Assembly (NCBI GenBank): GCA_964483245.1
Contig: CAZABP010000022.1
Coordinates: 1-64,000, forward strand
Reading direction: 5' to 3'
Source of the DNA: an uncultured candidatus Brocadiaceae bacterium
Lineage (GTDB): Bacteria > Planctomycetota > UBA1135 > UBA2386
DNA: 64,000 nucleotides
The notes under the pieces were generated by a model. It searched no databases and was not told the origin of the DNA. It saw only the letters and a list, made by a program, of their open reading frames with translations. A program made the position numbers and the translations under genes. Shown piece after piece: positions 1 through 64,000 of this stretch (position 1 is the stretch's first letter; the number at the start of each line of letters is the position of its first letter).

Positions 1-8
1 TGCGCGAT

Positions 9-57
9 GCTGCGCCGTTCGCAGCAGGGGTTCATGAATCATGCGGGCTAGGATCTC
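9..57 (+). repeat. conserved 49-nt element, copy 1 (copy 2 at 11424-11472)
   Basis: GCTGCGCCGTTCG(C/T)AGCAGGGGTTCA(T/C)GAAT..TGCGGGCTAGGATCTC shared with 4-5 mismatches; contains hairpin GCTGCG-CCGTT-CGCAGC. Confidence 0.7.
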
Positions 58-285
58 GCTCCTTGCCCTCGGCCGCGTTCTGCAAGTTCGTCGAACGGGA
101 ATGAACGACCTGCAGGGCGCGCGCGCGGTCGCGCCGGAGCAGGCGTGCGGCGCGGTGTGCTTCGCAGCGGTGCATGCTCTGCACGACGGTGCAACAACTG
201 CGTGCGCGCTGTGGTGCGCAGCGCAGGTGGCGGCATCCGCGTGGCGTGCGCCTGCGGGCACGTGCTTTGCGCGTGCACGCGGGTG

Positions 286-1119
286 ATGGGCCGCCCGCGG
301 AAGTCGTTGACTGCGCACGATGCCACGATTTCGGCGCTCGGCCTCGGGACCTGGGACTTGCGCGGTGATACCTGCATCGCCCGCGTCGCCGATGCGCTCG
401 AGCTCGGCTATCGACACATCGATACGGCCGAGATGTACGACAACCACCGCGAGGTCGGCGCCGGCATCCGCCGCAGTCGTGTGGATCGCGAGCAGGTGTT
501 CCTGACCACGAAGGTGTGGCGCGACGACTTGACACGCGGCGGTGTGCTCGCGAGCACCGAGCGCGCGCTGACGGAGCTCGGCACCGAGTATGTCGACCTG
601 TTGCTGATCCACTGGCCGAGCGACGATGTTCCGCTCGAGCACACGCTCGACGCGATGCTGGAGCTCCGTGCGCAGGGCAAGGTGCGCCATCTCGGCGTCA
701 GCAACTTTGCGCCGCCGTGGCTCGAGCGCGCAGTCGCACACGCGCCGATCGTCTGCAATCAGATCGAGTACCACCCTTTCCTGGCACAGGACGACGCGTT
801 GCTGCAGATCCGCGAGCACGGTCTCGCGCTGATCGCGTACTGCCCGCTGGCGCATGGCCGGGTCGCGACGAACGCGGCGCTGCGCGAGATCGGCCAGGCG
901 CATCGCAAGTCGCCGGCGCAGGTCGCGCTGCGGTGGCTGCTGCAGCAGGACTCCGTCGGCGCGATCCCGAAGGCGGCCGATCGCCGGCATCTGGAGCAGA
1001 ACTTCGACGTGTTCCATTTCTGCCTGGACGATCTGCAGATGCACCGGGTCGGCGAGCTGGCCGACCGCGGCGAGCGGTTGCCGGAGCGACAGCTCGTGCG
1101 CGGCCGGCGCGGCCGTTGA
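286..1119 (+). CDS. aldo/keto reductase (2,5-diketo-D-gluconate reductase-like)
   Basis: ALGLGTW and IDTAEMY signatures, LIHWP motif, about 277 aa. ATG at 286 chosen because AKR N-terminus aligns there; the longer ORF upstream is Arg-rich. Confidence 0.8.
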   Translation: MGRPRKSLTAHDATISALGLGTWDLRGDTCIARVADALELGYRHIDTAEMYDNHREVGAGIRRSRVDREQVFLTTKVWRDDLTRGGVLASTERALTELGTEYVDLLLIHWPSDDVPLEHTLDAMLELRAQGKVRHLGVSNFAPPWLERAVAHAPIVCNQIEYHPFLAQDDALLQIREHGLALIAYCPLAHGRVATNAALREIGQAHRKSPAQVALRWLLQQDSVGAIPKAADRRHLEQNFDVFHFCLDDLQMHRVGELADRGERLPERQLVRGRRGR

Positions 1120-1137
1120 ATCGCGGCGCCGCCCGGA

Positions 1138-1876
1138 TCAGGCGACGCTGCGCGCCGTGCGGGCGAAACCGAGCACGCGCCGTTCTTCGTCCGGATCGCG
1201 GGCCAGCGTCCGGATCGAGCGATCGAGCAGCGTCTCGAGCCACGCACCGAGCCCTGCCGGGGCGGTCGGCCGTCGCTGGAAGTTCTCGAACGCCTGCAGG
1301 AACACCTCCTCGACGCAGTCTTCCAGCGAGATGCGGACGCCGAGCTGCGCCGCGGCGTCCGGATGCAACTCGATCCTGCGGCCCAGGCGCATGCGCAACG
1401 TCTCGCGGTAGAGCGCGATCGCGTTGCGAAACGCCGGATAGTCCCCGTCAGCGGCGGCTTCGGCGAGCTGGTGGAGATCCGGCTCGACCGGCGCCCGCAC
1501 ATGCCGGGTCGGGATCTCGACCTGGCCGCGGCGCTCGCGGCCGCGTCGCTCGTGACCGTTGCGGGAGTCGCGGAACGCTCGCACGCTGCTGATCAGGCGG
1601 CGTACGCATCGCTTGAACGCGGGATGCGGGCGCGCAGCGATGCGCCGCGCGAAGAAGTTCAGGCTCCGGGCGAGCAGCAGGTCGAGCTTCACCTCCCACG
1701 CGCCGGTGCGCGCGTGCTGGGACAGATCGACATGCAGCAGGGATGCGGGGAAGCGTGCGACCACGCGTTCCAGCAGCTCCAGATCCTGCTCGCAGGCCGC
1801 CCATTCATGGGCGGAGAGGCTGCAGCGGTGCAGCGAGTATTCGACGATCAGCTCGTCGCGTCTCTCGAACGACATC
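1138..1876 (-). CDS. hypothetical protein
   Basis: 246-aa ORF from ATG at 1876 (MSFERRDEL...), GC3-rich codon usage, convergent with the AKR gene; no domain recognised by eye. Confidence 0.4.
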
Positions 1877-1950
1877 GAACCTCCTGGTGTCGGACTCGTC
1901 GTCGCGCCGGCGGCAGCAAGCAGTGTGCCTGCCGTGGCCGTGGCACGATT

Positions 1951-1963
1951 GGGGTCTGACCCC
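1951..1963. repeat. palindromic repeat GGGGTCTGACCCC (REP-like hairpin)
   Basis: Perfect 13-nt palindrome with partial T/A flanks, intergenic between genes 1985-4183 and 1138-1876. Confidence 0.8.
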
Positions 1964-1984
1964 TTTCTTGCCAAATGCCGCGCG

Positions 1985-4183
1985 TCAGAACCGGATGCGC
2001 GGTCGCTGCAGCCGGCGCAGCTCCGGGGTGCCTTCGATCGCTTCGACCCAGGCGTCGAGCGGCACGTCGGTGAACTGCTGCACGACTCCGCTGGGCCAGC
2101 GGATCTGCAGCCGCCGGATCGCGCGGGCGTTTCCGAGTCCGATCTCCTGGCGCAGCGTCGAGCCGCCGAAACTGCTGACGGCGCCGGCGCAGCGATGCAA
2201 CGTGCGCGGTCCATCGGGCGTGTCGAGTTCCAGCTGCAGGCGCGCACCGACCGCATCGCGGTTGCTGCGCGTGCCGCGCAGCTCGACGACGAGCTGATGA
2301 TTGCCGGTGCCGGGATTCACGTACAGCGCGTTGTAGTAGCGGTCGCCGGGATAGAAGCCGCCGAGCTGGTGGAACAGGTCCTGATCGCCATCGTGATCCA
2401 GATCGGCGAATGCGATCCCATGCCCCTTCTGCAGGTGACCGAGCCCGGCCGCATAGGTGACGTCGACGAAGCGCTGGCCGCCGTCGTTGCGCAGCAGCAG
2501 GTTCGGGATCAGCATCTCGTACCCCGGCTCACCGGTGCCGAGATAGATGTCGAGCCACCCGTCGCCGTCGATGTCGCCGAAGTTGGCACCCATCGGCAGA
2601 CTGACGCGCGCGAGACCGACCTCGCGCGTGACGTCGGTGAAGCGCCCGCCGAGGTTGCGATACATCCGCAGCGTCTCGCCGCCGGTCGGCGGTGCGGTCG
2701 CGCCATTGCTGCGTAGCAGATCGCCGACGACTTCGGCGAGCGTCGCCTGATAGCCGGCCACGAACAGGTCGAGCCGCCCGTCCTGGTCGTAGTCGAAGAA
2801 CCAACACGCAAAGCTCCGCCCGCTCGGCTCGGTCACCCCGAGCTCCGCCGCGACGTCGGTGAACCGCATGCCACCGTCGTTGCGATAGAGCCGGTTGGGA
2901 CCGACGTTCGAGACATAGAGGTCGAGGTCGCCGTCGTCGTCGTAGTCGCCGGCGGCGACGGCCTTGCAGTAGCGGTCGTTCGTCACGCCCGCCGCCGCCG
3001 CGACGTCGGTGAACCTGCCGTCGCCGTCATTGCGGAACAGCTGCGAGGGATAGTCGCCGCCCGGCGGCTCGCGCAGCTCGCGGCGGGATTCGTTGCCGAT
3101 GTAGAGATCGAGGTCACCGTCGCTGTCGAAGTCGGCCCAGACCGCGGCCTGCGTCGGTCGCGCGGGCATGGCGAGCCCCGCGGCGGCGGTGACGTCTTCG
3201 AACCTGCCGTGGCCGTCGTTGCGCAGCAGGGAGTTGCGGATCTGCCCATCGTCCATCAGCCACGCGCCGCGCAGGACCAGCAGATCGACGTCCCCGTCGT
3301 TGTCGTAGTCGGCCTGGACACAGTTGAGTCCGCCGAGCTGCCGTGCGAGCCTGGACTCGTGCCCGACGTCGGCGAACGTGCCATCGCCGCGGTTGCGGAA
3401 GCAGCGCATCGGCCCGAACGGATCGGACGTCGACGAGACCAGGTCCAGGAACCCATCCCGGTCGAGGTCGGCGACGACCGCCCCGCCGCAGAGATCGAGC
3501 GCCGCGATGCCGAGCCGCGGGGCATGGTCGACGAAGCGCGGGATGCCCGGCGCGGTCACGTCCGGCAGCGCGATCTGCAGCGGGAGCGGGAGCGCGTCCG
3601 GGTGACGGGCGGCAGCCAGTGCGGCGACGTTCGCCAGCCAGCGGACGCCGAGCTCGTACGGCTGCGCCTGCAGGTGATCGAGGAACGCGCCGAGCGCGCG
3701 CTCGGCAGGCTCTGCTTCGCGGTGGATCCCGCCGCCCTGGAGCGGCCAGATGCAACAGTCGTGGTCGTGCCGGTCGATGCAGTTGCGGATCTCGGCACGG
3801 CGCAGCCAGGCGAGTCCCCGCCAGTAGTCGAGCTGCGGCAACTGCGCGCGGAACTGCGGCAGCGTCGCGGCGGCGCTGCGCGCACGCTCGATCGCAGCGG
3901 TCGCTTCCTCCGCGTTGCCCAGCCGCAGGTGCTGCCACATCAGCTGCACGTCCAGATCCACGCGGCGCACGTGCGCGTCCGGCGCGAGCTGCGCCCGCTC
4001 TGCCTCGAGCGCCCGCAGCGGTGCCTGCCCGAAATACGGGTTGCCGCCGGCCCGCAGCCGCTCCGCGACCGCGAGCAGGTCCGGCATCGGCGGCGGCGCC
4101 GCGGCCGGTTCCGGGTCACCGCCGCAGGCCGGGAGCAGCAGCAGGACCGCGGCGAGCGGGTGGCGCAGGCTGCGCGAGTGCAT
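1985..4183 (-). CDS. CRTAC1-family lipoprotein with FG-GAP/VCBS repeats and ASPIC/UnbV C-terminal domain
   Basis: Lipobox LLLPAC; many DxDGDxD calcium-binding FG-GAP-like repeats (DYDNDGDVDLL, DFDSDGDLDLY, DYDDDGDLDLY); C-terminal UnbV_ASPIC-like segment. Confidence 0.75.
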   Translation of the reverse strand: MHSRSLRHPLAAVLLLLPACGGDPEPAAAPPPMPDLLAVAERLRAGGNPYFGQAPLRALEAERAQLAPDAHVRRVDLDVQLMWQHLRLGNAEEATAAIERARSAAATLPQFRAQLPQLDYWRGLAWLRRAEIRNCIDRHDHDCCIWPLQGGGIHREAEPAERALGAFLDHLQAQPYELGVRWLANVAALAAARHPDALPLPLQIALPDVTAPGIPRFVDHAPRLGIAALDLCGGAVVADLDRDGFLDLVSSTSDPFGPMRCFRNRGDGTFADVGHESRLARQLGGLNCVQADYDNDGDVDLLVLRGAWLMDDGQIRNSLLRNDGHGRFEDVTAAAGLAMPARPTQAAVWADFDSDGDLDLYIGNESRRELREPPGGDYPSQLFRNDGDGRFTDVAAAAGVTNDRYCKAVAAGDYDDDGDLDLYVSNVGPNRLYRNDGGMRFTDVAAELGVTEPSGRSFACWFFDYDQDGRLDLFVAGYQATLAEVVGDLLRSNGATAPPTGGETLRMYRNLGGRFTDVTREVGLARVSLPMGANFGDIDGDGWLDIYLGTGEPGYEMLIPNLLLRNDGGQRFVDVTYAAGLGHLQKGHGIAFADLDHDGDQDLFHQLGGFYPGDRYYNALYVNPGTGNHQLVVELRGTRSNRDAVGARLQLELDTPDGPRTLHRCAGAVSSFGGSTLRQEIGLGNARAIRRLQIRWPSGVVQQFTDVPLDAWVEAIEGTPELRRLQRPRIRF

Positions 4184-4228
4184 GCGGCGCGCATGCTAGC
4201 CCGCATGACCTGACAGATTGGCGGAACC

Positions 4229-4247
4229 AAAGGGGTCAGACCCCTTC
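4229..4247. repeat. palindromic repeat AAAGGGGTCAGACCCCTTC
   Basis: 19-nt hairpin (7-bp stem, 5-nt loop) in the divergent promoter region between genes 4183(-) and 4313(+). Confidence 0.8.
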
Positions 4248-4312
4248 AGTTCCACGCGGGGGTGTGCCGATCTCCGACAGGCCGGGGCCAGCAGTCCCGG
4301 CAGGAGACTCGC

Positions 4313-5026
4313 ATGAAGCAGGCATGGATCGCGTCGTTGTTTCTCTGCACGGTCGGCCTGGCGCAGGAGCAGCCAGTGCCGCCAGCGCAGCCGATGCAGC
4401 CAGTGCCGCCGGTGCCGCAGCAGGCGCGCGTGTTCTTCGCGTTCGAGGATGCGCCGTTGCACCGCGTCCTCTCGACGATCGCCAAGATCTCCGGCCGGAG
4501 CGTCGAGGCGTCGGCGGAGATCCGTGAGCGGCCGGTGACGTTCCGCGTCAAGAACCTGCCGTGGCGCGATGCGGTGACCGCGATCGCGAGCTCGGTCGGC
4601 GCCACGGTCATCGAGGAGGATGGGACGCTGCGCGTCGTGGCACGGGATGAGCTCATGACGAAGCACTTCCAGCCGAAGTGCGTCGTGCTCGGCAGCGACC
4701 TGCTCGAGAAGCTGCGGAGCGAGCTGACGCCGCGCGGCACGATCGAGTTCTTCGACAAGAACAACCTGTTGATCGTGCGTGACGAGCGCGACGTCGTCGA
4801 CCGGATCGACGGCCTGATCCGCCAGCAGGATCTCGGGCTCCCGGAGCTCGAGAAGCAGCTGCGCGAGATCGCTCTCCGGATCGGCACGTTGAGCACGACG
4901 GGTGCCGCGACGGATGCCGCGCAGATCGCGAAGCTGCTCGCGACGACCGAGGAGATCACCAGGCAGCTGCGCGCGCTGCAGCAGCAACACCAGCCGGCGG
5001 CGCCTGCCCCGCAGCCAGGCCGATGA
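4313..5026 (+). CDS. secreted STN plus secretin-N domain protein lacking a secretin C-terminal barrel
   Basis: Signal peptide MKQAWIASLFLCTVGLAQ; STN-like segment (FEDAPLHRVLSTIAKISGRSVEASAEI...), Secretin_N-like segment (NNLLIVRDERDVVDRIDGLI); coiled-coil, Pro-rich C-terminus. Confidence 0.6.
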   Translation: MKQAWIASLFLCTVGLAQEQPVPPAQPMQPVPPVPQQARVFFAFEDAPLHRVLSTIAKISGRSVEASAEIRERPVTFRVKNLPWRDAVTAIASSVGATVIEEDGTLRVVARDELMTKHFQPKCVVLGSDLLEKLRSELTPRGTIEFFDKNNLLIVRDERDVVDRIDGLIRQQDLGLPELEKQLREIALRIGTLSTTGAATDAAQIAKLLATTEEITRQLRALQQQHQPAAPAPQPGR

Positions 5027-5760
5027 CGACCGAGGATCTCTACTCGCTGTTCGCGGAGTACTCCGGCCTGCCGGTCGAGGACGTCCGCAACGCGGCAGCG
5101 AACTACGCCCTGTTCAACCAGAAGCATTGGCGCGACTGCGCCGGCGAGACCTGGGAGGAACGCGTGCGCGAGTTCTACGCACGGGCGAACGGGTACGTGT
5201 TCGACCTGATCCATTCCAATCGCTCGAAGGAACACCTGCTCGCGATCTACCGGCACTTCGGGCATTGGCCGTGGATGCAGCGTGCGGGACCGGACGTGCT
5301 GGAGTTCGGTGGGGGACTCGGACTGACCTGTTCGATCTTCCGCGAGCTCGGGCGCAACGTGACCTACGTCGACATCGACGGGCCGGTGTCCAGATTCGCG
5401 CGGTGGTACTTCGCGCGCACCGGCCAGCAGGACATCGAGGTCTGGCTGACGCCGCAGGAGCGGGCCGTGCTGCCGCCGGACCGGCAGTGGGACTTCGTGT
5501 TCTCGGACTCGGTGATCGAGCACCTGCTCGATCCGTCTGGCACCGTGGACACGCTCGCGCGTGCCGTGCGTCCCGGCGGCGTGCTGTACCTGATCATCGA
5601 CGCGCACACCGTCGACGAACGGTTCCCGATGCACCGCCACATCCAGCTCACCGAGTTGTTGGCCGGCGCGCCCGCGCTCGCGGCGATGCATCACGTACTG
5701 CACGACGGGGACGGGCTGAACGTGTTCCGCGCCCCGGCGCGGGTCACCGTCGAAGCCTGA
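5023..5760 (+). CDS. class I SAM-dependent methyltransferase
   Basis: LEFGGGLG glycine-rich SAM motif; about 245 aa; ATGA overlap with upstream STN gene. Confidence 0.75.
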   Translation: MTTEDLYSLFAEYSGLPVEDVRNAAANYALFNQKHWRDCAGETWEERVREFYARANGYVFDLIHSNRSKEHLLAIYRHFGHWPWMQRAGPDVLEFGGGLGLTCSIFRELGRNVTYVDIDGPVSRFARWYFARTGQQDIEVWLTPQERAVLPPDRQWDFVFSDSVIEHLLDPSGTVDTLARAVRPGGVLYLIIDAHTVDERFPMHRHIQLTELLAGAPALAAMHHVLHDGDGLNVFRAPARVTVEA

Positions 5761-5835
5761 GCGATTGCAGCGGACGGGGTCGGCCGGCACGCTCGCCCCA
5801 TGGCTTCTCCTGTTGCATGGTCTCTGTCGGTTGCT

Positions 5836-5870
5836 GATCCCGAAGGGGTCTGACCCCTTTGGGATCAGGA
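5836..5870. repeat. extended palindrome GATCCCGAAGGGGTCTGACCCCTTTGGGATC
   Basis: 31-nt near-perfect palindrome containing the same core, in the convergent region between gene ends 5760(+) and 5875(-); likely a bidirectional terminator hairpin. Confidence 0.8.
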
Positions 5871-5874
5871 CCAG

Positions 5875-6990
5875 TCACTTTGCGCTGGCAGGGTCGAGCT
5901 TCCACTCGCCCCCGAGCGTCGATTTGCACGCATCAGGTGCTCCGTCGGTAGTGCACCGCAGCTCGATCCGGTCGCGCAGCTCCGGTTCGCCGCCCGCCAG
6001 CCGGATCTCGGGTGAGCGCGCCAACAGCCGGCGCCGCTGCGGATCCGTCGCGTCTCGCCACAGCTCGAACTGGTACCTGCCGGGCGGGATGAGCTTCAGC
6101 TCCCAACGACCGGGCGCCTGCGGGGGCGGGCGGATCTCATGGCTGAGGCCGGTGCCAACGCAACTGAATCCGAGCGTCACGCGTCCGGCATCGATCCCTT
6201 CGCAGGCGAGCTCCAGGCCGAGCGTCATGCTGTGCCCGCGCTCGATCGTGATGGTGTCGCTGCGCCATTCCGCGATGGATCGGATCGTTCTCGCAGCACG
6301 CGGGATCACGCCGTCGCCAGCCATCCGGACCTCGAGCGACGCTGCTCCGTCCCGGATGTCCCGCACCAGGCGGAACATGCCACTGGCATCGGTGGTCAAG
6401 GTCTCGAACGCGCCGCTTCCGTTGTCGTAGCGCATCTGCACATTGGCGCTGGCGACTGGAACGCCCGCCGGATCCACCACGAATCCGATCCGGGCAGCCG
6501 CGGTCGTCAACACCGGGTTCCAGATCGAGGTCTCATCGGGACGCAACGTGAGTGTGGTCACGGCCTTTGGTCCTGGATTGCCGACCGTCCCCGGGTTGGT
6601 CGTGTGCCAGGCGACGAGGCGCACTTCGCCGAGTGGAAGCCCGTGCAGCTCGAAGGCGCCAGTCGCATCCGTCTCGGTTCGGATCGAGCCGAAGGAACCG
6701 TACTCGCCATGCTCGACGCCGATGCCCGTCTCGGCGCGTTCCCCTGTCGCCCCGTCATACGCCACGCCGCGCACGAGGGCCGAGCGTTGCAGCGTCAGCT
6801 CGATCGGGTCCTCGGTCCTCGATGCCCAGTAGATCTCGGTCTGCAGCAGCGCGAATCCCTGCGCCTTGACGGCGACCCGATGGAACAGCGGACTCGACAG
6901 CTCGAGGCCACGGATGGTCACCATCCCCGCCATGTCCGTGTGTAGTTCCTTCCCATGCGGCATGTAGTTGCAGGACGCTTTGCGCGTCAC
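5875..6990 (-). CDS. carboxypeptidase-regulatory-like beta-sandwich repeat protein, possibly the C-terminal part of the upstream sigma-fusion ORF interrupted by TAG
   Basis: No signal peptide; same reading frame as ORF 7015-8745, separated by one TAG at 7015-7017; repeated beta-sandwich-like segments similar to upstream ORF. Confidence 0.5.
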   Translation of the reverse strand: MTRKASCNYMPHGKELHTDMAGMVTIRGLELSSPLFHRVAVKAQGFALLQTEIYWASRTEDPIELTLQRSALVRGVAYDGATGERAETGIGVEHGEYGSFGSIRTETDATGAFELHGLPLGEVRLVAWHTTNPGTVGNPGPKAVTTLTLRPDETSIWNPVLTTAAARIGFVVDPAGVPVASANVQMRYDNGSGAFETLTTDASGMFRLVRDIRDGAASLEVRMAGDGVIPRAARTIRSIAEWRSDTITIERGHSMTLGLELACEGIDAGRVTLGFSCVGTGLSHEIRPPPQAPGRWELKLIPPGRYQFELWRDATDPQRRRLLARSPEIRLAGGEPELRDRIELRCTTDGAPDACKSTLGGEWKLDPASAK

Positions 6991-7014
6991 TGGGTCGAAG
7001 TCGCGAGCGACCCG

Positions 7015-8510
7015 CTAATGACCGAGGAACAGCGAAGCGTGTGGAACGGGATTGCCTGCGGCGTCCCGGATGCGCACGCGACGCTCGGGTGCGACCCTGC
7101 CGAGCGTCAGTCGGATCTCCGCTGGCTCCAGCTCCTGGTTGATGCCGCAGAGCGGTGAGCGCACGAAGCCCTCGAGCTCGGCGCCCAGCATGAATGGACC
7201 GGTAGGTTTCACGAGGAGCTCGAACCGCCCCGACGCATCGGCACGACCGGCAATGGCGATTGGCCGGGCTGCGAGATCATCCGTCTGCATCAGGACCGCA
7301 CCTGCTGCAGGAGAACCGTCAGCGTGCACGACGACACCGCGCAGCCTGCGCGCGGGGGGCACATCGATCCGCAGCTCTTCCGTGCTGCCCGTGGCGACCT
7401 GCACGCGGCCACTGCCGCCACGGAACGGATGCGCGACAAACGACCCGGGTCCGAATGGGCCGAATCGTGCACGGCCATCGGCATCTGCATACGCAACCAG
7501 CGTCTCGTGCGCGGATCTCCTCGGACTTGCGAAGTACGTGTGCGCGATCGCGGCGCCCGGAACAGGAGTCTCCGTCCCGGCCTCGACGAGGCGGACGAGG
7601 ACCCACCCGTGAGGGTCTGCCGCCGGCGCCTCGGCGCGCCCTGATCCCTCCGGCGTTCCCTTCTCCGCGAGCTCGAGTCCGGCTGCCGGTGTCTCCTGCC
7701 CGAGGGCAGCGCTCACGGCTCCGGCAGAGTCTGTGGCAGATTCGTGGCCACCGGGCGAGCCATGTGCGCCGTTCACGATGAGCGCGCCCGACACCAGCAA
7801 TGCCGCCGCGACGACTCCGAGGACGAGCTTCTTCATGGCAAGTGCTCCGCCGATCACGATCGGTGCGACCGTTCCCGCGACTCCCGACGCCGCTGCCCGG
7901 ACGATCGCCTCGCGGGCTGCGGCCAGTCCAACTGCGGCCTCTGCGTGCGCCAGCACCGACACGGCCACCCCGGCCGGCAGCATGCGGCGCAACATCCCGA
8001 GGCCACGTTCGATCTGCTTGCGCACCGCAGCCGGCGATCGCCCGAGCGCATGCGCGATCTGGACCGAGCTCAGCCCGTGCAGCAGGCGGAGCACCAACGC
8101 ATCGCGGTATGGATCCGGCAGCGATTCGACGGCTCCGAGGACATGGTGCATCGATTCGCTGTCGATCGCGGCGCGCAGCGGATCCGGCTCCTGCGACTGC
8201 GGCGCGTCGTGCTGCAGCGCGTGCGATGGCCGTCGCGCCTCCGCGCGCCGTAGGTCCTGCGCCCGATGCGCGAGGATCCCCGCCAGCCACGCCAGTACCG
8301 GTTGCTCCCGATCCCAGCTCGCCGCATCGCGCACTGCCTGCAGGAACGTCGTCTGGACCAGATCCTCGGCGGAGGCCGGGTCGCGCGTCCAATGACTCGC
8401 CAGCAACAGCAGCTTCGGTGCTGCGCGATCGAACAGCTCCGCCATCGCAGCGGGATCCCCGCTGTGGCACCACTGTTCGAATGCCTCGTCTTCGGGCGCG
8501 CGCGTCACGC
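7015..8510 (-). CDS. ECF sigma-70 factor fused to transmembrane segment and extracytoplasmic beta-sandwich domain
   Basis: GTG start 8510; sigma region 2 (AEDLVQTTFLQAVR) and region 4 (LPDPYRDALVLRLLHGLSSVQIAHALGRSPAAVRKQIERG); then TM helix KKLVLGVVAAALLVSGALIV and about 270-aa periplasmic domain; no stop between the parts. Confidence 0.65.
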
Positions 8511-8554
8511 TGCGGATGCGACCGGTGGCGCGCGAGTGTGACAAGGTGAGACCG

Positions 8555-8579
8555 AAAGGGTCTGACCCCTTTAGGATCA
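8555..8579. repeat. palindromic repeat GAAAGGGTCTGACCCCTTTAGGATC
   Basis: Same core (one G short) 5 nt upstream of the MFS ATG and 45 nt upstream of the ECF sigma GTG (divergent). Confidence 0.75.
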
Positions 8580-8583
8580 CCGC

Positions 8584-9774
8584 ATGCCGGGCGGCACGAC
8601 TCCGGACCGCGCGCTCGCGCTGATCTCGCTCGCGGTCCTGCTCGCGTCGGCGACCTGGTTCTCGGGGACGGCGGTTGCGCCGGAGCTCGCGCTGGCGTGG
8701 GGACTCGGGTCCGGCGGGAGCGCGTGGCTGACGTCGTCGGTGCAACTCGGCTTCATCACCGGGACGTTCGCGCTGGCGCTGTTGAACCTTGCCGACCGGT
8801 TCGATGCGCGGCGTGTGTTCGCGCTCTCGGCACTCGGCGGCGCCGCGGCGAACGCTGCGTTCGCGCTGCTGGGCGACGGGCTCGCGCTGGCGACGCTGTT
8901 CCGCTTTGCCACCGGGTTCGCGCTCGCCGGCGTCTATCCGGTCGGCATGAAGCTGGTCGCCTCCTGGTCCGCGACCGGCCTCGGCTGGCGGCTCGGGGTC
9001 ATGGTCGGCGCGTTGGTCGCGGGCACCGCGATCCCGTATGGCATCCGTTGGCTCGGCCTGGAGCTCCCGTGGCGCGCGACGGTGCTGGCCGCGTCAGCCT
9101 GCGCAATGGTTGGCGCGCTGGTCGTGTTGTTGCTGCCACATGGTCCACACCTGCGCGGACGCGCGGCATTCGCGCCCCGCATGGTCTGGCGCGTATTCCG
9201 GGATCCCGCGTTCCGGGCCAACTCGTTCGGCTACTTCGGGCACATGTGGGAGCTGTACGCGCTGTGGTCGCTGATCGCGTTCCCGCTGCAGGCTTCGCTC
9301 GGCGATACGACCGCGGTGCCGCTGCTCGCGTTCCTCGTGGTCGCCGCGGGAGTGGTGGGCTGTGTCGGCGGTGGTTGGCTGTCCCGCCGGATCGGCGAGC
9401 GGCGCACGGCGCTGTTCGCACTGATCGGCAGCGCATGCGCGTGCCTCGGCTCCGGCTGGTTGTTCGCGTGCCCACCTTGGCTGTTGATCCCGTGCCTGCT
9501 GCTGTGGGGCATGCTGGTCGTCGCCGATTCGCCGCAGTTCTCCGCGCTCGCGGCGCGCCTGTGTCCGCCGGAATACACGGCAACGGCGCTGACGATCCAG
9601 AACGGCATCGGCTTCGCGATCACGGTCGTGTCGATCCAGTGCGTCGCTTGGACCGCCGAACTGGTCGGCTGGCGTTGGGCCTTCCTGCTGTTGGCCCCTG
9701 GCCCATTGCTGGGCGCGGCGGCGATGATCCGCCTCGGCCGGCTCGTCCCGAGTACTCTCGGCGGCCCGCCGTAG
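8584..9774 (+). CDS. MFS transporter
   Basis: 396 aa, about 12 predicted TM helices, MFS-like loop motifs. Confidence 0.75.
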   Translation: MPGGTTPDRALALISLAVLLASATWFSGTAVAPELALAWGLGSGGSAWLTSSVQLGFITGTFALALLNLADRFDARRVFALSALGGAAANAAFALLGDGLALATLFRFATGFALAGVYPVGMKLVASWSATGLGWRLGVMVGALVAGTAIPYGIRWLGLELPWRATVLAASACAMVGALVVLLLPHGPHLRGRAAFAPRMVWRVFRDPAFRANSFGYFGHMWELYALWSLIAFPLQASLGDTTAVPLLAFLVVAAGVVGCVGGGWLSRRIGERRTALFALIGSACACLGSGWLFACPPWLLIPCLLLWGMLVVADSPQFSALAARLCPPEYTATALTIQNGIGFAITVVSIQCVAWTAELVGWRWAFLLLAPGPLLGAAAMIRLGRLVPSTLGGPP

Positions 9775-9802
9775 TGCGCCCTTCCGCTGCCCGGAGCAAC
9801 CC

Positions 9803-10273
9803 ATGGCCTTCGATCTACCCCTGCCTTCCTCCCTCGTCGCGGGCGCCAGTTCCGGCATGGAGTGGGCCTGGTTCGGGATCGCGGCGACGTTCGCGTTCGC
9901 GCTGCTGCCGTTCCTGATGTATGGGCTGCGCCGCCTGTTCGAAGGCCCCGCCGCGCGCGAGTTCGCGATCCTGGAGAAGGAACTGGCGCGCAAGGACCTC
10001 GATCCGGCACGCCGCGACCAGATCATCGACAAGATCGCCACGCGGGTCGCCACCCAGCGGCCGGGCACCTCGCTCGTGAGCCGGCTGATGGTGGGGGTGG
10101 GTTGGGTCGGTCTCGTGATCGGAATTGCGATCGCCTCGATGACCTACGGGAATGCCCAGCAGGGAGCGATCTACCTGGCGATCGCCGGTGGAACCCTGAT
10201 GACGCTGCCGTTCATCATCCGCGAGTGGGACCGCCGCAGCGGCACGGCGCAGGACACGAGCCCGTTCCGCTGA
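9803..10273 (+). CDS. small integral membrane protein (hypothetical)
   Basis: 156 aa, 3-4 hydrophobic helices, GC3-biased; sits between the MFS and type III PKS genes. Confidence 0.45.
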   Translation: MAFDLPLPSSLVAGASSGMEWAWFGIAATFAFALLPFLMYGLRRLFEGPAAREFAILEKELARKDLDPARRDQIIDKIATRVATQRPGTSLVSRLMVGVGWVGLVIGIAIASMTYGNAQQGAIYLAIAGGTLMTLPFIIREWDRRSGTAQDTSPFR

Positions 10274-10344
10274 GCGGCGGAATGGCCGCGCGGGCCGGGC
10301 CCCGGGCAGCCGCCGGCGCCTGAGCGTCGTATACCGCTGTCGGC

Positions 10345-11439
10345 ATGGACGAAGCCGGCACCGTGACGATCCCCTCGACCGCCCCCGCGATCGCCGCCGT
10401 CGGCGTGGCGCTCCCGCCGCACCGCTACCAGCAGCAGGAGATCCTGCAGGCGGTGCAGCAGATCTGGCGCGAGCATGCCGCCGAGATCCGGCGCCTCGGT
10501 TCGTTGCACGAACACACGCTGGTCGACGCACGCCACTTCGCGCTGCCGCTCGAGCAGTATGCCGAGCTGACGTCGTTCGGCCGCGCCAACGATGCCTGGA
10601 TCCGCGTCGCGCGCGAGCTCGGCGCGCGCGCGATGACTGACGCGCTCGCGCAGGCCGGTTTCGCTCCGCGCGATATCGATGCGATGTTCACGGTCAGCGT
10701 CACCGGGATCTGCAGCCCGTCACTCGACGCGCTGCTCAGCAACGATCTCGCGCTGCGGCCGGATCTGAAGCGCACGCCGATCTTCGGTCTCGGCTGTGCG
10801 GGTGGCGCAGCCGGGATCGCGCGTGCCGCCGACTACCTGCGTGGTGATCCGGACGGAGTGGCAGTGTTGCTGTCGGTCGAACTCTGCACGTTGAACTTCC
10901 AGCGCGACGATCTCTCGGTTGCGCACCAGATCGCGACCGGCCTGTTCGGCGATGGCGCCGCTGCGGTCGTCCTGGTCGGCGCGCGCCGTGCGCGCACGCA
11001 GCAGCCGCGCGTCGTCGCGACGCGCGCGCGTCTGTATCCCGACACCGAAGAGCTGATGGGCTGGCGCATCGACGAGCGCGGCTTCCGGATCCAGCTCCTG
11101 GCGGCCGTCCCGGACGTCGCGCGCACGCGCTTGCCAGCCGACGTCGACGGGTTTCTCGCCGAGCACGGTCTGCAACGCGCCGACATCGCTGCCTGGATCG
11201 GCCATCCGGGCGGACCGCGCGTGCTCGAAGCGATGCAGGAAGGGCTCGGGCTGTCGCGCGAGCAGCTCCGGCACGCGTGGGACGTGCTGCGCGAGACCGG
11301 GAACCTGAGCAGCACGTCGGTCCTGCTCGTGCTCGCGCGCGTGCTGGCGGAGCGAGCGTGGCCGCCTGGCGCACCAGCGTTGCTGTTCGCGCTCGGGCCC
11401 GGGTTCTGCGCGGAGTTGGCGCTGCTGCGCCGTTCGTAG
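10345..11439 (+). CDS. type III polyketide synthase (chalcone/stilbene synthase family)
   Basis: Active-site Cys in GLGCAGGAAG, His in GHPGGPRVL, Asn in GNLSSTSVL; about 364 aa. Confidence 0.8.
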   Translation: MDEAGTVTIPSTAPAIAAVGVALPPHRYQQQEILQAVQQIWREHAAEIRRLGSLHEHTLVDARHFALPLEQYAELTSFGRANDAWIRVARELGARAMTDALAQAGFAPRDIDAMFTVSVTGICSPSLDALLSNDLALRPDLKRTPIFGLGCAGGAAGIARAADYLRGDPDGVAVLLSVELCTLNFQRDDLSVAHQIATGLFGDGAAAVVLVGARRARTQQPRVVATRARLYPDTEELMGWRIDERGFRIQLLAAVPDVARTRLPADVDGFLAEHGLQRADIAAWIGHPGGPRVLEAMQEGLGLSREQLRHAWDVLRETGNLSSTSVLLVLARVLAERAWPPGAPALLFALGPGFCAELALLRRS

Positions 11440-11472
11440 CAGGGGTTCACGAATAGTGCGGGCTAGGATCTC
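11424..11472 (+). repeat. conserved 49-nt element, copy 2
   Basis: Spans the type III PKS stop codon and the 5' region of gene 11501-13567. Confidence 0.7.
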
Positions 11473-11500
11473 CCGCCGCCCGCGCCGCCCGTCGACCCGC

Positions 11501-13567
11501 ATGCGAGCCGTCAGTCCCCTGCTCCTGCTTTCCCTCCTCTCCGGAATCTGCGCGCAGGATCCGTCGCGCACGCCGGCGGCTGCCCGGGCCGCGCAGTTTC
11601 CGCCGGCGCTCGCCACGCTCGTCGACCGCTACGACTGCTGCCTGTGGATCGGTGATCCGTACCCGATCTGGCAGCGGATCCTCGGCTCGCCGCAGCTGCA
11701 GGAGCTCGCGCGACACCCCCGCGCAAGCGAGCTGCTCCGCAGCATCGACATGGACGTGCCACCGGAGCAACTCGTCGGACTCCTTCCGGTGTGGATGCCC
11801 TGGATCTCGGCCTGGATTCCGACCGAGACCGTCGTCGGCTTCAACGACGCGACGCTGGCGGATGCCCTGGAGCTCGCGACGGCCTGGGCGTTCGTGCAAG
11901 CTGCCGGAGCGGCGACTCCAGGCGAGCAGGAAGGTGCGCGGGATCTGCTCCGGCAGAGCGTCAAGCTGCTGCGTGCGCTCCGTGTTCCGACCGCACGGCT
12001 CGAGTTTCAGGCGCGCACCGAAGCGGTCGCGCAGAAGTGGTTCGACGATTGCGCGGACTGGCTCTCTGCTGACCCGGTACACGCCTACGTCGAGCTGCAG
12101 GAGCAACAGGACGAGCTGATCGTGGGGTTCCGGGTGGCCGAGTGGCTGCAGGATTCGCTCCGACGCGCCGCGGTCGGCCCGACGTACTTGCGCGCGCGGC
12201 ACTTGCTGGAGCCAGTGCGCCAAGCCGTTGCAGCGCTGCCGACCTGGCCAGGATTCGTCAGGCGCGAGGGCAGCCGCGTGCTGATCCAGATCGGCGACAG
12301 ACCTGCGGCCGTGCTGCCCGTGCTCGACTCGGACGTGGCCGAATTCGCGATCGGTCCACGGCCGTTGATCTGGGCCCGATGGAACGTGGAGGCGCTCGAC
12401 ATGGCACGCATCGATGTCGGGTACTGGATCAACAACGATATGAAGCCGTTGCGCGCCGAGCTCGTCGACCAATTCCTCGAGCAGGCAGAGTTGGGGCACG
12501 CGGTCGATCGGCTCCTGACGACGTTCGACGACCAGCCGACCGAGGGCGCAGTCGCAGTCCGGCTCGGACACGGGGTCGATTGCCGCCTTCGGTTCGCCGC
12601 GGATCCGGACAGTCCATCTGCGCGCACCACCATCGCTGTTGCCGGGCTGCTTCGGTTCGCGATACCGGACCTGCTGCATTCCGAGCTGGATGCCGTGCAG
12701 CCGCTGGACGAGTTCCTGCTCGAGGTCCGGGAGAGACTCGACGAGTTCTGGTGGGAACAGACTTCGCTCTCGTATCTCACGGCGTTGCAGTCGGAGAAGC
12801 TGCAGGCACTGTCCGAGGCGTTCGAGGCGCGGTGGGGACGGTTGCAGGAATACCTGGAGGCCGAGGAGTCGGCGGTGTTCGAGCGCGGCGCCGCACTCCT
12901 GGTGGCGACCGGCACGGAGCCGGCGGAGCTCGTCGTGGAGGGGGCCCGCGCACCGCAGCAGGACGCCGCAACCGCGCAGCCGCCCCGCACGACGTTCCGC
13001 ATACCGGGGGTCGCGCTGATCGGGATCCCGACCGACGTCGAGCAAGGCCATGCGTTCGCCGGTCACCTGGCGGCCGGAGTACGGCACGCGTTCGATCCCG
13101 CCGGACCGGTTCAGGCACCGGCCGCATGCGACGTCGGCCTCGGAGTGCCGACCTGGCAGCTGAACGTCGGCCCCTGCCAGATCGCGGGGCGCAGGTTGAC
13201 CCTCCACGGTTCCGATGCGGCGCCGCACTACTTCGTCGCCGATCGATACCTCGTGATCTCGAGCTCGATCTCACTGAGCCGCAGATTGCTCGCCGCGGCG
13301 AAGCCGGACGCCGTCGACTTCGACGATGCGCGTGCATATCGCGTGGATCGCAGCCAGCATCGGCTCCGCGCGTCTGCTGCCGCGGAATTGCGTGAGCTGG
13401 TTCAGCAGGTGGGGCGCGCGACAGACGGCTTGCAAGTCGAAGTTGCGCGGGCGACGACCGTACTGCAGGCCGTGGAGCTGTTCAGCGCGCTGTGCGCCGA
13501 CCAGCGCTCACGCACCTGGATCGACGGAACGCAAGGCTTTACGCGGTTCCTCCTCGAGCTGCGCTGA
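11501..13567 (+). CDS. secreted hypothetical protein (688 aa)
   Basis: Signal peptide MRAVSPLLLLSLLSGICAQ; balanced amino-acid composition, unlike the Arg-rich antisense ORF; no domain recognised. Confidence 0.5.
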   Translation: MRAVSPLLLLSLLSGICAQDPSRTPAAARAAQFPPALATLVDRYDCCLWIGDPYPIWQRILGSPQLQELARHPRASELLRSIDMDVPPEQLVGLLPVWMPWISAWIPTETVVGFNDATLADALELATAWAFVQAAGAATPGEQEGARDLLRQSVKLLRALRVPTARLEFQARTEAVAQKWFDDCADWLSADPVHAYVELQEQQDELIVGFRVAEWLQDSLRRAAVGPTYLRARHLLEPVRQAVAALPTWPGFVRREGSRVLIQIGDRPAAVLPVLDSDVAEFAIGPRPLIWARWNVEALDMARIDVGYWINNDMKPLRAELVDQFLEQAELGHAVDRLLTTFDDQPTEGAVAVRLGHGVDCRLRFAADPDSPSARTTIAVAGLLRFAIPDLLHSELDAVQPLDEFLLEVRERLDEFWWEQTSLSYLTALQSEKLQALSEAFEARWGRLQEYLEAEESAVFERGAALLVATGTEPAELVVEGARAPQQDAATAQPPRTTFRIPGVALIGIPTDVEQGHAFAGHLAAGVRHAFDPAGPVQAPAACDVGLGVPTWQLNVGPCQIAGRRLTLHGSDAAPHYFVADRYLVISSSISLSRRLLAAAKPDAVDFDDARAYRVDRSQHRLRASAAAELRELVQQVGRATDGLQVEVARATTVLQAVELFSALCADQRSRTWIDGTQGFTRFLLELR

Positions 13568-13581
13568 TCCGCCCTGCGCCT

Positions 13582-14091
13582 TCACGCGCTCGCCTGTTCC
13601 CGCGCCGCCTCACGCCGCTCCTCGAGCTGCACCGCCTGCTCGACGTCGAGATCGAGGCAGAACCGCGGCGCCGGGCGGAACCCTGCGTGGTGGAAGAACG
13701 ACAGCAGCCGTTGATCCTCCCACGACACCTCGGTCTCCAGCGCGCGGATCCCGAGCCCCTGCAGGTTCTGCAGCAGTTGCCGCAGCAGCGCGCGGCCGAC
13801 GCCGCGGCCGGCGAACGCCGGGTGCACGCCGAGGGTGTCGAGCACGGCGACCTGCTCGGTGGCGCCGAACTCACCGTAGTAGACGCGCGCCAGCAGGAAC
13901 CCGGCGAACGTGCGATCGACCACGGCGGCCAGCGAGACCTGGATCCCGGTGTCGGCCAGCGCGCGCGACAGCTTGTGACGGAAGAACTCCTCGCGCCGCC
14001 GCCCGGTGATCCGCGAGTCCAGCATGATCACGGATTCGAGATCGGCCTCGTGCAGGCCACGGACCAGGATGTTGTCGGTTTCGATCGCCAT
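13582..14091 (-). CDS. GNAT family N-acetyltransferase
   Basis: Acetyl-CoA binding motif (QVAVLDTLGVHPAFAGRGVGRALL); ATG at 14091; last gene of the coupled operon. Confidence 0.75.
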   Translation of the reverse strand: MAIETDNILVRGLHEADLESVIMLDSRITGRRREEFFRHKLSRALADTGIQVSLAAVVDRTFAGFLLARVYYGEFGATEQVAVLDTLGVHPAFAGRGVGRALLRQLLQNLQGLGIRALETEVSWEDQRLLSFFHHAGFRPAPRFCLDLDVEQAVQLEERREAAREQASA

Positions 14092-14099
14092 CGGACGCC

Positions 14100-14828
14100 T
14101 CATGCAGTGCATTGGCCGCCGTCGACGCGCAGCACCTGGCCGGTGACGTGCCGTGCGAGGTCGGAGCACAGGAACAGGATCGCGCGCGCGACATCGTCGG
14201 GGTCGCCGAGGCGGCCGAGCGCGGTCTCTTCGAGCGCCGTCGTGATCACATCGCCGGACAGGTCGCTGGTCATCGGCGTGCGGATCAACCCCGGCGCAAC
14301 CGCGTTGACGCGGATGCCGAACCGGCCGAGCTCGCGCGCGGCCGACTTCGCGAAGCCGAGCAGCCCGGCCTTGCTGGCGGCGTAGTTGGACTGGCCGAAC
14401 TTGCCGCGCTCACCGTTGATCGACGAAACGAGCACGGCCGCGCCGCGGCCGGCGGCGCGCATGCCCGGCACCAGTGCGCGCAGCAGCCAGAACGCCGAAT
14501 CGAGATTGACGCGCATGACCGCGCTCCAGTCCGCCGGACGCATCTTCCACAGCACGGCGTCTCGCGTGATCCCGGCACAGTGCACGAACAGCTCGAAGCG
14601 CTGCGGCTCCAGCTCGCTGCACAGCCGTTCGAGCGCCACGGGATCGCTCAGATCGCACGGCAACGGATGCGCGCCGGGCGGCGGCGTCAGCCCCGGGCGA
14701 TCGAGACTGGTGACATCGGCGCCGGCCGCGCCCAGCAGTGCCACGGTCGCGGCGCCGATGCCGCCGCTGCCGCCGGTCACCAGCGCCCGGCGTCCATGCA
14801 GCGACAGCAGTTCGCCCGGAGTGTGCAT
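14100..14828 (-). CDS. SDR family oxidoreductase (FabG-like)
   Basis: TGGSGGIGAA Rossmann motif, NAAS and YAASKAG catalytic motifs; ATGA overlap with upstream gene. Confidence 0.8.
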   Translation of the reverse strand: MHTPGELLSLHGRRALVTGGSGGIGAATVALLGAAGADVTSLDRPGLTPPPGAHPLPCDLSDPVALERLCSELEPQRFELFVHCAGITRDAVLWKMRPADWSAVMRVNLDSAFWLLRALVPGMRAAGRGAAVLVSSINGERGKFGQSNYAASKAGLLGFAKSAARELGRFGIRVNAVAPGLIRTPMTSDLSGDVITTALEETALGRLGDPDDVARAILFLCSDLARHVTGQVLRVDGGQCTA

Positions 14829-15688
14829 CAGCCGGCCCGCAACGGAACGCCGCGTTCCTGCAGCTTGCGCGCGCGGAACGCGCCCCACAGCGCGGCGCCG
14901 ATCGCGCCGGCCAGGATCGATTGCTCGTGGGCGACGATCTCGACTTCGGCGCCGAGTTCCTGCGCCGACTCCTGCAATGCCGCCAGCAGGCCGACGTCCC
15001 GCGCGAGTCCGCCGGTGATCAGCACGCGACCACGCGCCCCTAGTGACGTCAACAACCGCAGATAGCGTCCGGCCATCGACTGGTGGATCCCCTTGACGAT
15101 GTCCGGGATCAGCAGACCGCGCGAGACCATGTTGATGACGTCGGTCTCGGCCAGCACGGCGCAGATCGAAGAGCAGGCTTCCGGCTGCGCCGACTGCAAG
15201 GACAGCGGGCCGATCTCCTCGATCGTGACGCCGAGATAGCGGCAGATGTTCTCGAGGAACTGGCCGGATCCGGACGCGCACTGGCTGGTCATGCGGTAGC
15301 CGAGCACCTTCGCGCGCTCGTCCATCTGCACGGCACGGGCGTGCAGCGCGCCGATGTCGATGATGGAACGCGCCTGGGGGTCGAGGAACAGCGCGCCGCG
15401 GGCATGCGTCGTCATCCCGTAGAAGTGGCCGGTGCGGCAACGGACCGCCTCGCCCTCCCCCGTCGTCGCGATGTAGTCGAGTTCCGTCTGCGCGAGGCCG
15501 ACCTGCGCGAGCGCCGCCGCCAGCGCCTCGTCCGCCACCGCCAACGGGTCGCGCCGACGCAGGCGTTCGCAGTGGCCGGCCATCAGCGTCGCGCCGTCGC
15601 CGTCGTCCCGGACGAGCGCGACCTTGATCGCGCTCGACCCGACGTCGATGCCGGCAGTGAGCAGGACGTCATCACCCGCTCGGCTCAT
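14828..15688 (-). CDS. bcrD: benzoyl-CoA reductase subunit D-like ATPase (BadF/BadG/BcrA/BcrD family)
   Basis: 286 aa; acetate/sugar kinase-fold ATPase motifs ([21 protein letters not shown]); size and position match BcrD (about 282 aa) in a bcrCBAD order. Confidence 0.65.
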
Positions 15689-16995
15689 GTCGCAACCTCC
15701 TGGGCCGCTGGCTGCCGGCTGTCGCGCCAGGCGAACAGCGCGGCGCCGAGCGCGCCGGTGTAGATCGAGTCCGGTGAGATGTTCAGCGTGCGCTCGCCAT
15801 AGTTCTCGGCGACCAGTGCGCGCAGCGCCGTGACCGCCTCGGGATTCCTGGCGACGCCGCCGGTGAACGTGAACTCGTCGTGCACGCCGCCGGAACGCGC
15901 CAGCAGCGACATCGCGCGCAGGATGATCGCGCGGTGCAGCCCAGCGAGGATGTCCTCACGCTTCTCTCCGAGCGACAGACGTTCGCGCAGCTCGGCGCCG
16001 GCGAATACGGTGCAGGTCGAGTTGATCCTGACCTTGCGGGTCGCCTGCGCGGCCAGCGGTCCGAGCTCGTGCAGTCCGAGATTCATCTCGTCGGCGATGT
16101 AACCCAGATAACGGCCACAACCTGCCGCACAGCGATCGTTCATCTGGAACGAGGTGACGATCCCCTGCGTGTCGATCTGGATCGCCTTGGTGTCCTGGCC
16201 GCCGATGTCGAGCACGGTGCGGGTGCGCGGGTACATCTGGTGTGCGCCGAGCCCATGGCACAGGATCTCGGAGCGGATCCGCTTCTCCGGGAACGGCAGG
16301 CGCTGCCGGCCATAGCCGGTGCCGACCACGGCGGCCTGCTCGAGCTCGACCGCGGCCACGGCGTCGACGGCGCGTGCCAACGGCGCGGCCGGGCGGCCGA
16401 GCCGCCGCAGCGCGTCATGCGCCAGGTCGGCGAAGTCACCGATCGCCACCGTCGAGTTCTCGACGTCGAGGATCGCCTTGTCGAACAGCGCGATGAGCTG
16501 GTCGAAGCGGACGACCTGTGCACGTGCCTCGTCTTCGGCGAGCTCGACGTAGCGAGCGCCGGCAAGATCGCGGAAGAAGTCGCTCTTGCGCGATGCGCCG
16601 GCCGTGAACAGCGACGGTGCCTCGGCGGCCATACGGATGGCGATCCGCTCGACTGCCGCGCACACGGCGGCGCTGCTGCCGAGCCGAGCCGCCTGCCGGG
16701 CGAGGTCGCCGCGCAGCGCATCGAGCTGGGCGAGGTACTGGCCGGCGCGGAACGCGAGCTCGAACTCCTGCATCGCCGCCGCCCGCGCGGCGTCGCCCTG
16801 CGGTCCGAGCTGGGCCTCGATCAACGAGAACCGCGTGTTGACCAGCGCCTCGCTCAACGCGACGTTGCAGGCGACGTCGTAGTTGCTGCGGCTGTTGGTG
16901 ATTCCGCGGCCGAGCAAACGGCGTTGGTCGTCGAGCACGACCGCCTTGGTCGTCGTCGAACCGAGATCGATGCCGGTCGTGTAGCGCAGCTTCAC
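15685..16995 (-). CDS. bcrA: benzoyl-CoA reductase subunit A-like ATPase (BadF/BadG/BcrA/BcrD family, long form)
   Basis: GTG start overlapping upstream stop (GTGA); 436 aa; [15 protein letters not shown] and DIGGQDTK ATPase motifs; size matches BcrA (about 438 aa). The Arg-rich N-terminal 298 codons of the raw ORF were rejected. Confidence 0.65.
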
Positions 16996-18278
16996 GACGC
17001 ACCTCCGCCCGCCCGCTTCTGCTCGATCATCTGGAAGTACGATTCCAGCCGGTTCTTGATGTTGGACGCCGAGAAGTAGCGCGGATCCACCAAGTCGCTC
17101 TCGATGAATCCGCCGGGCCGGCCGGTGCGCGCTTCGACTTCGCGCAACATCATCAGTTGGCCGGCGCTGAACGAGTTGCAGCTCTTGACCGAGTTCACCA
17201 GGAAGCCGTCGGCGCGGTAGTCGTCGACGTATCGCGCCAGCATCGCGACCCGCGTCGGCAGGTTCAGGTTCGTGTAACACCCCATGCAGTAGTCGGCGAG
17301 CGACTCGAGCGGGCGCGCCGGGTCGTGGCGGAAGCCGTTGTCGTAGACGCCGCCGACCTTGGTGTAGGTCGAGGCGACGACGACCGCCCCCTCGTCGGCG
17401 AACATCTGCCAGAACTGTCGGAAGCTGGTCCAATTCGGCGGGCCTTCGACGACGAGGCGGTAGCGCTCGCGCCCGATCTCGCCGTCCGGCGTGATGGGAC
17501 CCTTGCCGGCGCGGGCGCGCTCCGTCACTTCCTCGCGCAGCTCGCGGTAGTAGTCGATCGCATCCTGCGTGCCGCGGAACGCCGTGAAGATCGGACCGAT
17601 GTAGTAGACGCCGCCGAAATACGCGTCGATCGGCGACGGCACCTGTTTCGCCGATTCGAGCACGTCGACGAGATGCTGTTCGGCACGCGCCGAGCGCGCC
17701 AGCAGCTCGCGCAGCCGGTCCTCGTCGTAGGCCTTGCCGCTGATCTGCTCGAGTGCGGGGATCACCTTCTTGCGCAGCTGATCGACGACGTAGCGGCGCA
17801 TCGCCGGCGTGATCTCGCCGTCCCCCTGATATGGCACGTGCAGCATCACGGTCGGCGCGCCGTACTCGAGTGCCAGGATCTCGAACCACTTCATGAACGT
17901 GAAGCAGCCGGTGTACGACAGCAACAGCAGGTCTGGCGGTGGCAGCCGCTCACCGGTCGGACCGACGTTGCCCGACTTCAACATGCCGACGTCGCACTTG
18001 ACGTAGGTGCAGACGTCCTCGGAGTGGCCGAGCTTCTCGGCCAATGCGATGTAGTCACGTGACTTGCCGCGCATCCCCGACTGCAGCGCGTTGATCTCCG
18101 GCAGCACCGGGAGCACGTCGAAGGCGGCCAGCAGCTCGGTCAGGTTGCCCGGTACGAACGTGTAGGCGCACTTGGCGCCGGTCTCCGGTGCGCGCGCGAG
18201 CCGGGTGAAGTGCTCGGCGATCATGCGCTTCTGCCGCTCCTGGCTGCGGTCCTTCTGCGCGGGAACAGGATTCGCCAT
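16992..18278 (-). CDS. bcrB: benzoyl-CoA reductase subunit B-like (HgdB/BcrB/BadE family)
   Basis: 428 aa; 2-hydroxyacyl-CoA dehydratase family; conserved Cys residues (CTYVKCD, YTGCFTF, CMGCYTN); ATG 2 nt after upstream stop, preceded by GGAGCGGAG. Confidence 0.65.
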
Positions 18279-18280
18279 GA

Positions 18281-19453
18281 CTAGACTCCGCTCCACAGCT
18301 TGATCGAGTCCGCAAACGTGCCGGCCTGCTCCCGGATCACCTGGAACTGCCCGGTGTTCTCACTGAACTTGAATGCGGTCCACGGGATGCCGGCGCGCTC
18401 GATCGCTCGCGTCGCCATCGGCTGGTCCAGCAGGGCGGGGTCGCAGAAGCTGGCGGCCGCGAAGATCACGCCTTCCGCTCCGCTCTGCCGCACGCGGTCG
18501 ACCAGTTCCTGCCCCTTGGAGTCGTCCGCGATGTAGCGGATCGGGCTCGCGACCGACTGGTGCAGGAACGCATCCACCAATGCGGCCAGCGGCTCGCCGT
18601 CCGTCCGGATGTCGCCGCGGATCCAGCGATGCACGAGGATCAGGTCGTCGTCGACGATGTAGCAGCCGGCACGCTCGAGGGTCTTGATCAAACCCAGCGG
18701 CGGCTGCTCGCAGAACGAACCGGTCAACACGACGCGCGCCTGGTCGAGCGGCCGCCGCGAGTCGTCCGCGGCGACGAGGGCGGCGTAGCGCTCGAGCAGG
18801 TCGAGATGTTCGTCGACCGGCAGGATCAGGCCGGCGCGCATCACGACGTACAGTTCGGCGGACGGCACCTTCCACGGCTGCTCGCGCCGCATCTGGTACA
18901 GCGCGTCGACGCTGCGGCGGTGGCGGTTGAACAGCGCGATGGCCTGACGCAGCGCCGTCGCCTCGAGCGGACGCGCGCCCCGCTCGGCGAGGTCGTGGCT
19001 GAGCTCGGTGAGCTCGTGCCGCCAGAACTCGCCGCCGATCGCTGCATCGAAGTCCTGCGGCACGTCGAGGTAGCGCACCAGCTTGGCCGGGAACTGCAGC
19101 TTCCACATCCCGGACAGGTTGCGGATCACATCGCAGGTGGCCGGGAACAGCATGCCGTCCAGACAATCGAAGCTGCCGTTGAGACCGAGCTCGATCGTGC
19201 TGCGCGGGATGTGGCAGATGTAGGACTGATAGAACGCGTCGCCGCGGATGATCTCGACGTCGTCGCCGCCGCCGGCGATGCCGACCGGGAGCACGCCCTG
19301 CGCCCACAGCAGTTCGCGCGGGGCGTAGACCGGCAGGTAGCCGACCGCGAGACCGTGCGTGCGCTGTTTCCAGGTGCGCACGGTGCCAAGCGTCAGGTCG
19401 CGCACGACCTGCTCGGCAGTGGACAACAGCGCCTTCAGCTCGCCCGCGGTCAT
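18281..19453 (-). CDS. bcrC: benzoyl-CoA reductase subunit C-like (HgdA/BcrC/BadD family)
   Basis: 390 aa from ATG 19453 (ATGA overlap); HGD-D family pattern (GYLPVYAPRELLWAQGVLPVGIAGG); size matches BcrC (about 386 aa). Confidence 0.65.
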   Translation of the reverse strand: MTAGELKALLSTAEQVVRDLTLGTVRTWKQRTHGLAVGYLPVYAPRELLWAQGVLPVGIAGGGDDVEIIRGDAFYQSYICHIPRSTIELGLNGSFDCLDGMLFPATCDVIRNLSGMWKLQFPAKLVRYLDVPQDFDAAIGGEFWRHELTELSHDLAERGARPLEATALRQAIALFNRHRRSVDALYQMRREQPWKVPSAELYVVMRAGLILPVDEHLDLLERYAALVAADDSRRPLDQARVVLTGSFCEQPPLGLIKTLERAGCYIVDDDLILVHRWIRGDIRTDGEPLAALVDAFLHQSVASPIRYIADDSKGQELVDRVRQSGAEGVIFAAASFCDPALLDQPMATRAIERAGIPWTAFKFSENTGQFQVIREQAGTFADSIKLWSGV

Positions 19454-20232
19454 GCGTGCCTCCATTGCGGTGGGCGCTTGTCCAGGAACGCCCGGATCCC
19501 TTCGCCGGCATCGGCGACATGCATCAGGTCCGTGCGGTACAGCTGTTCCGCCGCGGCCAGGTCCTGTTCGAAGCGCCGCGCGAAGCCGAGCCGCGCGGCG
19601 GCGACGGCGTAGCGCAGACTCGCAGCGGACAGCGGCAACAGGTGCCGTTCGCACCAGGCGAGCGCGGCAGCCCACGGATCTGCTGCAATCTCGTCGACCA
19701 GGCCACAGCGCAGCGCCTCGTCGGCGGTCATGGTGCGCCCGGTCAGCAGCAACTCGTCGGCGGCGCCGCGCGGCATGCGCTCGGGCAGCACGATCGAGCC
19801 GACCGGCGCGAACACGCCGAGCTTGATCTCCGGTTGGCCGAGGCGCGCATCCGGCGCGGCGATCAAGCGGTGTGCGAATGCGGCCAGCTCCAGCCCGCCG
19901 CCGAGGCACTGTCCGCGCACGGCTGCGAGTACGGGTACACGCGCGGCGAGGATCGCGCGGAACAGAGCATGGAAACCGGTCAGCATCGCGCCGACCTGCT
20001 CCGGCAGATGCTCTTCGACGCTGGCGCCGAACGAGAAGTGCGGGCCGTCCCCTTCGATGCAGACGGCGCGCAGGCGGGGAGCGGCCGCGGCGCGATGGAA
20101 CAGCTCGGTCAGCGCCCGCGTCATCGCGCTGTCCAGCACGTTGCCCTTGGGTCGCGCCAGCAGCGCGCGCCAGACCGACTCCCCGGCGTGCGCTTCGACG
20201 CGGACCGGCCCGTCCAGCACCGGCGCGGTCAC
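19450..20232 (-). CDS. dch: enoyl-CoA hydratase/isomerase family protein, dienoyl-CoA hydratase-like
   Basis: GTG start (GTGA overlap); about 260 aa crotonase fold (FSFGASVEEH, GQCLGGGLELA); size and position fit Dch. Confidence 0.55.
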   Translation of the reverse strand: MTAPVLDGPVRVEAHAGESVWRALLARPKGNVLDSAMTRALTELFHRAAAAPRLRAVCIEGDGPHFSFGASVEEHLPEQVGAMLTGFHALFRAILAARVPVLAAVRGQCLGGGLELAAFAHRLIAAPDARLGQPEIKLGVFAPVGSIVLPERMPRGAADELLLTGRTMTADEALRCGLVDEIAADPWAAALAWCERHLLPLSAASLRYAVAAARLGFARRFEQDLAAAEQLYRTDLMHVADAGEGIRAFLDKRPPQWRHA

Positions 20233-21335
20233 GACCCCGCCGCCGCCGCGTGCGCGGCATGCAGGATCTCTTCGGTCAGCGCCGCGTCCCAGCCTGCGCC
20301 CTCGGCGAGCCGGCGGCGCAACAGCAGGAAGTCCGCCTCGCGGCATTGCCGGCCGCCCTCGTGGAACGCGCGGAAGCCGGCGCGTCCCTCGGTCATCATG
20401 TTCAGTCCGAGCCAGGCGCGGTTGCTCTCGCGATTGCGGTCCCAGTGCGCGAGCTTGTGCTTGCGGACGCTCTCGATCGTCTTGGTCAGACAACCAGGCA
20501 TCGTCATCGCCAGCGACGTCACGAGCTGGTCGACCGCCTCGTCGAGCAGGCTCAGATCGATCTCGCCGAGCGAGACCAGCTTCTTCGCCGCAGCCAGCTC
20601 ACTGCCCTGCTTGAACTCGCCGTGCACGACCCGGCCGAAGTCGTCGGTCCATGTCTCGGTGACGACCATCGGGTTCGGCACGAAGCGTCCGTCGACCTTC
20701 AGCGCCGGCACGAGCCGCGTCAGCAGACCGAGCCGGTGTGCCTTGTGCGCGCTCCACGGCTCGCACAGCGCGCAGCTCTCCATCGCGCGTTCGATGCCGA
20801 CGAACAGCGGCAGGAAGTCGGTGCTGCCACCATCCGGCGCCGAGCCATGCTTCGGTCCGGCCTGCCCGAAAGTCGCCAGATCCTGCGCCAGCGAGAAGTC
20901 GCAGGCCATCCCGATCTCCTGACCACCCGCGATCCGCATCCCGTTGACGCGGCAGATCACCGGTTTGTCGCAGTGCAGGATCGCCGTCACCATGTCGTTG
21001 AACAGGCGCATGTACTGCCGGTACTCCTCCGGCCGGCCGGCGTAGTACTCCGCATACTCGGCAGTGTTGCCGCCGGTGCAGAACGCGCGCGTGCCGGCGC
21101 CGGTGAACACGACGGCGACGCAGGCGCGGTCGTTCGACGCGGCGCGCATCGCCAGGATCACGCCTTTCACCATCGCCGTCGTGTACGAGTTCAGTTGGCC
21201 CGGGTTGTCGAGCAGGATCCGCGTCGCGTGCAGGCCGTCGACCGGCCTGCCGGCGGGATCCCTGACCGGGAGCGGATCGATGCGGATGCCGCGTTGCTCG
21301 ACGCGGTCGACGAGATCGTGGTTCTTGTGGTCCAT
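20229..21335 (-). CDS. oah: crotonase-superfamily hydrolase, 6-oxocyclohex-1-ene-1-carbonyl-CoA hydrolase-like
   Basis: 368 aa, crotonase core plus C-terminal extension (length typical of ring-opening Oah/BamA-type hydrolases, about 377 aa); sits between the had-like and dch-like genes. Confidence 0.55.
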   Translation of the reverse strand: MDHKNHDLVDRVEQRGIRIDPLPVRDPAGRPVDGLHATRILLDNPGQLNSYTTAMVKGVILAMRAASNDRACVAVVFTGAGTRAFCTGGNTAEYAEYYAGRPEEYRQYMRLFNDMVTAILHCDKPVICRVNGMRIAGGQEIGMACDFSLAQDLATFGQAGPKHGSAPDGGSTDFLPLFVGIERAMESCALCEPWSAHKAHRLGLLTRLVPALKVDGRFVPNPMVVTETWTDDFGRVVHGEFKQGSELAAAKKLVSLGEIDLSLLDEAVDQLVTSLAMTMPGCLTKTIESVRKHKLAHWDRNRESNRAWLGLNMMTEGRAGFRAFHEGGRQCREADFLLLRRRLAEGAGWDAALTEEILHAAHAAAAGS

Positions 21336-21339
21336 GGGT

Positions 21340-22410
21340 TCAGTCCGGCAGCAGCACGACGCGCCGTGACACGCGGTGGGCGTGCAGGTCGGCGAAGGTC
21401 TGGTTGATCGAAGACAGCGGCCGGGCTTCGAGGAACGGGGCCAGCGCGACGCGGCCGCTGAGCACGAGGTCGAGCACGGCCGGGTAGTGCTGCGGCAGGC
21501 AGCCCCAGTTCCCTTCGGCGCGCGCGTCGAACGCCATCAGGTTGGACAAGCGCACGGAGACCTTGTCCGGCGTATAGCCGACGACCGACAGATAGCTGCC
21601 CGGCTCGAGCAGGCCGAACGCTGTCGTCTGGCCGGCCGCGGTCCCCGACGTCTCGAAGATCCGCACGCGCCAGGTCGGGATCCCTCGCTCGGCCAGCAAC
21701 ACGCGCACGCGTTTGCGCAGGTCGCGGAACTCGAGCTGATCGACGCGCCAGGTCGCGGCCGCGCCGTGCTCCTGCATCATCGCCAGCCGCTCGTCGCGCA
21801 CGTCGAGCGCCACGACGACGGCGCCGCGCGCCGCTGCGAGCTGTACGCCGAACCCGCCGACGCCGCCACAGCCGACGAAGATCGCGAGATCTCCCGCCGC
21901 GAGCTCACTGCGCTGGATCGCCTGGTATGGCGTCGTCACGGCATCCGCGATCACTGCCAGGTCCGCCAGCGCGAGACCGTTCGGATTGACGGTCCGGTCG
22001 TCGAGCGGGGGGACGCGACAGAGGCCATGCGCCGGCACGCGCACATGACTGGCGAAACCGCCGTGCACGTCATTGCCTGGGAAGATCTGCTTGCTGCAGA
22101 TCGAGCCGTGGCCGCTGGCGCATGCGGCACAGGTGCCGCACGGGATCACGGCGGGCACGACGACGGCGGTGCCGAGCCAGTGGTCCGCGCCGGATCCGGC
22201 CGTGACGACGCGGCCGCTGATCTCATGTCCCAGCGTCAGCGGCAGGGGATGCCGCGTCGGCACGCCGTCGTAGAAGAAGCCGAGATCGGTATGGCAGACG
22301 CCGCAGCCGGCGACTTCCACCAGGACTTCACCTGGACCGGGGGCTTCCTCGCGGTGAACGAGAGTCTGCGGCTTGCCCGGTTCGTGGACCGTCCAGGCGG
22401 CAACTTGCAT
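21340..22410 (-). CDS. had: zinc-dependent medium-chain alcohol dehydrogenase, 6-hydroxycyclohex-1-ene-1-carbonyl-CoA dehydrogenase-like
   Basis: GHEISGRV zinc motif, CGTCAAC structural-zinc cysteines, GCGGVGG NAD(P) motif; first gene of the operon. Confidence 0.6.
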   Translation of the reverse strand: MQVAAWTVHEPGKPQTLVHREEAPGPGEVLVEVAGCGVCHTDLGFFYDGVPTRHPLPLTLGHEISGRVVTAGSGADHWLGTAVVVPAVIPCGTCAACASGHGSICSKQIFPGNDVHGGFASHVRVPAHGLCRVPPLDDRTVNPNGLALADLAVIADAVTTPYQAIQRSELAAGDLAIFVGCGGVGGFGVQLAAARGAVVVALDVRDERLAMMQEHGAAATWRVDQLEFRDLRKRVRVLLAERGIPTWRVRIFETSGTAAGQTTAFGLLEPGSYLSVVGYTPDKVSVRLSNLMAFDARAEGNWGCLPQHYPAVLDLVLSGRVALAPFLEARPLSSINQTFADLHAHRVSRRVVLLPD

Positions 22411-22478
22411 CGATGCCTCCAGCGCGGGATCGGGGACGGCCCGCGAACCCGCGCTGGCGCGCTGAATTGCCGGCTCTT

Positions 22479-22496
22479 GCTGACGCGAGCGTCAGC
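22479..22496. promoter_or_regulatory. perfect palindrome GCTGACGC-GA-GCGTCAGC between the 11-heme cytochrome stop and the had-operon start
   Basis: 18-nt inverted repeat 24 nt downstream of the cytochrome stop and about 70 nt upstream of the had ATG; candidate operator or terminator hairpin. Confidence 0.4.
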
Positions 22497-22519
22497 CTGG
22501 CCGCAGCGCCGTGGTCAGG

Positions 22520-25288
22520 TCACGGCAGCCAGTTGCCGGCGCTGCCCTTGACCAGGCCGTCGGCGTCCAGCCACGAGTCGAGCACGATGCCGGTCGCCGG
22601 GTCGCTGAGCCGGCGGATCAGCGTCGCGCCGAGCGGGCCGGCGAACGTCGGGTCGGTTGCGCCGTCGCGCAGGTTCGGCACGTTCGGCACGACCATCGCG
22701 TGGTTGTTCGACGCGGTAGCGACGCCGGTCGGCAGCACGACGCGGTCCAGGTTGTAGTGGACGAGTGCCGGGTTGAAGCGCGTGTTCGGCGCGACATTGA
22801 ACGGCTGGCGGTTGGCGTCGCTGTCGAGCGGGTTGATCGGTCGGCCCTGCCGGTCGAACAGGAACAGACCGCTGCCGAGGCCGGCGACCATGTGCACCCA
22901 GATCGGCGAGTTCATCTGGTTGCCCGGATTCTGACCGATGTGCGATTGCAGCATCGTGAAGTCCAGGTTGCCGAAGTCGTTGTTCGCCATCTGCGTGCGG
23001 AACGTGCTGTAGATCCCGCTGTAGTTGGTCATGCCCTCGCTGGTCAGGTGGCACGCGACGCAATAGCGCGGTCCTTCATTGCTCGAAGTGACCTTGCCGC
23101 GGATCGAGTGCGCCAACATCGTGTTGAACCCCAGCGCCGGGAACTGCACGCCCGGATTGGCGCCGCGCCCCTCACGGTCGGAGAAGCAGAACACCTCCGA
23201 CCGCGCGTTGTTCAGGTCCTTGTATTGGAAGAACACCTTCGTGTTGGCGTTGAACTGCTCGATCTTGTTGTCCGGACCGACGCCGAGCTGGAACGGCACC
23301 GGTGACTGGTAGACGAAGTCGGCGTCCTCTTCCTCGAACACGATCCGCTGTCCGGTGATGTTCGAGAAGTTGTTGCCCTCGTCGTATTCACCCTGCAGGT
23401 GGCAGCCGATGCAGGTGTTGGTCCACGCCGAGTGGCACGACGCGCAGCTCATGTTGTCCATGTGGCTGAAACCGGCGGTGACGCCGCCAGCCTGCTGCGG
23501 GCCGATGCCGGTCGCCGCATTGCCGTCGGCGCGGCCCATCGAATACGACGCCTTGGCGCTGTAGACCGGCTGGTTCGTGAACGGGTGCAGCTTGCCACTG
23601 TCGACGACGACGTCCTTGGTCTGCACGACGAACAGGCGCCGGCCGCTGGTGCGGCTGGTCAGATACAGGTTGCCGTCCGCCTCCTTGACGACGTGGCGCA
23701 GCACCCTGCCGGCACCATCGAAGGCCATCTCCTTCTGTGTGCCGTCGTAGGCGGTGCCGACCATGGTCGGCGCATACGTGTCGACCTTGCCGTGGCACGA
23801 CTCGCAACGGATCTTGACGGCGTGCTCCATGCGGCTCGCGATCTGCTCGCCGTTCGGATCTCCGACGTCACCGCCGTGCACTTCGTAGCTGCCGTGGCAG
23901 TCGATGCAGCCCATGCCGGCCGCGTAGTGCACGTCCTCCGGCGTGTCGTCGCGGTTGTCGCCGTCGTAGTCCTCCATCAGGATGTACTGGTTCGCGTTGC
24001 GGCCGTTGAACGTGTTGTTGTCGACGACCGGATCGAACAGGCGCGTGTCGCGCGCGGTGTTGGTGAACCGGACCGGGTTGGCCGGGTACTGCACGCGGTT
24101 GCGCAGGTTTTGGTTCTGATCGAGGCGGATGCCCCAGTACTGCATGACCGTGCGGTTCGAACCCTGGTGGCAGCCGGCGCAGGTGTGGTCATCGATGCCC
24201 TCCTGCTGCATGCCGTTTGCCAGCGTTTTCTTGACGCTCAGGATCCGGTGCGCGCGCACGTGCGCGCGCTCCGGCTCGTCGATGTCATCCGGATCGATCG
24301 GTTCGGTCCGGTCGACGTTCGGGTCGCGGCTGCCGGTGCGCCCACCCAGGCTGTACGGCATGTGGCACGCCGTGCAGCCGGACGAGCGGTAGTCACCGGC
24401 GCGGTTGTTGGCGCCAGCGCTGCCGAGGTGGCAGTCACCGCAGGTGAATGCGATCTGCTCGTGGTACAGGTGCGCCAGCGGCGAGTTGCTGATCACGCTG
24501 CCGTCGGGATTCACGTCGTCGAGCAGCCCGGCCGCGTTGTAGGCCTGGTTGCGGAACATCCCCTGCCCCGGCGTGCCGCGCACGCTGTAGACCGGGTACT
24601 CCTTCAGCTCGCCGATCATGCCGAATGGCGCGGTCGCCGGGTTGAAGTCCGGGTCGACGACGGCGCGGAAGCCGAGGTCGTTCGCCGTGTCCAGGTACAG
24701 CCCGACGTGCGCCGGCAGGTGGTTGTCGTGGCCGGCCGCATACGTGGCGCCACCGAGGATGCCCATCTCGGTCGCCAGTGGACTGCCGGCGACGGAGTCG
24801 GCGTGGTTCTGGTGGCACTGCCCGCACGAACGCGCCTGCGTGACCACACGCAGGTCACCCGGCTGAATGAACTGCAGATAGTCGATCGCCGTGTACGTGC
24901 GCCCGTTGGCCGTGTAGTCCGGGAACTTGTCGATGCCGGCCAGAGTCAGCCGGTTGAAATACGCCAGCTGGTTGACGCGGAGGTTCTCGCGGTCGCCGAT
25001 CTGCGGCGGCGGCGGCACGTGGCTCTCCTCCTTCGTGGCGCCGTCCGGATTGCCGCCGTGACAGGTCGTGCAGGTCAGGTTGTCGGCACCTGGGAATGGG
25101 TGGGGGTTCTCGAGCCCCGGCCCGCTGTAGTCGTTGCCGGTCGACCCGTTGTGGCAGGTCATGCACGACTGCGCAGTCGAGGCGGAACCGTCCCGTCCGC
25201 CGCCGCTGCATGCGGCCAGCAGCGCGAATGCGCTGAGCGAAACGGCACGGAACCACGGAACGCGGAGACCGCGGCGCGGATTGCTCAT
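22520..25288 (-). CDS. multiheme c-type cytochrome lipoprotein (11 CXXCH)
   Basis: ATG at 25288; lipobox LLAACSGG; 11 CXXCH motifs (CMTCH, CTTCH, CGQCH, CGDCH, CTACH, CAGCH, CIDCH, CESCH, CASCH, CIGCH, CVACH); 922 aa. Confidence 0.8.
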   Translation of the reverse strand: MSNPRRGLRVPWFRAVSLSAFALLAACSGGGRDGSASTAQSCMTCHNGSTGNDYSGPGLENPHPFPGADNLTCTTCHGGNPDGATKEESHVPPPPQIGDRENLRVNQLAYFNRLTLAGIDKFPDYTANGRTYTAIDYLQFIQPGDLRVVTQARSCGQCHQNHADSVAGSPLATEMGILGGATYAAGHDNHLPAHVGLYLDTANDLGFRAVVDPDFNPATAPFGMIGELKEYPVYSVRGTPGQGMFRNQAYNAAGLLDDVNPDGSVISNSPLAHLYHEQIAFTCGDCHLGSAGANNRAGDYRSSGCTACHMPYSLGGRTGSRDPNVDRTEPIDPDDIDEPERAHVRAHRILSVKKTLANGMQQEGIDDHTCAGCHQGSNRTVMQYWGIRLDQNQNLRNRVQYPANPVRFTNTARDTRLFDPVVDNNTFNGRNANQYILMEDYDGDNRDDTPEDVHYAAGMGCIDCHGSYEVHGGDVGDPNGEQIASRMEHAVKIRCESCHGKVDTYAPTMVGTAYDGTQKEMAFDGAGRVLRHVVKEADGNLYLTSRTSGRRLFVVQTKDVVVDSGKLHPFTNQPVYSAKASYSMGRADGNAATGIGPQQAGGVTAGFSHMDNMSCASCHSAWTNTCIGCHLQGEYDEGNNFSNITGQRIVFEEEDADFVYQSPVPFQLGVGPDNKIEQFNANTKVFFQYKDLNNARSEVFCFSDREGRGANPGVQFPALGFNTMLAHSIRGKVTSSNEGPRYCVACHLTSEGMTNYSGIYSTFRTQMANNDFGNLDFTMLQSHIGQNPGNQMNSPIWVHMVAGLGSGLFLFDRQGRPINPLDSDANRQPFNVAPNTRFNPALVHYNLDRVVLPTGVATASNNHAMVVPNVPNLRDGATDPTFAGPLGATLIRRLSDPATGIVLDSWLDADGLVKGSAGNWLP

Positions 25289-25425
25289 GGTGGAACCCTC
25301 TTCCCTGTGGATTCCCGCGCGAGCTGACATCACGCGAGAATCGTGACGACGAAGCATACGCCGGTTATCGGCAGCCGGCCGCAGGTGTCTTGTTCTGCGA
25401 CGCCGCGCCGCTCTCGCAATGGGAC

Positions 25426-25487
25426 GCTTGGTGTCAGACTCCAACCCTCCCGAATCGGGAGGGATGGTGTCAGACTCCAACCCTCCC
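25426..25487. repeat. compound palindromic repeat (two TGGTGTCAGACTCCAACCCTCCC units around a CCCTCCC-GAATC-GGGAGGG hairpin)
   Basis: Direct 23-nt duplication plus nested inverted repeats; between the 11-heme cytochrome and AlkD-like gene starts. Confidence 0.8.
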
Positions 25488-25520
25488 ATGCCGGCGGGTC
25501 CTGCGGGCTAGACTCCGCGA

Positions 25521-26390
25521 ATGCCCAGCGCACGCACCAAGACGAAGTCCGCTTCGACGCCGACGCGGAAATCCACCGCGAAGCCCGCCGCGAAGTCCCG
25601 CGCGAATGCTGCGACCAAGATCGAGGCCAAGACCGCCGCCAAGGCCCCGCCGGGGCGCATGTCGCTGGACGAGGTCATGCACGCGCTGGAGCGGGCCGGG
25701 TCGGCGCAGACACGCAAGACCTACGCGCGCCATGGCGCGCAGGAGCCGATGTTCGGCGTCAGCTTCGCCGAGCTGAAGAAGCTCGTGAAGCAGATCAAGA
25801 TGGATCACGAGCTGGCGCTCGCACTGTGGGCGACCAGGAACCACGACGCGCGCATGCTGGCGATGAAGATCGCCGACCCGGCGCGGATGCGGCCGGCCGA
25901 CCTCGACCGTTGGGCGAAGGAGAACCAGATGCGGATGTGCAGCGGGTATGTCGCGATGCTCGCCGCCGAGGGCCCGCACGCCTCGGCGAAGGCCCGCGAA
26001 TGGCTCGCATCCTCCGACGAGGCGCTGCGCACCGCCGGCTGGACCCTGGTCGGTCACATGGCGAGCATCGACGAGGACACCCCCGACGACTGGTTCGCGG
26101 CGCGGCTCGCGGAGATCGAGGACTCGATCCACGCGGCGCCGAACGCCGAGCGGGAGGCGATGAACATGGCGCACATCGGGATCGGCGGCCGCAGTCCCGC
26201 GCTGCGGAAGGCGGCGCTGGCGGCCGCCAAGCGCATCGGCAAGGTCGAGGTCGATCACGGCGACACCGCCTGCAAGACCCCGGACGCCGCCGCCTACATC
26301 GAGAAGACGTGGACCCACGCGGCAGCCAAGAAGTTCGCCTCGCCCGCCGCCCAGGAGCGTGCGCGGGAACCGATGCGCACGCGCTGCTGA
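25521..26390 (+). CDS. DNA alkylation repair protein (AlkD/AlkC-like HEAT-repeat glycosylase family) with Lys/Ala-rich N-terminal tail
   Basis: Core resembles the DNA_alkylation family (YARHGAQEPMFGVSFAELKKL..., LALALWATRNHDARMLA); N-terminal 45 aa histone-H1-like AKPAAK repeats. Confidence 0.5.
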   Translation: MPSARTKTKSASTPTRKSTAKPAAKSRANAATKIEAKTAAKAPPGRMSLDEVMHALERAGSAQTRKTYARHGAQEPMFGVSFAELKKLVKQIKMDHELALALWATRNHDARMLAMKIADPARMRPADLDRWAKENQMRMCSGYVAMLAAEGPHASAKAREWLASSDEALRTAGWTLVGHMASIDEDTPDDWFAARLAEIEDSIHAAPNAEREAMNMAHIGIGGRSPALRKAALAAAKRIGKVEVDHGDTACKTPDAAAYIEKTWTHAAAKKFASPAAQERAREPMRTRC

Positions 26391-26455
26391 GGGAGGCTTG
26401 GGGTCAGACTCCATCCCTCCCGTTTCAGGAGGCATGGAATCTGACGCCAACCAGG
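26391..26455. repeat. compound palindromic repeat, second copy
   Basis: GGGAGGCTTGGGGTCAGACTCCATCCCTCCC-GTTTCA-GGAGGCATGGAATCTGACGCCAACC starts 1 nt after the AlkD-like stop. Confidence 0.8.
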
Positions 26456-26520
26456 GTCCGGGCTGGCAATAGGCTGCCATTGCGGGCGCAATTGCGTCTG
26501 ATCCCTGCTGGCGGACACCG

Positions 26521-27117
26521 ATGACCCAGGTCTTCCTCTACTGTGCGGCGATCGGCGGCGCGCTGCTGGTCCTGCAGTTCGTGCTGCTGCTGCTCGGCGG
26601 TGGCGGCGGCGATGGCGTGGATGGGATGGACTCGCATGGGGGAGCGCACCACCACGGGGACGCCGGTGGCGGTGGCGACGACCTCGGCCACGACCAGTCC
26701 TGGTTCTTGAAGCTGCTGTCGCTGCAGACGCTGAGCGGCTTCGCGACGTTCTTCGGCCTGATCGGGCTGGCCTGCACTTCGGCAGGCTGGGCTCCCGCAG
26801 TCTCGCTGGTGGCCGCCGTGCTCGCCGGTGTCGTCGCGGTCTGGTTGGTCGGCAAGGTCATGCAGGCGGTCAGCAGCCTGCAGAGCTCCGGCACGCTGAA
26901 CCTGACCAACGCAATCGGACACCAGGCGCGTGTCTATCTGCGCATACCGGCCGGCAGCGCGGGGCAGGGGCGCATCCTGCTGGTGATCCAGGGCCGCAAC
27001 GTCGAGTGCAAGGCGATCACGCGCGGCCCTGAGCTGGCCAATGGTGCGCAGGTGCGCGTCATCGCGGTGCATGACGAGATCCTGGAAGTCGAGCCGCTGG
27101 CCGCCGACCCGCGCTGA
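26521..27117 (+). CDS. NfeD family membrane protein
   Basis: N-terminal TM helices, Gly/His-rich loop, C-terminal OB-fold-like segment; immediately upstream of a flotillin gene. Confidence 0.65.
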   Translation: MTQVFLYCAAIGGALLVLQFVLLLLGGGGGDGVDGMDSHGGAHHHGDAGGGGDDLGHDQSWFLKLLSLQTLSGFATFFGLIGLACTSAGWAPAVSLVAAVLAGVVAVWLVGKVMQAVSSLQSSGTLNLTNAIGHQARVYLRIPAGSAGQGRILLVIQGRNVECKAITRGPELANGAQVRVIAVHDEILEVEPLAADPR

Positions 27118-27162
27118 GACGATGCCCTCCTCCTCCCACGCCACCCCCCAGAAGGACCCGCG

Positions 27163-28761
27163 ATGATCACTCTGCTCCAAGGCGACATTCCCGACGCTCC
27201 GTGGCTGCTGCTGGCGGTCATCGCGTCGGTAGTCGTGGCGCTGTCGCTGCTGCTCGTCGTGGTCAAGCGCTACAAGCGCTGCCCGTCGAACAAGATCCTC
27301 GTGATCTACGGCAAGGTCTCGGCTGGCCACTCGTCGCGCTGCATGCACGGTGGTGGCGCATTCGTCTGGCCGCTGATCCAGGACTACTCGTACCTGACGC
27401 TCGATCCGATGCAGATCGAGATCCCGCTGCGCGGTGCGCTGTCGGCCGAGAACATCCGCGTCAACGTTCCGTCGGTGTTCACGGTCGCGATCGGCACGAG
27501 TCCGGCCGTGATGCAGACGGCCGCGATCCGGCTGCTTGGCCTCGACATGCGCCAGATCATGAAGCAGGCCGAGGACATCATCTTCGGCCAGCTCCGCCAG
27601 GTGATCGCGTCGATGACGATCGAGGACATCAATCGCAATCGCGACAAGTTCCTCGACAACGTGCAGAGCTCGCTGACGCCCGAGCTCGAGAAGATCGGTC
27701 TGGTGTTGATCAACGTCAACATCACCGACATCACCGACGAGTCGGGTTACATCGAAGCCATGGGCCGCAAGGCGGCCAGCGAGGCGATCCAGTCGGCCGA
27801 GATCGACGTCGCGCAGCAGCAGAAGCGCGGCGCGATCGGCGTCGCCGACGCCAAGCGCGAGCAGGACGTCATGGTCGCCGGGGCCGACCGCACGCGCGAG
27901 ATCGGCACCAAGCAGGCCGAGCGCGAGAAGCTGGTCAAGCTCGCCGATCTCGAGAAGGAGACCAAGGTCGGCCAGAGCCAGGCGGAGTTCGAGCAGCAGG
28001 CGCAGGTCAAGACGCAAGAGCAGGTCATGCGCATCCAGGTCGCCGAGGCCGAGGCGCAGGCGGTCACCGGCGAAAACGTCGCCCGCGCGCGGATGGCCGA
28101 TGCCGACGCCACGCTCAAGGTCAAGCAGGCCGAGGCGTTCCAGTTGGCGGAAACGCGCCGCCGCGAAGCCGACGCGGCCGTCCGGCACGCGCAGTACATG
28201 GCCGAGGCCCGCACGGCCGAGGCGCTGGCCGCCAAGATCGAGCAGGAACAGCGCGCCGAGCTCGAAGCCGCGGCCAAGGCGCAGAAGGCCCGTCTGATCG
28301 TCGATGCTGAAGCGGCCGCCGCGCAGGTCAAGCTCGAAGCCGAAGCGGCCGCGGCGGCGATGTTCGCACGCCTCGAAGCACAGGCCCGCGGCGAGTACGA
28401 GATCCTGGCCAAGAAAGCCGACGGCCTGAAGCGGATCGTCGAGAGCTGCGGCGGCGCACAGCCGGCGTTCCAGATGCTGATGCTCGAACACCTCCCGCAA
28501 CTGGCCGAGACCGCCGCCAAGGCGATCGCCAACGTCCGCTTCGACAAGGTCGTCGTCTGGGACGGCGGCCAGGGCAAAGGCGCGACGGCCAGCTTCCTGC
28601 AGAACCTCGCGCACGCGCTCCCGCCGATGCTGCAGATGATGAAGGACGTCGGCGGCGTCGAGATGCCGGACTACCTCGGCAAGCTCGTCCCCAGCGACGG
28701 CAACGGCGCCAGCAACGGCGAGCCGGTCGTGCCGCGCACGAGCGAGCCCAAGCCGGCGTAG
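27163..28761 (+). CDS. flotillin-like SPFH/band-7 protein
   Basis: N-terminal TM helix, SPFH core, long Ala/Glu/Gln-rich coiled-coil typical of FloT/YqiK; 532 aa. Confidence 0.8.
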   Translation: MITLLQGDIPDAPWLLLAVIASVVVALSLLLVVVKRYKRCPSNKILVIYGKVSAGHSSRCMHGGGAFVWPLIQDYSYLTLDPMQIEIPLRGALSAENIRVNVPSVFTVAIGTSPAVMQTAAIRLLGLDMRQIMKQAEDIIFGQLRQVIASMTIEDINRNRDKFLDNVQSSLTPELEKIGLVLINVNITDITDESGYIEAMGRKAASEAIQSAEIDVAQQQKRGAIGVADAKREQDVMVAGADRTREIGTKQAEREKLVKLADLEKETKVGQSQAEFEQQAQVKTQEQVMRIQVAEAEAQAVTGENVARARMADADATLKVKQAEAFQLAETRRREADAAVRHAQYMAEARTAEALAAKIEQEQRAELEAAAKAQKARLIVDAEAAAAQVKLEAEAAAAAMFARLEAQARGEYEILAKKADGLKRIVESCGGAQPAFQMLMLEHLPQLAETAAKAIANVRFDKVVVWDGGQGKGATASFLQNLAHALPPMLQMMKDVGGVEMPDYLGKLVPSDGNGASNGEPVVPRTSEPKPA

Positions 28762-28827
28762 GGAGGTATGGGGTCTGACCCCAACCCTCCCGAAACGGGA
28801 GGCTTGGGGTCAGATTCCAAGCCTCCC
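28762..28827. repeat. compound palindromic repeat, third copy
   Basis: GGGAGGTATGGGGTCTGACCCCAACCCTCCC-GAAACG-GGAGGCTTGGGGTCAGATTCCAAGCCTCCC in the convergent region between flotillin and the 7-heme cytochrome. Confidence 0.85.
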
Positions 28828-28845
28828 ATTGCGGCGCTCAGAGGA

Positions 28846-29493
28846 TCAACGGATCCGCGCGTGGTTCCAGCTCGTCGTCACGTGGCAGCGTTGGCAGTCG
28901 TCGACGAAGCCGAGACCGATGTGCGGCGGGTTGTTGGCCTGCTGGACGTCGTCGACGTGACACGCGACGCACGCCGTGTCGGTCGGATAGATCCGCCCGG
29001 TCCAGATGCCGGGATGGCAGCGGTGGCAGCCGACCGCGAGGTGGGCGCCGGTCAGCGGGAACCGGGTCCGGTTGTGCATCTCGATCTGCCCCTCCGGCAT
29101 CCAGGTGCGCTGGCCGTGGCACTTGGTGCAGTCCTTGCCGAGCTCGCCTTGATGGAAGTCCTCGTGGCAGCCGGCGCAGCCGCGCGCGGCGAACACTTCG
29201 ACCGGCCCGCGGTCGTTGTGGCAACGAAGACACCGTGCCTGCGCGTGCGCGCCGACCAACGCGACCCCGGTCTCACGCTCGTGATCGAAGCGGAAGTCGT
29301 CGACCAGCACGTTCCAGGTCCGGCCGACGTGGCACAGGCTGCAATCGGCCGGGAACGAGTCGTGCGGCAGCACCGGACCGAGCGCCGACCACCAGCGATG
29401 CAGCGCGCCGTCGCGCGGCCCCTGCACCATGCAGCCGACCATGATCAGCAGCGGCAGCAGCGCCGCGATCAGCAGGTTTCTCTTGGTGCGCAT
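28846..29493 (-). CDS. 7-heme c-type cytochrome, paired-CXXCH type
   Basis: Signal peptide with possible lipobox (LIMVGC); 7 CXXCH; F-x-H...G-x-H...CxxCH repeats like the doubled-CXXCH domains of metal-reducer cytochromes. Confidence 0.8.
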   Translation of the reverse strand: MRTKRNLLIAALLPLLIMVGCMVQGPRDGALHRWWSALGPVLPHDSFPADCSLCHVGRTWNVLVDDFRFDHERETGVALVGAHAQARCLRCHNDRGPVEVFAARGCAGCHEDFHQGELGKDCTKCHGQRTWMPEGQIEMHNRTRFPLTGAHLAVGCHRCHPGIWTGRIYPTDTACVACHVDDVQQANNPPHIGLGFVDDCQRCHVTTSWNHARIR

Positions 29494-29506
29494 CGCTGTG
29501 CTCCGC

Positions 29507-31219
29507 TCAGAACTTCTGTTGCATGTAGAACCCGATCGACCACGCCAGATCCTCGCCGATCAGATCGAGCTGCCCATAGACGGACAGATCCTGACCCGCC
29601 GCGGTGTAGAAGCTGCGGCTGCCGCGGAACCGGTGTTGATCGAGGTCCGCGACGTCGCTCGGAAAACCGAACTCGTGCACGTGCGAGTACTCGTACAACC
29701 ACTGCCACATCCCATCGTTCGCGTCGGTCTCCCAGATGACCCGGCCGCCGATCACGGCGACCGCGTCCCCGGTGTTGCCGAACAGCGCGACCGTCGTGCG
29801 GCTCCGTTCGCCGAACCAGTCCTTGCGCTCGAACCCGAGCTCCCCGGCGACGCCTTCATGGTCGTCGTCGTTCCACGCCGCCAGATACGTGTGCAGATCC
29901 GTCTCCCGCGACCAGCGCCACCAACCGTCGAACGACAGCAGGTCCGACTCCGCGCGCGCGATCTCGGCCGCCCAGGTCGGCAGATAGTCCTGCCGCAGCA
30001 CCTCCGGATACGCATTGCGCCGCCACGCGAACTGCAAACGGTTGCCGTTCTCATAGCTGCGTGACGCCGATGCGACCGCCTGCGTCAGCTCGAGGCCGGT
30101 CCCCTTGTTGACGTCGTTGCCGCGGTAGTAGTCGATCCAGAACGTGCCGTGGAGCTGCCACGCATCCAGCGGCAGGTAGTGCCCCTTCAACACCACGAGA
30201 TCCCGGTCCGAATCGCCGTCGTGCCAGGTCTTCTGGAAGCCGCCGCCGAACGAGATCGTCTGCGCGAGGTCCGCCGACCACACGTAGTACAGCGACGCCT
30301 GCACGTCGTCCCAGCCGTCCAGGTTGTCGTTCGGCTCCGGCATGAAGCCGACCGCGGCACCGAACCGGTCGCCGAAGTGTCCGCGGATGCCCCACTCGAT
30401 CCCGTCCAGGATCCCGAACTCCGGCATCCCGACCTGCAGGAAACGCCCGAGCTTCCACATCTGCGGCGAGAACCGGTCCCCGCCCAGCCGGTACGAGAAG
30501 TCCCGCACCAGCCCATTGCCGCCGTCGGCGTCGTTGTATTCGGTGCGTGAGTTCAGCTCGCCGTCGAAGCGCAGCTCGCCGCCGAGATGGAACGGATTCG
30601 TCAACCGCGCATCGATGCCGGCGCGGATGAACGACTCGTCGAAGTCGCTCTCCGGATGCTTGGTCGCATCCCCGATCACGTACAGCCGCCCGCTCAGACC
30701 CGCGAGCCGTTCACTCGGGGGCACCGCGTCGACCTGCGCCAGCAGCGGTTTGTCAGGCGTGTAGTTCTCGTCCCGGTTGCGCCACTCCGGCTTGGTCGGA
30801 TCCTGAGGTGGTTCCTGGCCGGGTTGCTGCGGCTGCGGCTGCTGCGGGTCGACCGGTGATGGCTCCACCGGCGGCGGTGGCGGCACCGGGCGCGGCTGTT
30901 CGAACCGGCCGACCGGTACCAGCACTTCGCCGCGCGTGCCGGGTGCCGGCGACACGGCGCGCAGCTGCAGCTCGACCAATGCGCTGCGCTCGTCGATCCG
31001 CGCGATCGTGCCGTGCAGGATCTCACCGCTGCGCGGGCGCAGTTCGACGGCGTCGCCGACCTCGATCCGGTCGTTGCGCCCACGGTCGACCGTGACCGTC
31101 CCGGGTGTCGGCGACGAGACGACGCGTAGCTCGAGGCGGCGATGCGTCAGGTCCTGTGCCAGCAGCGGCGCAGCGAGGAACAGCAGGGCCGCCGGCGTCC
31201 AGCGCATCGCTGGCTTCAT
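29507..31219 (-). CDS. outer-membrane beta-barrel protein (porin-like), candidate porin of a porin-cytochrome complex
   Basis: Signal peptide MKPAMRWTPAALLFLAAPLLAQD; Pro/Gln-rich linker; alternating amphipathic strands rich in Gly/Tyr/Trp/Asp; C-terminal aromatic residue (..MQQKF). Confidence 0.65.
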   Translation of the reverse strand: MKPAMRWTPAALLFLAAPLLAQDLTHRRLELRVVSSPTPGTVTVDRGRNDRIEVGDAVELRPRSGEILHGTIARIDERSALVELQLRAVSPAPGTRGEVLVPVGRFEQPRPVPPPPPVEPSPVDPQQPQPQQPGQEPPQDPTKPEWRNRDENYTPDKPLLAQVDAVPPSERLAGLSGRLYVIGDATKHPESDFDESFIRAGIDARLTNPFHLGGELRFDGELNSRTEYNDADGGNGLVRDFSYRLGGDRFSPQMWKLGRFLQVGMPEFGILDGIEWGIRGHFGDRFGAAVGFMPEPNDNLDGWDDVQASLYYVWSADLAQTISFGGGFQKTWHDGDSDRDLVVLKGHYLPLDAWQLHGTFWIDYYRGNDVNKGTGLELTQAVASASRSYENGNRLQFAWRRNAYPEVLRQDYLPTWAAEIARAESDLLSFDGWWRWSRETDLHTYLAAWNDDDHEGVAGELGFERKDWFGERSRTTVALFGNTGDAVAVIGGRVIWETDANDGMWQWLYEYSHVHEFGFPSDVADLDQHRFRGSRSFYTAAGQDLSVYGQLDLIGEDLAWSIGFYMQQKF

Positions 31220-33288
31220 CGGCGTCCGGGGCCGCGACGCTGGAACGGCCGGCCGGCGTCGCCATGGCAGGCGACGCAGTCGGTCGGCAGTGGCCGGTAG
31301 CGGATGACGTCACGGTCACCCTGGCGGAACGGCTTGTGGCATGACGAGCAGGCGACGTTGCGGTGTTGGTCCCCGAGCTTGAACCGTGAGTGGACGTCGT
31401 GGCGGAACACCAGGTCGGCGAACGATTCGGCACCCCGGTGACAATTCCGGCAGTCGACCGGGCCGCCTTCGTCGAACTGACCACCGTGCGGATCCTGGTG
31501 GCAGTCACTGCAGTGCTTGCCGTAGGTGCGCGCCCAGGTGCGGCCGTGCTCGTCCGGCTCGGCGAGGCGCGCATGGCACGAGCTGCAATCGGTGCGCTGA
31601 TGCGCCCCCTGCAACGGGAACCCGGTCCACTGCGCATGATCGAACCCGTTGGGGAACGCACGGAACGACGAGTCGACGTGGCAGCGCGCGCAGCTCGTGC
31701 GCCCGAGCACGGCGCGCGGCAGGCCGAGCCGATCGAACTCCCCCTGGTGCGGATCGGCATGACAGGTCACACAACCCTTGAACTCGCCGTGCTTGCGCGC
31801 GACCGAGCCGAACCGGCGCCCGAGCTCATCCGGCTCGAGCGTGGCTTCGTGGCAGGCCGCGCAGTCCGCCTGCGCATGCGCGCCGGTCAGCGCGAACCCG
31901 GTCCAATGCCCGTGATCGAAGCCGCCCTGCGGCAGCTCGGCGAACTTCGTCGGTGCATGGCAGTGGGCGCAGGTGCCGGCCGGATTCGCACCGAGCCCGC
32001 GGGAAAAGCGGTCGAAGTAACCCCGGTGCGCATCCTCGTGGCATTGCTCGCAGCGCGACGCCGTGCCATGGAATGTCGCCGGTTGGTCCGCGTGGGCACG
32101 CTCGTGGCACTTGCTGCACTCGACCTCCGCATGGCTCGCGACCAGCGGGAAGTTCGTTGTTGCGTGCTTCTGTACCGTGAACGCATGCGGCGCGAAGTGC
32201 GTCCGCTCGTGGCAGTCGATGCAGCCGTTCGCCGCGAACGCCTTGCCGTCGAACTCACCGCGGTGCGCGTCCTCGTGGCAGCTGCGGCACTCGTCCGCCG
32301 ACCGTCCCGGATACCGCGCGTGGAACGGCTCGCGCGCCGGATCGTGACACTGCTCGCAGCGCACGGCGTCGTGCGGCAGCGCGAGCGTGAACCCGCTGCA
32401 AGCGTGCTGCTCCGGCGTCGTGAACACGCGCTCGTCGCGGAACTGCGTGTGGTTCGACGCGTGGCAGACCTTGCAGGATGATTCCGGCGCCACGCGCTCC
32501 AGCGCGGCGACGGCACTGACGAACTCCGGCCGGTGCGGCGATTCGTGGCAGTCGGCGCAACCGCGCGCGCGCCCCGCTACGCGCCGCTCGCCGATCGCCT
32601 CCAGTGAGTGCGCGTCGTCCGCCGCGTGGCACTCGCGGCAGGCGAGCTGCGCATGCCCGCCGGTCAGCGGCAGATGCCGGTCGTGACCATCCGCCGTCAG
32701 CTCGTTCCAGGCGAGCTGACCATGGCACTGGCTGCAGCTGATCTGCATCCGCCCTTCGTGCGCATCCTCGTGGCAGGACCCGCAGTCCTGCTGCAAGCCG
32801 AGGAACCGTTTCGCCCCCTTGGGCAGCTGCGCCACATCTGCGTGCGCATGGCACTGCTTGCAGTCGAGCGTCAGGTGGGTCCCGGCCATCGCGAAGCCGA
32901 CGGTCTGGTGGTCGAACTTCAGCGGATCGCCGACGCCGGCCATCGCGAAGCTGAGCCGGTTGACCAGCACGAACTCCTCGCCGTGGTGTTCGCTGTGGCA
33001 GCTGCCGCAGAGCTTCGCGCGCTCGGCGTCCAGTCCGCCGTGCAGCCCCTTGCGCTGCTCCAACTGCTCGCCGATCGGCGCGTGGCACTCCAGGCAGCTC
33101 GCGGTCATCTCGCCGAACCAGCCGCCGTGGCAGTGCGCGCAGCTGCCGAGCCCGACCAGCTCCGGTTCGCGCGCGTGCACGCCCGAGATCGGTCCGGGCG
33201 CCGTGCGCGTCAGATCGCTGGCGACGATCGCCAACACCCCGGCGAGCGACAGCGCGGCGATCCACAGCCTCGGGTGCAGGATCCTCAT
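31216..33288 (-). CDS. 23-heme c-type cytochrome, paired-CXXCH repeats
   Basis: ATG 33288 with GGAGGTGG Shine-Dalgarno (RBS) 5 nt upstream; N-terminal signal/anchor; 23 CXXCH counted; ATGA overlap with upstream gene. Confidence 0.8.
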   Translation of the reverse strand: MRILHPRLWIAALSLAGVLAIVASDLTRTAPGPISGVHAREPELVGLGSCAHCHGGWFGEMTASCLECHAPIGEQLEQRKGLHGGLDAERAKLCGSCHSEHHGEEFVLVNRLSFAMAGVGDPLKFDHQTVGFAMAGTHLTLDCKQCHAHADVAQLPKGAKRFLGLQQDCGSCHEDAHEGRMQISCSQCHGQLAWNELTADGHDRHLPLTGGHAQLACRECHAADDAHSLEAIGERRVAGRARGCADCHESPHRPEFVSAVAALERVAPESSCKVCHASNHTQFRDERVFTTPEQHACSGFTLALPHDAVRCEQCHDPAREPFHARYPGRSADECRSCHEDAHRGEFDGKAFAANGCIDCHERTHFAPHAFTVQKHATTNFPLVASHAEVECSKCHERAHADQPATFHGTASRCEQCHEDAHRGYFDRFSRGLGANPAGTCAHCHAPTKFAELPQGGFDHGHWTGFALTGAHAQADCAACHEATLEPDELGRRFGSVARKHGEFKGCVTCHADPHQGEFDRLGLPRAVLGRTSCARCHVDSSFRAFPNGFDHAQWTGFPLQGAHQRTDCSSCHARLAEPDEHGRTWARTYGKHCSDCHQDPHGGQFDEGGPVDCRNCHRGAESFADLVFRHDVHSRFKLGDQHRNVACSSCHKPFRQGDRDVIRYRPLPTDCVACHGDAGRPFQRRGPGRR

Positions 33289-35612
33289 CCGCCACCTCCG
33301 CGCAGGATCGAGCCGTACGCGAGCGCGTGGACGACGTGCACGATGACCAGCAGCACCATCAACGCGGCGACCCAGCGGTGGACGTAGCGCCACGTTGCGA
33401 GCAGCGCGCGCAGGTCCTCGTAGTGCGCCGCCATGACGGCGAGCCAGTGGGCTTCCCGCGCGAGCTGCACGGTCTCGCGGATCTGCGGCTCCGGCACGCC
33501 GTCGCGGCGACCGGTCGCCGCCAGCTCCCGCAGCAGCTTGCGCAACGAGCGTTGCATGCCGAGCAGGCCGAGCAGCCGGCCGACGAACGAAGTCCGCCAT
33601 TGCCGCTGGTGCAGCAGCGCGTCGATCCGCTCCCGCGCGAGCTGGCGGAAGCGCGCCTGCTCGCGATCCCAGTCGGCCGACGCACGGCCGAGCTTCGCCC
33701 GCACCTCGGCCAGCGCGAGCTCACGCCCGTTCGTCGCCCGTGGCACGTACGCATAGAAGTACCGCCCGATCGCGCCGCTGACGAACAGCACGACGAGACC
33801 CCAGAACGCGTGCCCGCCCGGCGTATCGCGCGGATTCATCGCCGCATGCAGCAGCGCGCACAGCAGCGCGAGCGTGCCGGTCGCGACGTGCACGCTCATC
33901 CAGGCCTGCAAGGACCCGAGCCGCACGCGCAGCCGCGGCGAGCGGCGCACCAGATACGCGAGGTTCATCACGATCAACACGACCGCGAAGATTCCGAGCC
34001 ACAGCCCAAGCCCGTCACCGGGCCGCAGCCAGGTGTGCTTCTCGCTGGTCGCGCGTTCGACCTGCGCACCGGCGTAGTAATCGAAGTGCCACAACGCCCA
34101 GGTCAGCGCGCCGAGCGACAGCACGAATCCCGCGCCGAGCGCACGCATCAGCCCGGTGCCTTGTGCTTCGGTCGCCGGCGCCTTTGGCCGCAGCTCCGGA
34201 TCGAACGAGACCCCGCTCTGCTCGAGCAGTTCGAACGGGGCGATCCCGCCGATCATCACGAACACGTCGTCGTTCGGCAGCCGCATCCGCCGCAGGCCCT
34301 GCGGAGTCTGCACGTCCAGCTCGACGGCGTCGGGGCGGATCGCGACGACTTCGCTGTGGAACACGATCTTCAGCCGGCCGGCGGCGAGATCGCGCTGCAC
34401 CCGCTCCTGGTTCTTGGTGCGGATCCGGAACAGCTCCGCCTTGCGGTACGACAGCGTGACCTGGTTGCCCGGCTGCTCGGCCAGCGCCAGCGCCGCCTCC
34501 ACCGCGCTGTCACCGCCGCCGACGACGAGGATCCGCCGGCCGGTGAACGAGTGCGCATCGAGCAGCGAGTACGCGACCTTCGGCAGCTCCTCGCCCGGGA
34601 CCCCGAGCAGCCGCGGCACGCCGCGCCGCCCGATCGCCAGGCAGACGTGACGCGCCGCCCAACGTTGCGTCACCGGGCCGGGGCCGCGTGCAGCGGTGCC
34701 GGGCCGTGCGGCAGCGGCGCCGGCCGCGACCCCTACGGCTTCGCGGCGCGCCGCCTCGTGGTGCACTTCCGCGCGAACCTCGAAGCCACCCTGCCCGTCC
34801 GCGAGCAGCCCGGTGAACACCTGCCCGTATTCGACCGGCAGCTCGTGCTCCGCCGCGATCCGCTGCCAGAGCTCGATCAGCTCCTCCTTGGTGTAGGTCG
34901 GGCGATCGAGCGCGCCGCCGAGCGGCAGCTCGACCGGCATCGTCAACACCAGCTTGCGGCGCGGGTACTTCGCGACCGTGCCGCCGAGCCACTGCTCCTG
35001 TTCGAGCGCGATCGCGCGCAGGCCCAGGCGTCTGGCTTCGAGCAGGCACGCGATTCCGGCCGGTCCGGCACCGACGACGACGAGATCGAACCGCTCGTCG
35101 CCAGGGATCGGCTCGGCGGCGACGCGACGTGCGACCTCGGCCGCGACCGCGGTGCCCTGCTCGACCGCGCTCTTGATCAACGCATGCGCGGTCACCTCGC
35201 CGGCGAGGAACAGCCCGGGCGAGCCGATCGCTTCGAGGCTCTCGTCGAGGACCGGGACGTCGCGCCGCGTCTCGAGGTTCGTCAGCGTGACCGTGATTGC
35301 GCCGACCGGACACTCCCGTTCGCACTCGGCGACGCCGACGCAGCGCGCCGGATTGACGACGGCGGCCTGCCCGTGCACGAGCGCCAGCACGCCTTCCTCC
35401 GGACAGACCTGCACGCACGTGCCGCAGCCGAGGCAGCGCGAGAGGTCGATCGTCGGGTGCTGCAGCTTCGTCTCGGCGCCGCCGAGCTCGTGCGAGCGAT
35501 CGCGTTCGGCGACCGACTTCGCCATCCGGCGCAGGTCGGTCCGGCGCGCCCACACGCTCAGGAACGCGATCCCGAGCGCGAAGACGAGCGTCAGCAGCAG
35601 GCTCCAGCTCAT
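33285..35612 (-). CDS. membrane-bound ferredoxin-flavoprotein oxidoreductase with C-terminal ferric-reductase-like bis-His transmembrane domain
   Basis: N-terminal TM helix; two 4Fe-4S motifs (CLGCGTCVQVCP, CVGVAECERECP); FAD/NAD(P) Rossmann motifs (VVVGAGPAGIA, LVVGGGDSAVEAA); C-terminal about 250 aa with 4-5 TM helices carrying H-x13-H pairs. Confidence 0.6.
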   Translation of the reverse strand: MSWSLLLTLVFALGIAFLSVWARRTDLRRMAKSVAERDRSHELGGAETKLQHPTIDLSRCLGCGTCVQVCPEEGVLALVHGQAAVVNPARCVGVAECERECPVGAITVTLTNLETRRDVPVLDESLEAIGSPGLFLAGEVTAHALIKSAVEQGTAVAAEVARRVAAEPIPGDERFDLVVVGAGPAGIACLLEARRLGLRAIALEQEQWLGGTVAKYPRRKLVLTMPVELPLGGALDRPTYTKEELIELWQRIAAEHELPVEYGQVFTGLLADGQGGFEVRAEVHHEAARREAVGVAAGAAAARPGTAARGPGPVTQRWAARHVCLAIGRRGVPRLLGVPGEELPKVAYSLLDAHSFTGRRILVVGGGDSAVEAALALAEQPGNQVTLSYRKAELFRIRTKNQERVQRDLAAGRLKIVFHSEVVAIRPDAVELDVQTPQGLRRMRLPNDDVFVMIGGIAPFELLEQSGVSFDPELRPKAPATEAQGTGLMRALGAGFVLSLGALTWALWHFDYYAGAQVERATSEKHTWLRPGDGLGLWLGIFAVVLIVMNLAYLVRRSPRLRVRLGSLQAWMSVHVATGTLALLCALLHAAMNPRDTPGGHAFWGLVVLFVSGAIGRYFYAYVPRATNGRELALAEVRAKLGRASADWDREQARFRQLARERIDALLHQRQWRTSFVGRLLGLLGMQRSLRKLLRELAATGRRDGVPEPQIRETVQLAREAHWLAVMAAHYEDLRALLATWRYVHRWVAALMVLLVIVHVVHALAYGSILRGGGG

Positions 35613-35670
35613 CGCGTCGGTTCCTGCCCCGCGTGGGGGGCGCCAGCGGGGTCAGGCAGGTCGGATCACC

Positions 35671-36480
35671 TCAGCGGCGCGTGGCCGTGCTGCGCGGCGT
35701 CGTGGTCGGGTTCGGGTTCGGTTTGGGGTTCGGGTTCGGCGTCGTCTGCATCGACGGCTCCAGCGGCGCGGCGCCGGACGGCGCGGCCGGGTCCATCGTC
35801 GTCGCCGTGGCCGAGTTCGCGATGTAGTCGCGTGCCGTCTCGAGGCAGCGGTTGAACCGTGTGTCCAGCTCGAGCGACAGATCGGCGATCGCGCGGGCGT
35901 CGTCCTTGATCTCGGTCAGCGCGCCGGAGTTGAAGTCGTGGCGCAGGAAGTACGCCAGGTCGCGCGCCTGCTGGTTGAAGCTGTCGTAGCCGGCTGCGGC
36001 GCTCTTGGCGTGTGCGATCAGGCTCTGGTAGCGCTGCCAGGTCATGTCGTAGCGCGCCTGGCTGCGCCGGCGCAGCTGCAGGTTCGAGATCTCGAGCAGG
36101 TCCTGGTTCCAGTGGTCGAACACCGGCGTCGCGGCCGACTGCAGCTCGCGCACGGTGCCGTGCAACCGCTCTGCCTGCTGCTCCGACTCCTGGATCGCCC
36201 GCTGGTACTCCCCGAACGCGGCGCTCGGGTCACCCTTTGGATTCGCCGACGTCAGCGCTGCCATCAGATCGGTCGTGCTCTGAACCTTCTGCTTGCTCAG
36301 TTCCGCCTCGACGTGGACGCGCTCGACCCAGGTCATCAGCGCATCGATGCGCTCGACGGTCGGGCTCGTCGCGGGGCCGCTGCCGACCAGCCCAGAAACC
36401 CAGCTGCAGGCACCGAGGCCCGCCAGCGCAAGCACGCCGGCAGACGTCGCCAAGATCTTCGTTGCTCTCACTCTCGTCAC
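35671..36480 (-). CDS. lipoprotein (hypothetical) with C-terminal PNPNPKPNPNP repeat
   Basis: Lipobox LAGLGAC; coiled-coil-like body; C-terminus encoded by a GGGTTC hexamer tandem repeat. Confidence 0.5.
   Translation of the reverse strand: MTRVRATKILATSAGVLALAGLGACSWVSGLVGSGPATSPTVERIDALMTWVERVHVEAELSKQKVQSTTDLMAALTSANPKGDPSAAFGEYQRAIQESEQQAERLHGTVRELQSAATPVFDHWNQDLLEISNLQLRRRSQARYDMTWQRYQSLIAHAKSAAAGYDSFNQQARDLAYFLRHDFNSGALTEIKDDARAIADLSLELDTRFNRCLETARDYIANSATATTMDPAAPSGAAPLEPSMQTTPNPNPKPNPNPTTTPRSTATRR
35705..35743. repeat. GGGTTC-type hexanucleotide tandem repeat (about 6 units)
   Basis: GTCGGGTTCGGGTTCGGTTTGGGGTTCGGGTTCGGCGTC encoding PNPNPKPNPNP at the C-terminus of lipoprotein 35671-36480. 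Confidence 0.7.
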
Positions 36481-36611
36481 CTCGTCGTGGCCGCGGACCG
36501 GCGGGCACGGATCTCCTTCCGTCGGAACGCTTTCGGCACCTGGGCGATGCGGCCTGAAGGCCCCGGCCGATCCGGCTCAGCCGCGGGCGCCGGAACGCCG
36601 ATGCAGGGCCC

Positions 36612-37664
36612 ATGGGATCGCAGTCATCGGCCTGGCTCGGGCTCCTGCTGTTGGCAGGATGCGGGGGTGCGGAGCGGACGCACCGGATCGGCCCGCCGCG
36701 CGTCGTGCCGGGGGAGCTGAAACTCGAAGTCCCGCCGGCAGTCCGGCATGGATTCGCGATGCAGGCACCGGATCCGGCGGCGTCGGCGCAGGCTTCGCTC
36801 GCCTACGACCTGCCACCGGGCTGGGTCACCGGCGCGCCGGGCGGGATGCGGATGCTGAGTTTCACGGCACCGGGGGGCATCGACGTGTCGGTGACCTCGC
36901 TCGGCGGCGCGGGCGGTGGGCTCGCAGCGAATCTCGACCGTTGGCGCGAACAGCTCGGACTCGCACCACTGACGCCGGCGGAGCTGGCGGCGTTGCCGCG
37001 TCGCACGGTGCTCGGCAGCGACGACGCGGTCGCGATCGACTTCCGCGGCGCCTGGCGCGGCGGCGGTCAGGAGATCGCGCAGGCGCGGATGCTTGGCATC
37101 GTCGTGACGCAGCCGGGTGGCACGCTGTTCGTCAAGGCCGTTGGGGCCGCGACCGCCGTCGATGCACAGGTGCGCGCATTCGACGCGTTCGTCGCGAGCC
37201 TGCGGCCGGCGACGGCGGCCGCACCTGCGGCTCCGGGTGGTGCTGCGGCGCCGCCGGCGACGGGCGGTGATCTCGCGTGGAGCGTGCCCTCGGGCTGGAC
37301 CAGTGAACCGGGCGCGGCGATGCGCGCGGTCACGCTGCGGCCGGGCGGAGATCGGGAGCTCGATGCCTATGTCGTCGTGCTCAGCGGCGCGGCCGGTGGC
37401 GTCGCCGCAAACCTCGACCGTTGGCGCGAGCAGCTCGGGCTGCCGAAGCTGACGCAGGCCGAGCGTGATGCGCTGCCGAGCATCGACATGCTCGGCGCGC
37501 CGGCGCCGCTGTTCTTCGCCGAGAACGGCAAGCTCGCCGTGCTCGGGACGGTCGCGCGGCTCGGGCAGGACAGCCTGTTCGTCAAGCTGGTCGGACCGGC
37601 CACGAAGGTGCCGCAGCATCGCGATGCGTTCGTGCGGTTCTGCCAGAGCTTGGTGCTGCGATGA
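36612..37664 (+). CDS. lipoprotein with internally duplicated about 120-aa domain (hypothetical)
   Basis: Lipobox LLLAGCGG; two copies of a module containing GG(L/V)AANLDRWREQLGL(A/P)..T..E..ALP; stop overlaps ccsBA start. Confidence 0.5.
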   Translation: MGSQSSAWLGLLLLAGCGGAERTHRIGPPRVVPGELKLEVPPAVRHGFAMQAPDPAASAQASLAYDLPPGWVTGAPGGMRMLSFTAPGGIDVSVTSLGGAGGGLAANLDRWREQLGLAPLTPAELAALPRRTVLGSDDAVAIDFRGAWRGGGQEIAQARMLGIVVTQPGGTLFVKAVGAATAVDAQVRAFDAFVASLRPATAAAPAAPGGAAAPPATGGDLAWSVPSGWTSEPGAAMRAVTLRPGGDRELDAYVVVLSGAAGGVAANLDRWREQLGLPKLTQAERDALPSIDMLGAPAPLFFAENGKLAVLGTVARLGQDSLFVKLVGPATKVPQHRDAFVRFCQSLVLR

Positions 37665-40600
37665 GTTGGCTGCTGCAAGGATTCGCGGTGCTCGCGTCGT
37701 ATCGGCTGGCGTTCGTCTGCCTGGCCGGGCTGTTCGTGACGACCTGGCTCGGAACGCTGTACCAGGTCGACCACGGGCTGTGGGCGGCGCAGTGGGCGTA
37801 CTTCGAATCGTGGCTGCTGTGGCAGCGGCTCGGGGATCTGTTCGTTGGCAGCGGGATGCCGGCGTGGCTCGACGACAGCAGGCTCGCGCTGCCGTTGCCG
37901 GGCGGGATGCTGTGGATGTCGCTGCTCGGCGTCAGTCTCGTCTGCGGCGGCTTCGTGCGGCTGTTGCGCTCGATGCGCGGTGGCGCGCGGCTGATCCCAC
38001 GCGCCGGCGTGTTGGTCGTGCACTGCGGGATCGCGCTGCTGTTGATGGCTGGCTGGGTGCGGTTCGCGCAGGCCAGCGAGGGTTCGATCACGCTGACCGA
38101 GGGGCAGACGGCACGCAGCTATGCCAGCTTCCACGACTGGGAGCTCGTCGTCGCGCGGCAGGTCGGCGATGGCGAGGTCGAAGAGCACCTGATCCCGGGC
38201 GCGCGGTTCCTGGACCTGGAGGACGGCGAGCAGGCGGAGTTCGTCTCCGACCTGCTGCCGTTCCGGATCGTCGTCGTGCAGGCGGCGCGCAACAGCGACG
38301 TGCGCCGGCACGGCGGTGAGTTCCTGCTGCGGCGCAAGCTCCCGCTGGCGGAGAACGAGCGCAACATGGCTGGTTGCGTGGTCGCGCTGCGCGATGCGAG
38401 CGGCGGTGAGCTGCGCGGCGTGCTGTGCGGCACCGACACCGCACCGTGGACGGTCGGCATCGGTGACGAACGCTGGGCGCTGGCGCTGCGCAAGGAGACC
38501 TGGCCGCTGCCGTTCGCGTTGCGGCTGGAGGACTTCACGGCGGAGATGCACCCTGGCACGACGAAACCGAAAGCCTTCCGCAGCGATGTCACGGTGCGGA
38601 CCGCTGCCGGCGAACGACGTACCAGGATCGAGATGAACGAGCCGCTGCGGCTCGGCGACGTCGTCGTGTACCAGAGCACCTGGGGTCAACAGGGAGGGAT
38701 GCCGGGGGCGCCGCTGTTCTCCGGGTTCCAGGTCGTGCGCAATCCGGCGGATCAATGGCCGCTGTACGGCTGCATCCTGATCGCGCTCGGGATGCTGCTC
38801 GCGTTCGGTTGGACGCTGGTGCGGTTCCTGACGCGCGAGACGTCGCGGGTCCGCGGCGCCGGTGCACTGCTGCTGGCCGGCGTGTTCGCCGCGCCATTGA
38901 GCACGCAGGCGCAGGAACCGCGCGCGCAGCCGTGGCCGGCCGCGGCGCTCGAGCATTGCGCGCGGCTGCCGGTGCAGGAGGACGGCCGCGTCAAGCCGCT
39001 GTTGACGCACGTCTCGTATCTGCTGCTGCGGATCAACGGCAAGCGCACGGTCAGCCTCGGTGCCGACCCGAGGTTCGGCGCCGCGGCCGGTGCGTCGCTC
39101 GACCCGGTTGCGTGGGCGCTCGACGTGCTGCTGTTCCCCGAGCAGGCGGACCTCTACCCGGTGTTCCAGGTGCAGACCAGCGAGGTGATCGATGCGATCG
39201 GCCTCGAGCACGACGGCAAGCGCAAGCGCGACCGGTACTCGTTCGCGGAGCTGCGCCCCGGTCTGCCGCAGTTGCTGGCACTCGCACAGCGGTTCGAGCG
39301 GATCGCCGAGAAGGACCGCTCCGGGATCGAGCAACAGCTCGTGATGCTGGCGCGCAACATCGCCGACTACGACCGGCTGGCGCGTTCGCTGGATGCTGCC
39401 CGGCTGCGGTTCCAGCCCGAAGGGGACGCGACGCTGCTTGCGCTGCTGGGCGGCCGCAGCGAGCTGCGGTTCTCGGAGCTGCTGCCGCATTGGCCGGCGC
39501 TGCAGACGGCGCGCGAGCAGAGCGCGGGCGCCAAGCGCTGGATCGCGCAGGCGCAGGGGATCGGCCGCGACGATGGCCTGCTGCACGTGCTGCCGCCACC
39601 GGATCCGGCGCAGGCTGCGTGGTTGCTGCCGGCCGATCTCGTGCGCGAGCATGCCCCGCCGGTCGCCGAGCCGGTGCTGGCGCTGCTGGCGCTGTTCGAG
39701 GAGCTGGTCGATGCGCGGCAGCAGCCGGCCCGGTTCGCTGCGGTCGCCGGCAGGCTGGACGAGGCGCTGCACGCGCAGCTGCGCGCGCGCGGCGAAGGCG
39801 CGAAGCTCGACCTCGAAGTCTCCTATCTGCAGGCGGACTGGTGCTGGCGCGCGCTGCTCGCGTTCGGACTCGCGCTGGTCGTGACCGCGGTCTCCTGGCT
39901 GCGACCGCGCAGCCGCCTGCTCGGCGGTGCGGCCTGGCTCGCGACGCTGCTCGGCGCCGGCCTGCTGGTGACCGGCATCGTGATCCGCTGCATCCTGCGC
40001 GATCGGCCGCCGATCAGCGGGCTCTACGAGACGATCCTGTTCGTGACCGCGGCGATCGTGCTGACCGGGCTCGTCGTCGAGCGGTTCTGGCGCCGCCGCG
40101 TGCTGTTGTCGCTGGCGGCTCTGCTCGGGTTCGCCGGGATGTTCCTGGCCGGACGGTTCGAAGCGAGCGAAGCACGCGACACGATGCCGACGCTGCAGGC
40201 CGTGCTCGACACGAACTTCTGGCTCGCGACGCACGTCACGGTCATCAACCTCGGCTACGCCGGTGCATTGCTCGCCGGCTTCCTGGCGCACCTGTATCTG
40301 CTGCGCGGGCGGCGGCGCGATCCGGCGTTCAGCGCCGCGATCGCACGCGCGACGTACGGCACGCTGTGCTTCGCGACGTTGTTCACGACCGTCGGCACGA
40401 TCCTCGGCGGGATCTGGGCGAACGATTCGTGGGGCCGGTTCTGGGGTTGGGATCCCAAGGAGAACGGCGCGCTGATGATCGTGCTGTGGAACCTGATGAT
40501 CCTGCACGGGCGGCTCGGCGGGATCGTCCGCGAGCACGGGATCGCGATGCTGGCGGTCGCCGGCAACGTGGTCGTCGTGTTCTCCTGGTTCCACACCAAC

Positions 40601-40762
40601 CTGCTCGGCGTGGGGTTGCACAGCTACGGGTTCGCGAGCGGGCTGAGCCTGGCGGTCTGGACGTTCTATGCGCTCGAGGTGGGAGTCCTGGTCGCCGCGC
40701 AGATCCTGCATGTCCGGGCGCGTGCATTGGCCTCCGTCGACCCGGCCGCAGCCGCTGGCTAA
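37661..40762 (+). CDS. ccsBA: fused cytochrome c biogenesis protein CcsBA (system II, ResB/Ccs1 fused to CcsA/ResC)
   Basis: 1033 aa; N-terminal ResB-like TM and large periplasmic domain; C-terminal CcsA part with WWD motif WGRFWGWDPKENGAL and conserved His. Confidence 0.75.
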   Translation: MSWLLQGFAVLASYRLAFVCLAGLFVTTWLGTLYQVDHGLWAAQWAYFESWLLWQRLGDLFVGSGMPAWLDDSRLALPLPGGMLWMSLLGVSLVCGGFVRLLRSMRGGARLIPRAGVLVVHCGIALLLMAGWVRFAQASEGSITLTEGQTARSYASFHDWELVVARQVGDGEVEEHLIPGARFLDLEDGEQAEFVSDLLPFRIVVVQAARNSDVRRHGGEFLLRRKLPLAENERNMAGCVVALRDASGGELRGVLCGTDTAPWTVGIGDERWALALRKETWPLPFALRLEDFTAEMHPGTTKPKAFRSDVTVRTAAGERRTRIEMNEPLRLGDVVVYQSTWGQQGGMPGAPLFSGFQVVRNPADQWPLYGCILIALGMLLAFGWTLVRFLTRETSRVRGAGALLLAGVFAAPLSTQAQEPRAQPWPAAALEHCARLPVQEDGRVKPLLTHVSYLLLRINGKRTVSLGADPRFGAAAGASLDPVAWALDVLLFPEQADLYPVFQVQTSEVIDAIGLEHDGKRKRDRYSFAELRPGLPQLLALAQRFERIAEKDRSGIEQQLVMLARNIADYDRLARSLDAARLRFQPEGDATLLALLGGRSELRFSELLPHWPALQTAREQSAGAKRWIAQAQGIGRDDGLLHVLPPPDPAQAAWLLPADLVREHAPPVAEPVLALLALFEELVDARQQPARFAAVAGRLDEALHAQLRARGEGAKLDLEVSYLQADWCWRALLAFGLALVVTAVSWLRPRSRLLGGAAWLATLLGAGLLVTGIVIRCILRDRPPISGLYETILFVTAAIVLTGLVVERFWRRRVLLSLAALLGFAGMFLAGRFEASEARDTMPTLQAVLDTNFWLATHVTVINLGYAGALLAGFLAHLYLLRGRRRDPAFSAAIARATYGTLCFATLFTTVGTILGGIWANDSWGRFWGWDPKENGALMIVLWNLMILHGRLGGIVREHGIAMLAVAGNVVVVFSWFHTNLLGVGLHSYGFASGLSLAVWTFYALEVGVLVAAQILHVRARALASVDPAAAAG

Positions 40763-40774
40763 CTTCGTCCGGCG

Positions 40775-42043
40775 ATGCCCGACGAGGACCTGCTCGAGCT
40801 GTTCTGGTCGTTCGCGATCGCGCTGTCGATCGGCGCGCTGATCGGTCTCGAACGGGAGAAGAAGAAGGAGGGGGACAAGGGGTTCGCGACCGGTGGGCTG
40901 CGCACGTTCATCCTGTATGCGCTCGCCGGCGCGCTCGGCGCGCTGCTGACCAAGGAACTCGCCTCCCCGTGGCCGCTGACCGCCACGATCCTGGCCGTCG
41001 CGGCGATCGTCCTGGCCGGCTACCTGCTGCACTCGAAGCTGGCCGCCGGCCAGTTCGGCCTGACGACCGAGCTCGCTGCGATCGTCACCTGCCTGCTCGC
41101 TGCGGTTGCGGTGCTCGGTCAGGCGGAGATTGCCGTCGCGACCGCCGTCGCAGTCTCCGCACTGCTGTGGATGAAGGCCCCGCTGCACGGCGCCGTCGCG
41201 AAGCTCGGCTCGCAGGACATCTACGCCGGGCTGAAGCTGCTGTTCGCGACGTTCGTCGTGCTGCCGCTGCTGCCGGACGAGCCGATCGATCCGTGGGAGG
41301 CGTGGAATCCGCACAAGCTCTGGCTGCTGGTCGTGCTGATCTCGAGCCTGTCGCTGGTCGGCTACGTCGCCGTGCGCGCGCTCGGCGACACCCGCGGGAC
41401 GCTGCTGACCGGGATCGCCGGCGGCCTCGTCTCGTCGACGGCGATCACGCTGGCGTTCTCCAAGCAGTCCGCCGATTCGCCGCAATCGGCACCGTCGCTG
41501 GCGAGCGGCATCCTGCTGGCCTGGACCATCATGTGCGTGCGCGTGCTGGTCGAGATCGCGATCGTGCATCCGCCGCTGCTCGGTCCGGCCGCGATCCCGA
41601 TCGGTGCGATGGGTCTCGTCGCGGCCGGCTTCGCCGGGTTCAAGATCTGGCGGCAGGCGAAGGATTCTGCGCCGAGCCCGGAGGTTCCGCTGCGCACCCC
41701 GTTCAGCCTGATCGCGGCGATCAAGTTCGCGGGGCTGTTCGCCGCGGTGTTGCTGGTCGTCAAGCTGACGCAGAAGTACCTGCCCGGCGGCAGCGTCTAC
41801 GTCGTGGCCGGCCTGGCCGGCACGACCCACGTCGATGCGATCACGCTGTCGATGGCCGGGGATGCGCAGAGCAGCGGGAATCTCGGCGTCGCGGTGACCG
41901 CGATCACGATCGCGACGATCGCGAACACGCTGGTGAAGACCGGGATGACGGTCGGACTCGGGAGCGCGGAGCTGCGCAAGCACATGTTGATCGCCGGCCC
42001 GGCGATCGCGGCGGCGGGGATCGTGGCGCTGGTCGTGAGTTGA
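40775..42043 (+). CDS. MgtC/SapB family membrane protein with DUF4010-like C-terminal domain
   Basis: N-terminal MgtC-like motif (GALIGLEREKKKEGDKGFATGGLRTFILYAL) followed by multiple further TM helices. Confidence 0.65.
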   Translation: MPDEDLLELFWSFAIALSIGALIGLEREKKKEGDKGFATGGLRTFILYALAGALGALLTKELASPWPLTATILAVAAIVLAGYLLHSKLAAGQFGLTTELAAIVTCLLAAVAVLGQAEIAVATAVAVSALLWMKAPLHGAVAKLGSQDIYAGLKLLFATFVVLPLLPDEPIDPWEAWNPHKLWLLVVLISSLSLVGYVAVRALGDTRGTLLTGIAGGLVSSTAITLAFSKQSADSPQSAPSLASGILLAWTIMCVRVLVEIAIVHPPLLGPAAIPIGAMGLVAAGFAGFKIWRQAKDSAPSPEVPLRTPFSLIAAIKFAGLFAAVLLVVKLTQKYLPGGSVYVVAGLAGTTHVDAITLSMAGDAQSSGNLGVAVTAITIATIANTLVKTGMTVGLGSAELRKHMLIAGPAIAAAGIVALVVS

Positions 42044-42050
42044 TCCGCCC

Positions 42051-43535
42051 CTACAACGCCGCCCGCATCGTGCCGTGCTCCAGCAGCGCACGATGCAGAT
42101 CGAAGCAGTGCCGCAGGTCCTGCCGCAGGTGGCCCGGCGGCGCCGACTCCAGATAACGCAGCAGGTAGTCCCGGTACTCCGGATGCGCGCACTGCTCGAT
42201 GATCCGCCGCGCGCGCTCACGCGGGCCGAGGCCCCGTAGATCCGCGAGCCCCTGCTCGGTGACCAGCACCTGCACCGAGTGTTCGGTGTGGTCGACGTGG
42301 CTGCACAGCGGCACGACCGTCGACACGTCGCCTTCCTTGGCCGTGCTCGGCGCCATCAGGATCGACAGCGCGCCGTTGCGCACGAAGTCCCCCGAGCCGC
42401 CGATTCCGTTCATCATCTGCGTGCCGCAGACATGCGTGGAGTTGGCGCAGCCGTTCAGGTCCAGCTCCAGCACGGTGTTGATCGTCACGACGCCGAGCTG
42501 GCGGATCACGGCCGGCTGGTTCGAGATCTCCTGCGGGCGCAGCACGATCCGCGGACTGAAGAAGTCCATCGCGTCGAACACGTGCTGCATGACCGGCTCG
42601 GTGAAGCTCAACGACGCAGTCGATGCACCGAGCACCTTCTGCTGCTCGAGCAGCGGCACGATCGAGTCCTGGAGCACCTCGGTGAACATCGTGAACGGCG
42701 GGATCTGCGGATCGGCGCCGAGCGCGGCCATGACGGCGTTCGACAGGTTGCCGACGCCGGCCTGGACCGGCAGGAACTCGCGCGGCATCCGGCCGAGCCG
42801 CAATTCGTCCCCGAGGAACTGCGCGACGTGCCGGGCGATGCGGCGGCTCGTCTCGTCGGGTGCCCCGAACGCGTGCAGCCGGTCCGGCTCGTCGGTCTCG
42901 ACGATCCCGACGATCCGCCGCGGATCGACGCTCGCGTATGGCGTCCCGATCCGGTCCAGCGGCTCGTGGATCGGGATCGGCGAGCGGCGTGGCGGCGGTG
43001 GCAGCAGCGCGATGTCGTGCATCTCGGCGAGCCGAGGCGACGGCCGTCGGTTGCGCTCGATCAGGATCCGCTCGGCGTGCCGCAACAGGCTCGGTGCGAT
43101 CCCGATCCCGGTCGTCAGGTAGACGCGGCCGTCTTCGGTGACTTCGTGCGCCTCGACGATCGCCCAGTCGATCGCGCCGAAGAATCCGAACTCGATCATC
43201 TGCGGCAGGTGCGACAGATGCATGTCGACGAACGCCGTGCGGCCGTCGTTGATCCGTGTGCGCAGCGCGCGCGAGCTCTGATACGGGGCGCGCCACGCGA
43301 TTGCGTCGGCGTCGGCGAGTGCGTCGTCGACGTCCGGTCCGGTCGATGCACCGGTCAGCAACTGCAGCGCGAGCGGTGTGCCCGCTGCCTGCATCGCCCG
43401 CGCCCGCGCCAACAATGCGCGTGGGATCGCCTTGGGCGTGCCGGTCGCCGTGAATCCGGACAGCCCCAGCTCGGCCCCGCGCGGAATCAGCGCGGCCGCC
43501 TCGGCGGCGTTCAGCGACGCATAGCGGGAACCCAT
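42051..43535 (-). CDS. acetyl-CoA hydrolase/transferase family protein (succinyl/propionyl-CoA:carboxylate CoA-transferase-like)
   Basis: ATG 43535; 494 aa; N-terminal GFTATGTPKAIPRAL and conserved family core; Arg-rich first 152 codons of the raw ORF rejected. Confidence 0.7.
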   Translation of the reverse strand: MGSRYASLNAAEAAALIPRGAELGLSGFTATGTPKAIPRALLARARAMQAAGTPLALQLLTGASTGPDVDDALADADAIAWRAPYQSSRALRTRINDGRTAFVDMHLSHLPQMIEFGFFGAIDWAIVEAHEVTEDGRVYLTTGIGIAPSLLRHAERILIERNRRPSPRLAEMHDIALLPPPPRRSPIPIHEPLDRIGTPYASVDPRRIVGIVETDEPDRLHAFGAPDETSRRIARHVAQFLGDELRLGRMPREFLPVQAGVGNLSNAVMAALGADPQIPPFTMFTEVLQDSIVPLLEQQKVLGASTASLSFTEPVMQHVFDAMDFFSPRIVLRPQEISNQPAVIRQLGVVTINTVLELDLNGCANSTHVCGTQMMNGIGGSGDFVRNGALSILMAPSTAKEGDVSTVVPLCSHVDHTEHSVQVLVTEQGLADLRGLGPRERARRIIEQCAHPEYRDYLLRYLESAPPGHLRQDLRHCFDLHRALLEHGTMRAAL

Positions 43536-43537
43536 GC

Positions 43538-45013
43538 TCAGCGCCCGTCGAGCCCCGCCGCGATCGCGTCGCAGACCTTCTCCAGCACGAGCACGCGCGC
43601 GAGGTTCTTGTCGTTGGCCGGAATCACATGCCACGGCGCGAGCTTGGTGTCGGTGCGCATCAACATCTCGTCGACCGCCGCGACGTACGCATCCCACTTC
43701 TCGCGGTTGCGGTAGTCCTCGTCCGTGATCTTCCAGGCCTTGTACGGCTCCTGCTGACGCGCCTCGAACCGGCGCAACTGCTCGTCCTTGTCGATGTGCA
43801 GCCAGAACTTGGCGACCGTCATCCCATGCTCGGCGAGCTGCGCCTCGAAATCGTTGATCTCGTCGTAGGCACGGCTCCAGGCCGTCTCGGTTGCAAACCC
43901 CTCGACCCGTTCGACCAGCACGCGGCCGTACCAGGTGCGATCGAACAGCGCGATCTGCCCCGGCCGCGGCAGCCGCCGCCAGAACCGCCACAGCCAGTGC
44001 CGGGCCCGCTCCTCCTCGGTCGGCGCCGCGATCGGGTGCATCCGCAGGTCGCGCACCGAGATCGCGGCCGCGAGCCGGCGGATCGCGCCCCCTTTGCCGG
44101 CGGCGTCCCAGCCCTCGAACGCGAACACGCAGGTGTGCCCGCTGTTGCGCACCTTGCGCGCCAGCTTGCGCAGCCGCGCCTGCAGCGCATCACAGCGCTC
44201 GTCGTACTCCGCTTCGTCGAGCTGCGCGGACAGGTCCACGTCGGCGAGACGGTGCGGCACCGGCGGTCGCGGCTGCGCCGGGAGCTGCGCCGCCGGCTGT
44301 TCCGCCGCCGCGAGCCGCTGCCGCAGCGCGGACAACAGCGTCGTCGCGATCGTCAGATCGCGGTGCTCGCGGTCACTGCTCTCGACGATCGTCCAGGGGC
44401 AGGCGGCGGAGTGGGTGCGTTCGAGGAACTCGTCGGCGACCGCGATCGCCTTGTCGTAGTCCTCGTAGAGCTGCCAATCCGAATCTTCGGCGCGCGCTTC
44501 GTACAGCTTGTCCTTGGCCGCCTTCGCCAGGTGCTTCTTCAGCGCCTTCTTCGGCAGGTGCAGCCAGAACTTCAGCAGCAGCGTGCCGTCGACGACCAGC
44601 TCCTCCTCGTGGCGCCGGACGTGGTCGATCGTCTGCGAGAACTCCGCCGCGCTGATGTCGCGGCGCCAGCGCGCGGCGATCGTCATCACCGGCCACGCGC
44701 CGACCCACAGTGCGATCCTTCCGTGCGGTGGCAGCTCGTTCCAGTAGCGCCACGCCTTGGGATACATCTGTTCGAGCACGTCGCGCTGCCCGAACCAGCG
44801 CGTCGCGATGTAGCGCTGGTCCATCCACTCGTTGAGCCGATCGACGACTTCTTCGACGCCGGTCCGGTCGTCGCCGGCCAGCAGGATGAGGCACGCGAAC
44901 CCTGCGCGCTTGAGGTCCTCTTGCGTGTTGATCAGGTCCACGCGGAGCTGCGGCTCCTGTGCCTTGAACTCCTCCTTGGTGATGCTGGCGCCGGCCTCGG
45001 CTGTATCGAGCAT
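43538..45013 (-). CDS. ppk2: two-domain polyphosphate kinase 2 family protein (polyphosphate:AMP phosphotransferase-like)
   Basis: 491 aa with two PPK2 modules; Walker-A-like FEGWDAAGKGG and lid motif; 2 nt downstream of the CoA-transferase stop. Confidence 0.75.
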   Translation of the reverse strand: MLDTAEAGASITKEEFKAQEPQLRVDLINTQEDLKRAGFACLILLAGDDRTGVEEVVDRLNEWMDQRYIATRWFGQRDVLEQMYPKAWRYWNELPPHGRIALWVGAWPVMTIAARWRRDISAAEFSQTIDHVRRHEEELVVDGTLLLKFWLHLPKKALKKHLAKAAKDKLYEARAEDSDWQLYEDYDKAIAVADEFLERTHSAACPWTIVESSDREHRDLTIATTLLSALRQRLAAAEQPAAQLPAQPRPPVPHRLADVDLSAQLDEAEYDERCDALQARLRKLARKVRNSGHTCVFAFEGWDAAGKGGAIRRLAAAISVRDLRMHPIAAPTEEERARHWLWRFWRRLPRPGQIALFDRTWYGRVLVERVEGFATETAWSRAYDEINDFEAQLAEHGMTVAKFWLHIDKDEQLRRFEARQQEPYKAWKITDEDYRNREKWDAYVAAVDEMLMRTDTKLAPWHVIPANDKNLARVLVLEKVCDAIAAGLDGR

Positions 45014-45122
45014 GACCGGAGCTTAGCCCGTGCGTCTGCGGCAGCGGCGCGGTGGTGGGGGGCGCAACGTCCGCTGGCAGCCGCGCGCGCGACTGCTAGA
45101 GTCCGGCACCTCTGAACCCACC

Positions 45123-45617
45123 ATGACAGCGAAGCGAGCAGGAATCTGGCCCCCGCAGACCGCGCGGGACCTCATGAAGACCGACCTGGTCACGATCGGC
45201 AAGACCGCGCGCCTCGGCGAGGCGATGCGGCTGTTGTGCGACCACCGGATCTCCGGCATGCCGGTGACCGACGAGTCCGGACACGTCGTCGGTGTCGTGT
45301 CGATCCGCGACATCCTCGACTTCCTGTCGGAGAACCCATCGTCGCAGCCCTCGTTCGCGCGCAGCTTCTACATGGCGAACGCCGAGGCGGACGAGGACTT
45401 CGACTACGACGAGATCGAGGTGCCGGAGAACCTCGAGGACACCGTGGCCGAAGTCATGACGGCCGAGATCTACGCGATCCCGGTCGACGCGGGGGTGCAG
45501 GAGATCGTCAAGAGCCTGGCCAAGCACCGGATCCATCGCCTGCTGGTCAAGGACGGTCGCAAGCACGTCGGGCTCGTCAGCGCGATGGACGTGCTGGTGG
45601 CACTCGCGAAGGATTGA
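45123..45617 (+). CDS. CBS domain pair protein
   Basis: Two CBS motifs (GMPVTD..GHVVGVVSIRDIL and HRLLVKDGRKHVGLVSAMDVL). Confidence 0.7.
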   Translation: MTAKRAGIWPPQTARDLMKTDLVTIGKTARLGEAMRLLCDHRISGMPVTDESGHVVGVVSIRDILDFLSENPSSQPSFARSFYMANAEADEDFDYDEIEVPENLEDTVAEVMTAEIYAIPVDAGVQEIVKSLAKHRIHRLLVKDGRKHVGLVSAMDVLVALAKD

Positions 45618-46354
45618 GCGCGCGCTCGCCGCTGTCCGCCGCGACCGACCGCGTCGTCGCGGCGACCGCCGGGCTCGAGTTCGGCGCGCCGGTCGCGTGT
45701 GTCTATCAGCCGCTCGTCCATGCGCGGGCGCCGCATCGGGAGTACCTGCGGCGGTTCGGCACCGGGCGCAAGCGCGTGCTGCTGCTCGGCATGAATCCCG
45801 GCCCGTTCGGGATGGTGCAGACTGGCGTTCCATTCGGCGAGGTCGCGGCGGTGCGTGACTGGCTCGGCATCGAGGCCCCGGTACAGGCACCCGCACGGCA
45901 GCATCCCCGCCGGCCGGTGCACGGCTTCGCCTGCCAGCGCAGCGAAGTCAGCGGGCGGCGGCTGTGGGGGTTGCTGCGGGCGCGGTTCGGCACGCCGGAG
46001 CGGCTGTTCGCCGACTGGTTCGTGCACAACTACTGCCCGCTGGCCTTCGTCGACGCGGGCGGGCGCAATCTGACCCCGGACCAGCTCCCGGCGAAGATGC
46101 GCGAGCCGCTGTTCGCCGCTTGCGACGAGTACCTGCGCGCGGTCGTCGCGACCCTGTGCCCGGAGCTGATCGTCGGCGTCGGCACGTTCGCCGAGGCGCG
46201 CGCGCAGGCCGCCCTGGGCGGGGACGGGCCGCGCATCGGTCGCATCCTGCATCCCAGTCCGGCGAGTCCGGCGGCGAACCGGGGTTGGGAGGAGACGGTC
46301 TGCCGCGAGCTCGCAGCCCTCGATGTGCCGCTGCCGGCGGCGCGCGGGAGCTGA
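45614..46354 (+). CDS. SMUG1-like single-strand-selective uracil-DNA glycosylase family protein
   Basis: GMNPGPFGMVQTGVPFG motif typical of SMUG1/UDG family 3; TTG start overlapping the CBS stop (TTGA) is the only in-frame start before the motif. Confidence 0.65.
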   Translation: MSARSPLSAATDRVVAATAGLEFGAPVACVYQPLVHARAPHREYLRRFGTGRKRVLLLGMNPGPFGMVQTGVPFGEVAAVRDWLGIEAPVQAPARQHPRRPVHGFACQRSEVSGRRLWGLLRARFGTPERLFADWFVHNYCPLAFVDAGGRNLTPDQLPAKMREPLFAACDEYLRAVVATLCPELIVGVGTFAEARAQAALGGDGPRIGRILHPSPASPAANRGWEETVCRELAALDVPLPAARGS

Positions 46355-47220
46355 TCGCGTGCAACCGGGGCCGGGGGCGCGCGGTGGGATCACGTGGGTC
46401 GTGTTGGCGAGCGTGGCGTTGAGCACCGCACCAGTCACGGCCAAGGCGGCGCTGTCGGACGGCAACGACCCGACCACGCTGATCACGTTCCGGATCGTCG
46501 TCGGCGCCGCGGCGCTGTGGCTGCTCGCCTTGCTCGTGCAACCGCGCTGGCTGCGCGTCGACCTGCGCACCTGGGGCTGGTGTGCGGCCGCCGGCGCCGC
46601 GAACGCCGCGAGCATGCTGTGTTACTACATCGGGCTGCGCGACATCGATGCGTCGCTGGCGACGTTGGTGTTCAGCGCGTTCCCCGCCGCGGTGCTGCTG
46701 CTGCTGTGGCTCGCCGGCGAGCGTGTCACGATGCTCTCGGTCGTCCGCCTGCTGCTCGCGCTGACCGGTGTCGCGCTGCTGTCCGGCAGCGGTGGCACGG
46801 CCGGCCTGGGTGGCACGTTGTTGATCCTGATCGCGGTGTGGACATTCGCGCTGCACGTGAACCTGGTGCAGTGGCGGCTGCACGGTGTCCCCCCGATCCA
46901 GGTCGCCATCCACGTGGTCGGCGCGATGGCGCTCTGTCTGCTCGCGTACTGGGGTGTCACGCAGGGGGCGGCTCCGCAGTGGCCGAACGCGTTCGGGTGG
47001 GGCGTCGTCGTCTGGACCGGACTCGTGGCGACGGCGTTCGCGCGGTTTGCGATCTTCACCGGGATCGCGCGGATCGGCAGTGGGCAGACCGCGCTGCTGC
47101 TGCCGGTCGAGACGCTGTGCATCCTGCTGTGGTCGCTGTTGTTCCTGGGAGAACGGCTGGAGCTGCAGGCGGTCGCCGGCGGAGTCCTCGTGTTGACGAG
47201 TGCGCTGCTCGCGGTGCGCG

Positions 47221-49527
<2,307 letters not shown>

Positions 49528-49586
49528 CTGTATCGGGATCGGTGCGGCGGAGGCTTCAGGAAGACTGCGGGTCTGGTGAGCGCCCG

Positions 49587-51896
49587 ATGCGATCGGACCC
49601 GCGGCACCCGACTGCGAATCCCCGTAGATTCCGCCCCGTGCGCTCCCGACCCTTGCTGCCGCTGGTCCTGCTCGCCCTGCTCCTTCCGCTCCCCGCGCAG
49701 ATCCAGGAGACCGGCGTTGCCGCGTTCCAGCAGGCCTGTCGCGACGTCACCCGGGACGCGGTGATCCTCAATCTGGCCGCCCACCCTGACGACGAGGCGG
49801 CCAGCACGATCGTCTGGCTGCGCCGTCAGGGGTTCCGGACCGTGACGCTGTACACGACCGGCGGCGAAGGCGGACAGAACGCGATCGGCCGCGACATCGG
49901 CAAGGCACTGGCACGGATCCGACGGCAGGAGACGCTCGCCGCTGCGCGCCATACCGGGACCGAGGTGCGCTGGCTCGGTTTCTACGACTTCGGCTACTCG
50001 AAGACGCTCGACGAGACGCTCGCCGCGTGGGATCGCGACGAGCTGCTGCGCCGGTTCGCGGCGGTCCTCGACGAGCTGCAGCCGGATCTCGTGATCACCA
50101 ACCACACGATCGACGGCGGGCATGGACACCACCGCGCAACGGCGTGGGCGGCGCAGCAACTGCTGCCGGCGCGCGGCATTCCGCTGCTCGTGCGGCACCG
50201 CGAGCGGCCCGAGGATCCAACGACCAAAGACGCGGCGAAACCGGAGCCGCCGCCGATCGCGCTGACGGTCGACGTCGCGCGGATCGATCCGATCACCGGC
50301 AAGACCTACGCACGCCAGGCCTACGACGGCTATCTCGAGCACCGCAGCCAGGGCCCGTTCGGCACGCACGACCCGGCGGCCGTGCGCCCGGTGCAATGGG
50401 TGCGCGCCGGCAGCGACAGCGGTGACCCGATCGCCGCGTTGCGCGACAGCCTCGACGACGAAGCCGCACCCGCGGCGCTGCGGGAACTCGCACCGCGGCT
50501 GCGGGCATTCGGCGCCGAACGCCCGCGGGTCGAACACCTGCGCGAAGCGGCGGAGCTGCTCGCCGCGCTCCGCCAACTCGACTTCACTGCGTCCCCGGCG
50601 CGCCTGCGCTCGCGCCTCGCCTGGCGGATCGGTGCCCTGCAGCGGGTCCTGCTGGCCGGCCATGGCGTCGCCGTGCTCGCCACCTCGACGCGCCCGACCG
50701 CGACGCCGAACGGCGACGGCGAGCTGCGCGTCGTGCTGCAGGCGGAGCAGCCCGAGCTCGTGTCCGGCCTGCAGGTCCAGTTCGGCGACGCGATTGCCGC
50801 GGACGGCGATTCCGCGCTGGTGCGCCGGCTGCAGCTGCGGATTCCGGCCGACGCGGCCGAGCTGACCGAGATCCGCCCGACGGTCCGGTTCCGTCTCGCG
50901 ACGGCCGACATCGAGCTGCAGCCGACCGTCGAGCTGCGCACCGTGCCCGAGGTCCGGCTCGCGTTCGACCGCGAGCTCGTGCTGGTGCCGCGTGTTGGAG
51001 GCGAACGCGAGCACTACCTGGCACTCGACGTCGACTATCACGGCGCCGAGGCGCGCGAGCTCGAGCTGCAGCTCGACGCACCCACTGGTGTCACGATCGA
51101 GTCTTCGAGCCGGGTCCTGCGCGTTTCGCCCGACGACCGCGAGGCCGGTGTGCTGCTTCGTCTGGCCATCGATCCGGCCCCGCTCGATGACCAGAGCGAG
51201 CTGATCGCAAGGCTCGGCGATGCACGCGCGTCGATCCGGATCGCGCCGGTCGACGTCCAGATTCCGGCCTCGCTGCGCGTGGGGCTGGTGCGCGGTCCGG
51301 ACGACTCGCTGCTGCGCACGCTCGAGGACCTCGGGGTCGAGTTCGTCGATCTGGACTCACGTGCGCTCGCACGCGCCGACCTCAGCCGCTTCACGACGCT
51401 GGCGATCGACATGCGCGCGCGCCATCACCGCGCTGACCTCGACGACCACCGCGAGCGGATCCTGCGCTTCTGCGCGGCCGGCGGGCGGGTCGTCGCGTTC
51501 TATCACAAGCCGCACGAGTGGAACGCACGCGCCGGCCGGCCACCGCTGTCCCCGTTCCCGCTCGAGGTCGGCGATGCGCGCGTCGCCGAGGAGGACGCCA
51601 CCGTCGTGATCCTGGATGCCGATGCTCGCCTGCTCGCATCGCCGCACCAGATCACGTTGGCGGACTTCCGCGACTGGGTGCAGGAGCGCGGGCTCAACTT
51701 TCCCAAGAGCTGGGACGCGGCCTGGCGTCCGTTGCTGCGGATGCACGACCGTGGGGAAGACCCGCTCGAGGGGGCGTTGCTGGTCAGCCGCCACGGGGAG
51801 GGGAGCTACGTGTACTGCTCGCTGGCGCTGTACCGGCAGTGGCGGCGCGGGCACGAAGGCTCGCTCCGGCTGCTGGTCAACCTGCTGACCCCTTGA
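49587..51896 (+). CDS. PIG-L/LmbE family deacetylase domain protein with large C-terminal extension
   Basis: Signal peptide; AHPDDE motif of the LmbE-like zinc deacetylase fold; 769 aa. Confidence 0.65.
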   Translation: MRSDPRHPTANPRRFRPVRSRPLLPLVLLALLLPLPAQIQETGVAAFQQACRDVTRDAVILNLAAHPDDEAASTIVWLRRQGFRTVTLYTTGGEGGQNAIGRDIGKALARIRRQETLAAARHTGTEVRWLGFYDFGYSKTLDETLAAWDRDELLRRFAAVLDELQPDLVITNHTIDGGHGHHRATAWAAQQLLPARGIPLLVRHRERPEDPTTKDAAKPEPPPIALTVDVARIDPITGKTYARQAYDGYLEHRSQGPFGTHDPAAVRPVQWVRAGSDSGDPIAALRDSLDDEAAPAALRELAPRLRAFGAERPRVEHLREAAELLAALRQLDFTASPARLRSRLAWRIGALQRVLLAGHGVAVLATSTRPTATPNGDGELRVVLQAEQPELVSGLQVQFGDAIAADGDSALVRRLQLRIPADAAELTEIRPTVRFRLATADIELQPTVELRTVPEVRLAFDRELVLVPRVGGEREHYLALDVDYHGAEARELELQLDAPTGVTIESSSRVLRVSPDDREAGVLLRLAIDPAPLDDQSELIARLGDARASIRIAPVDVQIPASLRVGLVRGPDDSLLRTLEDLGVEFVDLDSRALARADLSRFTTLAIDMRARHHRADLDDHRERILRFCAAGGRVVAFYHKPHEWNARAGRPPLSPFPLEVGDARVAEEDATVVILDADARLLASPHQITLADFRDWVQERGLNFPKSWDAAWRPLLRMHDRGEDPLEGALLVSRHGEGSYVYCSLALYRQWRRGHEGSLRLLVNLLTP

Positions 51897-51909
51897 TCAT
51901 CGACCCCGC

Positions 51910-52437
51910 TCAACCCTGCTGGAGCAGCAGCAGCATGCTCAGTGACTTCGCGTCCCGGATCCGGCCGCGCCGCGTGAGCTCGTGCAGCTCGGCGAGGCGG
52001 ACTGGCACGACCTCCAGGTACTCGTCGTCGTCGAGCTCCGCCTGCGCCGGTCGCAGGTCACGCGCCTCGTACAGGTGGATCACCTCGGTGCAGAAGCCGG
52101 GGGCCGTGAACACCGAGCCGAGCTTGCGCCACCGCCGTGCGGCGTAGCCGGTCTCCTCGACCAGCTCGCGGCGCGCGCACCGCAGCGGCGATTCGCCTCG
52201 CTCGAGCGTGCCGGCCGGGAACTCCAGCAGCCATTGCCGTGCGGCGGCCCGCCACTGCCGCACCAGCAGGACCCGGTCCTTCGTCAGGAACGGCAGGATC
52301 GCGACTGCGCCCGGATGCCGCACGATCTGCCGCTCGAACTCGCGCCCGTCCGGCGCCTGCCAGCGTTCGGCGACGACATCGAACGGGCGCGCGGCCAGAC
52401 GCGGGCGCTCGCGCAGCAGGCGGAACTTGCGGCTCAT
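51910..52437 (-). CDS. NUDIX hydrolase
   Basis: Nudix box GESPLRCARRELVEETG; ATGA overlap with upstream addA. Confidence 0.8.
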   Translation of the reverse strand: MSRKFRLLRERPRLAARPFDVVAERWQAPDGREFERQIVRHPGAVAILPFLTKDRVLLVRQWRAAARQWLLEFPAGTLERGESPLRCARRELVEETGYAARRWRKLGSVFTAPGFCTEVIHLYEARDLRPAQAELDDDEYLEVVPVRLAELHELTRRGRIRDAKSLSMLLLLQQG

Positions 52438-55400
52438 GACGGCACGACCTCGATCCGATCGTCGAGCAGATACCACAGCTCGAACCGCGGCGGCGCAGCC
52501 AGTCCGAGCGCGCGCTGCACGGCACGCGGATACACGCGCGCCTGTGCTGCATGCTGCGCCTGCTCCCCAGGCGCGCCGGTCTTGTAGTCGGCGACGACGT
52601 GCTGCTGCCGTGCGGGGTCGAAGTACAGCAGGTCGATCGCCCCGGCGAGCGCGTCGGTCGCCGCGTCTTCGCCGGTGGCCGCGACGACGAACGGCAGCTC
52701 ACGCGCCAGGATCTGGTCGCCGAGCGCCTGGAACCGCCGCCACGGCTCGCCGCGCAACAGGCGGGTCAACGCCTGCGCGGCGAGCGGCTGCAGCTCCGGC
52801 GGCGTGATCGCGAACAGTGACTCGCGCAGCTCGGCGTCGGACACGGCCGGTGGAACGGTCTCCATCAGGCGGTGCAACAGGATCCCGAGTTGCTGCGCCG
52901 CGTCGCGCGGGCGTGCGTTGCCCGCGGAACGCGAGGGATCGCGCGGATCCTCCGCATCGTCTGCGATGCGCGAGGTCGATGCGGCGGCGACGCGCGGCAC
53001 ACGCTGTTGGCGCACGGCCTGCTCGGTCGCGCGGTGCAGCGACTCGGCGCCGGCCAGCAGGCGGGCCAGTGGCAGCGGCTGCGGGGTCCCCGGCTCGCGC
53101 TCCGGCAACGCACGCAGCGCCGGCACGCGCCACAGCGCGCCGTCCTCCCAGCGACCCGCGTCTGCGTCCCCTGCTCCCGCCAGCGCCACGAGGTCGGGAG
53201 GCGTGCGGAACGCGACGGCCTCGATCAACTTCGTCATCGACGAGGCGTCGCGCGCGGCGGCCGGCCAGCTCCCGGCGAGCACGAGCCGGTCCGCGGCGCG
53301 CGTGGCCGCGACGTACAGCAACCGGATCGCCTCGGCGCGGGCGACGCGCTCCCGCTGTGCTTCGACCTCTGACCAACCGAGCGACGGCCAGCCGAACAGC
53401 CGCGCCTGCAACATGCCGTGCTGCCGGACGACGTCGGTGCGCTCCGGATCGCGCTCGTGCCACGGCAACCGCGTGTGCAGATCGACGACGTAGACATGCG
53501 GCCACTGCAGCCCCTTGCTCTTGTGGACCGTCATGACCTGCACCGCGTCCATCCCGGCGTCACCGGGAGCACCTTCGGCGGCACGAAGCAGCCCATCGAG
53601 TCCACGCCGTAGCTCGCGCAACAGCACCTCTGGCCCGCGCTCCGGATTGCACAGCGCCTGTTCGACCACGTGGAAGAACCGCTGCAGGTTCGCCAGCCGA
53701 TGCAGCCCGAGGAACCGCGCAGCCGCGGTCGCCGGGAGTGCGAGCCGGTCGCGCAACAGCTGCAGGAACTCGTCGACCGGCTGCGACTGCAACGCGGCGC
53801 GCAGCTGCGCCAGCGCCGTCAGCGCGTCCCGCAGCGAATCCTCCCAGCCCGCGTGCGCCGGCGCATCCTCGAGACCGTCGCGTGCGCTCCGCACACAGTG
53901 CTCGAACGCCTCCGGCAGGCTCGTGGAACCGTGCAGCTCGGCGGCGAGTGCCGGCAACCCTGCCTGCCAGAGCCCGGCGAGGGCCGCATCCGGGACTCCG
54001 CAGAACGGGGCGCGCAGCATCGCGAACAGCGCGACGAGGTCGGTCGGATCGAGCACGGCGCGCAGCAGGGCGGCGGCATCCACGATCTCACGCCGTTGGT
54101 AGAAGCTCCCCTCACGCTCGATCGCGAACGGCACGCCTGCCTGCCGCAACGCGTCGAGGTACACGTCGACCTGCGTCGCCGAGCGCAACAGCACGGCGCA
54201 GGCCGACCAAGCAACGCCATGCTGGTCGTGCAGCAGGCGCAGGTCGTGCGCCAACGCTGCCGCGCCGAGCTCGCGGGCCGGATCGGCCGGGGTGCTCGCG
54301 TGCCGCTTCGGCCCGTCGGTGAGCCACGTCACCCAGTGTTCCGCCGCGGCATGGCCGGGCAACGTGCAGCCGGGATCGTCACGGCGCCTCTCGCTGACCA
54401 GCAGCGGCTCCCATCCGGCCTGGATCCCCTCGTCGTGTACGAGCAGCGGCGCGCAGATCCGCGCGACTTCCTGCAGCACCGGGTCGACCGAGCGGAAGTT
54501 GACCAGCAGCGGCTGCCGCGGCCGCCCGTCCAGCGCCTCCCGCACGAACGCTTCGTAGGCGGCGAGGTCGGCATTGCGCCAGCCATAGATCGACTGCTTC
54601 GGATCGCCGACCAGGAACAGCGCCGGGCGCTCGGCCGGGGGTCCGCGCAACGCGATCGCGCGCAGGATCCCGCACTGCAGCTGGTCCGTGTCCTGGAACT
54701 CGTCCACCAGCAGCTGATCGAGTCCCGTGCGCAGCGTCGCCGCCACGACCGGATCGCTGGTCAGCAGATCGTGCGTGCGCTGCAGCAGGGCCTGGAACGA
54801 CAGCACGCCGAGCGCATCGGTGCGGGCGCGCACGTCGCGCAGCAACCGTGCCAACACGCGACGTGCGGCCGCGAACGCCGCGGGGTCGAACCCGCGCAGA
54901 CTCGCGAGCATCGGCGCCACGATCGCCGCGCAGGCCTCGATGCGTGTGGCGCGCTCGCCGAAGCACCTGGCTTCGGCCTGCGTGAATTCGCCCGCTGCGA
55001 ACTCCCCGATCCGCGCATCCAGCTCGCCGGCAGCCCGTGCGACCCCGGCCAGCGCATCGCCGGCCGGCAGCGCCTGCTGGCATGCCACCAGCGTCCCGAG
55101 CACGCGGCATGCCTTGATGAGGTTGCGCGTCGGCTGGTCCGGCAACGTCTCCCGCAGATGTCCGATCAGCTCCTCGAGGGGAGCCGTGAGTGCCGCGCGG
55201 AACGCCGCGAGCCGTTCCTCGGGGTGCGGATCCTGCTCCAGCCACTCCGCAGCCACGTCCTGCTGCGCGAGCTTCGTGACCGCCTCGGCGATCTCGGTCG
55301 GTCCGACGTCGTGCCGCAGCAGCGCGAGATGATCCGGATCCCCCGGCTCGCCGTACGCCGCCGCGAGCGCGCCGAGGACGACCTCGTCGACGATCGCCGG

Positions 55401-55913
55401 CAACCGCGCCTGCTCCGCGTCGACCGTCGCCTGCGGATGCAGCCCGGCCGCCTGGCTGAACGTGCGCAGCAGCCGCTGGCACCACGCATGGATCGTCGAG
55501 GCCTGCAGCCGCTCGATGCAGAGCAGCACGGCTTCCGCGCGCGCGGCCAGATCGTCCGGATCCGCTCCCGTCTCGGCCGGCTCGAAGCCGGCGATGTCCG
55601 CACTGCGCTGCTCGCGCACGAGCTCCAGCGCTTCGGTGACGCGGCGCGTCATCTCGGCCGCCGCCTTGTCGGTGAACGTGATCGCGACCAGCCGCTCCAG
55701 CAGGCGCGCCGCGACCTCGCGGTCGTCCGCGGCGTCCGGCGCGTGCTTGCGCCAGCCGGGGCCGAGGCACCAGACCAGGATCCGCGCGACGAGCAGCGAG
55801 GTCTTGCCGGTGCCGGCACCCGCTTCGACCACGACGACGCCATCGTGGCACGTGCGCGCGGTGCGCCGCGCCTGCGCGTCCACTGCGAGCAGCTCGTCCC
55901 GCGTGCGCGTCAC
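52434..55913 (-). CDS. addA: ATP-dependent helicase/nuclease subunit A (UvrD-like helicase with C-terminal PD-(D/E)XK nuclease)
   Basis: GTG start overlapping addB stop (GTGA); Walker A GAGTGKTS; UvrD motifs; C-terminal nuclease motif (DLLYFD...VADYKTG). Confidence 0.75.
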   Translation of the reverse strand: MTRTRDELLAVDAQARRTARTCHDGVVVVEAGAGTGKTSLLVARILVWCLGPGWRKHAPDAADDREVAARLLERLVAITFTDKAAAEMTRRVTEALELVREQRSADIAGFEPAETGADPDDLAARAEAVLLCIERLQASTIHAWCQRLLRTFSQAAGLHPQATVDAEQARLPAIVDEVVLGALAAAYGEPGDPDHLALLRHDVGPTEIAEAVTKLAQQDVAAEWLEQDPHPEERLAAFRAALTAPLEELIGHLRETLPDQPTRNLIKACRVLGTLVACQQALPAGDALAGVARAAGELDARIGEFAAGEFTQAEARCFGERATRIEACAAIVAPMLASLRGFDPAAFAAARRVLARLLRDVRARTDALGVLSFQALLQRTHDLLTSDPVVAATLRTGLDQLLVDEFQDTDQLQCGILRAIALRGPPAERPALFLVGDPKQSIYGWRNADLAAYEAFVREALDGRPRQPLLVNFRSVDPVLQEVARICAPLLVHDEGIQAGWEPLLVSERRRDDPGCTLPGHAAAEHWVTWLTDGPKRHASTPADPARELGAAALAHDLRLLHDQHGVAWSACAVLLRSATQVDVYLDALRQAGVPFAIEREGSFYQRREIVDAAALLRAVLDPTDLVALFAMLRAPFCGVPDAALAGLWQAGLPALAAELHGSTSLPEAFEHCVRSARDGLEDAPAHAGWEDSLRDALTALAQLRAALQSQPVDEFLQLLRDRLALPATAAARFLGLHRLANLQRFFHVVEQALCNPERGPEVLLRELRRGLDGLLRAAEGAPGDAGMDAVQVMTVHKSKGLQWPHVYVVDLHTRLPWHERDPERTDVVRQHGMLQARLFGWPSLGWSEVEAQRERVARAEAIRLLYVAATRAADRLVLAGSWPAAARDASSMTKLIEAVAFRTPPDLVALAGAGDADAGRWEDGALWRVPALRALPEREPGTPQPLPLARLLAGAESLHRATEQAVRQQRVPRVAAASTSRIADDAEDPRDPSRSAGNARPRDAAQQLGILLHRLMETVPPAVSDAELRESLFAITPPELQPLAAQALTRLLRGEPWRRFQALGDQILARELPFVVAATGEDAATDALAGAIDLLYFDPARQQHVVADYKTGAPGEQAQHAAQARVYPRAVQRALGLAAPPRFELWYLLDDRIEVVPS

Positions 55914-58900
55914 GTCTGTGCTCCGATCTGCCACAGCCTGCGCAGGGCGGCGAACTCCGGTCCCTCGTCGGCGGCCAACACGCGGAGGTGACGGCGCATG
56001 CCGCTGTCGCCGCGGATGCAGGCCTCCTTGAACTCGCACCAGTCGCAGCTCTTCGGCTCGTCACCCGCCCGGTTCTCGAGGCGCGGCGGGAACCATCCCT
56101 GCGCGAGCGCATGCAGCAGCGTCGCCGCCACGTCGTGCAGCTTGCCCGGCAGGTCGTCCGGCAGCGTGCGCTCGGTGACGCCGTCGGGGCGCAGGTGCAG
56201 ATAGCGGCCGCGGCAGGACTCACCGGTCGCGGCAGCGAGTGCGTAGGCGGCGGCCTGCAGCCGCCGGCCTTCGCGGAACTGCTGCGGCAGATCGTCCGGT
56301 GGCTTGCCGGTCTTGTAGTCGGTCAACAGCAGGCCGTGCGCATCGCGGTCGATGCGGTCGGCGCGGAACCGCAGCGGCAGCGGCTCCGGCGCGTGCCGGA
56401 GCATCGTGGTCCCGGCGACTTCGACGCCGAGCAACCGGCGCTCCGGCGTCGCCGTCGCGAGCTCGTGCCGCAGCGCCAGCTCGACCAGATCGCGCACGCG
56501 CTCGGCCAGGACCCGGCAGAGGCCCCGCAGCCGGACCCCTTCGCGGTCGGCGACCTGCTGGGCCGCGAGCACGGCGGCCTGCATCAACTCCTGCGGATCC
56601 GGGAGCCGCAGCACCTGCCCCACGCGGTTGGCGAGCTGCGGGAGCTCCGCAGCTTCGTCCGGGCCGAGCAGCGCGGCCAGCGCCAGATGCACGGCGTCTC
56701 CGAGCATCGCCGGCGTGATCTGCGGCAGCGCCAGCAGCGGATCCGGCACCCGCTCGAGTCCGAGTCCGCGCGCGAGCCAGGTGCGCCACGGGCAGGTCGC
56801 GTAGTTCTCGAGCCAGGTCACGGCGGGACTCGCGGCGACGCTGGCGGCGACCCGCGCCGGCAGCTTGCCGAAGAACGAGCGCAGGCGCGGCACGTCGCGC
56901 AGCCGGTCCCACTGCATCAGCGCAATCCGGCGCGCACGCGCCACCGCCGCGGCGGCCCGCGGGCCGGTGCGCAGCTGCGCAGCGAGCGCCTGCTCGAGCG
57001 CATCCAGGTCACCGGCGAGCGCCGCGTGCAACGTGACTTCGTCGGCCGGCAGTGGCCGCCCGGCCGCGGCGTCCGCGGCGAGCCGCAGATCGACGCGCGG
57101 CGCGATCCCGATGACCGGCGGCAACCTGCCGCCGACCGCGAGCAGCTCGAGGAACGGCGAGCGTGCCAGCTCGTGCCCGTCGGCATCGCTGTGCTGCCAC
57201 GCGAGCTGCACGCGCGGTGCCGCCGACAGCAGGCTCGCGAACAGCTGCCGCTCCTCGTCGCTGCTGCGCGCCGAAGTCCGCAAGGCCGGGAGCACGGCCG
57301 CGAGCGCGTGCCGCGCGCTGTCGGGGAGCAGCGGGTCTTCCCGCTGCGGCCGCGGGAACTCACCGCGTTGCAGTCCGAGCAGGAACAGCTCCGTGGCGAC
57401 CAGCCCGCGCGCGTGCAGCGCGTCAGTCACGCGTACGCCGCCGTCGCCACCGAGCGGAGGCGCGAACAGCTGCTCCAACAGCGGTGGCAGCAGCGCGAAG
57501 AACTCCTCGCCACGCAGCCGCAGCGCCGGCCAGCCGCAGAGCTCGGACGCGATGCGCTCGCGCTCCTCCGCCGGCCAGCCGAGCTCGTCCCGCAGCAGCT
57601 CGCCGAGGCGGGCGGCATGCGATGGCAGCGGCTGCGTCTGCGGCCAGCCGCGGAGCTGCTCGACCATGCGCCGCGCCGCAGCGCGCGCCGCCGTCAACAC
57701 GGCGCGGGGCAGCCAGCGCCGCCGCGGCGCACCGTCTTCGTCGTGGCTGCGTTGCGGCAGCGGCACGTCGCGCAGCTCCGTCTCGTCGAGCTCCGCCAGC
57801 TCGCGCAGGTCGCGCAGTCCGCGGGCGCGCAGCGCGAGCATCAGGTCGCGCAGTCCGGCGGCGCCCGCGTCCGGGATCAGCCGTTGCGGGTCGGCCAGCG
57901 CAGCGGACCAGGTCTCCAGCGGGGCCGAGCCTTGTCGCTCGAGCAAGCGGCCCAGCGCCAGCCGGCGGCGTGCACCCGGTGCCAACACCGCCGGCGCGGC
58001 CGGCCCGGTGAACGGAATGCCGTGCTTGCGCAATTGCTGGCGCAGGGCGACGGCGTGTCCGTCCAACCGGCGGGCGACGACCAGCAGATCGGTGGCCGCA
58101 GTCCCACCATCGAGCGCAGTGCGCAGCCGCTGCGCCAGCTCACGTGCTTCTCCCTCGGGGCCGGAGGCGTGGAATGGCTCGGCGAGCTCGACCGGGTCCG
58201 GCGGTTGCGGGTCGAGCTCGACCGGTCCCCCGATCGCCAGCTCGAGATCCTGTGCGAGCGAAGTCAGCGGCTCGGTCGGATCGCGCGGCTCCGGCGGAGC
58301 TTCGACGTACAGCACGGCGCCCAGTCGCCGCAGCGCGCCGAGCAGCTCACATCCGAGCCCGGTCGCATCGGCGAACCCGTGCACGAACAACGTCGTCCCG
58401 CCGAGCAGCTCCGGGCCGCGCTCATCCAGCAGACGCGCGGCACGCCCGAGCGCCAGCTCGCTCGTCTCGAGGCCGAGCTGCTCTGCCTGCTGCAGCGTCT
58501 GCAGGGCCGCGTCGATCAGGGCACGCGCGCGGCGCGCGACTTGCGGGCGGGCAATCGCCTGCGCGGCTTCGTGGGCCGCGTCCTGCAGCTCAGGACGGAG
58601 GCCGGCATCCAGCAGCGCGCGGATCGGCTGTACGAGTGCCGGTTCACTGCGCTCGAACCGCTGCAGCAGCGGCAGCAGCTCCGGTTGCGCCGCGGCCGCG
58701 CGCCGTGCCAGCAGGTCGAACAGCGGTGTGGCGATGGAGGCTGGCCGACCACCACGCTCGAGCAGCTCGCGCGCGAGCGACCACAGCGTGGACACCCGCA
58801 CGCCGAGCAGGGCGCCATGCGCGCGTGCCAGCGCGGCCAGCATCTGTTCGCGCAGGTCGGCCGAGGCGACGACGATCAGGATCCGCGCCCGCGTGCGGTC

Positions 58901-58993
58901 CTGTGGCAGCGCCGCGGCGACGTCCGCCAACACGCGGCGTTGCGCTGCGCGCGCACCGGCGCAGCGGACGATGCGCCCGCCGCGCGGTGCCAC
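55910..58993 (-). CDS. addB: helicase/nuclease subunit B (AddB-type, inactive helicase plus Fe-S nuclease domain)
   Basis: GTG 58993; C-terminal RecB-like nuclease (LLLTDYKTGKP) with four Cys typical of the AddB Fe-S cluster (C-x-W..., CDWCEFKEAC). Confidence 0.7.
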   Translation of the reverse strand: MAPRGGRIVRCAGARAAQRRVLADVAAALPQDRTRARILIVVASADLREQMLAALARAHGALLGVRVSTLWSLARELLERGGRPASIATPLFDLLARRAAAAQPELLPLLQRFERSEPALVQPIRALLDAGLRPELQDAAHEAAQAIARPQVARRARALIDAALQTLQQAEQLGLETSELALGRAARLLDERGPELLGGTTLFVHGFADATGLGCELLGALRRLGAVLYVEAPPEPRDPTEPLTSLAQDLELAIGGPVELDPQPPDPVELAEPFHASGPEGEARELAQRLRTALDGGTAATDLLVVARRLDGHAVALRQQLRKHGIPFTGPAAPAVLAPGARRRLALGRLLERQGSAPLETWSAALADPQRLIPDAGAAGLRDLMLALRARGLRDLRELAELDETELRDVPLPQRSHDEDGAPRRRWLPRAVLTAARAAARRMVEQLRGWPQTQPLPSHAARLGELLRDELGWPAEERERIASELCGWPALRLRGEEFFALLPPLLEQLFAPPLGGDGGVRVTDALHARGLVATELFLLGLQRGEFPRPQREDPLLPDSARHALAAVLPALRTSARSSDEERQLFASLLSAAPRVQLAWQHSDADGHELARSPFLELLAVGGRLPPVIGIAPRVDLRLAADAAAGRPLPADEVTLHAALAGDLDALEQALAAQLRTGPRAAAAVARARRIALMQWDRLRDVPRLRSFFGKLPARVAASVAASPAVTWLENYATCPWRTWLARGLGLERVPDPLLALPQITPAMLGDAVHLALAALLGPDEAAELPQLANRVGQVLRLPDPQELMQAAVLAAQQVADREGVRLRGLCRVLAERVRDLVELALRHELATATPERRLLGVEVAGTTMLRHAPEPLPLRFRADRIDRDAHGLLLTDYKTGKPPDDLPQQFREGRRLQAAAYALAAATGESCRGRYLHLRPDGVTERTLPDDLPGKLHDVAATLLHALAQGWFPPRLENRAGDEPKSCDWCEFKEACIRGDSGMRRHLRVLAADEGPEFAALRRLWQIGAQT

Positions 58994-59298
58994 TAGCCGC
59001 GCTTGCGCAGGGTCAGCTCGTAGGTGCCGAGCGCGATCTGCGGTACGTCCTGCAGCGTGCCGCGCCAGGTCTCGTGGTCGGCATGCGTCACAACCAGCTC
59101 GTCGTCCAGCTCGACGGCGTACGGCAGGTCGCACGGCGTCTCGAGCGCGAGGTTCAGCCGCGTGATCAGCACCTTGGCGCCGGCCGGCTTCGTCACGAAC
59201 CGCGTGACCGGCTCGAGCTCCTGACCGTCATGCGGATTCGAATAGCCACAGGCGCCGAGCAGCAGCGACAGGGCTACGAGCGACAGGCGAAGTTTCAT
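58993..59298 (-). CDS. small lipoprotein (hypothetical)
   Basis: Lipobox LLLGACG; 101 aa; stop overlaps addB start. Confidence 0.55.
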   Translation of the reverse strand: MKLRLSLVALSLLLGACGYSNPHDGQELEPVTRFVTKPAGAKVLITRLNLALETPCDLPYAVELDDELVVTHADHETWRGTLQDVPQIALGTYELTLRKRG

Positions 59299-60650
59299 GG
59301 AGGGGTGCTCTTCGTCAGGGTTTCGCGCGCCGGATCCGAGGTCAGCGGGGGTGCGCCGCCAGCCAGCGTCGGTGCGATGCCGAGAACATACGTGTTGAAC
59401 CCGTCGCGGACGCGCACGCGTACCTGTTGTGGTGCTCCGGTCGCGTGCCGGTCACGCGCCGCCCGCAGCGTCACCATGTACTCCCCGGCCGGCAGCTCGA
59501 TCCGGACCGCCTGCAGGTAGGCCGGCAGCAGGTGCCAGCTGCGCAGGTCGGCGCTCTCGACGCCGGTCCACAGCATGCCGAGCAGCGAGACGGCGAAGTC
59601 GATCGCCATCGACTTGTCGCTGCGCTCGTTCGAGTTCTCGCCATACGTGGCCTTGACCCCTTCGGTCACGGCGATCTTGAACGCACGCCGCAGCACGGCG
59701 CGCGCGACGATGTCCGGTTGGATCGCCTCGAACTCCGCCTGCGCGCACAGGTTGACGTCGGTGATCGTCTCGGTGTGCGCGACCTCGTTGCCGTCGATCG
59801 AGACCACCAGCGACGTTGGATTGTCGGCCTGGAACGCCAGCGCCGGGATCGCGACGCTGGTCAGGTTCGGGATCCCGCCGGTGCGTTGGTTGTGGATCCA
59901 GATCGTCTGCGCGATCGCCAGCGCCGTCGCGGAGACCGGCTCGGTGCTCTCGACCCGGGCGGGCGCGAGGCCGACGAAACCGAGCACGTGCAGGACCCCG
60001 TTGCCCGGATCGGAGTGGCGGCCATTGCGGACCCGCTCCAGATCCGCCTGCGCATACGGCCAGTCCGGCTCCAGCTCGGCCACCTGCTCGAACGCGAGCC
60101 GCGCCTCGTCGCGCGCCGACGGCTTCTCCTCGTTCAGGATCGCCCGCAGGTACGACCCGAACGCGACGAGCTTGTAGTCCTGCTTCGGCTTCTCGCCGCC
60201 ATCCCGCACGTACGCATCGATGATCTCGCGTTGGCGTTCGAGCACCTGGATCGCGTAGGCGTTCGCATCCCGCCCGCCGGCCATCAGGTCGGCGACCGCC
60301 AGGATGGCGCGGATCAGGACCTTCTCGTAGTCGGCACCGGACCAGTCGAGCTGCCGGTCATCCAGCAGCATCGAGCCGAGCGAACCGAAGAAGGAGTCGG
60401 AGCTCAGCTCGGCCATCCGGTCGCGCGACGCACGCAGCGCGTCGGTCGCTTCTCCCGGCTCGCCGCGGGCGAGCTCGACGATCCCGCGCTCGGCGCGGTA
60501 CAGGTGCGCGTCGCCGCCGTCCTCGAGCGCGAGCAGCCGGTCACGCGCCGCGTCGTACGAGCCTTGCTCGTACAGCGAGACGATCTCCGGCATCGGGTCA
60601 CTCGCGCAGGCCGTGGCCAGCGCGAGCGGGATCAGCAGCGCTGCGCGCAA
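59295..60650 (-). CDS. lipoprotein (hypothetical, about 451 aa)
   Basis: TTG start giving signal plus lipobox LALATAC; downstream of the LpoB-like gene. Start uncertain (only non-ATG starts lie near the signal peptide). Confidence 0.45.
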   Translation of the reverse strand: MRAALLIPLALATACASDPMPEIVSLYEQGSYDAARDRLLALEDGGDAHLYRAERGIVELARGEPGEATDALRASRDRMAELSSDSFFGSLGSMLLDDRQLDWSGADYEKVLIRAILAVADLMAGGRDANAYAIQVLERQREIIDAYVRDGGEKPKQDYKLVAFGSYLRAILNEEKPSARDEARLAFEQVAELEPDWPYAQADLERVRNGRHSDPGNGVLHVLGFVGLAPARVESTEPVSATALAIAQTIWIHNQRTGGIPNLTSVAIPALAFQADNPTSLVVSIDGNEVAHTETITDVNLCAQAEFEAIQPDIVARAVLRRAFKIAVTEGVKATYGENSNERSDKSMAIDFAVSLLGMLWTGVESADLRSWHLLPAYLQAVRIELPAGEYMVTLRAARDRHATGAPQQVRVRVRDGFNTYVLGIAPTLAGGAPPLTSDPARETLTKSTPP

Positions 60651-60664
60651 GCTCCCCCGACGGA

Positions 60665-61264
60665 TCAGTTCCGGTATTCCTTGCGCAGCCGTTCGGAGAC
60701 CTTGTCGTTGAAGCCGGTCTCCACGTCGACGAGCTCCAGCGTCAGCATGTAGTTCTTCTGCGTGACCCCGGAGTCCGCCTCGGTCGTGCCGCGCGTCAGC
60801 TTCGGGAACAGCAGGCATTCGACCGGGTTGCCCTGCTGCTCGAGCAGCTCGATGAACTGCCGCCGCTTGGCCGGGATGAACAGCTCGTCGTTGCGCAGCC
60901 GCAGCTCGCGCATCGCCGCGTCGACGAACCGCCGGCTGATCGTCCGGTAGCGGCCGGCACGGTTGATCGACGTGTCGATGATCTCGTACAGCTGTTCGTG
61001 CCAATCCCCGAGCTCCTCACCGCTGGCATTCTCGACACCGAGCACGGCCACCTTGAGCTGGCGGTTGTTGGTCAGCGAGGCACTGTGCAGGCTCAGCAGC
61101 CGGTCGACCGCCCCGGCCGTCAGCCGGTCGTAGGTCTCGGCGCCGGCGCGGTTGGCGCCGACGTAGTCCTGGTCCGCGTCGCTCATGACGCGGGCCTTGG
61201 GGTTGGACTCGCAGGCAGCGAGCAGCAGGGGGAGCAACAGCGTGGTTCGCAGCAATCGGTTCAT
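60665..61264 (-). CDS. lipoprotein, LpoB/DUF799-like (tentative)
   Basis: Lipobox LLLAAC; pattern KVAVLGVENASGEELGD...L...L..AGRY.T..R resembling LpoB-type lipoproteins; about 199 aa. Confidence 0.45.
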   Translation of the reverse strand: MNRLLRTTLLLPLLLAACESNPKARVMSDADQDYVGANRAGAETYDRLTAGAVDRLLSLHSASLTNNRQLKVAVLGVENASGEELGDWHEQLYEIIDTSINRAGRYRTISRRFVDAAMRELRLRNDELFIPAKRRQFIELLEQQGNPVECLLFPKLTRGTTEADSGVTQKNYMLTLELVDVETGFNDKVSERLRKEYRN

Positions 61265-61302
61265 GAATGGAATCCCTCCGGGCCTGGCGGGCGCACCGGC
61301 GC

Positions 61303-62019
61303 TCACGGGGTGCCGGCCGGCCAGCGACCGACCTTGTCGTAGTACTTCTGCAGGCGTTCGGCGAGTGCGCCGGAATCCAGCTCGACGCGGTATTGCGCGA
61401 CCAGGCTTCGGTCGGACATCCGCCGGCACTGCCAGTCGATCGCGAGATGCTCGTCGCGCTTCGTGCGGTCGAAGATGACGCGCTCGGCGCGCCCGTAGAT
61501 CACGTAGCCGGCCCCGACGCGCTCGGCCATCCACCAGATGTCGTCGGCGCCGGCGAGCTCGTTCGGCGAGCGGTTGACCGCCTTCAGGTCGTTGACGAGG
61601 CGGTCTCCGGCCAGGATGCCGGTCGCACCCGACTGCTCGAGCAGCCATGCCGTGCGCTCGGCGAGGTGCTCGCCGAGACCGTTGACGACGCTCTTGCCGG
61701 GGGTCGGGCTCGGGCTCAGCGCCGGGAACACGGCGACGATGCCCTGCTGCGCGCGCACCGCGGCGAGGACCTTGTCGGTGAACGGCTGCAGGAAATCGGC
61801 ATCACCTGCCGGCGCCGATTCCGGGGCCGGCGCGGGCGGCGCGGGACGCTCGTTCGTAGCCGCCGCCGGCGGCTCCTCCTTGCGGTCGTGCGGGTTGTCG
61901 ACCTGGTTCTCCCGTGTGTCGACACCCGGGATCGGTTGGTGGGGCACGCGTTCCGGGCCCGAGCAGGCGGCGGCAGCCAGGACCAGCAGCGCGCCGCAGA
62001 GTCGTTGCGAGACGTTCAT
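61303..62019 (-). CDS. lipoprotein (hypothetical, weak LpoB-like pattern)
   Basis: Lipobox LAAAAC; Pro/Ala-rich linker then a globular domain; first gene of the lipoprotein-addBA block. Confidence 0.45.
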   Translation of the reverse strand: MNVSQRLCGALLVLAAAACSGPERVPHQPIPGVDTRENQVDNPHDRKEEPPAAATNERPAPPAPAPESAPAGDADFLQPFTDKVLAAVRAQQGIVAVFPALSPSPTPGKSVVNGLGEHLAERTAWLLEQSGATGILAGDRLVNDLKAVNRSPNELAGADDIWWMAERVGAGYVIYGRAERVIFDRTKRDEHLAIDWQCRRMSDRSLVAQYRVELDSGALAERLQKYYDKVGRWPAGTP

Positions 62020-62140
62020 GTCCGGGATCCTCCCAATCGGATGCGCGGCAGTCTACGGGCGGATCGGCGCGGTGCGAGCGATCGATCGGCGCCCGGTCCC
62101 GACGCTGCCTGAGTCGAGCGGTAGACTCCTCGGCCCGCTC

Positions 62141-63322
62141 ATGCCGGTCATCCGCGAACGACGTTTCCTGCGCGTGAAGCTGGACATGGTCACCCGGTGC
62201 CAGATCCGGTGCATCATGTGCCACTTCGCGCACCCCGACTTCCAGGAGAGCCCGGAGCGGCTGGGTGGCGAGCTGCTCGAGAAGGTCGCGCGCGAGCTGT
62301 TCCCGCGCGCACACGAGGTGGCGCTGTCGTCGAGCGCGGAGCCGCTGATGGCCCCTGACCTGCCGCGCGCGCTCGAGCTGTGCCGCGAGCATGGGGTCCC
62401 CGCGTTCCACTTCTCGACCAACGCGCTGAGCATGACCGAAGGGATCATGCGCAAGGTCATCGACGTGCGGATGCCGCACCTGACGATCTCCTGCGACGGC
62501 GCCACGAAGGAGACCTACGAGAAGATCCGCAAGCCCGCCCGCTGGGAGCCGTTCGTGCGCAAGCTGGAGCTGATCCAACGCGTCAAGCGGGACCTCGGTG
62601 TGGACCACCCGCAGCTGACGCTCACCTGCGTGTTGATGAAGAGCAACGTCCAGGAGGCGCCGGACGTCGTGCGGTTCGCGCACGCGCACGGCTTCCAGCA
62701 GGTGCACTTCAACTACATGGCCGTCATGGGCGGACTCGGCGTCGAGCACGAGACGGTCATGGACATCCCGAAGCTGACCAATGCCAAGGTCGCCGAGGCC
62801 AAGCGCATCGGCGACGAGCTGGGGGTCTCCGTCTGGTGCCCGATGCCGCTGCCGGAATCGTTCGAAGGTGCCGGCGACGCGACCGATGCGCAGCGCAGCG
62901 ACGCCGGTGGCGGCAGCGCGATCGGTGGGCCAGCAGGGGACCTGCCGGCGACCTCGTTCTCGGTGGCCGAGTTCTTGAACCACAAGAACCGCGAGTTCCT
63001 GCTCGCCGCCAAGCAGAAGCAGCACCACAACCGGCCGTGTTACTTCCCGTGGTACTACATCCACGTGAATCCGGACGGGACCGTGTTCCCGTGCGGATGC
63101 TGGTTCGAGTTCTCGACGTTCGGCGACTTCAAGACGCAGACGTTCGAGGAGATCTGGACCGGGCCGAAGTACAAGGAGCTGCGCGACCAGCTGTACCACA
63201 TGCGGTTGCGCGACGTCTGCGCCAACTGCTCGGTCGCCAACATGGGGCGGCCGGATGTGCGTGCGTCGTTCAGCCACCGCGCGAAGGTGCGGCGGCAGCA
63301 GGTCGGAACGACGCCCGGCTGA
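62141..63322 (+). CDS. radical SAM protein with SPASM domain
   Basis: CxxxCxxC (CQIRCIMC) at the N-terminus; C-terminal SPASM-like cysteines (CYFPWYYIHVNPDGTVFPCGCW ... CANC). Confidence 0.75.
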   Translation: MPVIRERRFLRVKLDMVTRCQIRCIMCHFAHPDFQESPERLGGELLEKVARELFPRAHEVALSSSAEPLMAPDLPRALELCREHGVPAFHFSTNALSMTEGIMRKVIDVRMPHLTISCDGATKETYEKIRKPARWEPFVRKLELIQRVKRDLGVDHPQLTLTCVLMKSNVQEAPDVVRFAHAHGFQQVHFNYMAVMGGLGVEHETVMDIPKLTNAKVAEAKRIGDELGVSVWCPMPLPESFEGAGDATDAQRSDAGGGSAIGGPAGDLPATSFSVAEFLNHKNREFLLAAKQKQHHNRPCYFPWYYIHVNPDGTVFPCGCWFEFSTFGDFKTQTFEEIWTGPKYKELRDQLYHMRLRDVCANCSVANMGRPDVRASFSHRAKVRRQQVGTTPG

Positions 63323-63373
63323 CCGATCCGCCGGGCCCGCGCTTGCACTGCCGCACGGCTGCGCTTCGCTGCG

Positions 63374-63982
63374 GTGATGCGTTCCTCGGCTGTGGCATTC
63401 CTGGTCCTGGCCGGCTGCGCCGGCGCCCCCGCGCCCGGTGAGCTGATCGAGACGTTCGACCGCGGCATGCCGGCGGTCGTCGGCGGTGGTACCTGGCAGC
63501 TCGAACCGGACCCGGACGATGCGGCGAACCAGATCCTCGTGCAGCGCGGGCGCAACGAGAACTCCGTGTTCAACCTTCTGCTGTTCGAACGCGCGACGGC
63601 GCAGGACGTGGATCTGCGCGTGCGGCTGCAGGCGATCGCGGGAGTCGTCGATCAGGGTGGGGGCCTGGTCTGGCGCGCCCAGGATCTGCGCAACTACTAC
63701 ATCGCGCGCTGGAACCCGCTCGAGGAGAACCTGCGCGTCTACACGGTCGTCGACGGCAAGCGGACACAGCTCGCGAGTCTCGACGTCGTGTGCGATCCCG
63801 AGTCATGGCACGAGCTGCAGGTCGAGATGCGCGGCACGGTGATCTCCTGCACGCTGGACGGTCGGCCGCGGCTCGTCTGCAAGGATCAGACGTTCGAGGG
63901 ACCGGGTCGCGTCGGCGTGTGGACCAAGGCGGACGCGGAGACTGCGTTCGACGATCTGCTGCTGAAGGCACCGTCGCGATGA
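63374..63982 (+). CDS. lipoprotein with DUF1080/LamG-like (3-keto-disaccharide hydrolase-like) domain
   Basis: Lipobox LVLAGCAG; about 200 aa beta-sandwich pattern. Confidence 0.5.
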   Translation: MMRSSAVAFLVLAGCAGAPAPGELIETFDRGMPAVVGGGTWQLEPDPDDAANQILVQRGRNENSVFNLLLFERATAQDVDLRVRLQAIAGVVDQGGGLVWRAQDLRNYYIARWNPLEENLRVYTVVDGKRTQLASLDVVCDPESWHELQVEMRGTVISCTLDGRPRLVCKDQTFEGPGRVGVWTKADAETAFDDLLLKAPSR

Positions 63983-64000
63983 AGTGGGTGCGTTGGCTGT

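Follow-up and report, generated by a model that had tools for sequence, protein, structure and literature searches.

In Shewanella and Geobacter, electrons leave the inner membrane for the multiheme cytochromes of the periplasm through CymA (NapC/NirT), ImcH, CbcL and CbcBA, which oxidise menaquinol and carry c-type hemes. Transmembrane electron transfer without an obligatory quinone step is known from the Hmc and Tmc complexes of sulfate reducers, in which a membrane cytochrome b links a cytoplasmic Fe-S protein with a multiheme cytochrome c of the periplasm. A further type is represented by the NOX/FRE/STEAP enzymes (FRD; PF01794), which pass electrons from NAD(P)H via flavin to two b hemes stacked across the membrane. 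MsrQ (YedZ), which is a genuine FRD-family protein containing one heme and a flavin, is a membrane heme b protein that transfers electrons from the cytosolic NAD(P)H flavin reductase Fre to the periplasmic molybdoenzyme MsrP. To our knowledge, the MsrQ-Fre system has no Fe-S domain, and its flavin reductase has no dedicated gene linkage.

PCC3 porin-cytochrome clusters were discovered in iron oxidisers, are widely assumed to be uptake conduits carrying electrons inward, and are described in the literature as functionally unverified systems of four components with a proposed link to quinones. Their conserved inner membrane protein (IMP) has ~300 aa and five transmembrane (TM) helices, with W-x3-H-x13-H on TM3 and TM5 and SGxxG on TM4 (PMC5566968). 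He et al. (2017) compared this IMP with FRD and cytochrome b and proposed it to be quinone-active by analogy with bc1 and hydrogenase cytochrome b subunits, so that neither the membrane module and its H-x13-H pairs nor the likeness to FRD is new (PMC5566968). No literature on a flavoprotein partner of the PCC3 IMP was found. Here we describe a gene in a 64,000-nucleotide stretch of DNA (the window) in which such an IMP forms the C-terminal domain of a 775-aa Fe-S flavoprotein fusion. We consider it slightly better than an even bet that the fusion serves as the entry point into a PCC3-type conduit at the inner membrane, in a NOX-like chain from NAD(P)H to cytochrome that would bypass quinones.

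Domain structure of the fused Fe-S flavoprotein

The open reading frame named by the sequence-only reading was present on the minus strand, running from an ATG at 35612 to a TGA at 33287-33285 (Table 1). From N- to C-terminus, the 775-aa product comprises a TM anchor, a dicluster-type Fe-S domain, an FAD/NAD(P) flavoprotein and a domain of five TM helices bearing two H-x13-H pairs, an order that had been claimed previously and was borne out by the Pfam scan and the TM helices. It had also been called inverted with respect to NOX enzymes; this is correct for the 775-aa protein and not as a rule, being one of several arrangements, with separate genes in most phyla. More than 7900 homologues were obtained, the best matches being full length at ~60% identity and mostly from Planctomycetota, and the AF2 model had a pLDDT of 87 and a pTM of 0.77. 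In contrast to CymA, ImcH, CbcL and CbcBA, the protein has no CXXCH motif and possesses its own NAD(P)H-type flavoprotein. Judged by its sequence, it is a membrane-anchored Fe-S flavoprotein joined to a PCC3 IMP, two partners that are usually separate.

Table 1. Features of the fusion gene and its neighbours, in positions of the window
Feature	Position	Strand	Basis or remark
Whole gene, fused Fe-S flavoprotein + PCC3-type IMP	33285..35612	-	ORF, translation (775 aa)
N-terminal TM anchor, aa 1-24, predicted N-out/C-in	35541..35612	-	Kyte-Doolittle 2.27
Dicluster-type ferredoxin domain, aa 51-110	35283..35462	-	Fer4_6/7/10 above Pfam cutoffs
FAD/NAD(P) flavoprotein, two-dinucleotide-binding type, aa 175-477	34182..35090	-	Pyr_redox_3/Pyr_redox_2, dinucleotide motifs
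PCC3-type IMP domain, aa 488-775, 5 TM, predicted two b hemes	33288..34151	-	AF2, PCC3 motifs
IMP third TM helix, aa 568-589, W571-x3-H575-x13-H589	33846..33911	-	Conservation
IMP cytoplasmic helical insert TM4-TM5, aa 623-740, ~118 aa	33393..33746	-	AF2 helices
IMP fifth TM helix, aa 741-766, W741-x3-H745-x13-H759	33315..33392	-	Conservation
690-aa cytochrome c, 23 CXXCH, N-terminal signal/anchor	31216..33288	-	PCC3 periplasmic multiheme cytochrome
570-aa secreted protein, putative outer-membrane porin	29507..31219	-	Signal-peptide-like N-terminus, C-terminal Phe (...QQKF)
215-aa cytochrome c, 7 CXXCH	28846..29493	-	Motif count
Large cytochrome c, 11 CXXCH, candidate outer-surface	22520..25288	-	Orthologues in L001, L003, L085
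DUF2959 lipoprotein-like gene, 269 aa	35671..36480	-	PF11172 E 4.5e-19; directly upstream of fusion

No K or R precedes the N-terminal helix and seven are found in aa 22-45; a twin-arginine motif is absent from this anchor. An aligned hydrophobic helix was present in 58 of the 73 flavoprotein sequences compared, which were mostly split (unfused) versions. The Fer4 dicluster match of the following domain spans aa 53-107 (Fer4_7, 37 bits; Pfam cutoff 27), so that the dicluster type of the ferredoxin proposed earlier was upheld. Its two [4Fe-4S] clusters were not, as the motifs C60xxC63xxC66xxxC70P and C91xxV94xxC97xxxC101P comprise seven Cys instead of eight, with Val94 at the middle-Cys position of the second motif. 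All seven Cys were invariant in 120 close homologues, and position 94, Val in the 775-aa protein, is His in 72/76 family members. With this set of residues, one [4Fe-4S] and one three-Cys cluster, the latter probably [3Fe-4S], appear more likely than two [4Fe-4S] clusters.

The predicted FAD/NAD(P) flavoprotein segment was recovered in the Pfam scan by matches to Pyr_redox_3 (E 1.6e-32) and Pyr_redox_2 (E 2.8e-21). The FAD motif (G181xG183xxG186), the NAD(P)H motif (G365xG367xxA370, with Y389-R390...R396) and both R390 and R396 are conserved. The domain is YpdA/thioredoxin reductase (TrxR)-like and not of the FNR type as in NOX. Its nearest structural relatives are thiol-disulfide reductases; the TIGR04018 score of the 775-aa protein was 134.5 (cutoff 339.9). 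The active-site Cys of the bacillithiol disulfide reductase YpdA/Bdr lies in GPCG, which reads GPAG in the 775-aa protein, and neither YpdA/Bdr nor the TrxR-type ferredoxin-NADP reductases YumC/IruO share its membrane anchor and fused ferredoxin. The flavoprotein domain contains neither a CxxC nor any further conserved redox Cys, conservation of C189 and C324 being limited to the close clade. The lack of a CxxC makes a disulfide substrate unlikely.

The C-terminal membrane module

Where 4-5 TM helices with two H-x13-H pairs had been anticipated, five were identified (aa 488-508, 534-557, 568-589, 598-622 and 741-766), with the pairs on the third and fifth. The domain fits the PCC3 signature (W571/H575/H589, S612-G-A-I-G616, W741/H745/H759) and by these motifs matches the previously published "conserved inner membrane protein" of PCC3 porin-cytochrome clusters. 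Conservation of the His pairs was as predicted: H575, H589, H745 and H759 were invariant in 120/120 close homologues. In a diverse set of 107 sequences (the query and 106 representatives of 50% clusters, 25-57% identity), H575, H589, H759, W571 and W741 were each conserved in 107/107 and H745 in 106/107, and G613 and G616 were likewise invariant or nearly so; alignment A1 showed the same for all eight residues. The AF2 model of aa 495-775 reached a pLDDT of 91.6, and the module occurs in 1375 clusters at 50% identity, many of them standalone proteins of ~290 aa. These data support a membrane module that is conserved, independent and equipped with two invariant pairs of His. According to the charge distribution, one His of each pair is located near each membrane face. 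The insert between TM4 and TM5 has a net charge of +5.8, and its ~118-aa length is kept in standalone IMPs; it may be where the Fe-S domain docks.

The only database similarities of the IMP were with cytochrome b families that bind two hemes (DUF4405, Ferric_reduct, Ni_hydr_CYTB and cytochrome b6 helix B). Ferric_reduct scored 17-21 bits, short of its cutoff of 28, and a profile search matched the fifth TM helix marginally (E 0.016) to the heme-binding helix B of cytochrome b6. No curated family threshold was reached by the domain, fold matches were to generic helical bundles, and Foldseek gave no significant match for the IMP against the PDB. Of the earlier assignment to an FRD/NOX/MsrQ-type di-heme domain, the His pairs and the two-heme cytochrome b similarities remain, and family membership is not supported. 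The IMP shares with FRD enzymes the His pairs on the third and fifth helices, their H-x13-H spacing and the in/out orientation of TM1-TM5. However, it has five contiguous TM helices instead of six and a sub-threshold Ferric_reduct score, and its flavoprotein, N-terminal or a separate protein, is of the TrxR/YpdA type rather than FNR-like. The chain of the 775-aa protein additionally includes an Fe-S domain, and the proposed acceptor is a multiheme cytochrome c instead of O2 or Fe(III). The split flavoprotein and IMP versions parallel the two-component, NOX-like MsrQ/Fre system. Hmc and Tmc likewise wire a cytochrome c through a cytochrome b to an Fe-S protein, but belong to unrelated families (NarI-like cytochrome b, HdrD-like CCG protein) and lack both a flavin/NAD(P)H module and a porin or outer-membrane part.

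The cytochrome b similarities also bear on a different, rather unlikely reading, in which the IMP would be a quinone-reactive cytochrome b exchanging electrons of the quinone pool with the periplasmic cytochrome. The flavoprotein would reduce quinone locally with NAD(P)H or supply the same b hemes in parallel, and the module would add to quinol-dependent entry instead of taking its place. The flavoprotein and NDH-2 are members of one superfamily, and the IMP shows weak similarity to the quinone-reactive Ni_hydr_CYTB and to cytochrome b6 helix B. A binding pocket could be made up by conserved residues in its periplasmic-side loop (Y512, Y513, R520 and H526), and quinone reactivity was proposed by He et al. 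(2017) by cytochrome b analogy (PMC5566968). On the other hand, Fe-S clusters are one-electron relays that suit heme and would be unneeded for hydride transfer to quinone, and the fusion together with the ~118-aa cytoplasmic insert suggests a dedicated cytoplasmic redox partner. No recognised quinone-binding motif was noted in the IMP.

Gene neighbourhood and distribution

As in PCC3, the ~290-aa, five-TM module with the same W-x3-H-x13-H and SGxxG motifs has as neighbours a ~21-27-heme periplasmic cytochrome, a porin or porin-like protein and another large cytochrome. The system differs from PCC3 in the fusion, in its Planctomycetota-like host instead of a Proteobacterium, and in the gene order of the window (fusion, 23-heme cytochrome, porin-like protein, 7-heme cytochrome, 11-heme cytochrome). 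The ATG of the 23-heme cytochrome gene (33288-33286) overlaps the TGA of the fusion gene in an ATGA junction that suggests translational coupling. Both an overlap and the 23 hemes had been recognised by the sequence-only reading, which had the order reversed; the cytochrome lies downstream. This cytochrome is homologous to the 20-26-heme cytochromes adjoining IMP or flavoprotein in 65 loci. A second ATGA overlap connects its gene to that of the porin-like protein, which yielded no Pfam match and keeps the same position in Planctomycetota loci, followed by the 7-heme cytochrome gene also in loci L001 and L085. The 11-heme cytochrome, an orthologue of 922-925-aa cytochromes in L001, L003 and L085, has plus-strand genes inserted between it and the other cluster genes; its ORF reaches 25489 and its start is uncertain, Met68 at 25288 being likelier. 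The DUF2959 gene occupies the same position in L001, L003 and L004 and is possibly co-transcribed with the fusion gene. A divergent gene for a CcsBA cytochrome c biogenesis fusion adjoins the cluster in the window; this neighbourhood was not seen in L001.

The presence of CcsBA, the exceptionally heme-rich partner cytochromes and the relationship of the flavoprotein to thiol-disulfide reductases would fit an accessory or maturation factor, providing periplasmic reducing power that keeps heme iron or apocytochrome thiols reduced for cytochromes of 20-67 hemes. We regard this as very improbable: the flavoprotein has neither CxxC nor conserved redox Cys, with C189 and C324 varying outside the close clade, the CcsBA neighbourhood was not seen in L001, and the IMP gene is consistently located directly before one specific ~21-heme cytochrome gene, a redox-partner pattern.

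Among 80 genome loci from many phyla, an IMP was encoded within 10 kb of the flavoprotein in 70, and 60 contained a cytochrome with at least 10 hemes; the loci were picked by flavoprotein similarity to the query, which introduces a modest bias toward co-occurrence. Within the 70, the IMP was fused in 9, immediately upstream on the same strand in 30, immediately downstream in 2, divergent and adjacent in 17 and elsewhere in 12. Reciprocal look-up from standalone IMPs recovered the flavoprotein in the cluster in 3/3 cases. The search for homologues and neighbours suggested earlier showed that fusions occur mainly in Planctomycetota, and that elsewhere flavoprotein and IMP are separate genes, often with the IMP first, while the flavoprotein-IMP-cytochrome linkage recurs in many phyla. 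In a Gallionella MAG, the flavoprotein gene divergently adjoins a canonical PCC3 cluster encoding a 286-aa IMP with the same motifs as the IMP domain of the 775-aa protein, 21-heme and 25-heme cytochromes and a 750-aa porin-like protein. Taken together, these results support coupling of the IMP module to a 20-26-heme periplasmic cytochrome and an Fe-S flavoprotein across many phyla.

The adjacency to PCC3 in Gallionella and in other sulfur-/iron-oxidiser lineages could also reflect an inward chain, in which an extracellular donor (Fe(II), minerals or a cathode) would feed PCC3 and the flavoprotein would pass the electrons on to NAD(P)+ or an acceptor resembling ferredoxin in the cytoplasm. Ferredoxin-NADP reductases of the TrxR type work reversibly, and PCC3 was found first in iron oxidisers and is widely taken as an uptake conduit. 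We nevertheless consider this direction improbable. On bioenergetic grounds, electrons at potentials in the range of Fe(II) would have to move uphill to reach NAD(P)+ (about -320 mV), and their movement from outside to inside would oppose the membrane potential, with no coupling device evident. The hosts are mostly Planctomycetota, Bacteroidota, Ignavibacteria and Acidobacteriota, groups not known to oxidise iron lithoautotrophically, and both PCC3 clusters of S. lithotrophicus ES-1 were down-regulated on Fe(II) (PMC8788666). The inward flow proposed for PCC3 in iron oxidisers is hard to reconcile with reduction of NAD(P)+.

Proposed electron path

In the favoured NOX-like reading, the N-terminal helix would anchor a cytoplasmic unit consisting of the YpdA/TrxR-like FAD flavoprotein, binding NAD(P)H as donor, and the two-cluster ferredoxin domain. 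Two b hemes would be held between the third and fifth helices of the IMP, the one near the cytoplasm ligated by H575 and H745 and the one near the periplasm by H589 and H759. Electrons would flow outward from NAD(P)H via FAD and the Fe-S clusters to the cytoplasmic-side and then the periplasmic-side heme b, reach the 23-heme periplasmic cytochrome, and then move on to the porin-like protein and the 7-heme and 11-heme cytochromes. A multiheme cytochrome wire would replace O2 as the acceptor of a NOX-like enzyme, and the quinone pool would be bypassed by an IMP having no quinone site. If true, this would suggest that widespread PCC3 conduits are tied directly to NAD(P)H and not to quinones.

The fusion gene and its cytochrome cluster

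The window has a G+C content of 70%, and its real genes are overlapped by many long spurious ORFs. The gene that the sequence-only reading had called, fusing a ferredoxin, a flavoprotein and a membrane domain, is real, lies on the minus strand and encodes a protein of 775 aa. It joins the following 23-heme cytochrome gene in an ATGA junction. The overlap of the two genes had been seen correctly; their order had not, as it is the ATG of the cytochrome gene that overlaps the TGA of the fusion gene, which places the cytochrome downstream. Structural models from AF2 had a pLDDT of 87 and a pTM of 0.77 for the whole protein, and a pLDDT of 91.6 for the C-terminal region.

Parts of the fusion protein and features around its gene in the window
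Feature	Position	Strand	Remarks
Fusion gene	33285..35612	-	775 aa; ATG 35612, TGA 33287-33285
N-terminal hydrophobic helix	aa 1-24		
Dicluster-type ferredoxin domain	aa 53-107		Pfam: Fer4_7 37 bits (cutoff 27), Fer4_10 36 bits (cutoff 25.5)
Two-dinucleotide-binding flavoprotein	aa 175-477		Pyr_redox_3 E 1.6e-32, Pyr_redox_2 E 2.8e-21
Ala/Gly/Arg-rich insertion	~34668-34763; aa ~284-315	-	
TM helices of the membrane domain	aa 488-508, 534-557, 568-589, 598-622, 741-766		AF2 models
Helical insert	between fourth and fifth TM helices		~118 aa; AF2 models
23-heme cytochrome	31216..33288	-	690 aa, 23 CXXCH; directly downstream of fusion gene
REP-like palindromic repeat	25385-25496, 26391-26466, 28761-28836		tandem pairs
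NfeD-like membrane protein	26521-27117	+	
Band_7/SPFH protein	27163-28761	+	E 4e-30
DUF2959 lipoprotein-like gene	35671-36480	-	directly upstream of fusion gene
Secreted protein	36612-37664		350 aa; precedes CcsBA gene
CcsBA	37661-40762	+	1033 aa, ResB-like/CcsA-like fusion

Downstream of the 23-heme cytochrome follow a putative porin (a secreted protein of 570 aa that has no Pfam match and ends in Phe), a 7-heme and an 11-heme cytochrome, and the same gene order occurs in related Planctomycetota contigs. The NfeD-like and Band_7/SPFH genes lie within this cluster on the opposite strand; apart from this insertion the cluster is syntenic. Three intergenic sites with a REP-like palindromic repeat (GGGAGG..TGGxGTCAGACTCCAACCCTCCC) bracket the plus-strand genes between the 7-heme and 11-heme cytochrome genes, which are adjacent to each other in the related contigs. 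Nearby, also on the opposite strand, is a gene for the System II cytochrome c biogenesis protein CcsBA. The position of the DUF2959 gene is kept in three Planctomycetota loci (L001, L003 and L004), and a literature search on DUF2959 returned nothing relevant.

The membrane domain and the PCC3 inner-membrane protein

For the membrane domain (aa 488-775), the C-terminal 281 aa of the protein were searched against 1.84 billion cluster representatives (E <= 1e-3), which yielded homologues in 1375 clusters. Many of these are standalone proteins with a length of 270-335 aa, and there are further fusions as well. In several of the latter (P0175, P0183, P0194, P0201, P0218 and P0235; 380-560 aa and 1125 aa) the module is also C-terminal, and their N-terminal parts have no Pfam match save for one weak PepSY_TM; further partners of the membrane module may therefore exist.

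Two H-x13-H pairs had been noted in the sequence-only reading, which would have been refuted by a lack of their conservation; both are conserved. H575 and H589 lie on the third TM helix, H745 and H759 on the fifth. All four are invariant in 120/120 close homologues, and among 107 diverse sequences spanning the whole domain (25-57% identity) H575, H589 and H759 are present in all and H745 in 106. Also conserved in this diverse set are W571, W741 and G613 (107/107 each), G616 and P624 (106/107 each) and R617 (105/107). Counted across the family alignment, the loop between the second and third helices carries a net charge of +3.6 and the insert between the fourth and fifth one of +5.8, while the N-terminal helix of the protein is preceded by no positive charge and followed by seven. 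The positive-inside rule thus predicts a cytoplasmic location of the Fe-S and flavin domains, with H575 and H745 near the cytoplasmic and H589 and H759 near the periplasmic face of the membrane. Such a placement would suit a stack of two bis-His hemes through the membrane.

PCC3 gene clusters were described as comprising a porin, one extracellular and one periplasmic multiheme cytochrome (median of 34 and 21 hemes, respectively) as well as a conserved hypothetical protein of the inner membrane (IMP; ~300 aa) that has five TM helices, two W-x3-H-x13-H motifs, which lie on the third and the fifth helix, and SGxxG on the fourth (He et al. 2017, PMC5566968). The domain in the window has the corresponding size and five TM helices, both W-x3-H-x13-H motifs (W571/H575/H589 and W741/H745/H759) and the SGxxG motif on TM4 (S612-G613-A-I-G616), and its neighborhood likewise holds a 23-heme cytochrome, a putative porin, and 7-heme and 11-heme cytochromes. 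In proteobacterial loci, a profile including the domain matched IMPs that adjoin cytochromes with 21-24 hemes (E mostly between 1e-37 and 1e-47), and it also matched the PCC3 IMP of Gallionella. Based on these motifs and profile matches we concluded that the membrane domain is the PCC3 IMP, a module published in 2017.

The family to which this module belongs is less readily assigned. Ferric_reduct scored 17.4 bits with the full protein and 21.1 bits with the domain alone, below the Pfam cutoff of 28, and the sub-threshold Pfam matches (Ferric_reduct, DUF4405, Ni_hydr_CYTB, Cytochrome_B) fall mostly on the last helix. Among 50 family members, such sub-threshold matches were obtained to DUF4405 in 40, to Ferric_reduct in 24 and to Ni_hydr_CYTB in 16. 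Sequence searches of NCBIfam and PDB with the C-terminal domain gave nothing meaningful, and Foldseek of the domain model against PDB returned no match at E <= 0.001; in a PDB profile search, the one match was marginal (E 0.016) and fell on cytochrome b6, at the helix B that bears its two heme His. As all of these matches are weak and point to cytochrome b families, the domain is best described as a distant relative of two-heme cytochrome b proteins, with no demonstrated membership in the ferric reductase domain (FRD, PF01794) or NOX families. FRD proteins (NOX/FRE/STEAP/MsrQ) have six contiguous TM helices, with the heme His on TM3 and TM5. In the domain, the His pairs occupy the corresponding two helices and are oriented alike, but it comprises five helices, and the fusion's sixth is the N-terminal anchor, far off in the sequence. 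The FNR-like FAD/NADPH domain that in NOX follows the membrane domain is absent; in its place a Pyr_redox_3, YpdA/TrxR-type flavoprotein lies N-terminal of the membrane domain. The initial interpretation as a ferric-reductase-like protein is partly supported: a predicted di-heme membrane module coupled to the cytochrome chain was retained, FRD membership was not established, and the NOX architecture did not apply.

He et al. likened the IMP to both FRD and cytochrome b and proposed that it is a quinone-active di-heme cytochrome, hypothesizing two b-type hemes (PMC5566968). A quinone-reactive IMP would fit the distant kinship with cytochrome b proteins; we consider this proposal rather unlikely for the present system. 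Unlike the inner-membrane multiheme quinol dehydrogenases of the CymA/NapC-NirT, ImcH and CbcL types, the 775-aa protein has no CXXCH motif for c-type hemes.

The Fe-S flavoprotein and its linkage to PCC3 across phyla

The N-terminal part of the fusion had been read as a 2x[4Fe-4S] ferredoxin, a domain (PF12838 and related) that has two complete CxxCxxCxxxCP motifs and hence eight Cys. The ferredoxin domain passes the Pfam thresholds of Fer4 families, but only seven Cys are present in it (the Cys of the whole protein are at positions 60, 63, 66, 70, 91, 97, 101, 189, 324 and 585). Its second motif reads C91-x2-V94-x2-C97-x3-C101-P, so that the second cluster would have only three Cys ligands as V94 takes the place of a Cys. 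In 72/76 sequences of the wider family (95%; loci L003-L082) this motif is C-x2-H-x2-C-x3-CP, the His being replaced by Val or Ile in 73/120 sequences of the clade of the window, and at Cys63, which comes second among the Cys of motif 1, 32/76 have Ser, Thr or Ala. This variation of motif residues suggests that ligation of the clusters is non-standard and variable. H80 was rejected as a compensating ligand, since its presence does not depend on which of His, Val or Ile occupies position 94.

In the flavoprotein domain, neither of the glycine motifs varies among 76 loci, and Y389-R390 and R396 are 93-100% conserved. We take the latter residues to be analogous to the HRRxxxR motif of thioredoxin reductase, and this likeness suggests NADPH as the nucleotide. 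The best NCBIfam match was YpdA (TIGR04018) with 134.5 bits, far below the cutoff of 339.9. In YpdA, the Cys of the GPCG motif is the active-site residue; an alignment to 7a76 places GPAG in the fusion where YpdA/Bdr have the Cys of GGGPCG. This exchange, together with the lack of a CxxC motif, makes a disulfide substrate unlikely. A function as thiol-disulfide reductase was accordingly rejected, C189 and C324 being kept in the close clade only, and a role of the protein in cytochrome maturation appears very improbable to us. Export of the flavoprotein to the periplasm by the Tat pathway was likewise dismissed, as the protein lacks a twin-arginine motif and has its positive charges behind the helix. 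The domain of the window also contains an Ala/Gly/Arg-rich insertion, aligned to a gap in 119/120 homologues; its pLDDT in the AF2 model is low (<50 for aa 292-303), and it is probably a lineage-specific disordered loop.

One genome per species was scanned with the full-length alignment, ORFs were called in the 80 resulting loci, and these were searched with the IMP profile and the flavoprotein part. An IMP was found within 10 kb in 70/80 flavoprotein loci, a number to be read with the ranking of the loci by query similarity in mind, which modestly favors co-occurrence and is partly offset by reciprocal look-ups. The two are fused in nine loci (Planctomycetota, one Anaeromyxobacteraceae and one Thermoanaerobaculia). 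The IMP gene is directly upstream on the same strand in 30 (Bacteroidota, Ignavibacteria, Acidobacteriota, Marinimicrobia and others), directly downstream in two, divergent and adjacent in 17, mostly from Proteobacteria and Gemmatimonadota, and elsewhere in the locus in 12. The ten loci with no IMP include several short contigs. Cytochromes with at least 10 hemes occur in 60/80 loci. In loci of clear arrangement, the gene directly after that of the IMP or of the fusion encodes a cytochrome with 20-26 hemes, and in 65 loci this cytochrome is homologous to the 23-heme protein of the window. Some proteobacterial loci (L022, L057, L080, L081 and L050) encode an enormous second cytochrome with 47-67 CXXCH in a single ORF, the 67-heme ORF occurring in a Ca. 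Thiodiazotropha MAG.

Look-ups that set out from standalone IMPs showed the flavoprotein to be in the cluster in 3/3 cases: in a Saprospiraceae genome, in a second locus as the last gene of the operon, and in a Planctomycetota-like contig (L085). The seemingly standalone IMP of the latter results from a frameshift in a 5x long-read assembly, the flavoprotein part being encoded in a different frame directly upstream. A Gallionella MAG has the flavoprotein gene divergently adjoining a canonical PCC3 cluster that encodes an IMP of 286 aa with both motifs, 21-heme and 25-heme cytochromes and a porin-like protein of 750 aa.

Later papers still treat PCC3 as four genes of unverified function. A literature search of incomplete coverage yielded no paper on the link between the flavoprotein and PCC3, so that the fusion, like the association of PCC3 with such an NAD(P)H-type Fe-S flavoprotein over many phyla, appears to be new, though it may have been described elsewhere. 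A peat preprint of 2026, which treats conserved EET clusters, deals with different systems of Acidobacteriota and Verrucomicrobiota, and a Limisphaera paper was unrelated.

Electron flow and the role of PCC3

Taking the observed domain content, conservation and genetic coupling as a starting point, we lean towards a NOX-like chain from NAD(P)H to the outer cytochromes, whose cofactors, donor and direction are inferred, as is its lack of a quinone site. Electrons of NAD(P)H would be taken up by FAD and pass over the Fe-S clusters to the heme b at the cytoplasmic side and then to that at the periplasmic side, and from there to the 23-heme periplasmic cytochrome and on to the porin and outer cytochromes. 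This outward direction is favored because it would be downhill in potential and aided by the membrane potential. PCC3 clusters are widespread, and their genes serve as markers of iron oxidation and of extracellular electron transfer. Inward electron uptake, with transfer to NAD(P)+ from Fe(II), would run uphill in both respects, and S. lithotrophicus ES-1 down-regulates PCC3 on Fe(II) (PMC8788666); we therefore regard uptake as quite improbable.

A wider reading of the NOX-like chain can be offered tentatively. PCC3-type conduits, from Planctomycetota and Bacteroidota to Gallionellaceae, may be five-component, quinone-independent systems in which an NAD(P)H-oxidizing, anchored Fe-S flavoprotein feeds the two-heme IMP directly, a bacterial NOX for extracellular acceptors. 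An unbroken cofactor chain would then lead from cytoplasmic NAD(P)H through a ~21-heme, periplasm-spanning cytochrome to the cell surface.

The fusion and the conserved adjacency of the flavoprotein over many phyla name a concrete cytoplasmic partner for PCC3 and provide a mechanism that can be tested for its connection to metabolism, one linked to NAD(P)H and possibly independent of quinones. If this mechanism is correct, PCC3 would be an electron-disposal or respiratory outlet and not an iron oxidase, and PCC3 genes in metagenomes would be read as NAD(P)H-driven electron export and not as uptake by iron oxidation. The system would represent a new type of inner-membrane entry into extracellular electron transfer pathways, a third exit from the inner membrane next to those through quinol dehydrogenases and through flavin-based systems, and a compact module for engineering electron export straight from the NAD(P)H pool.
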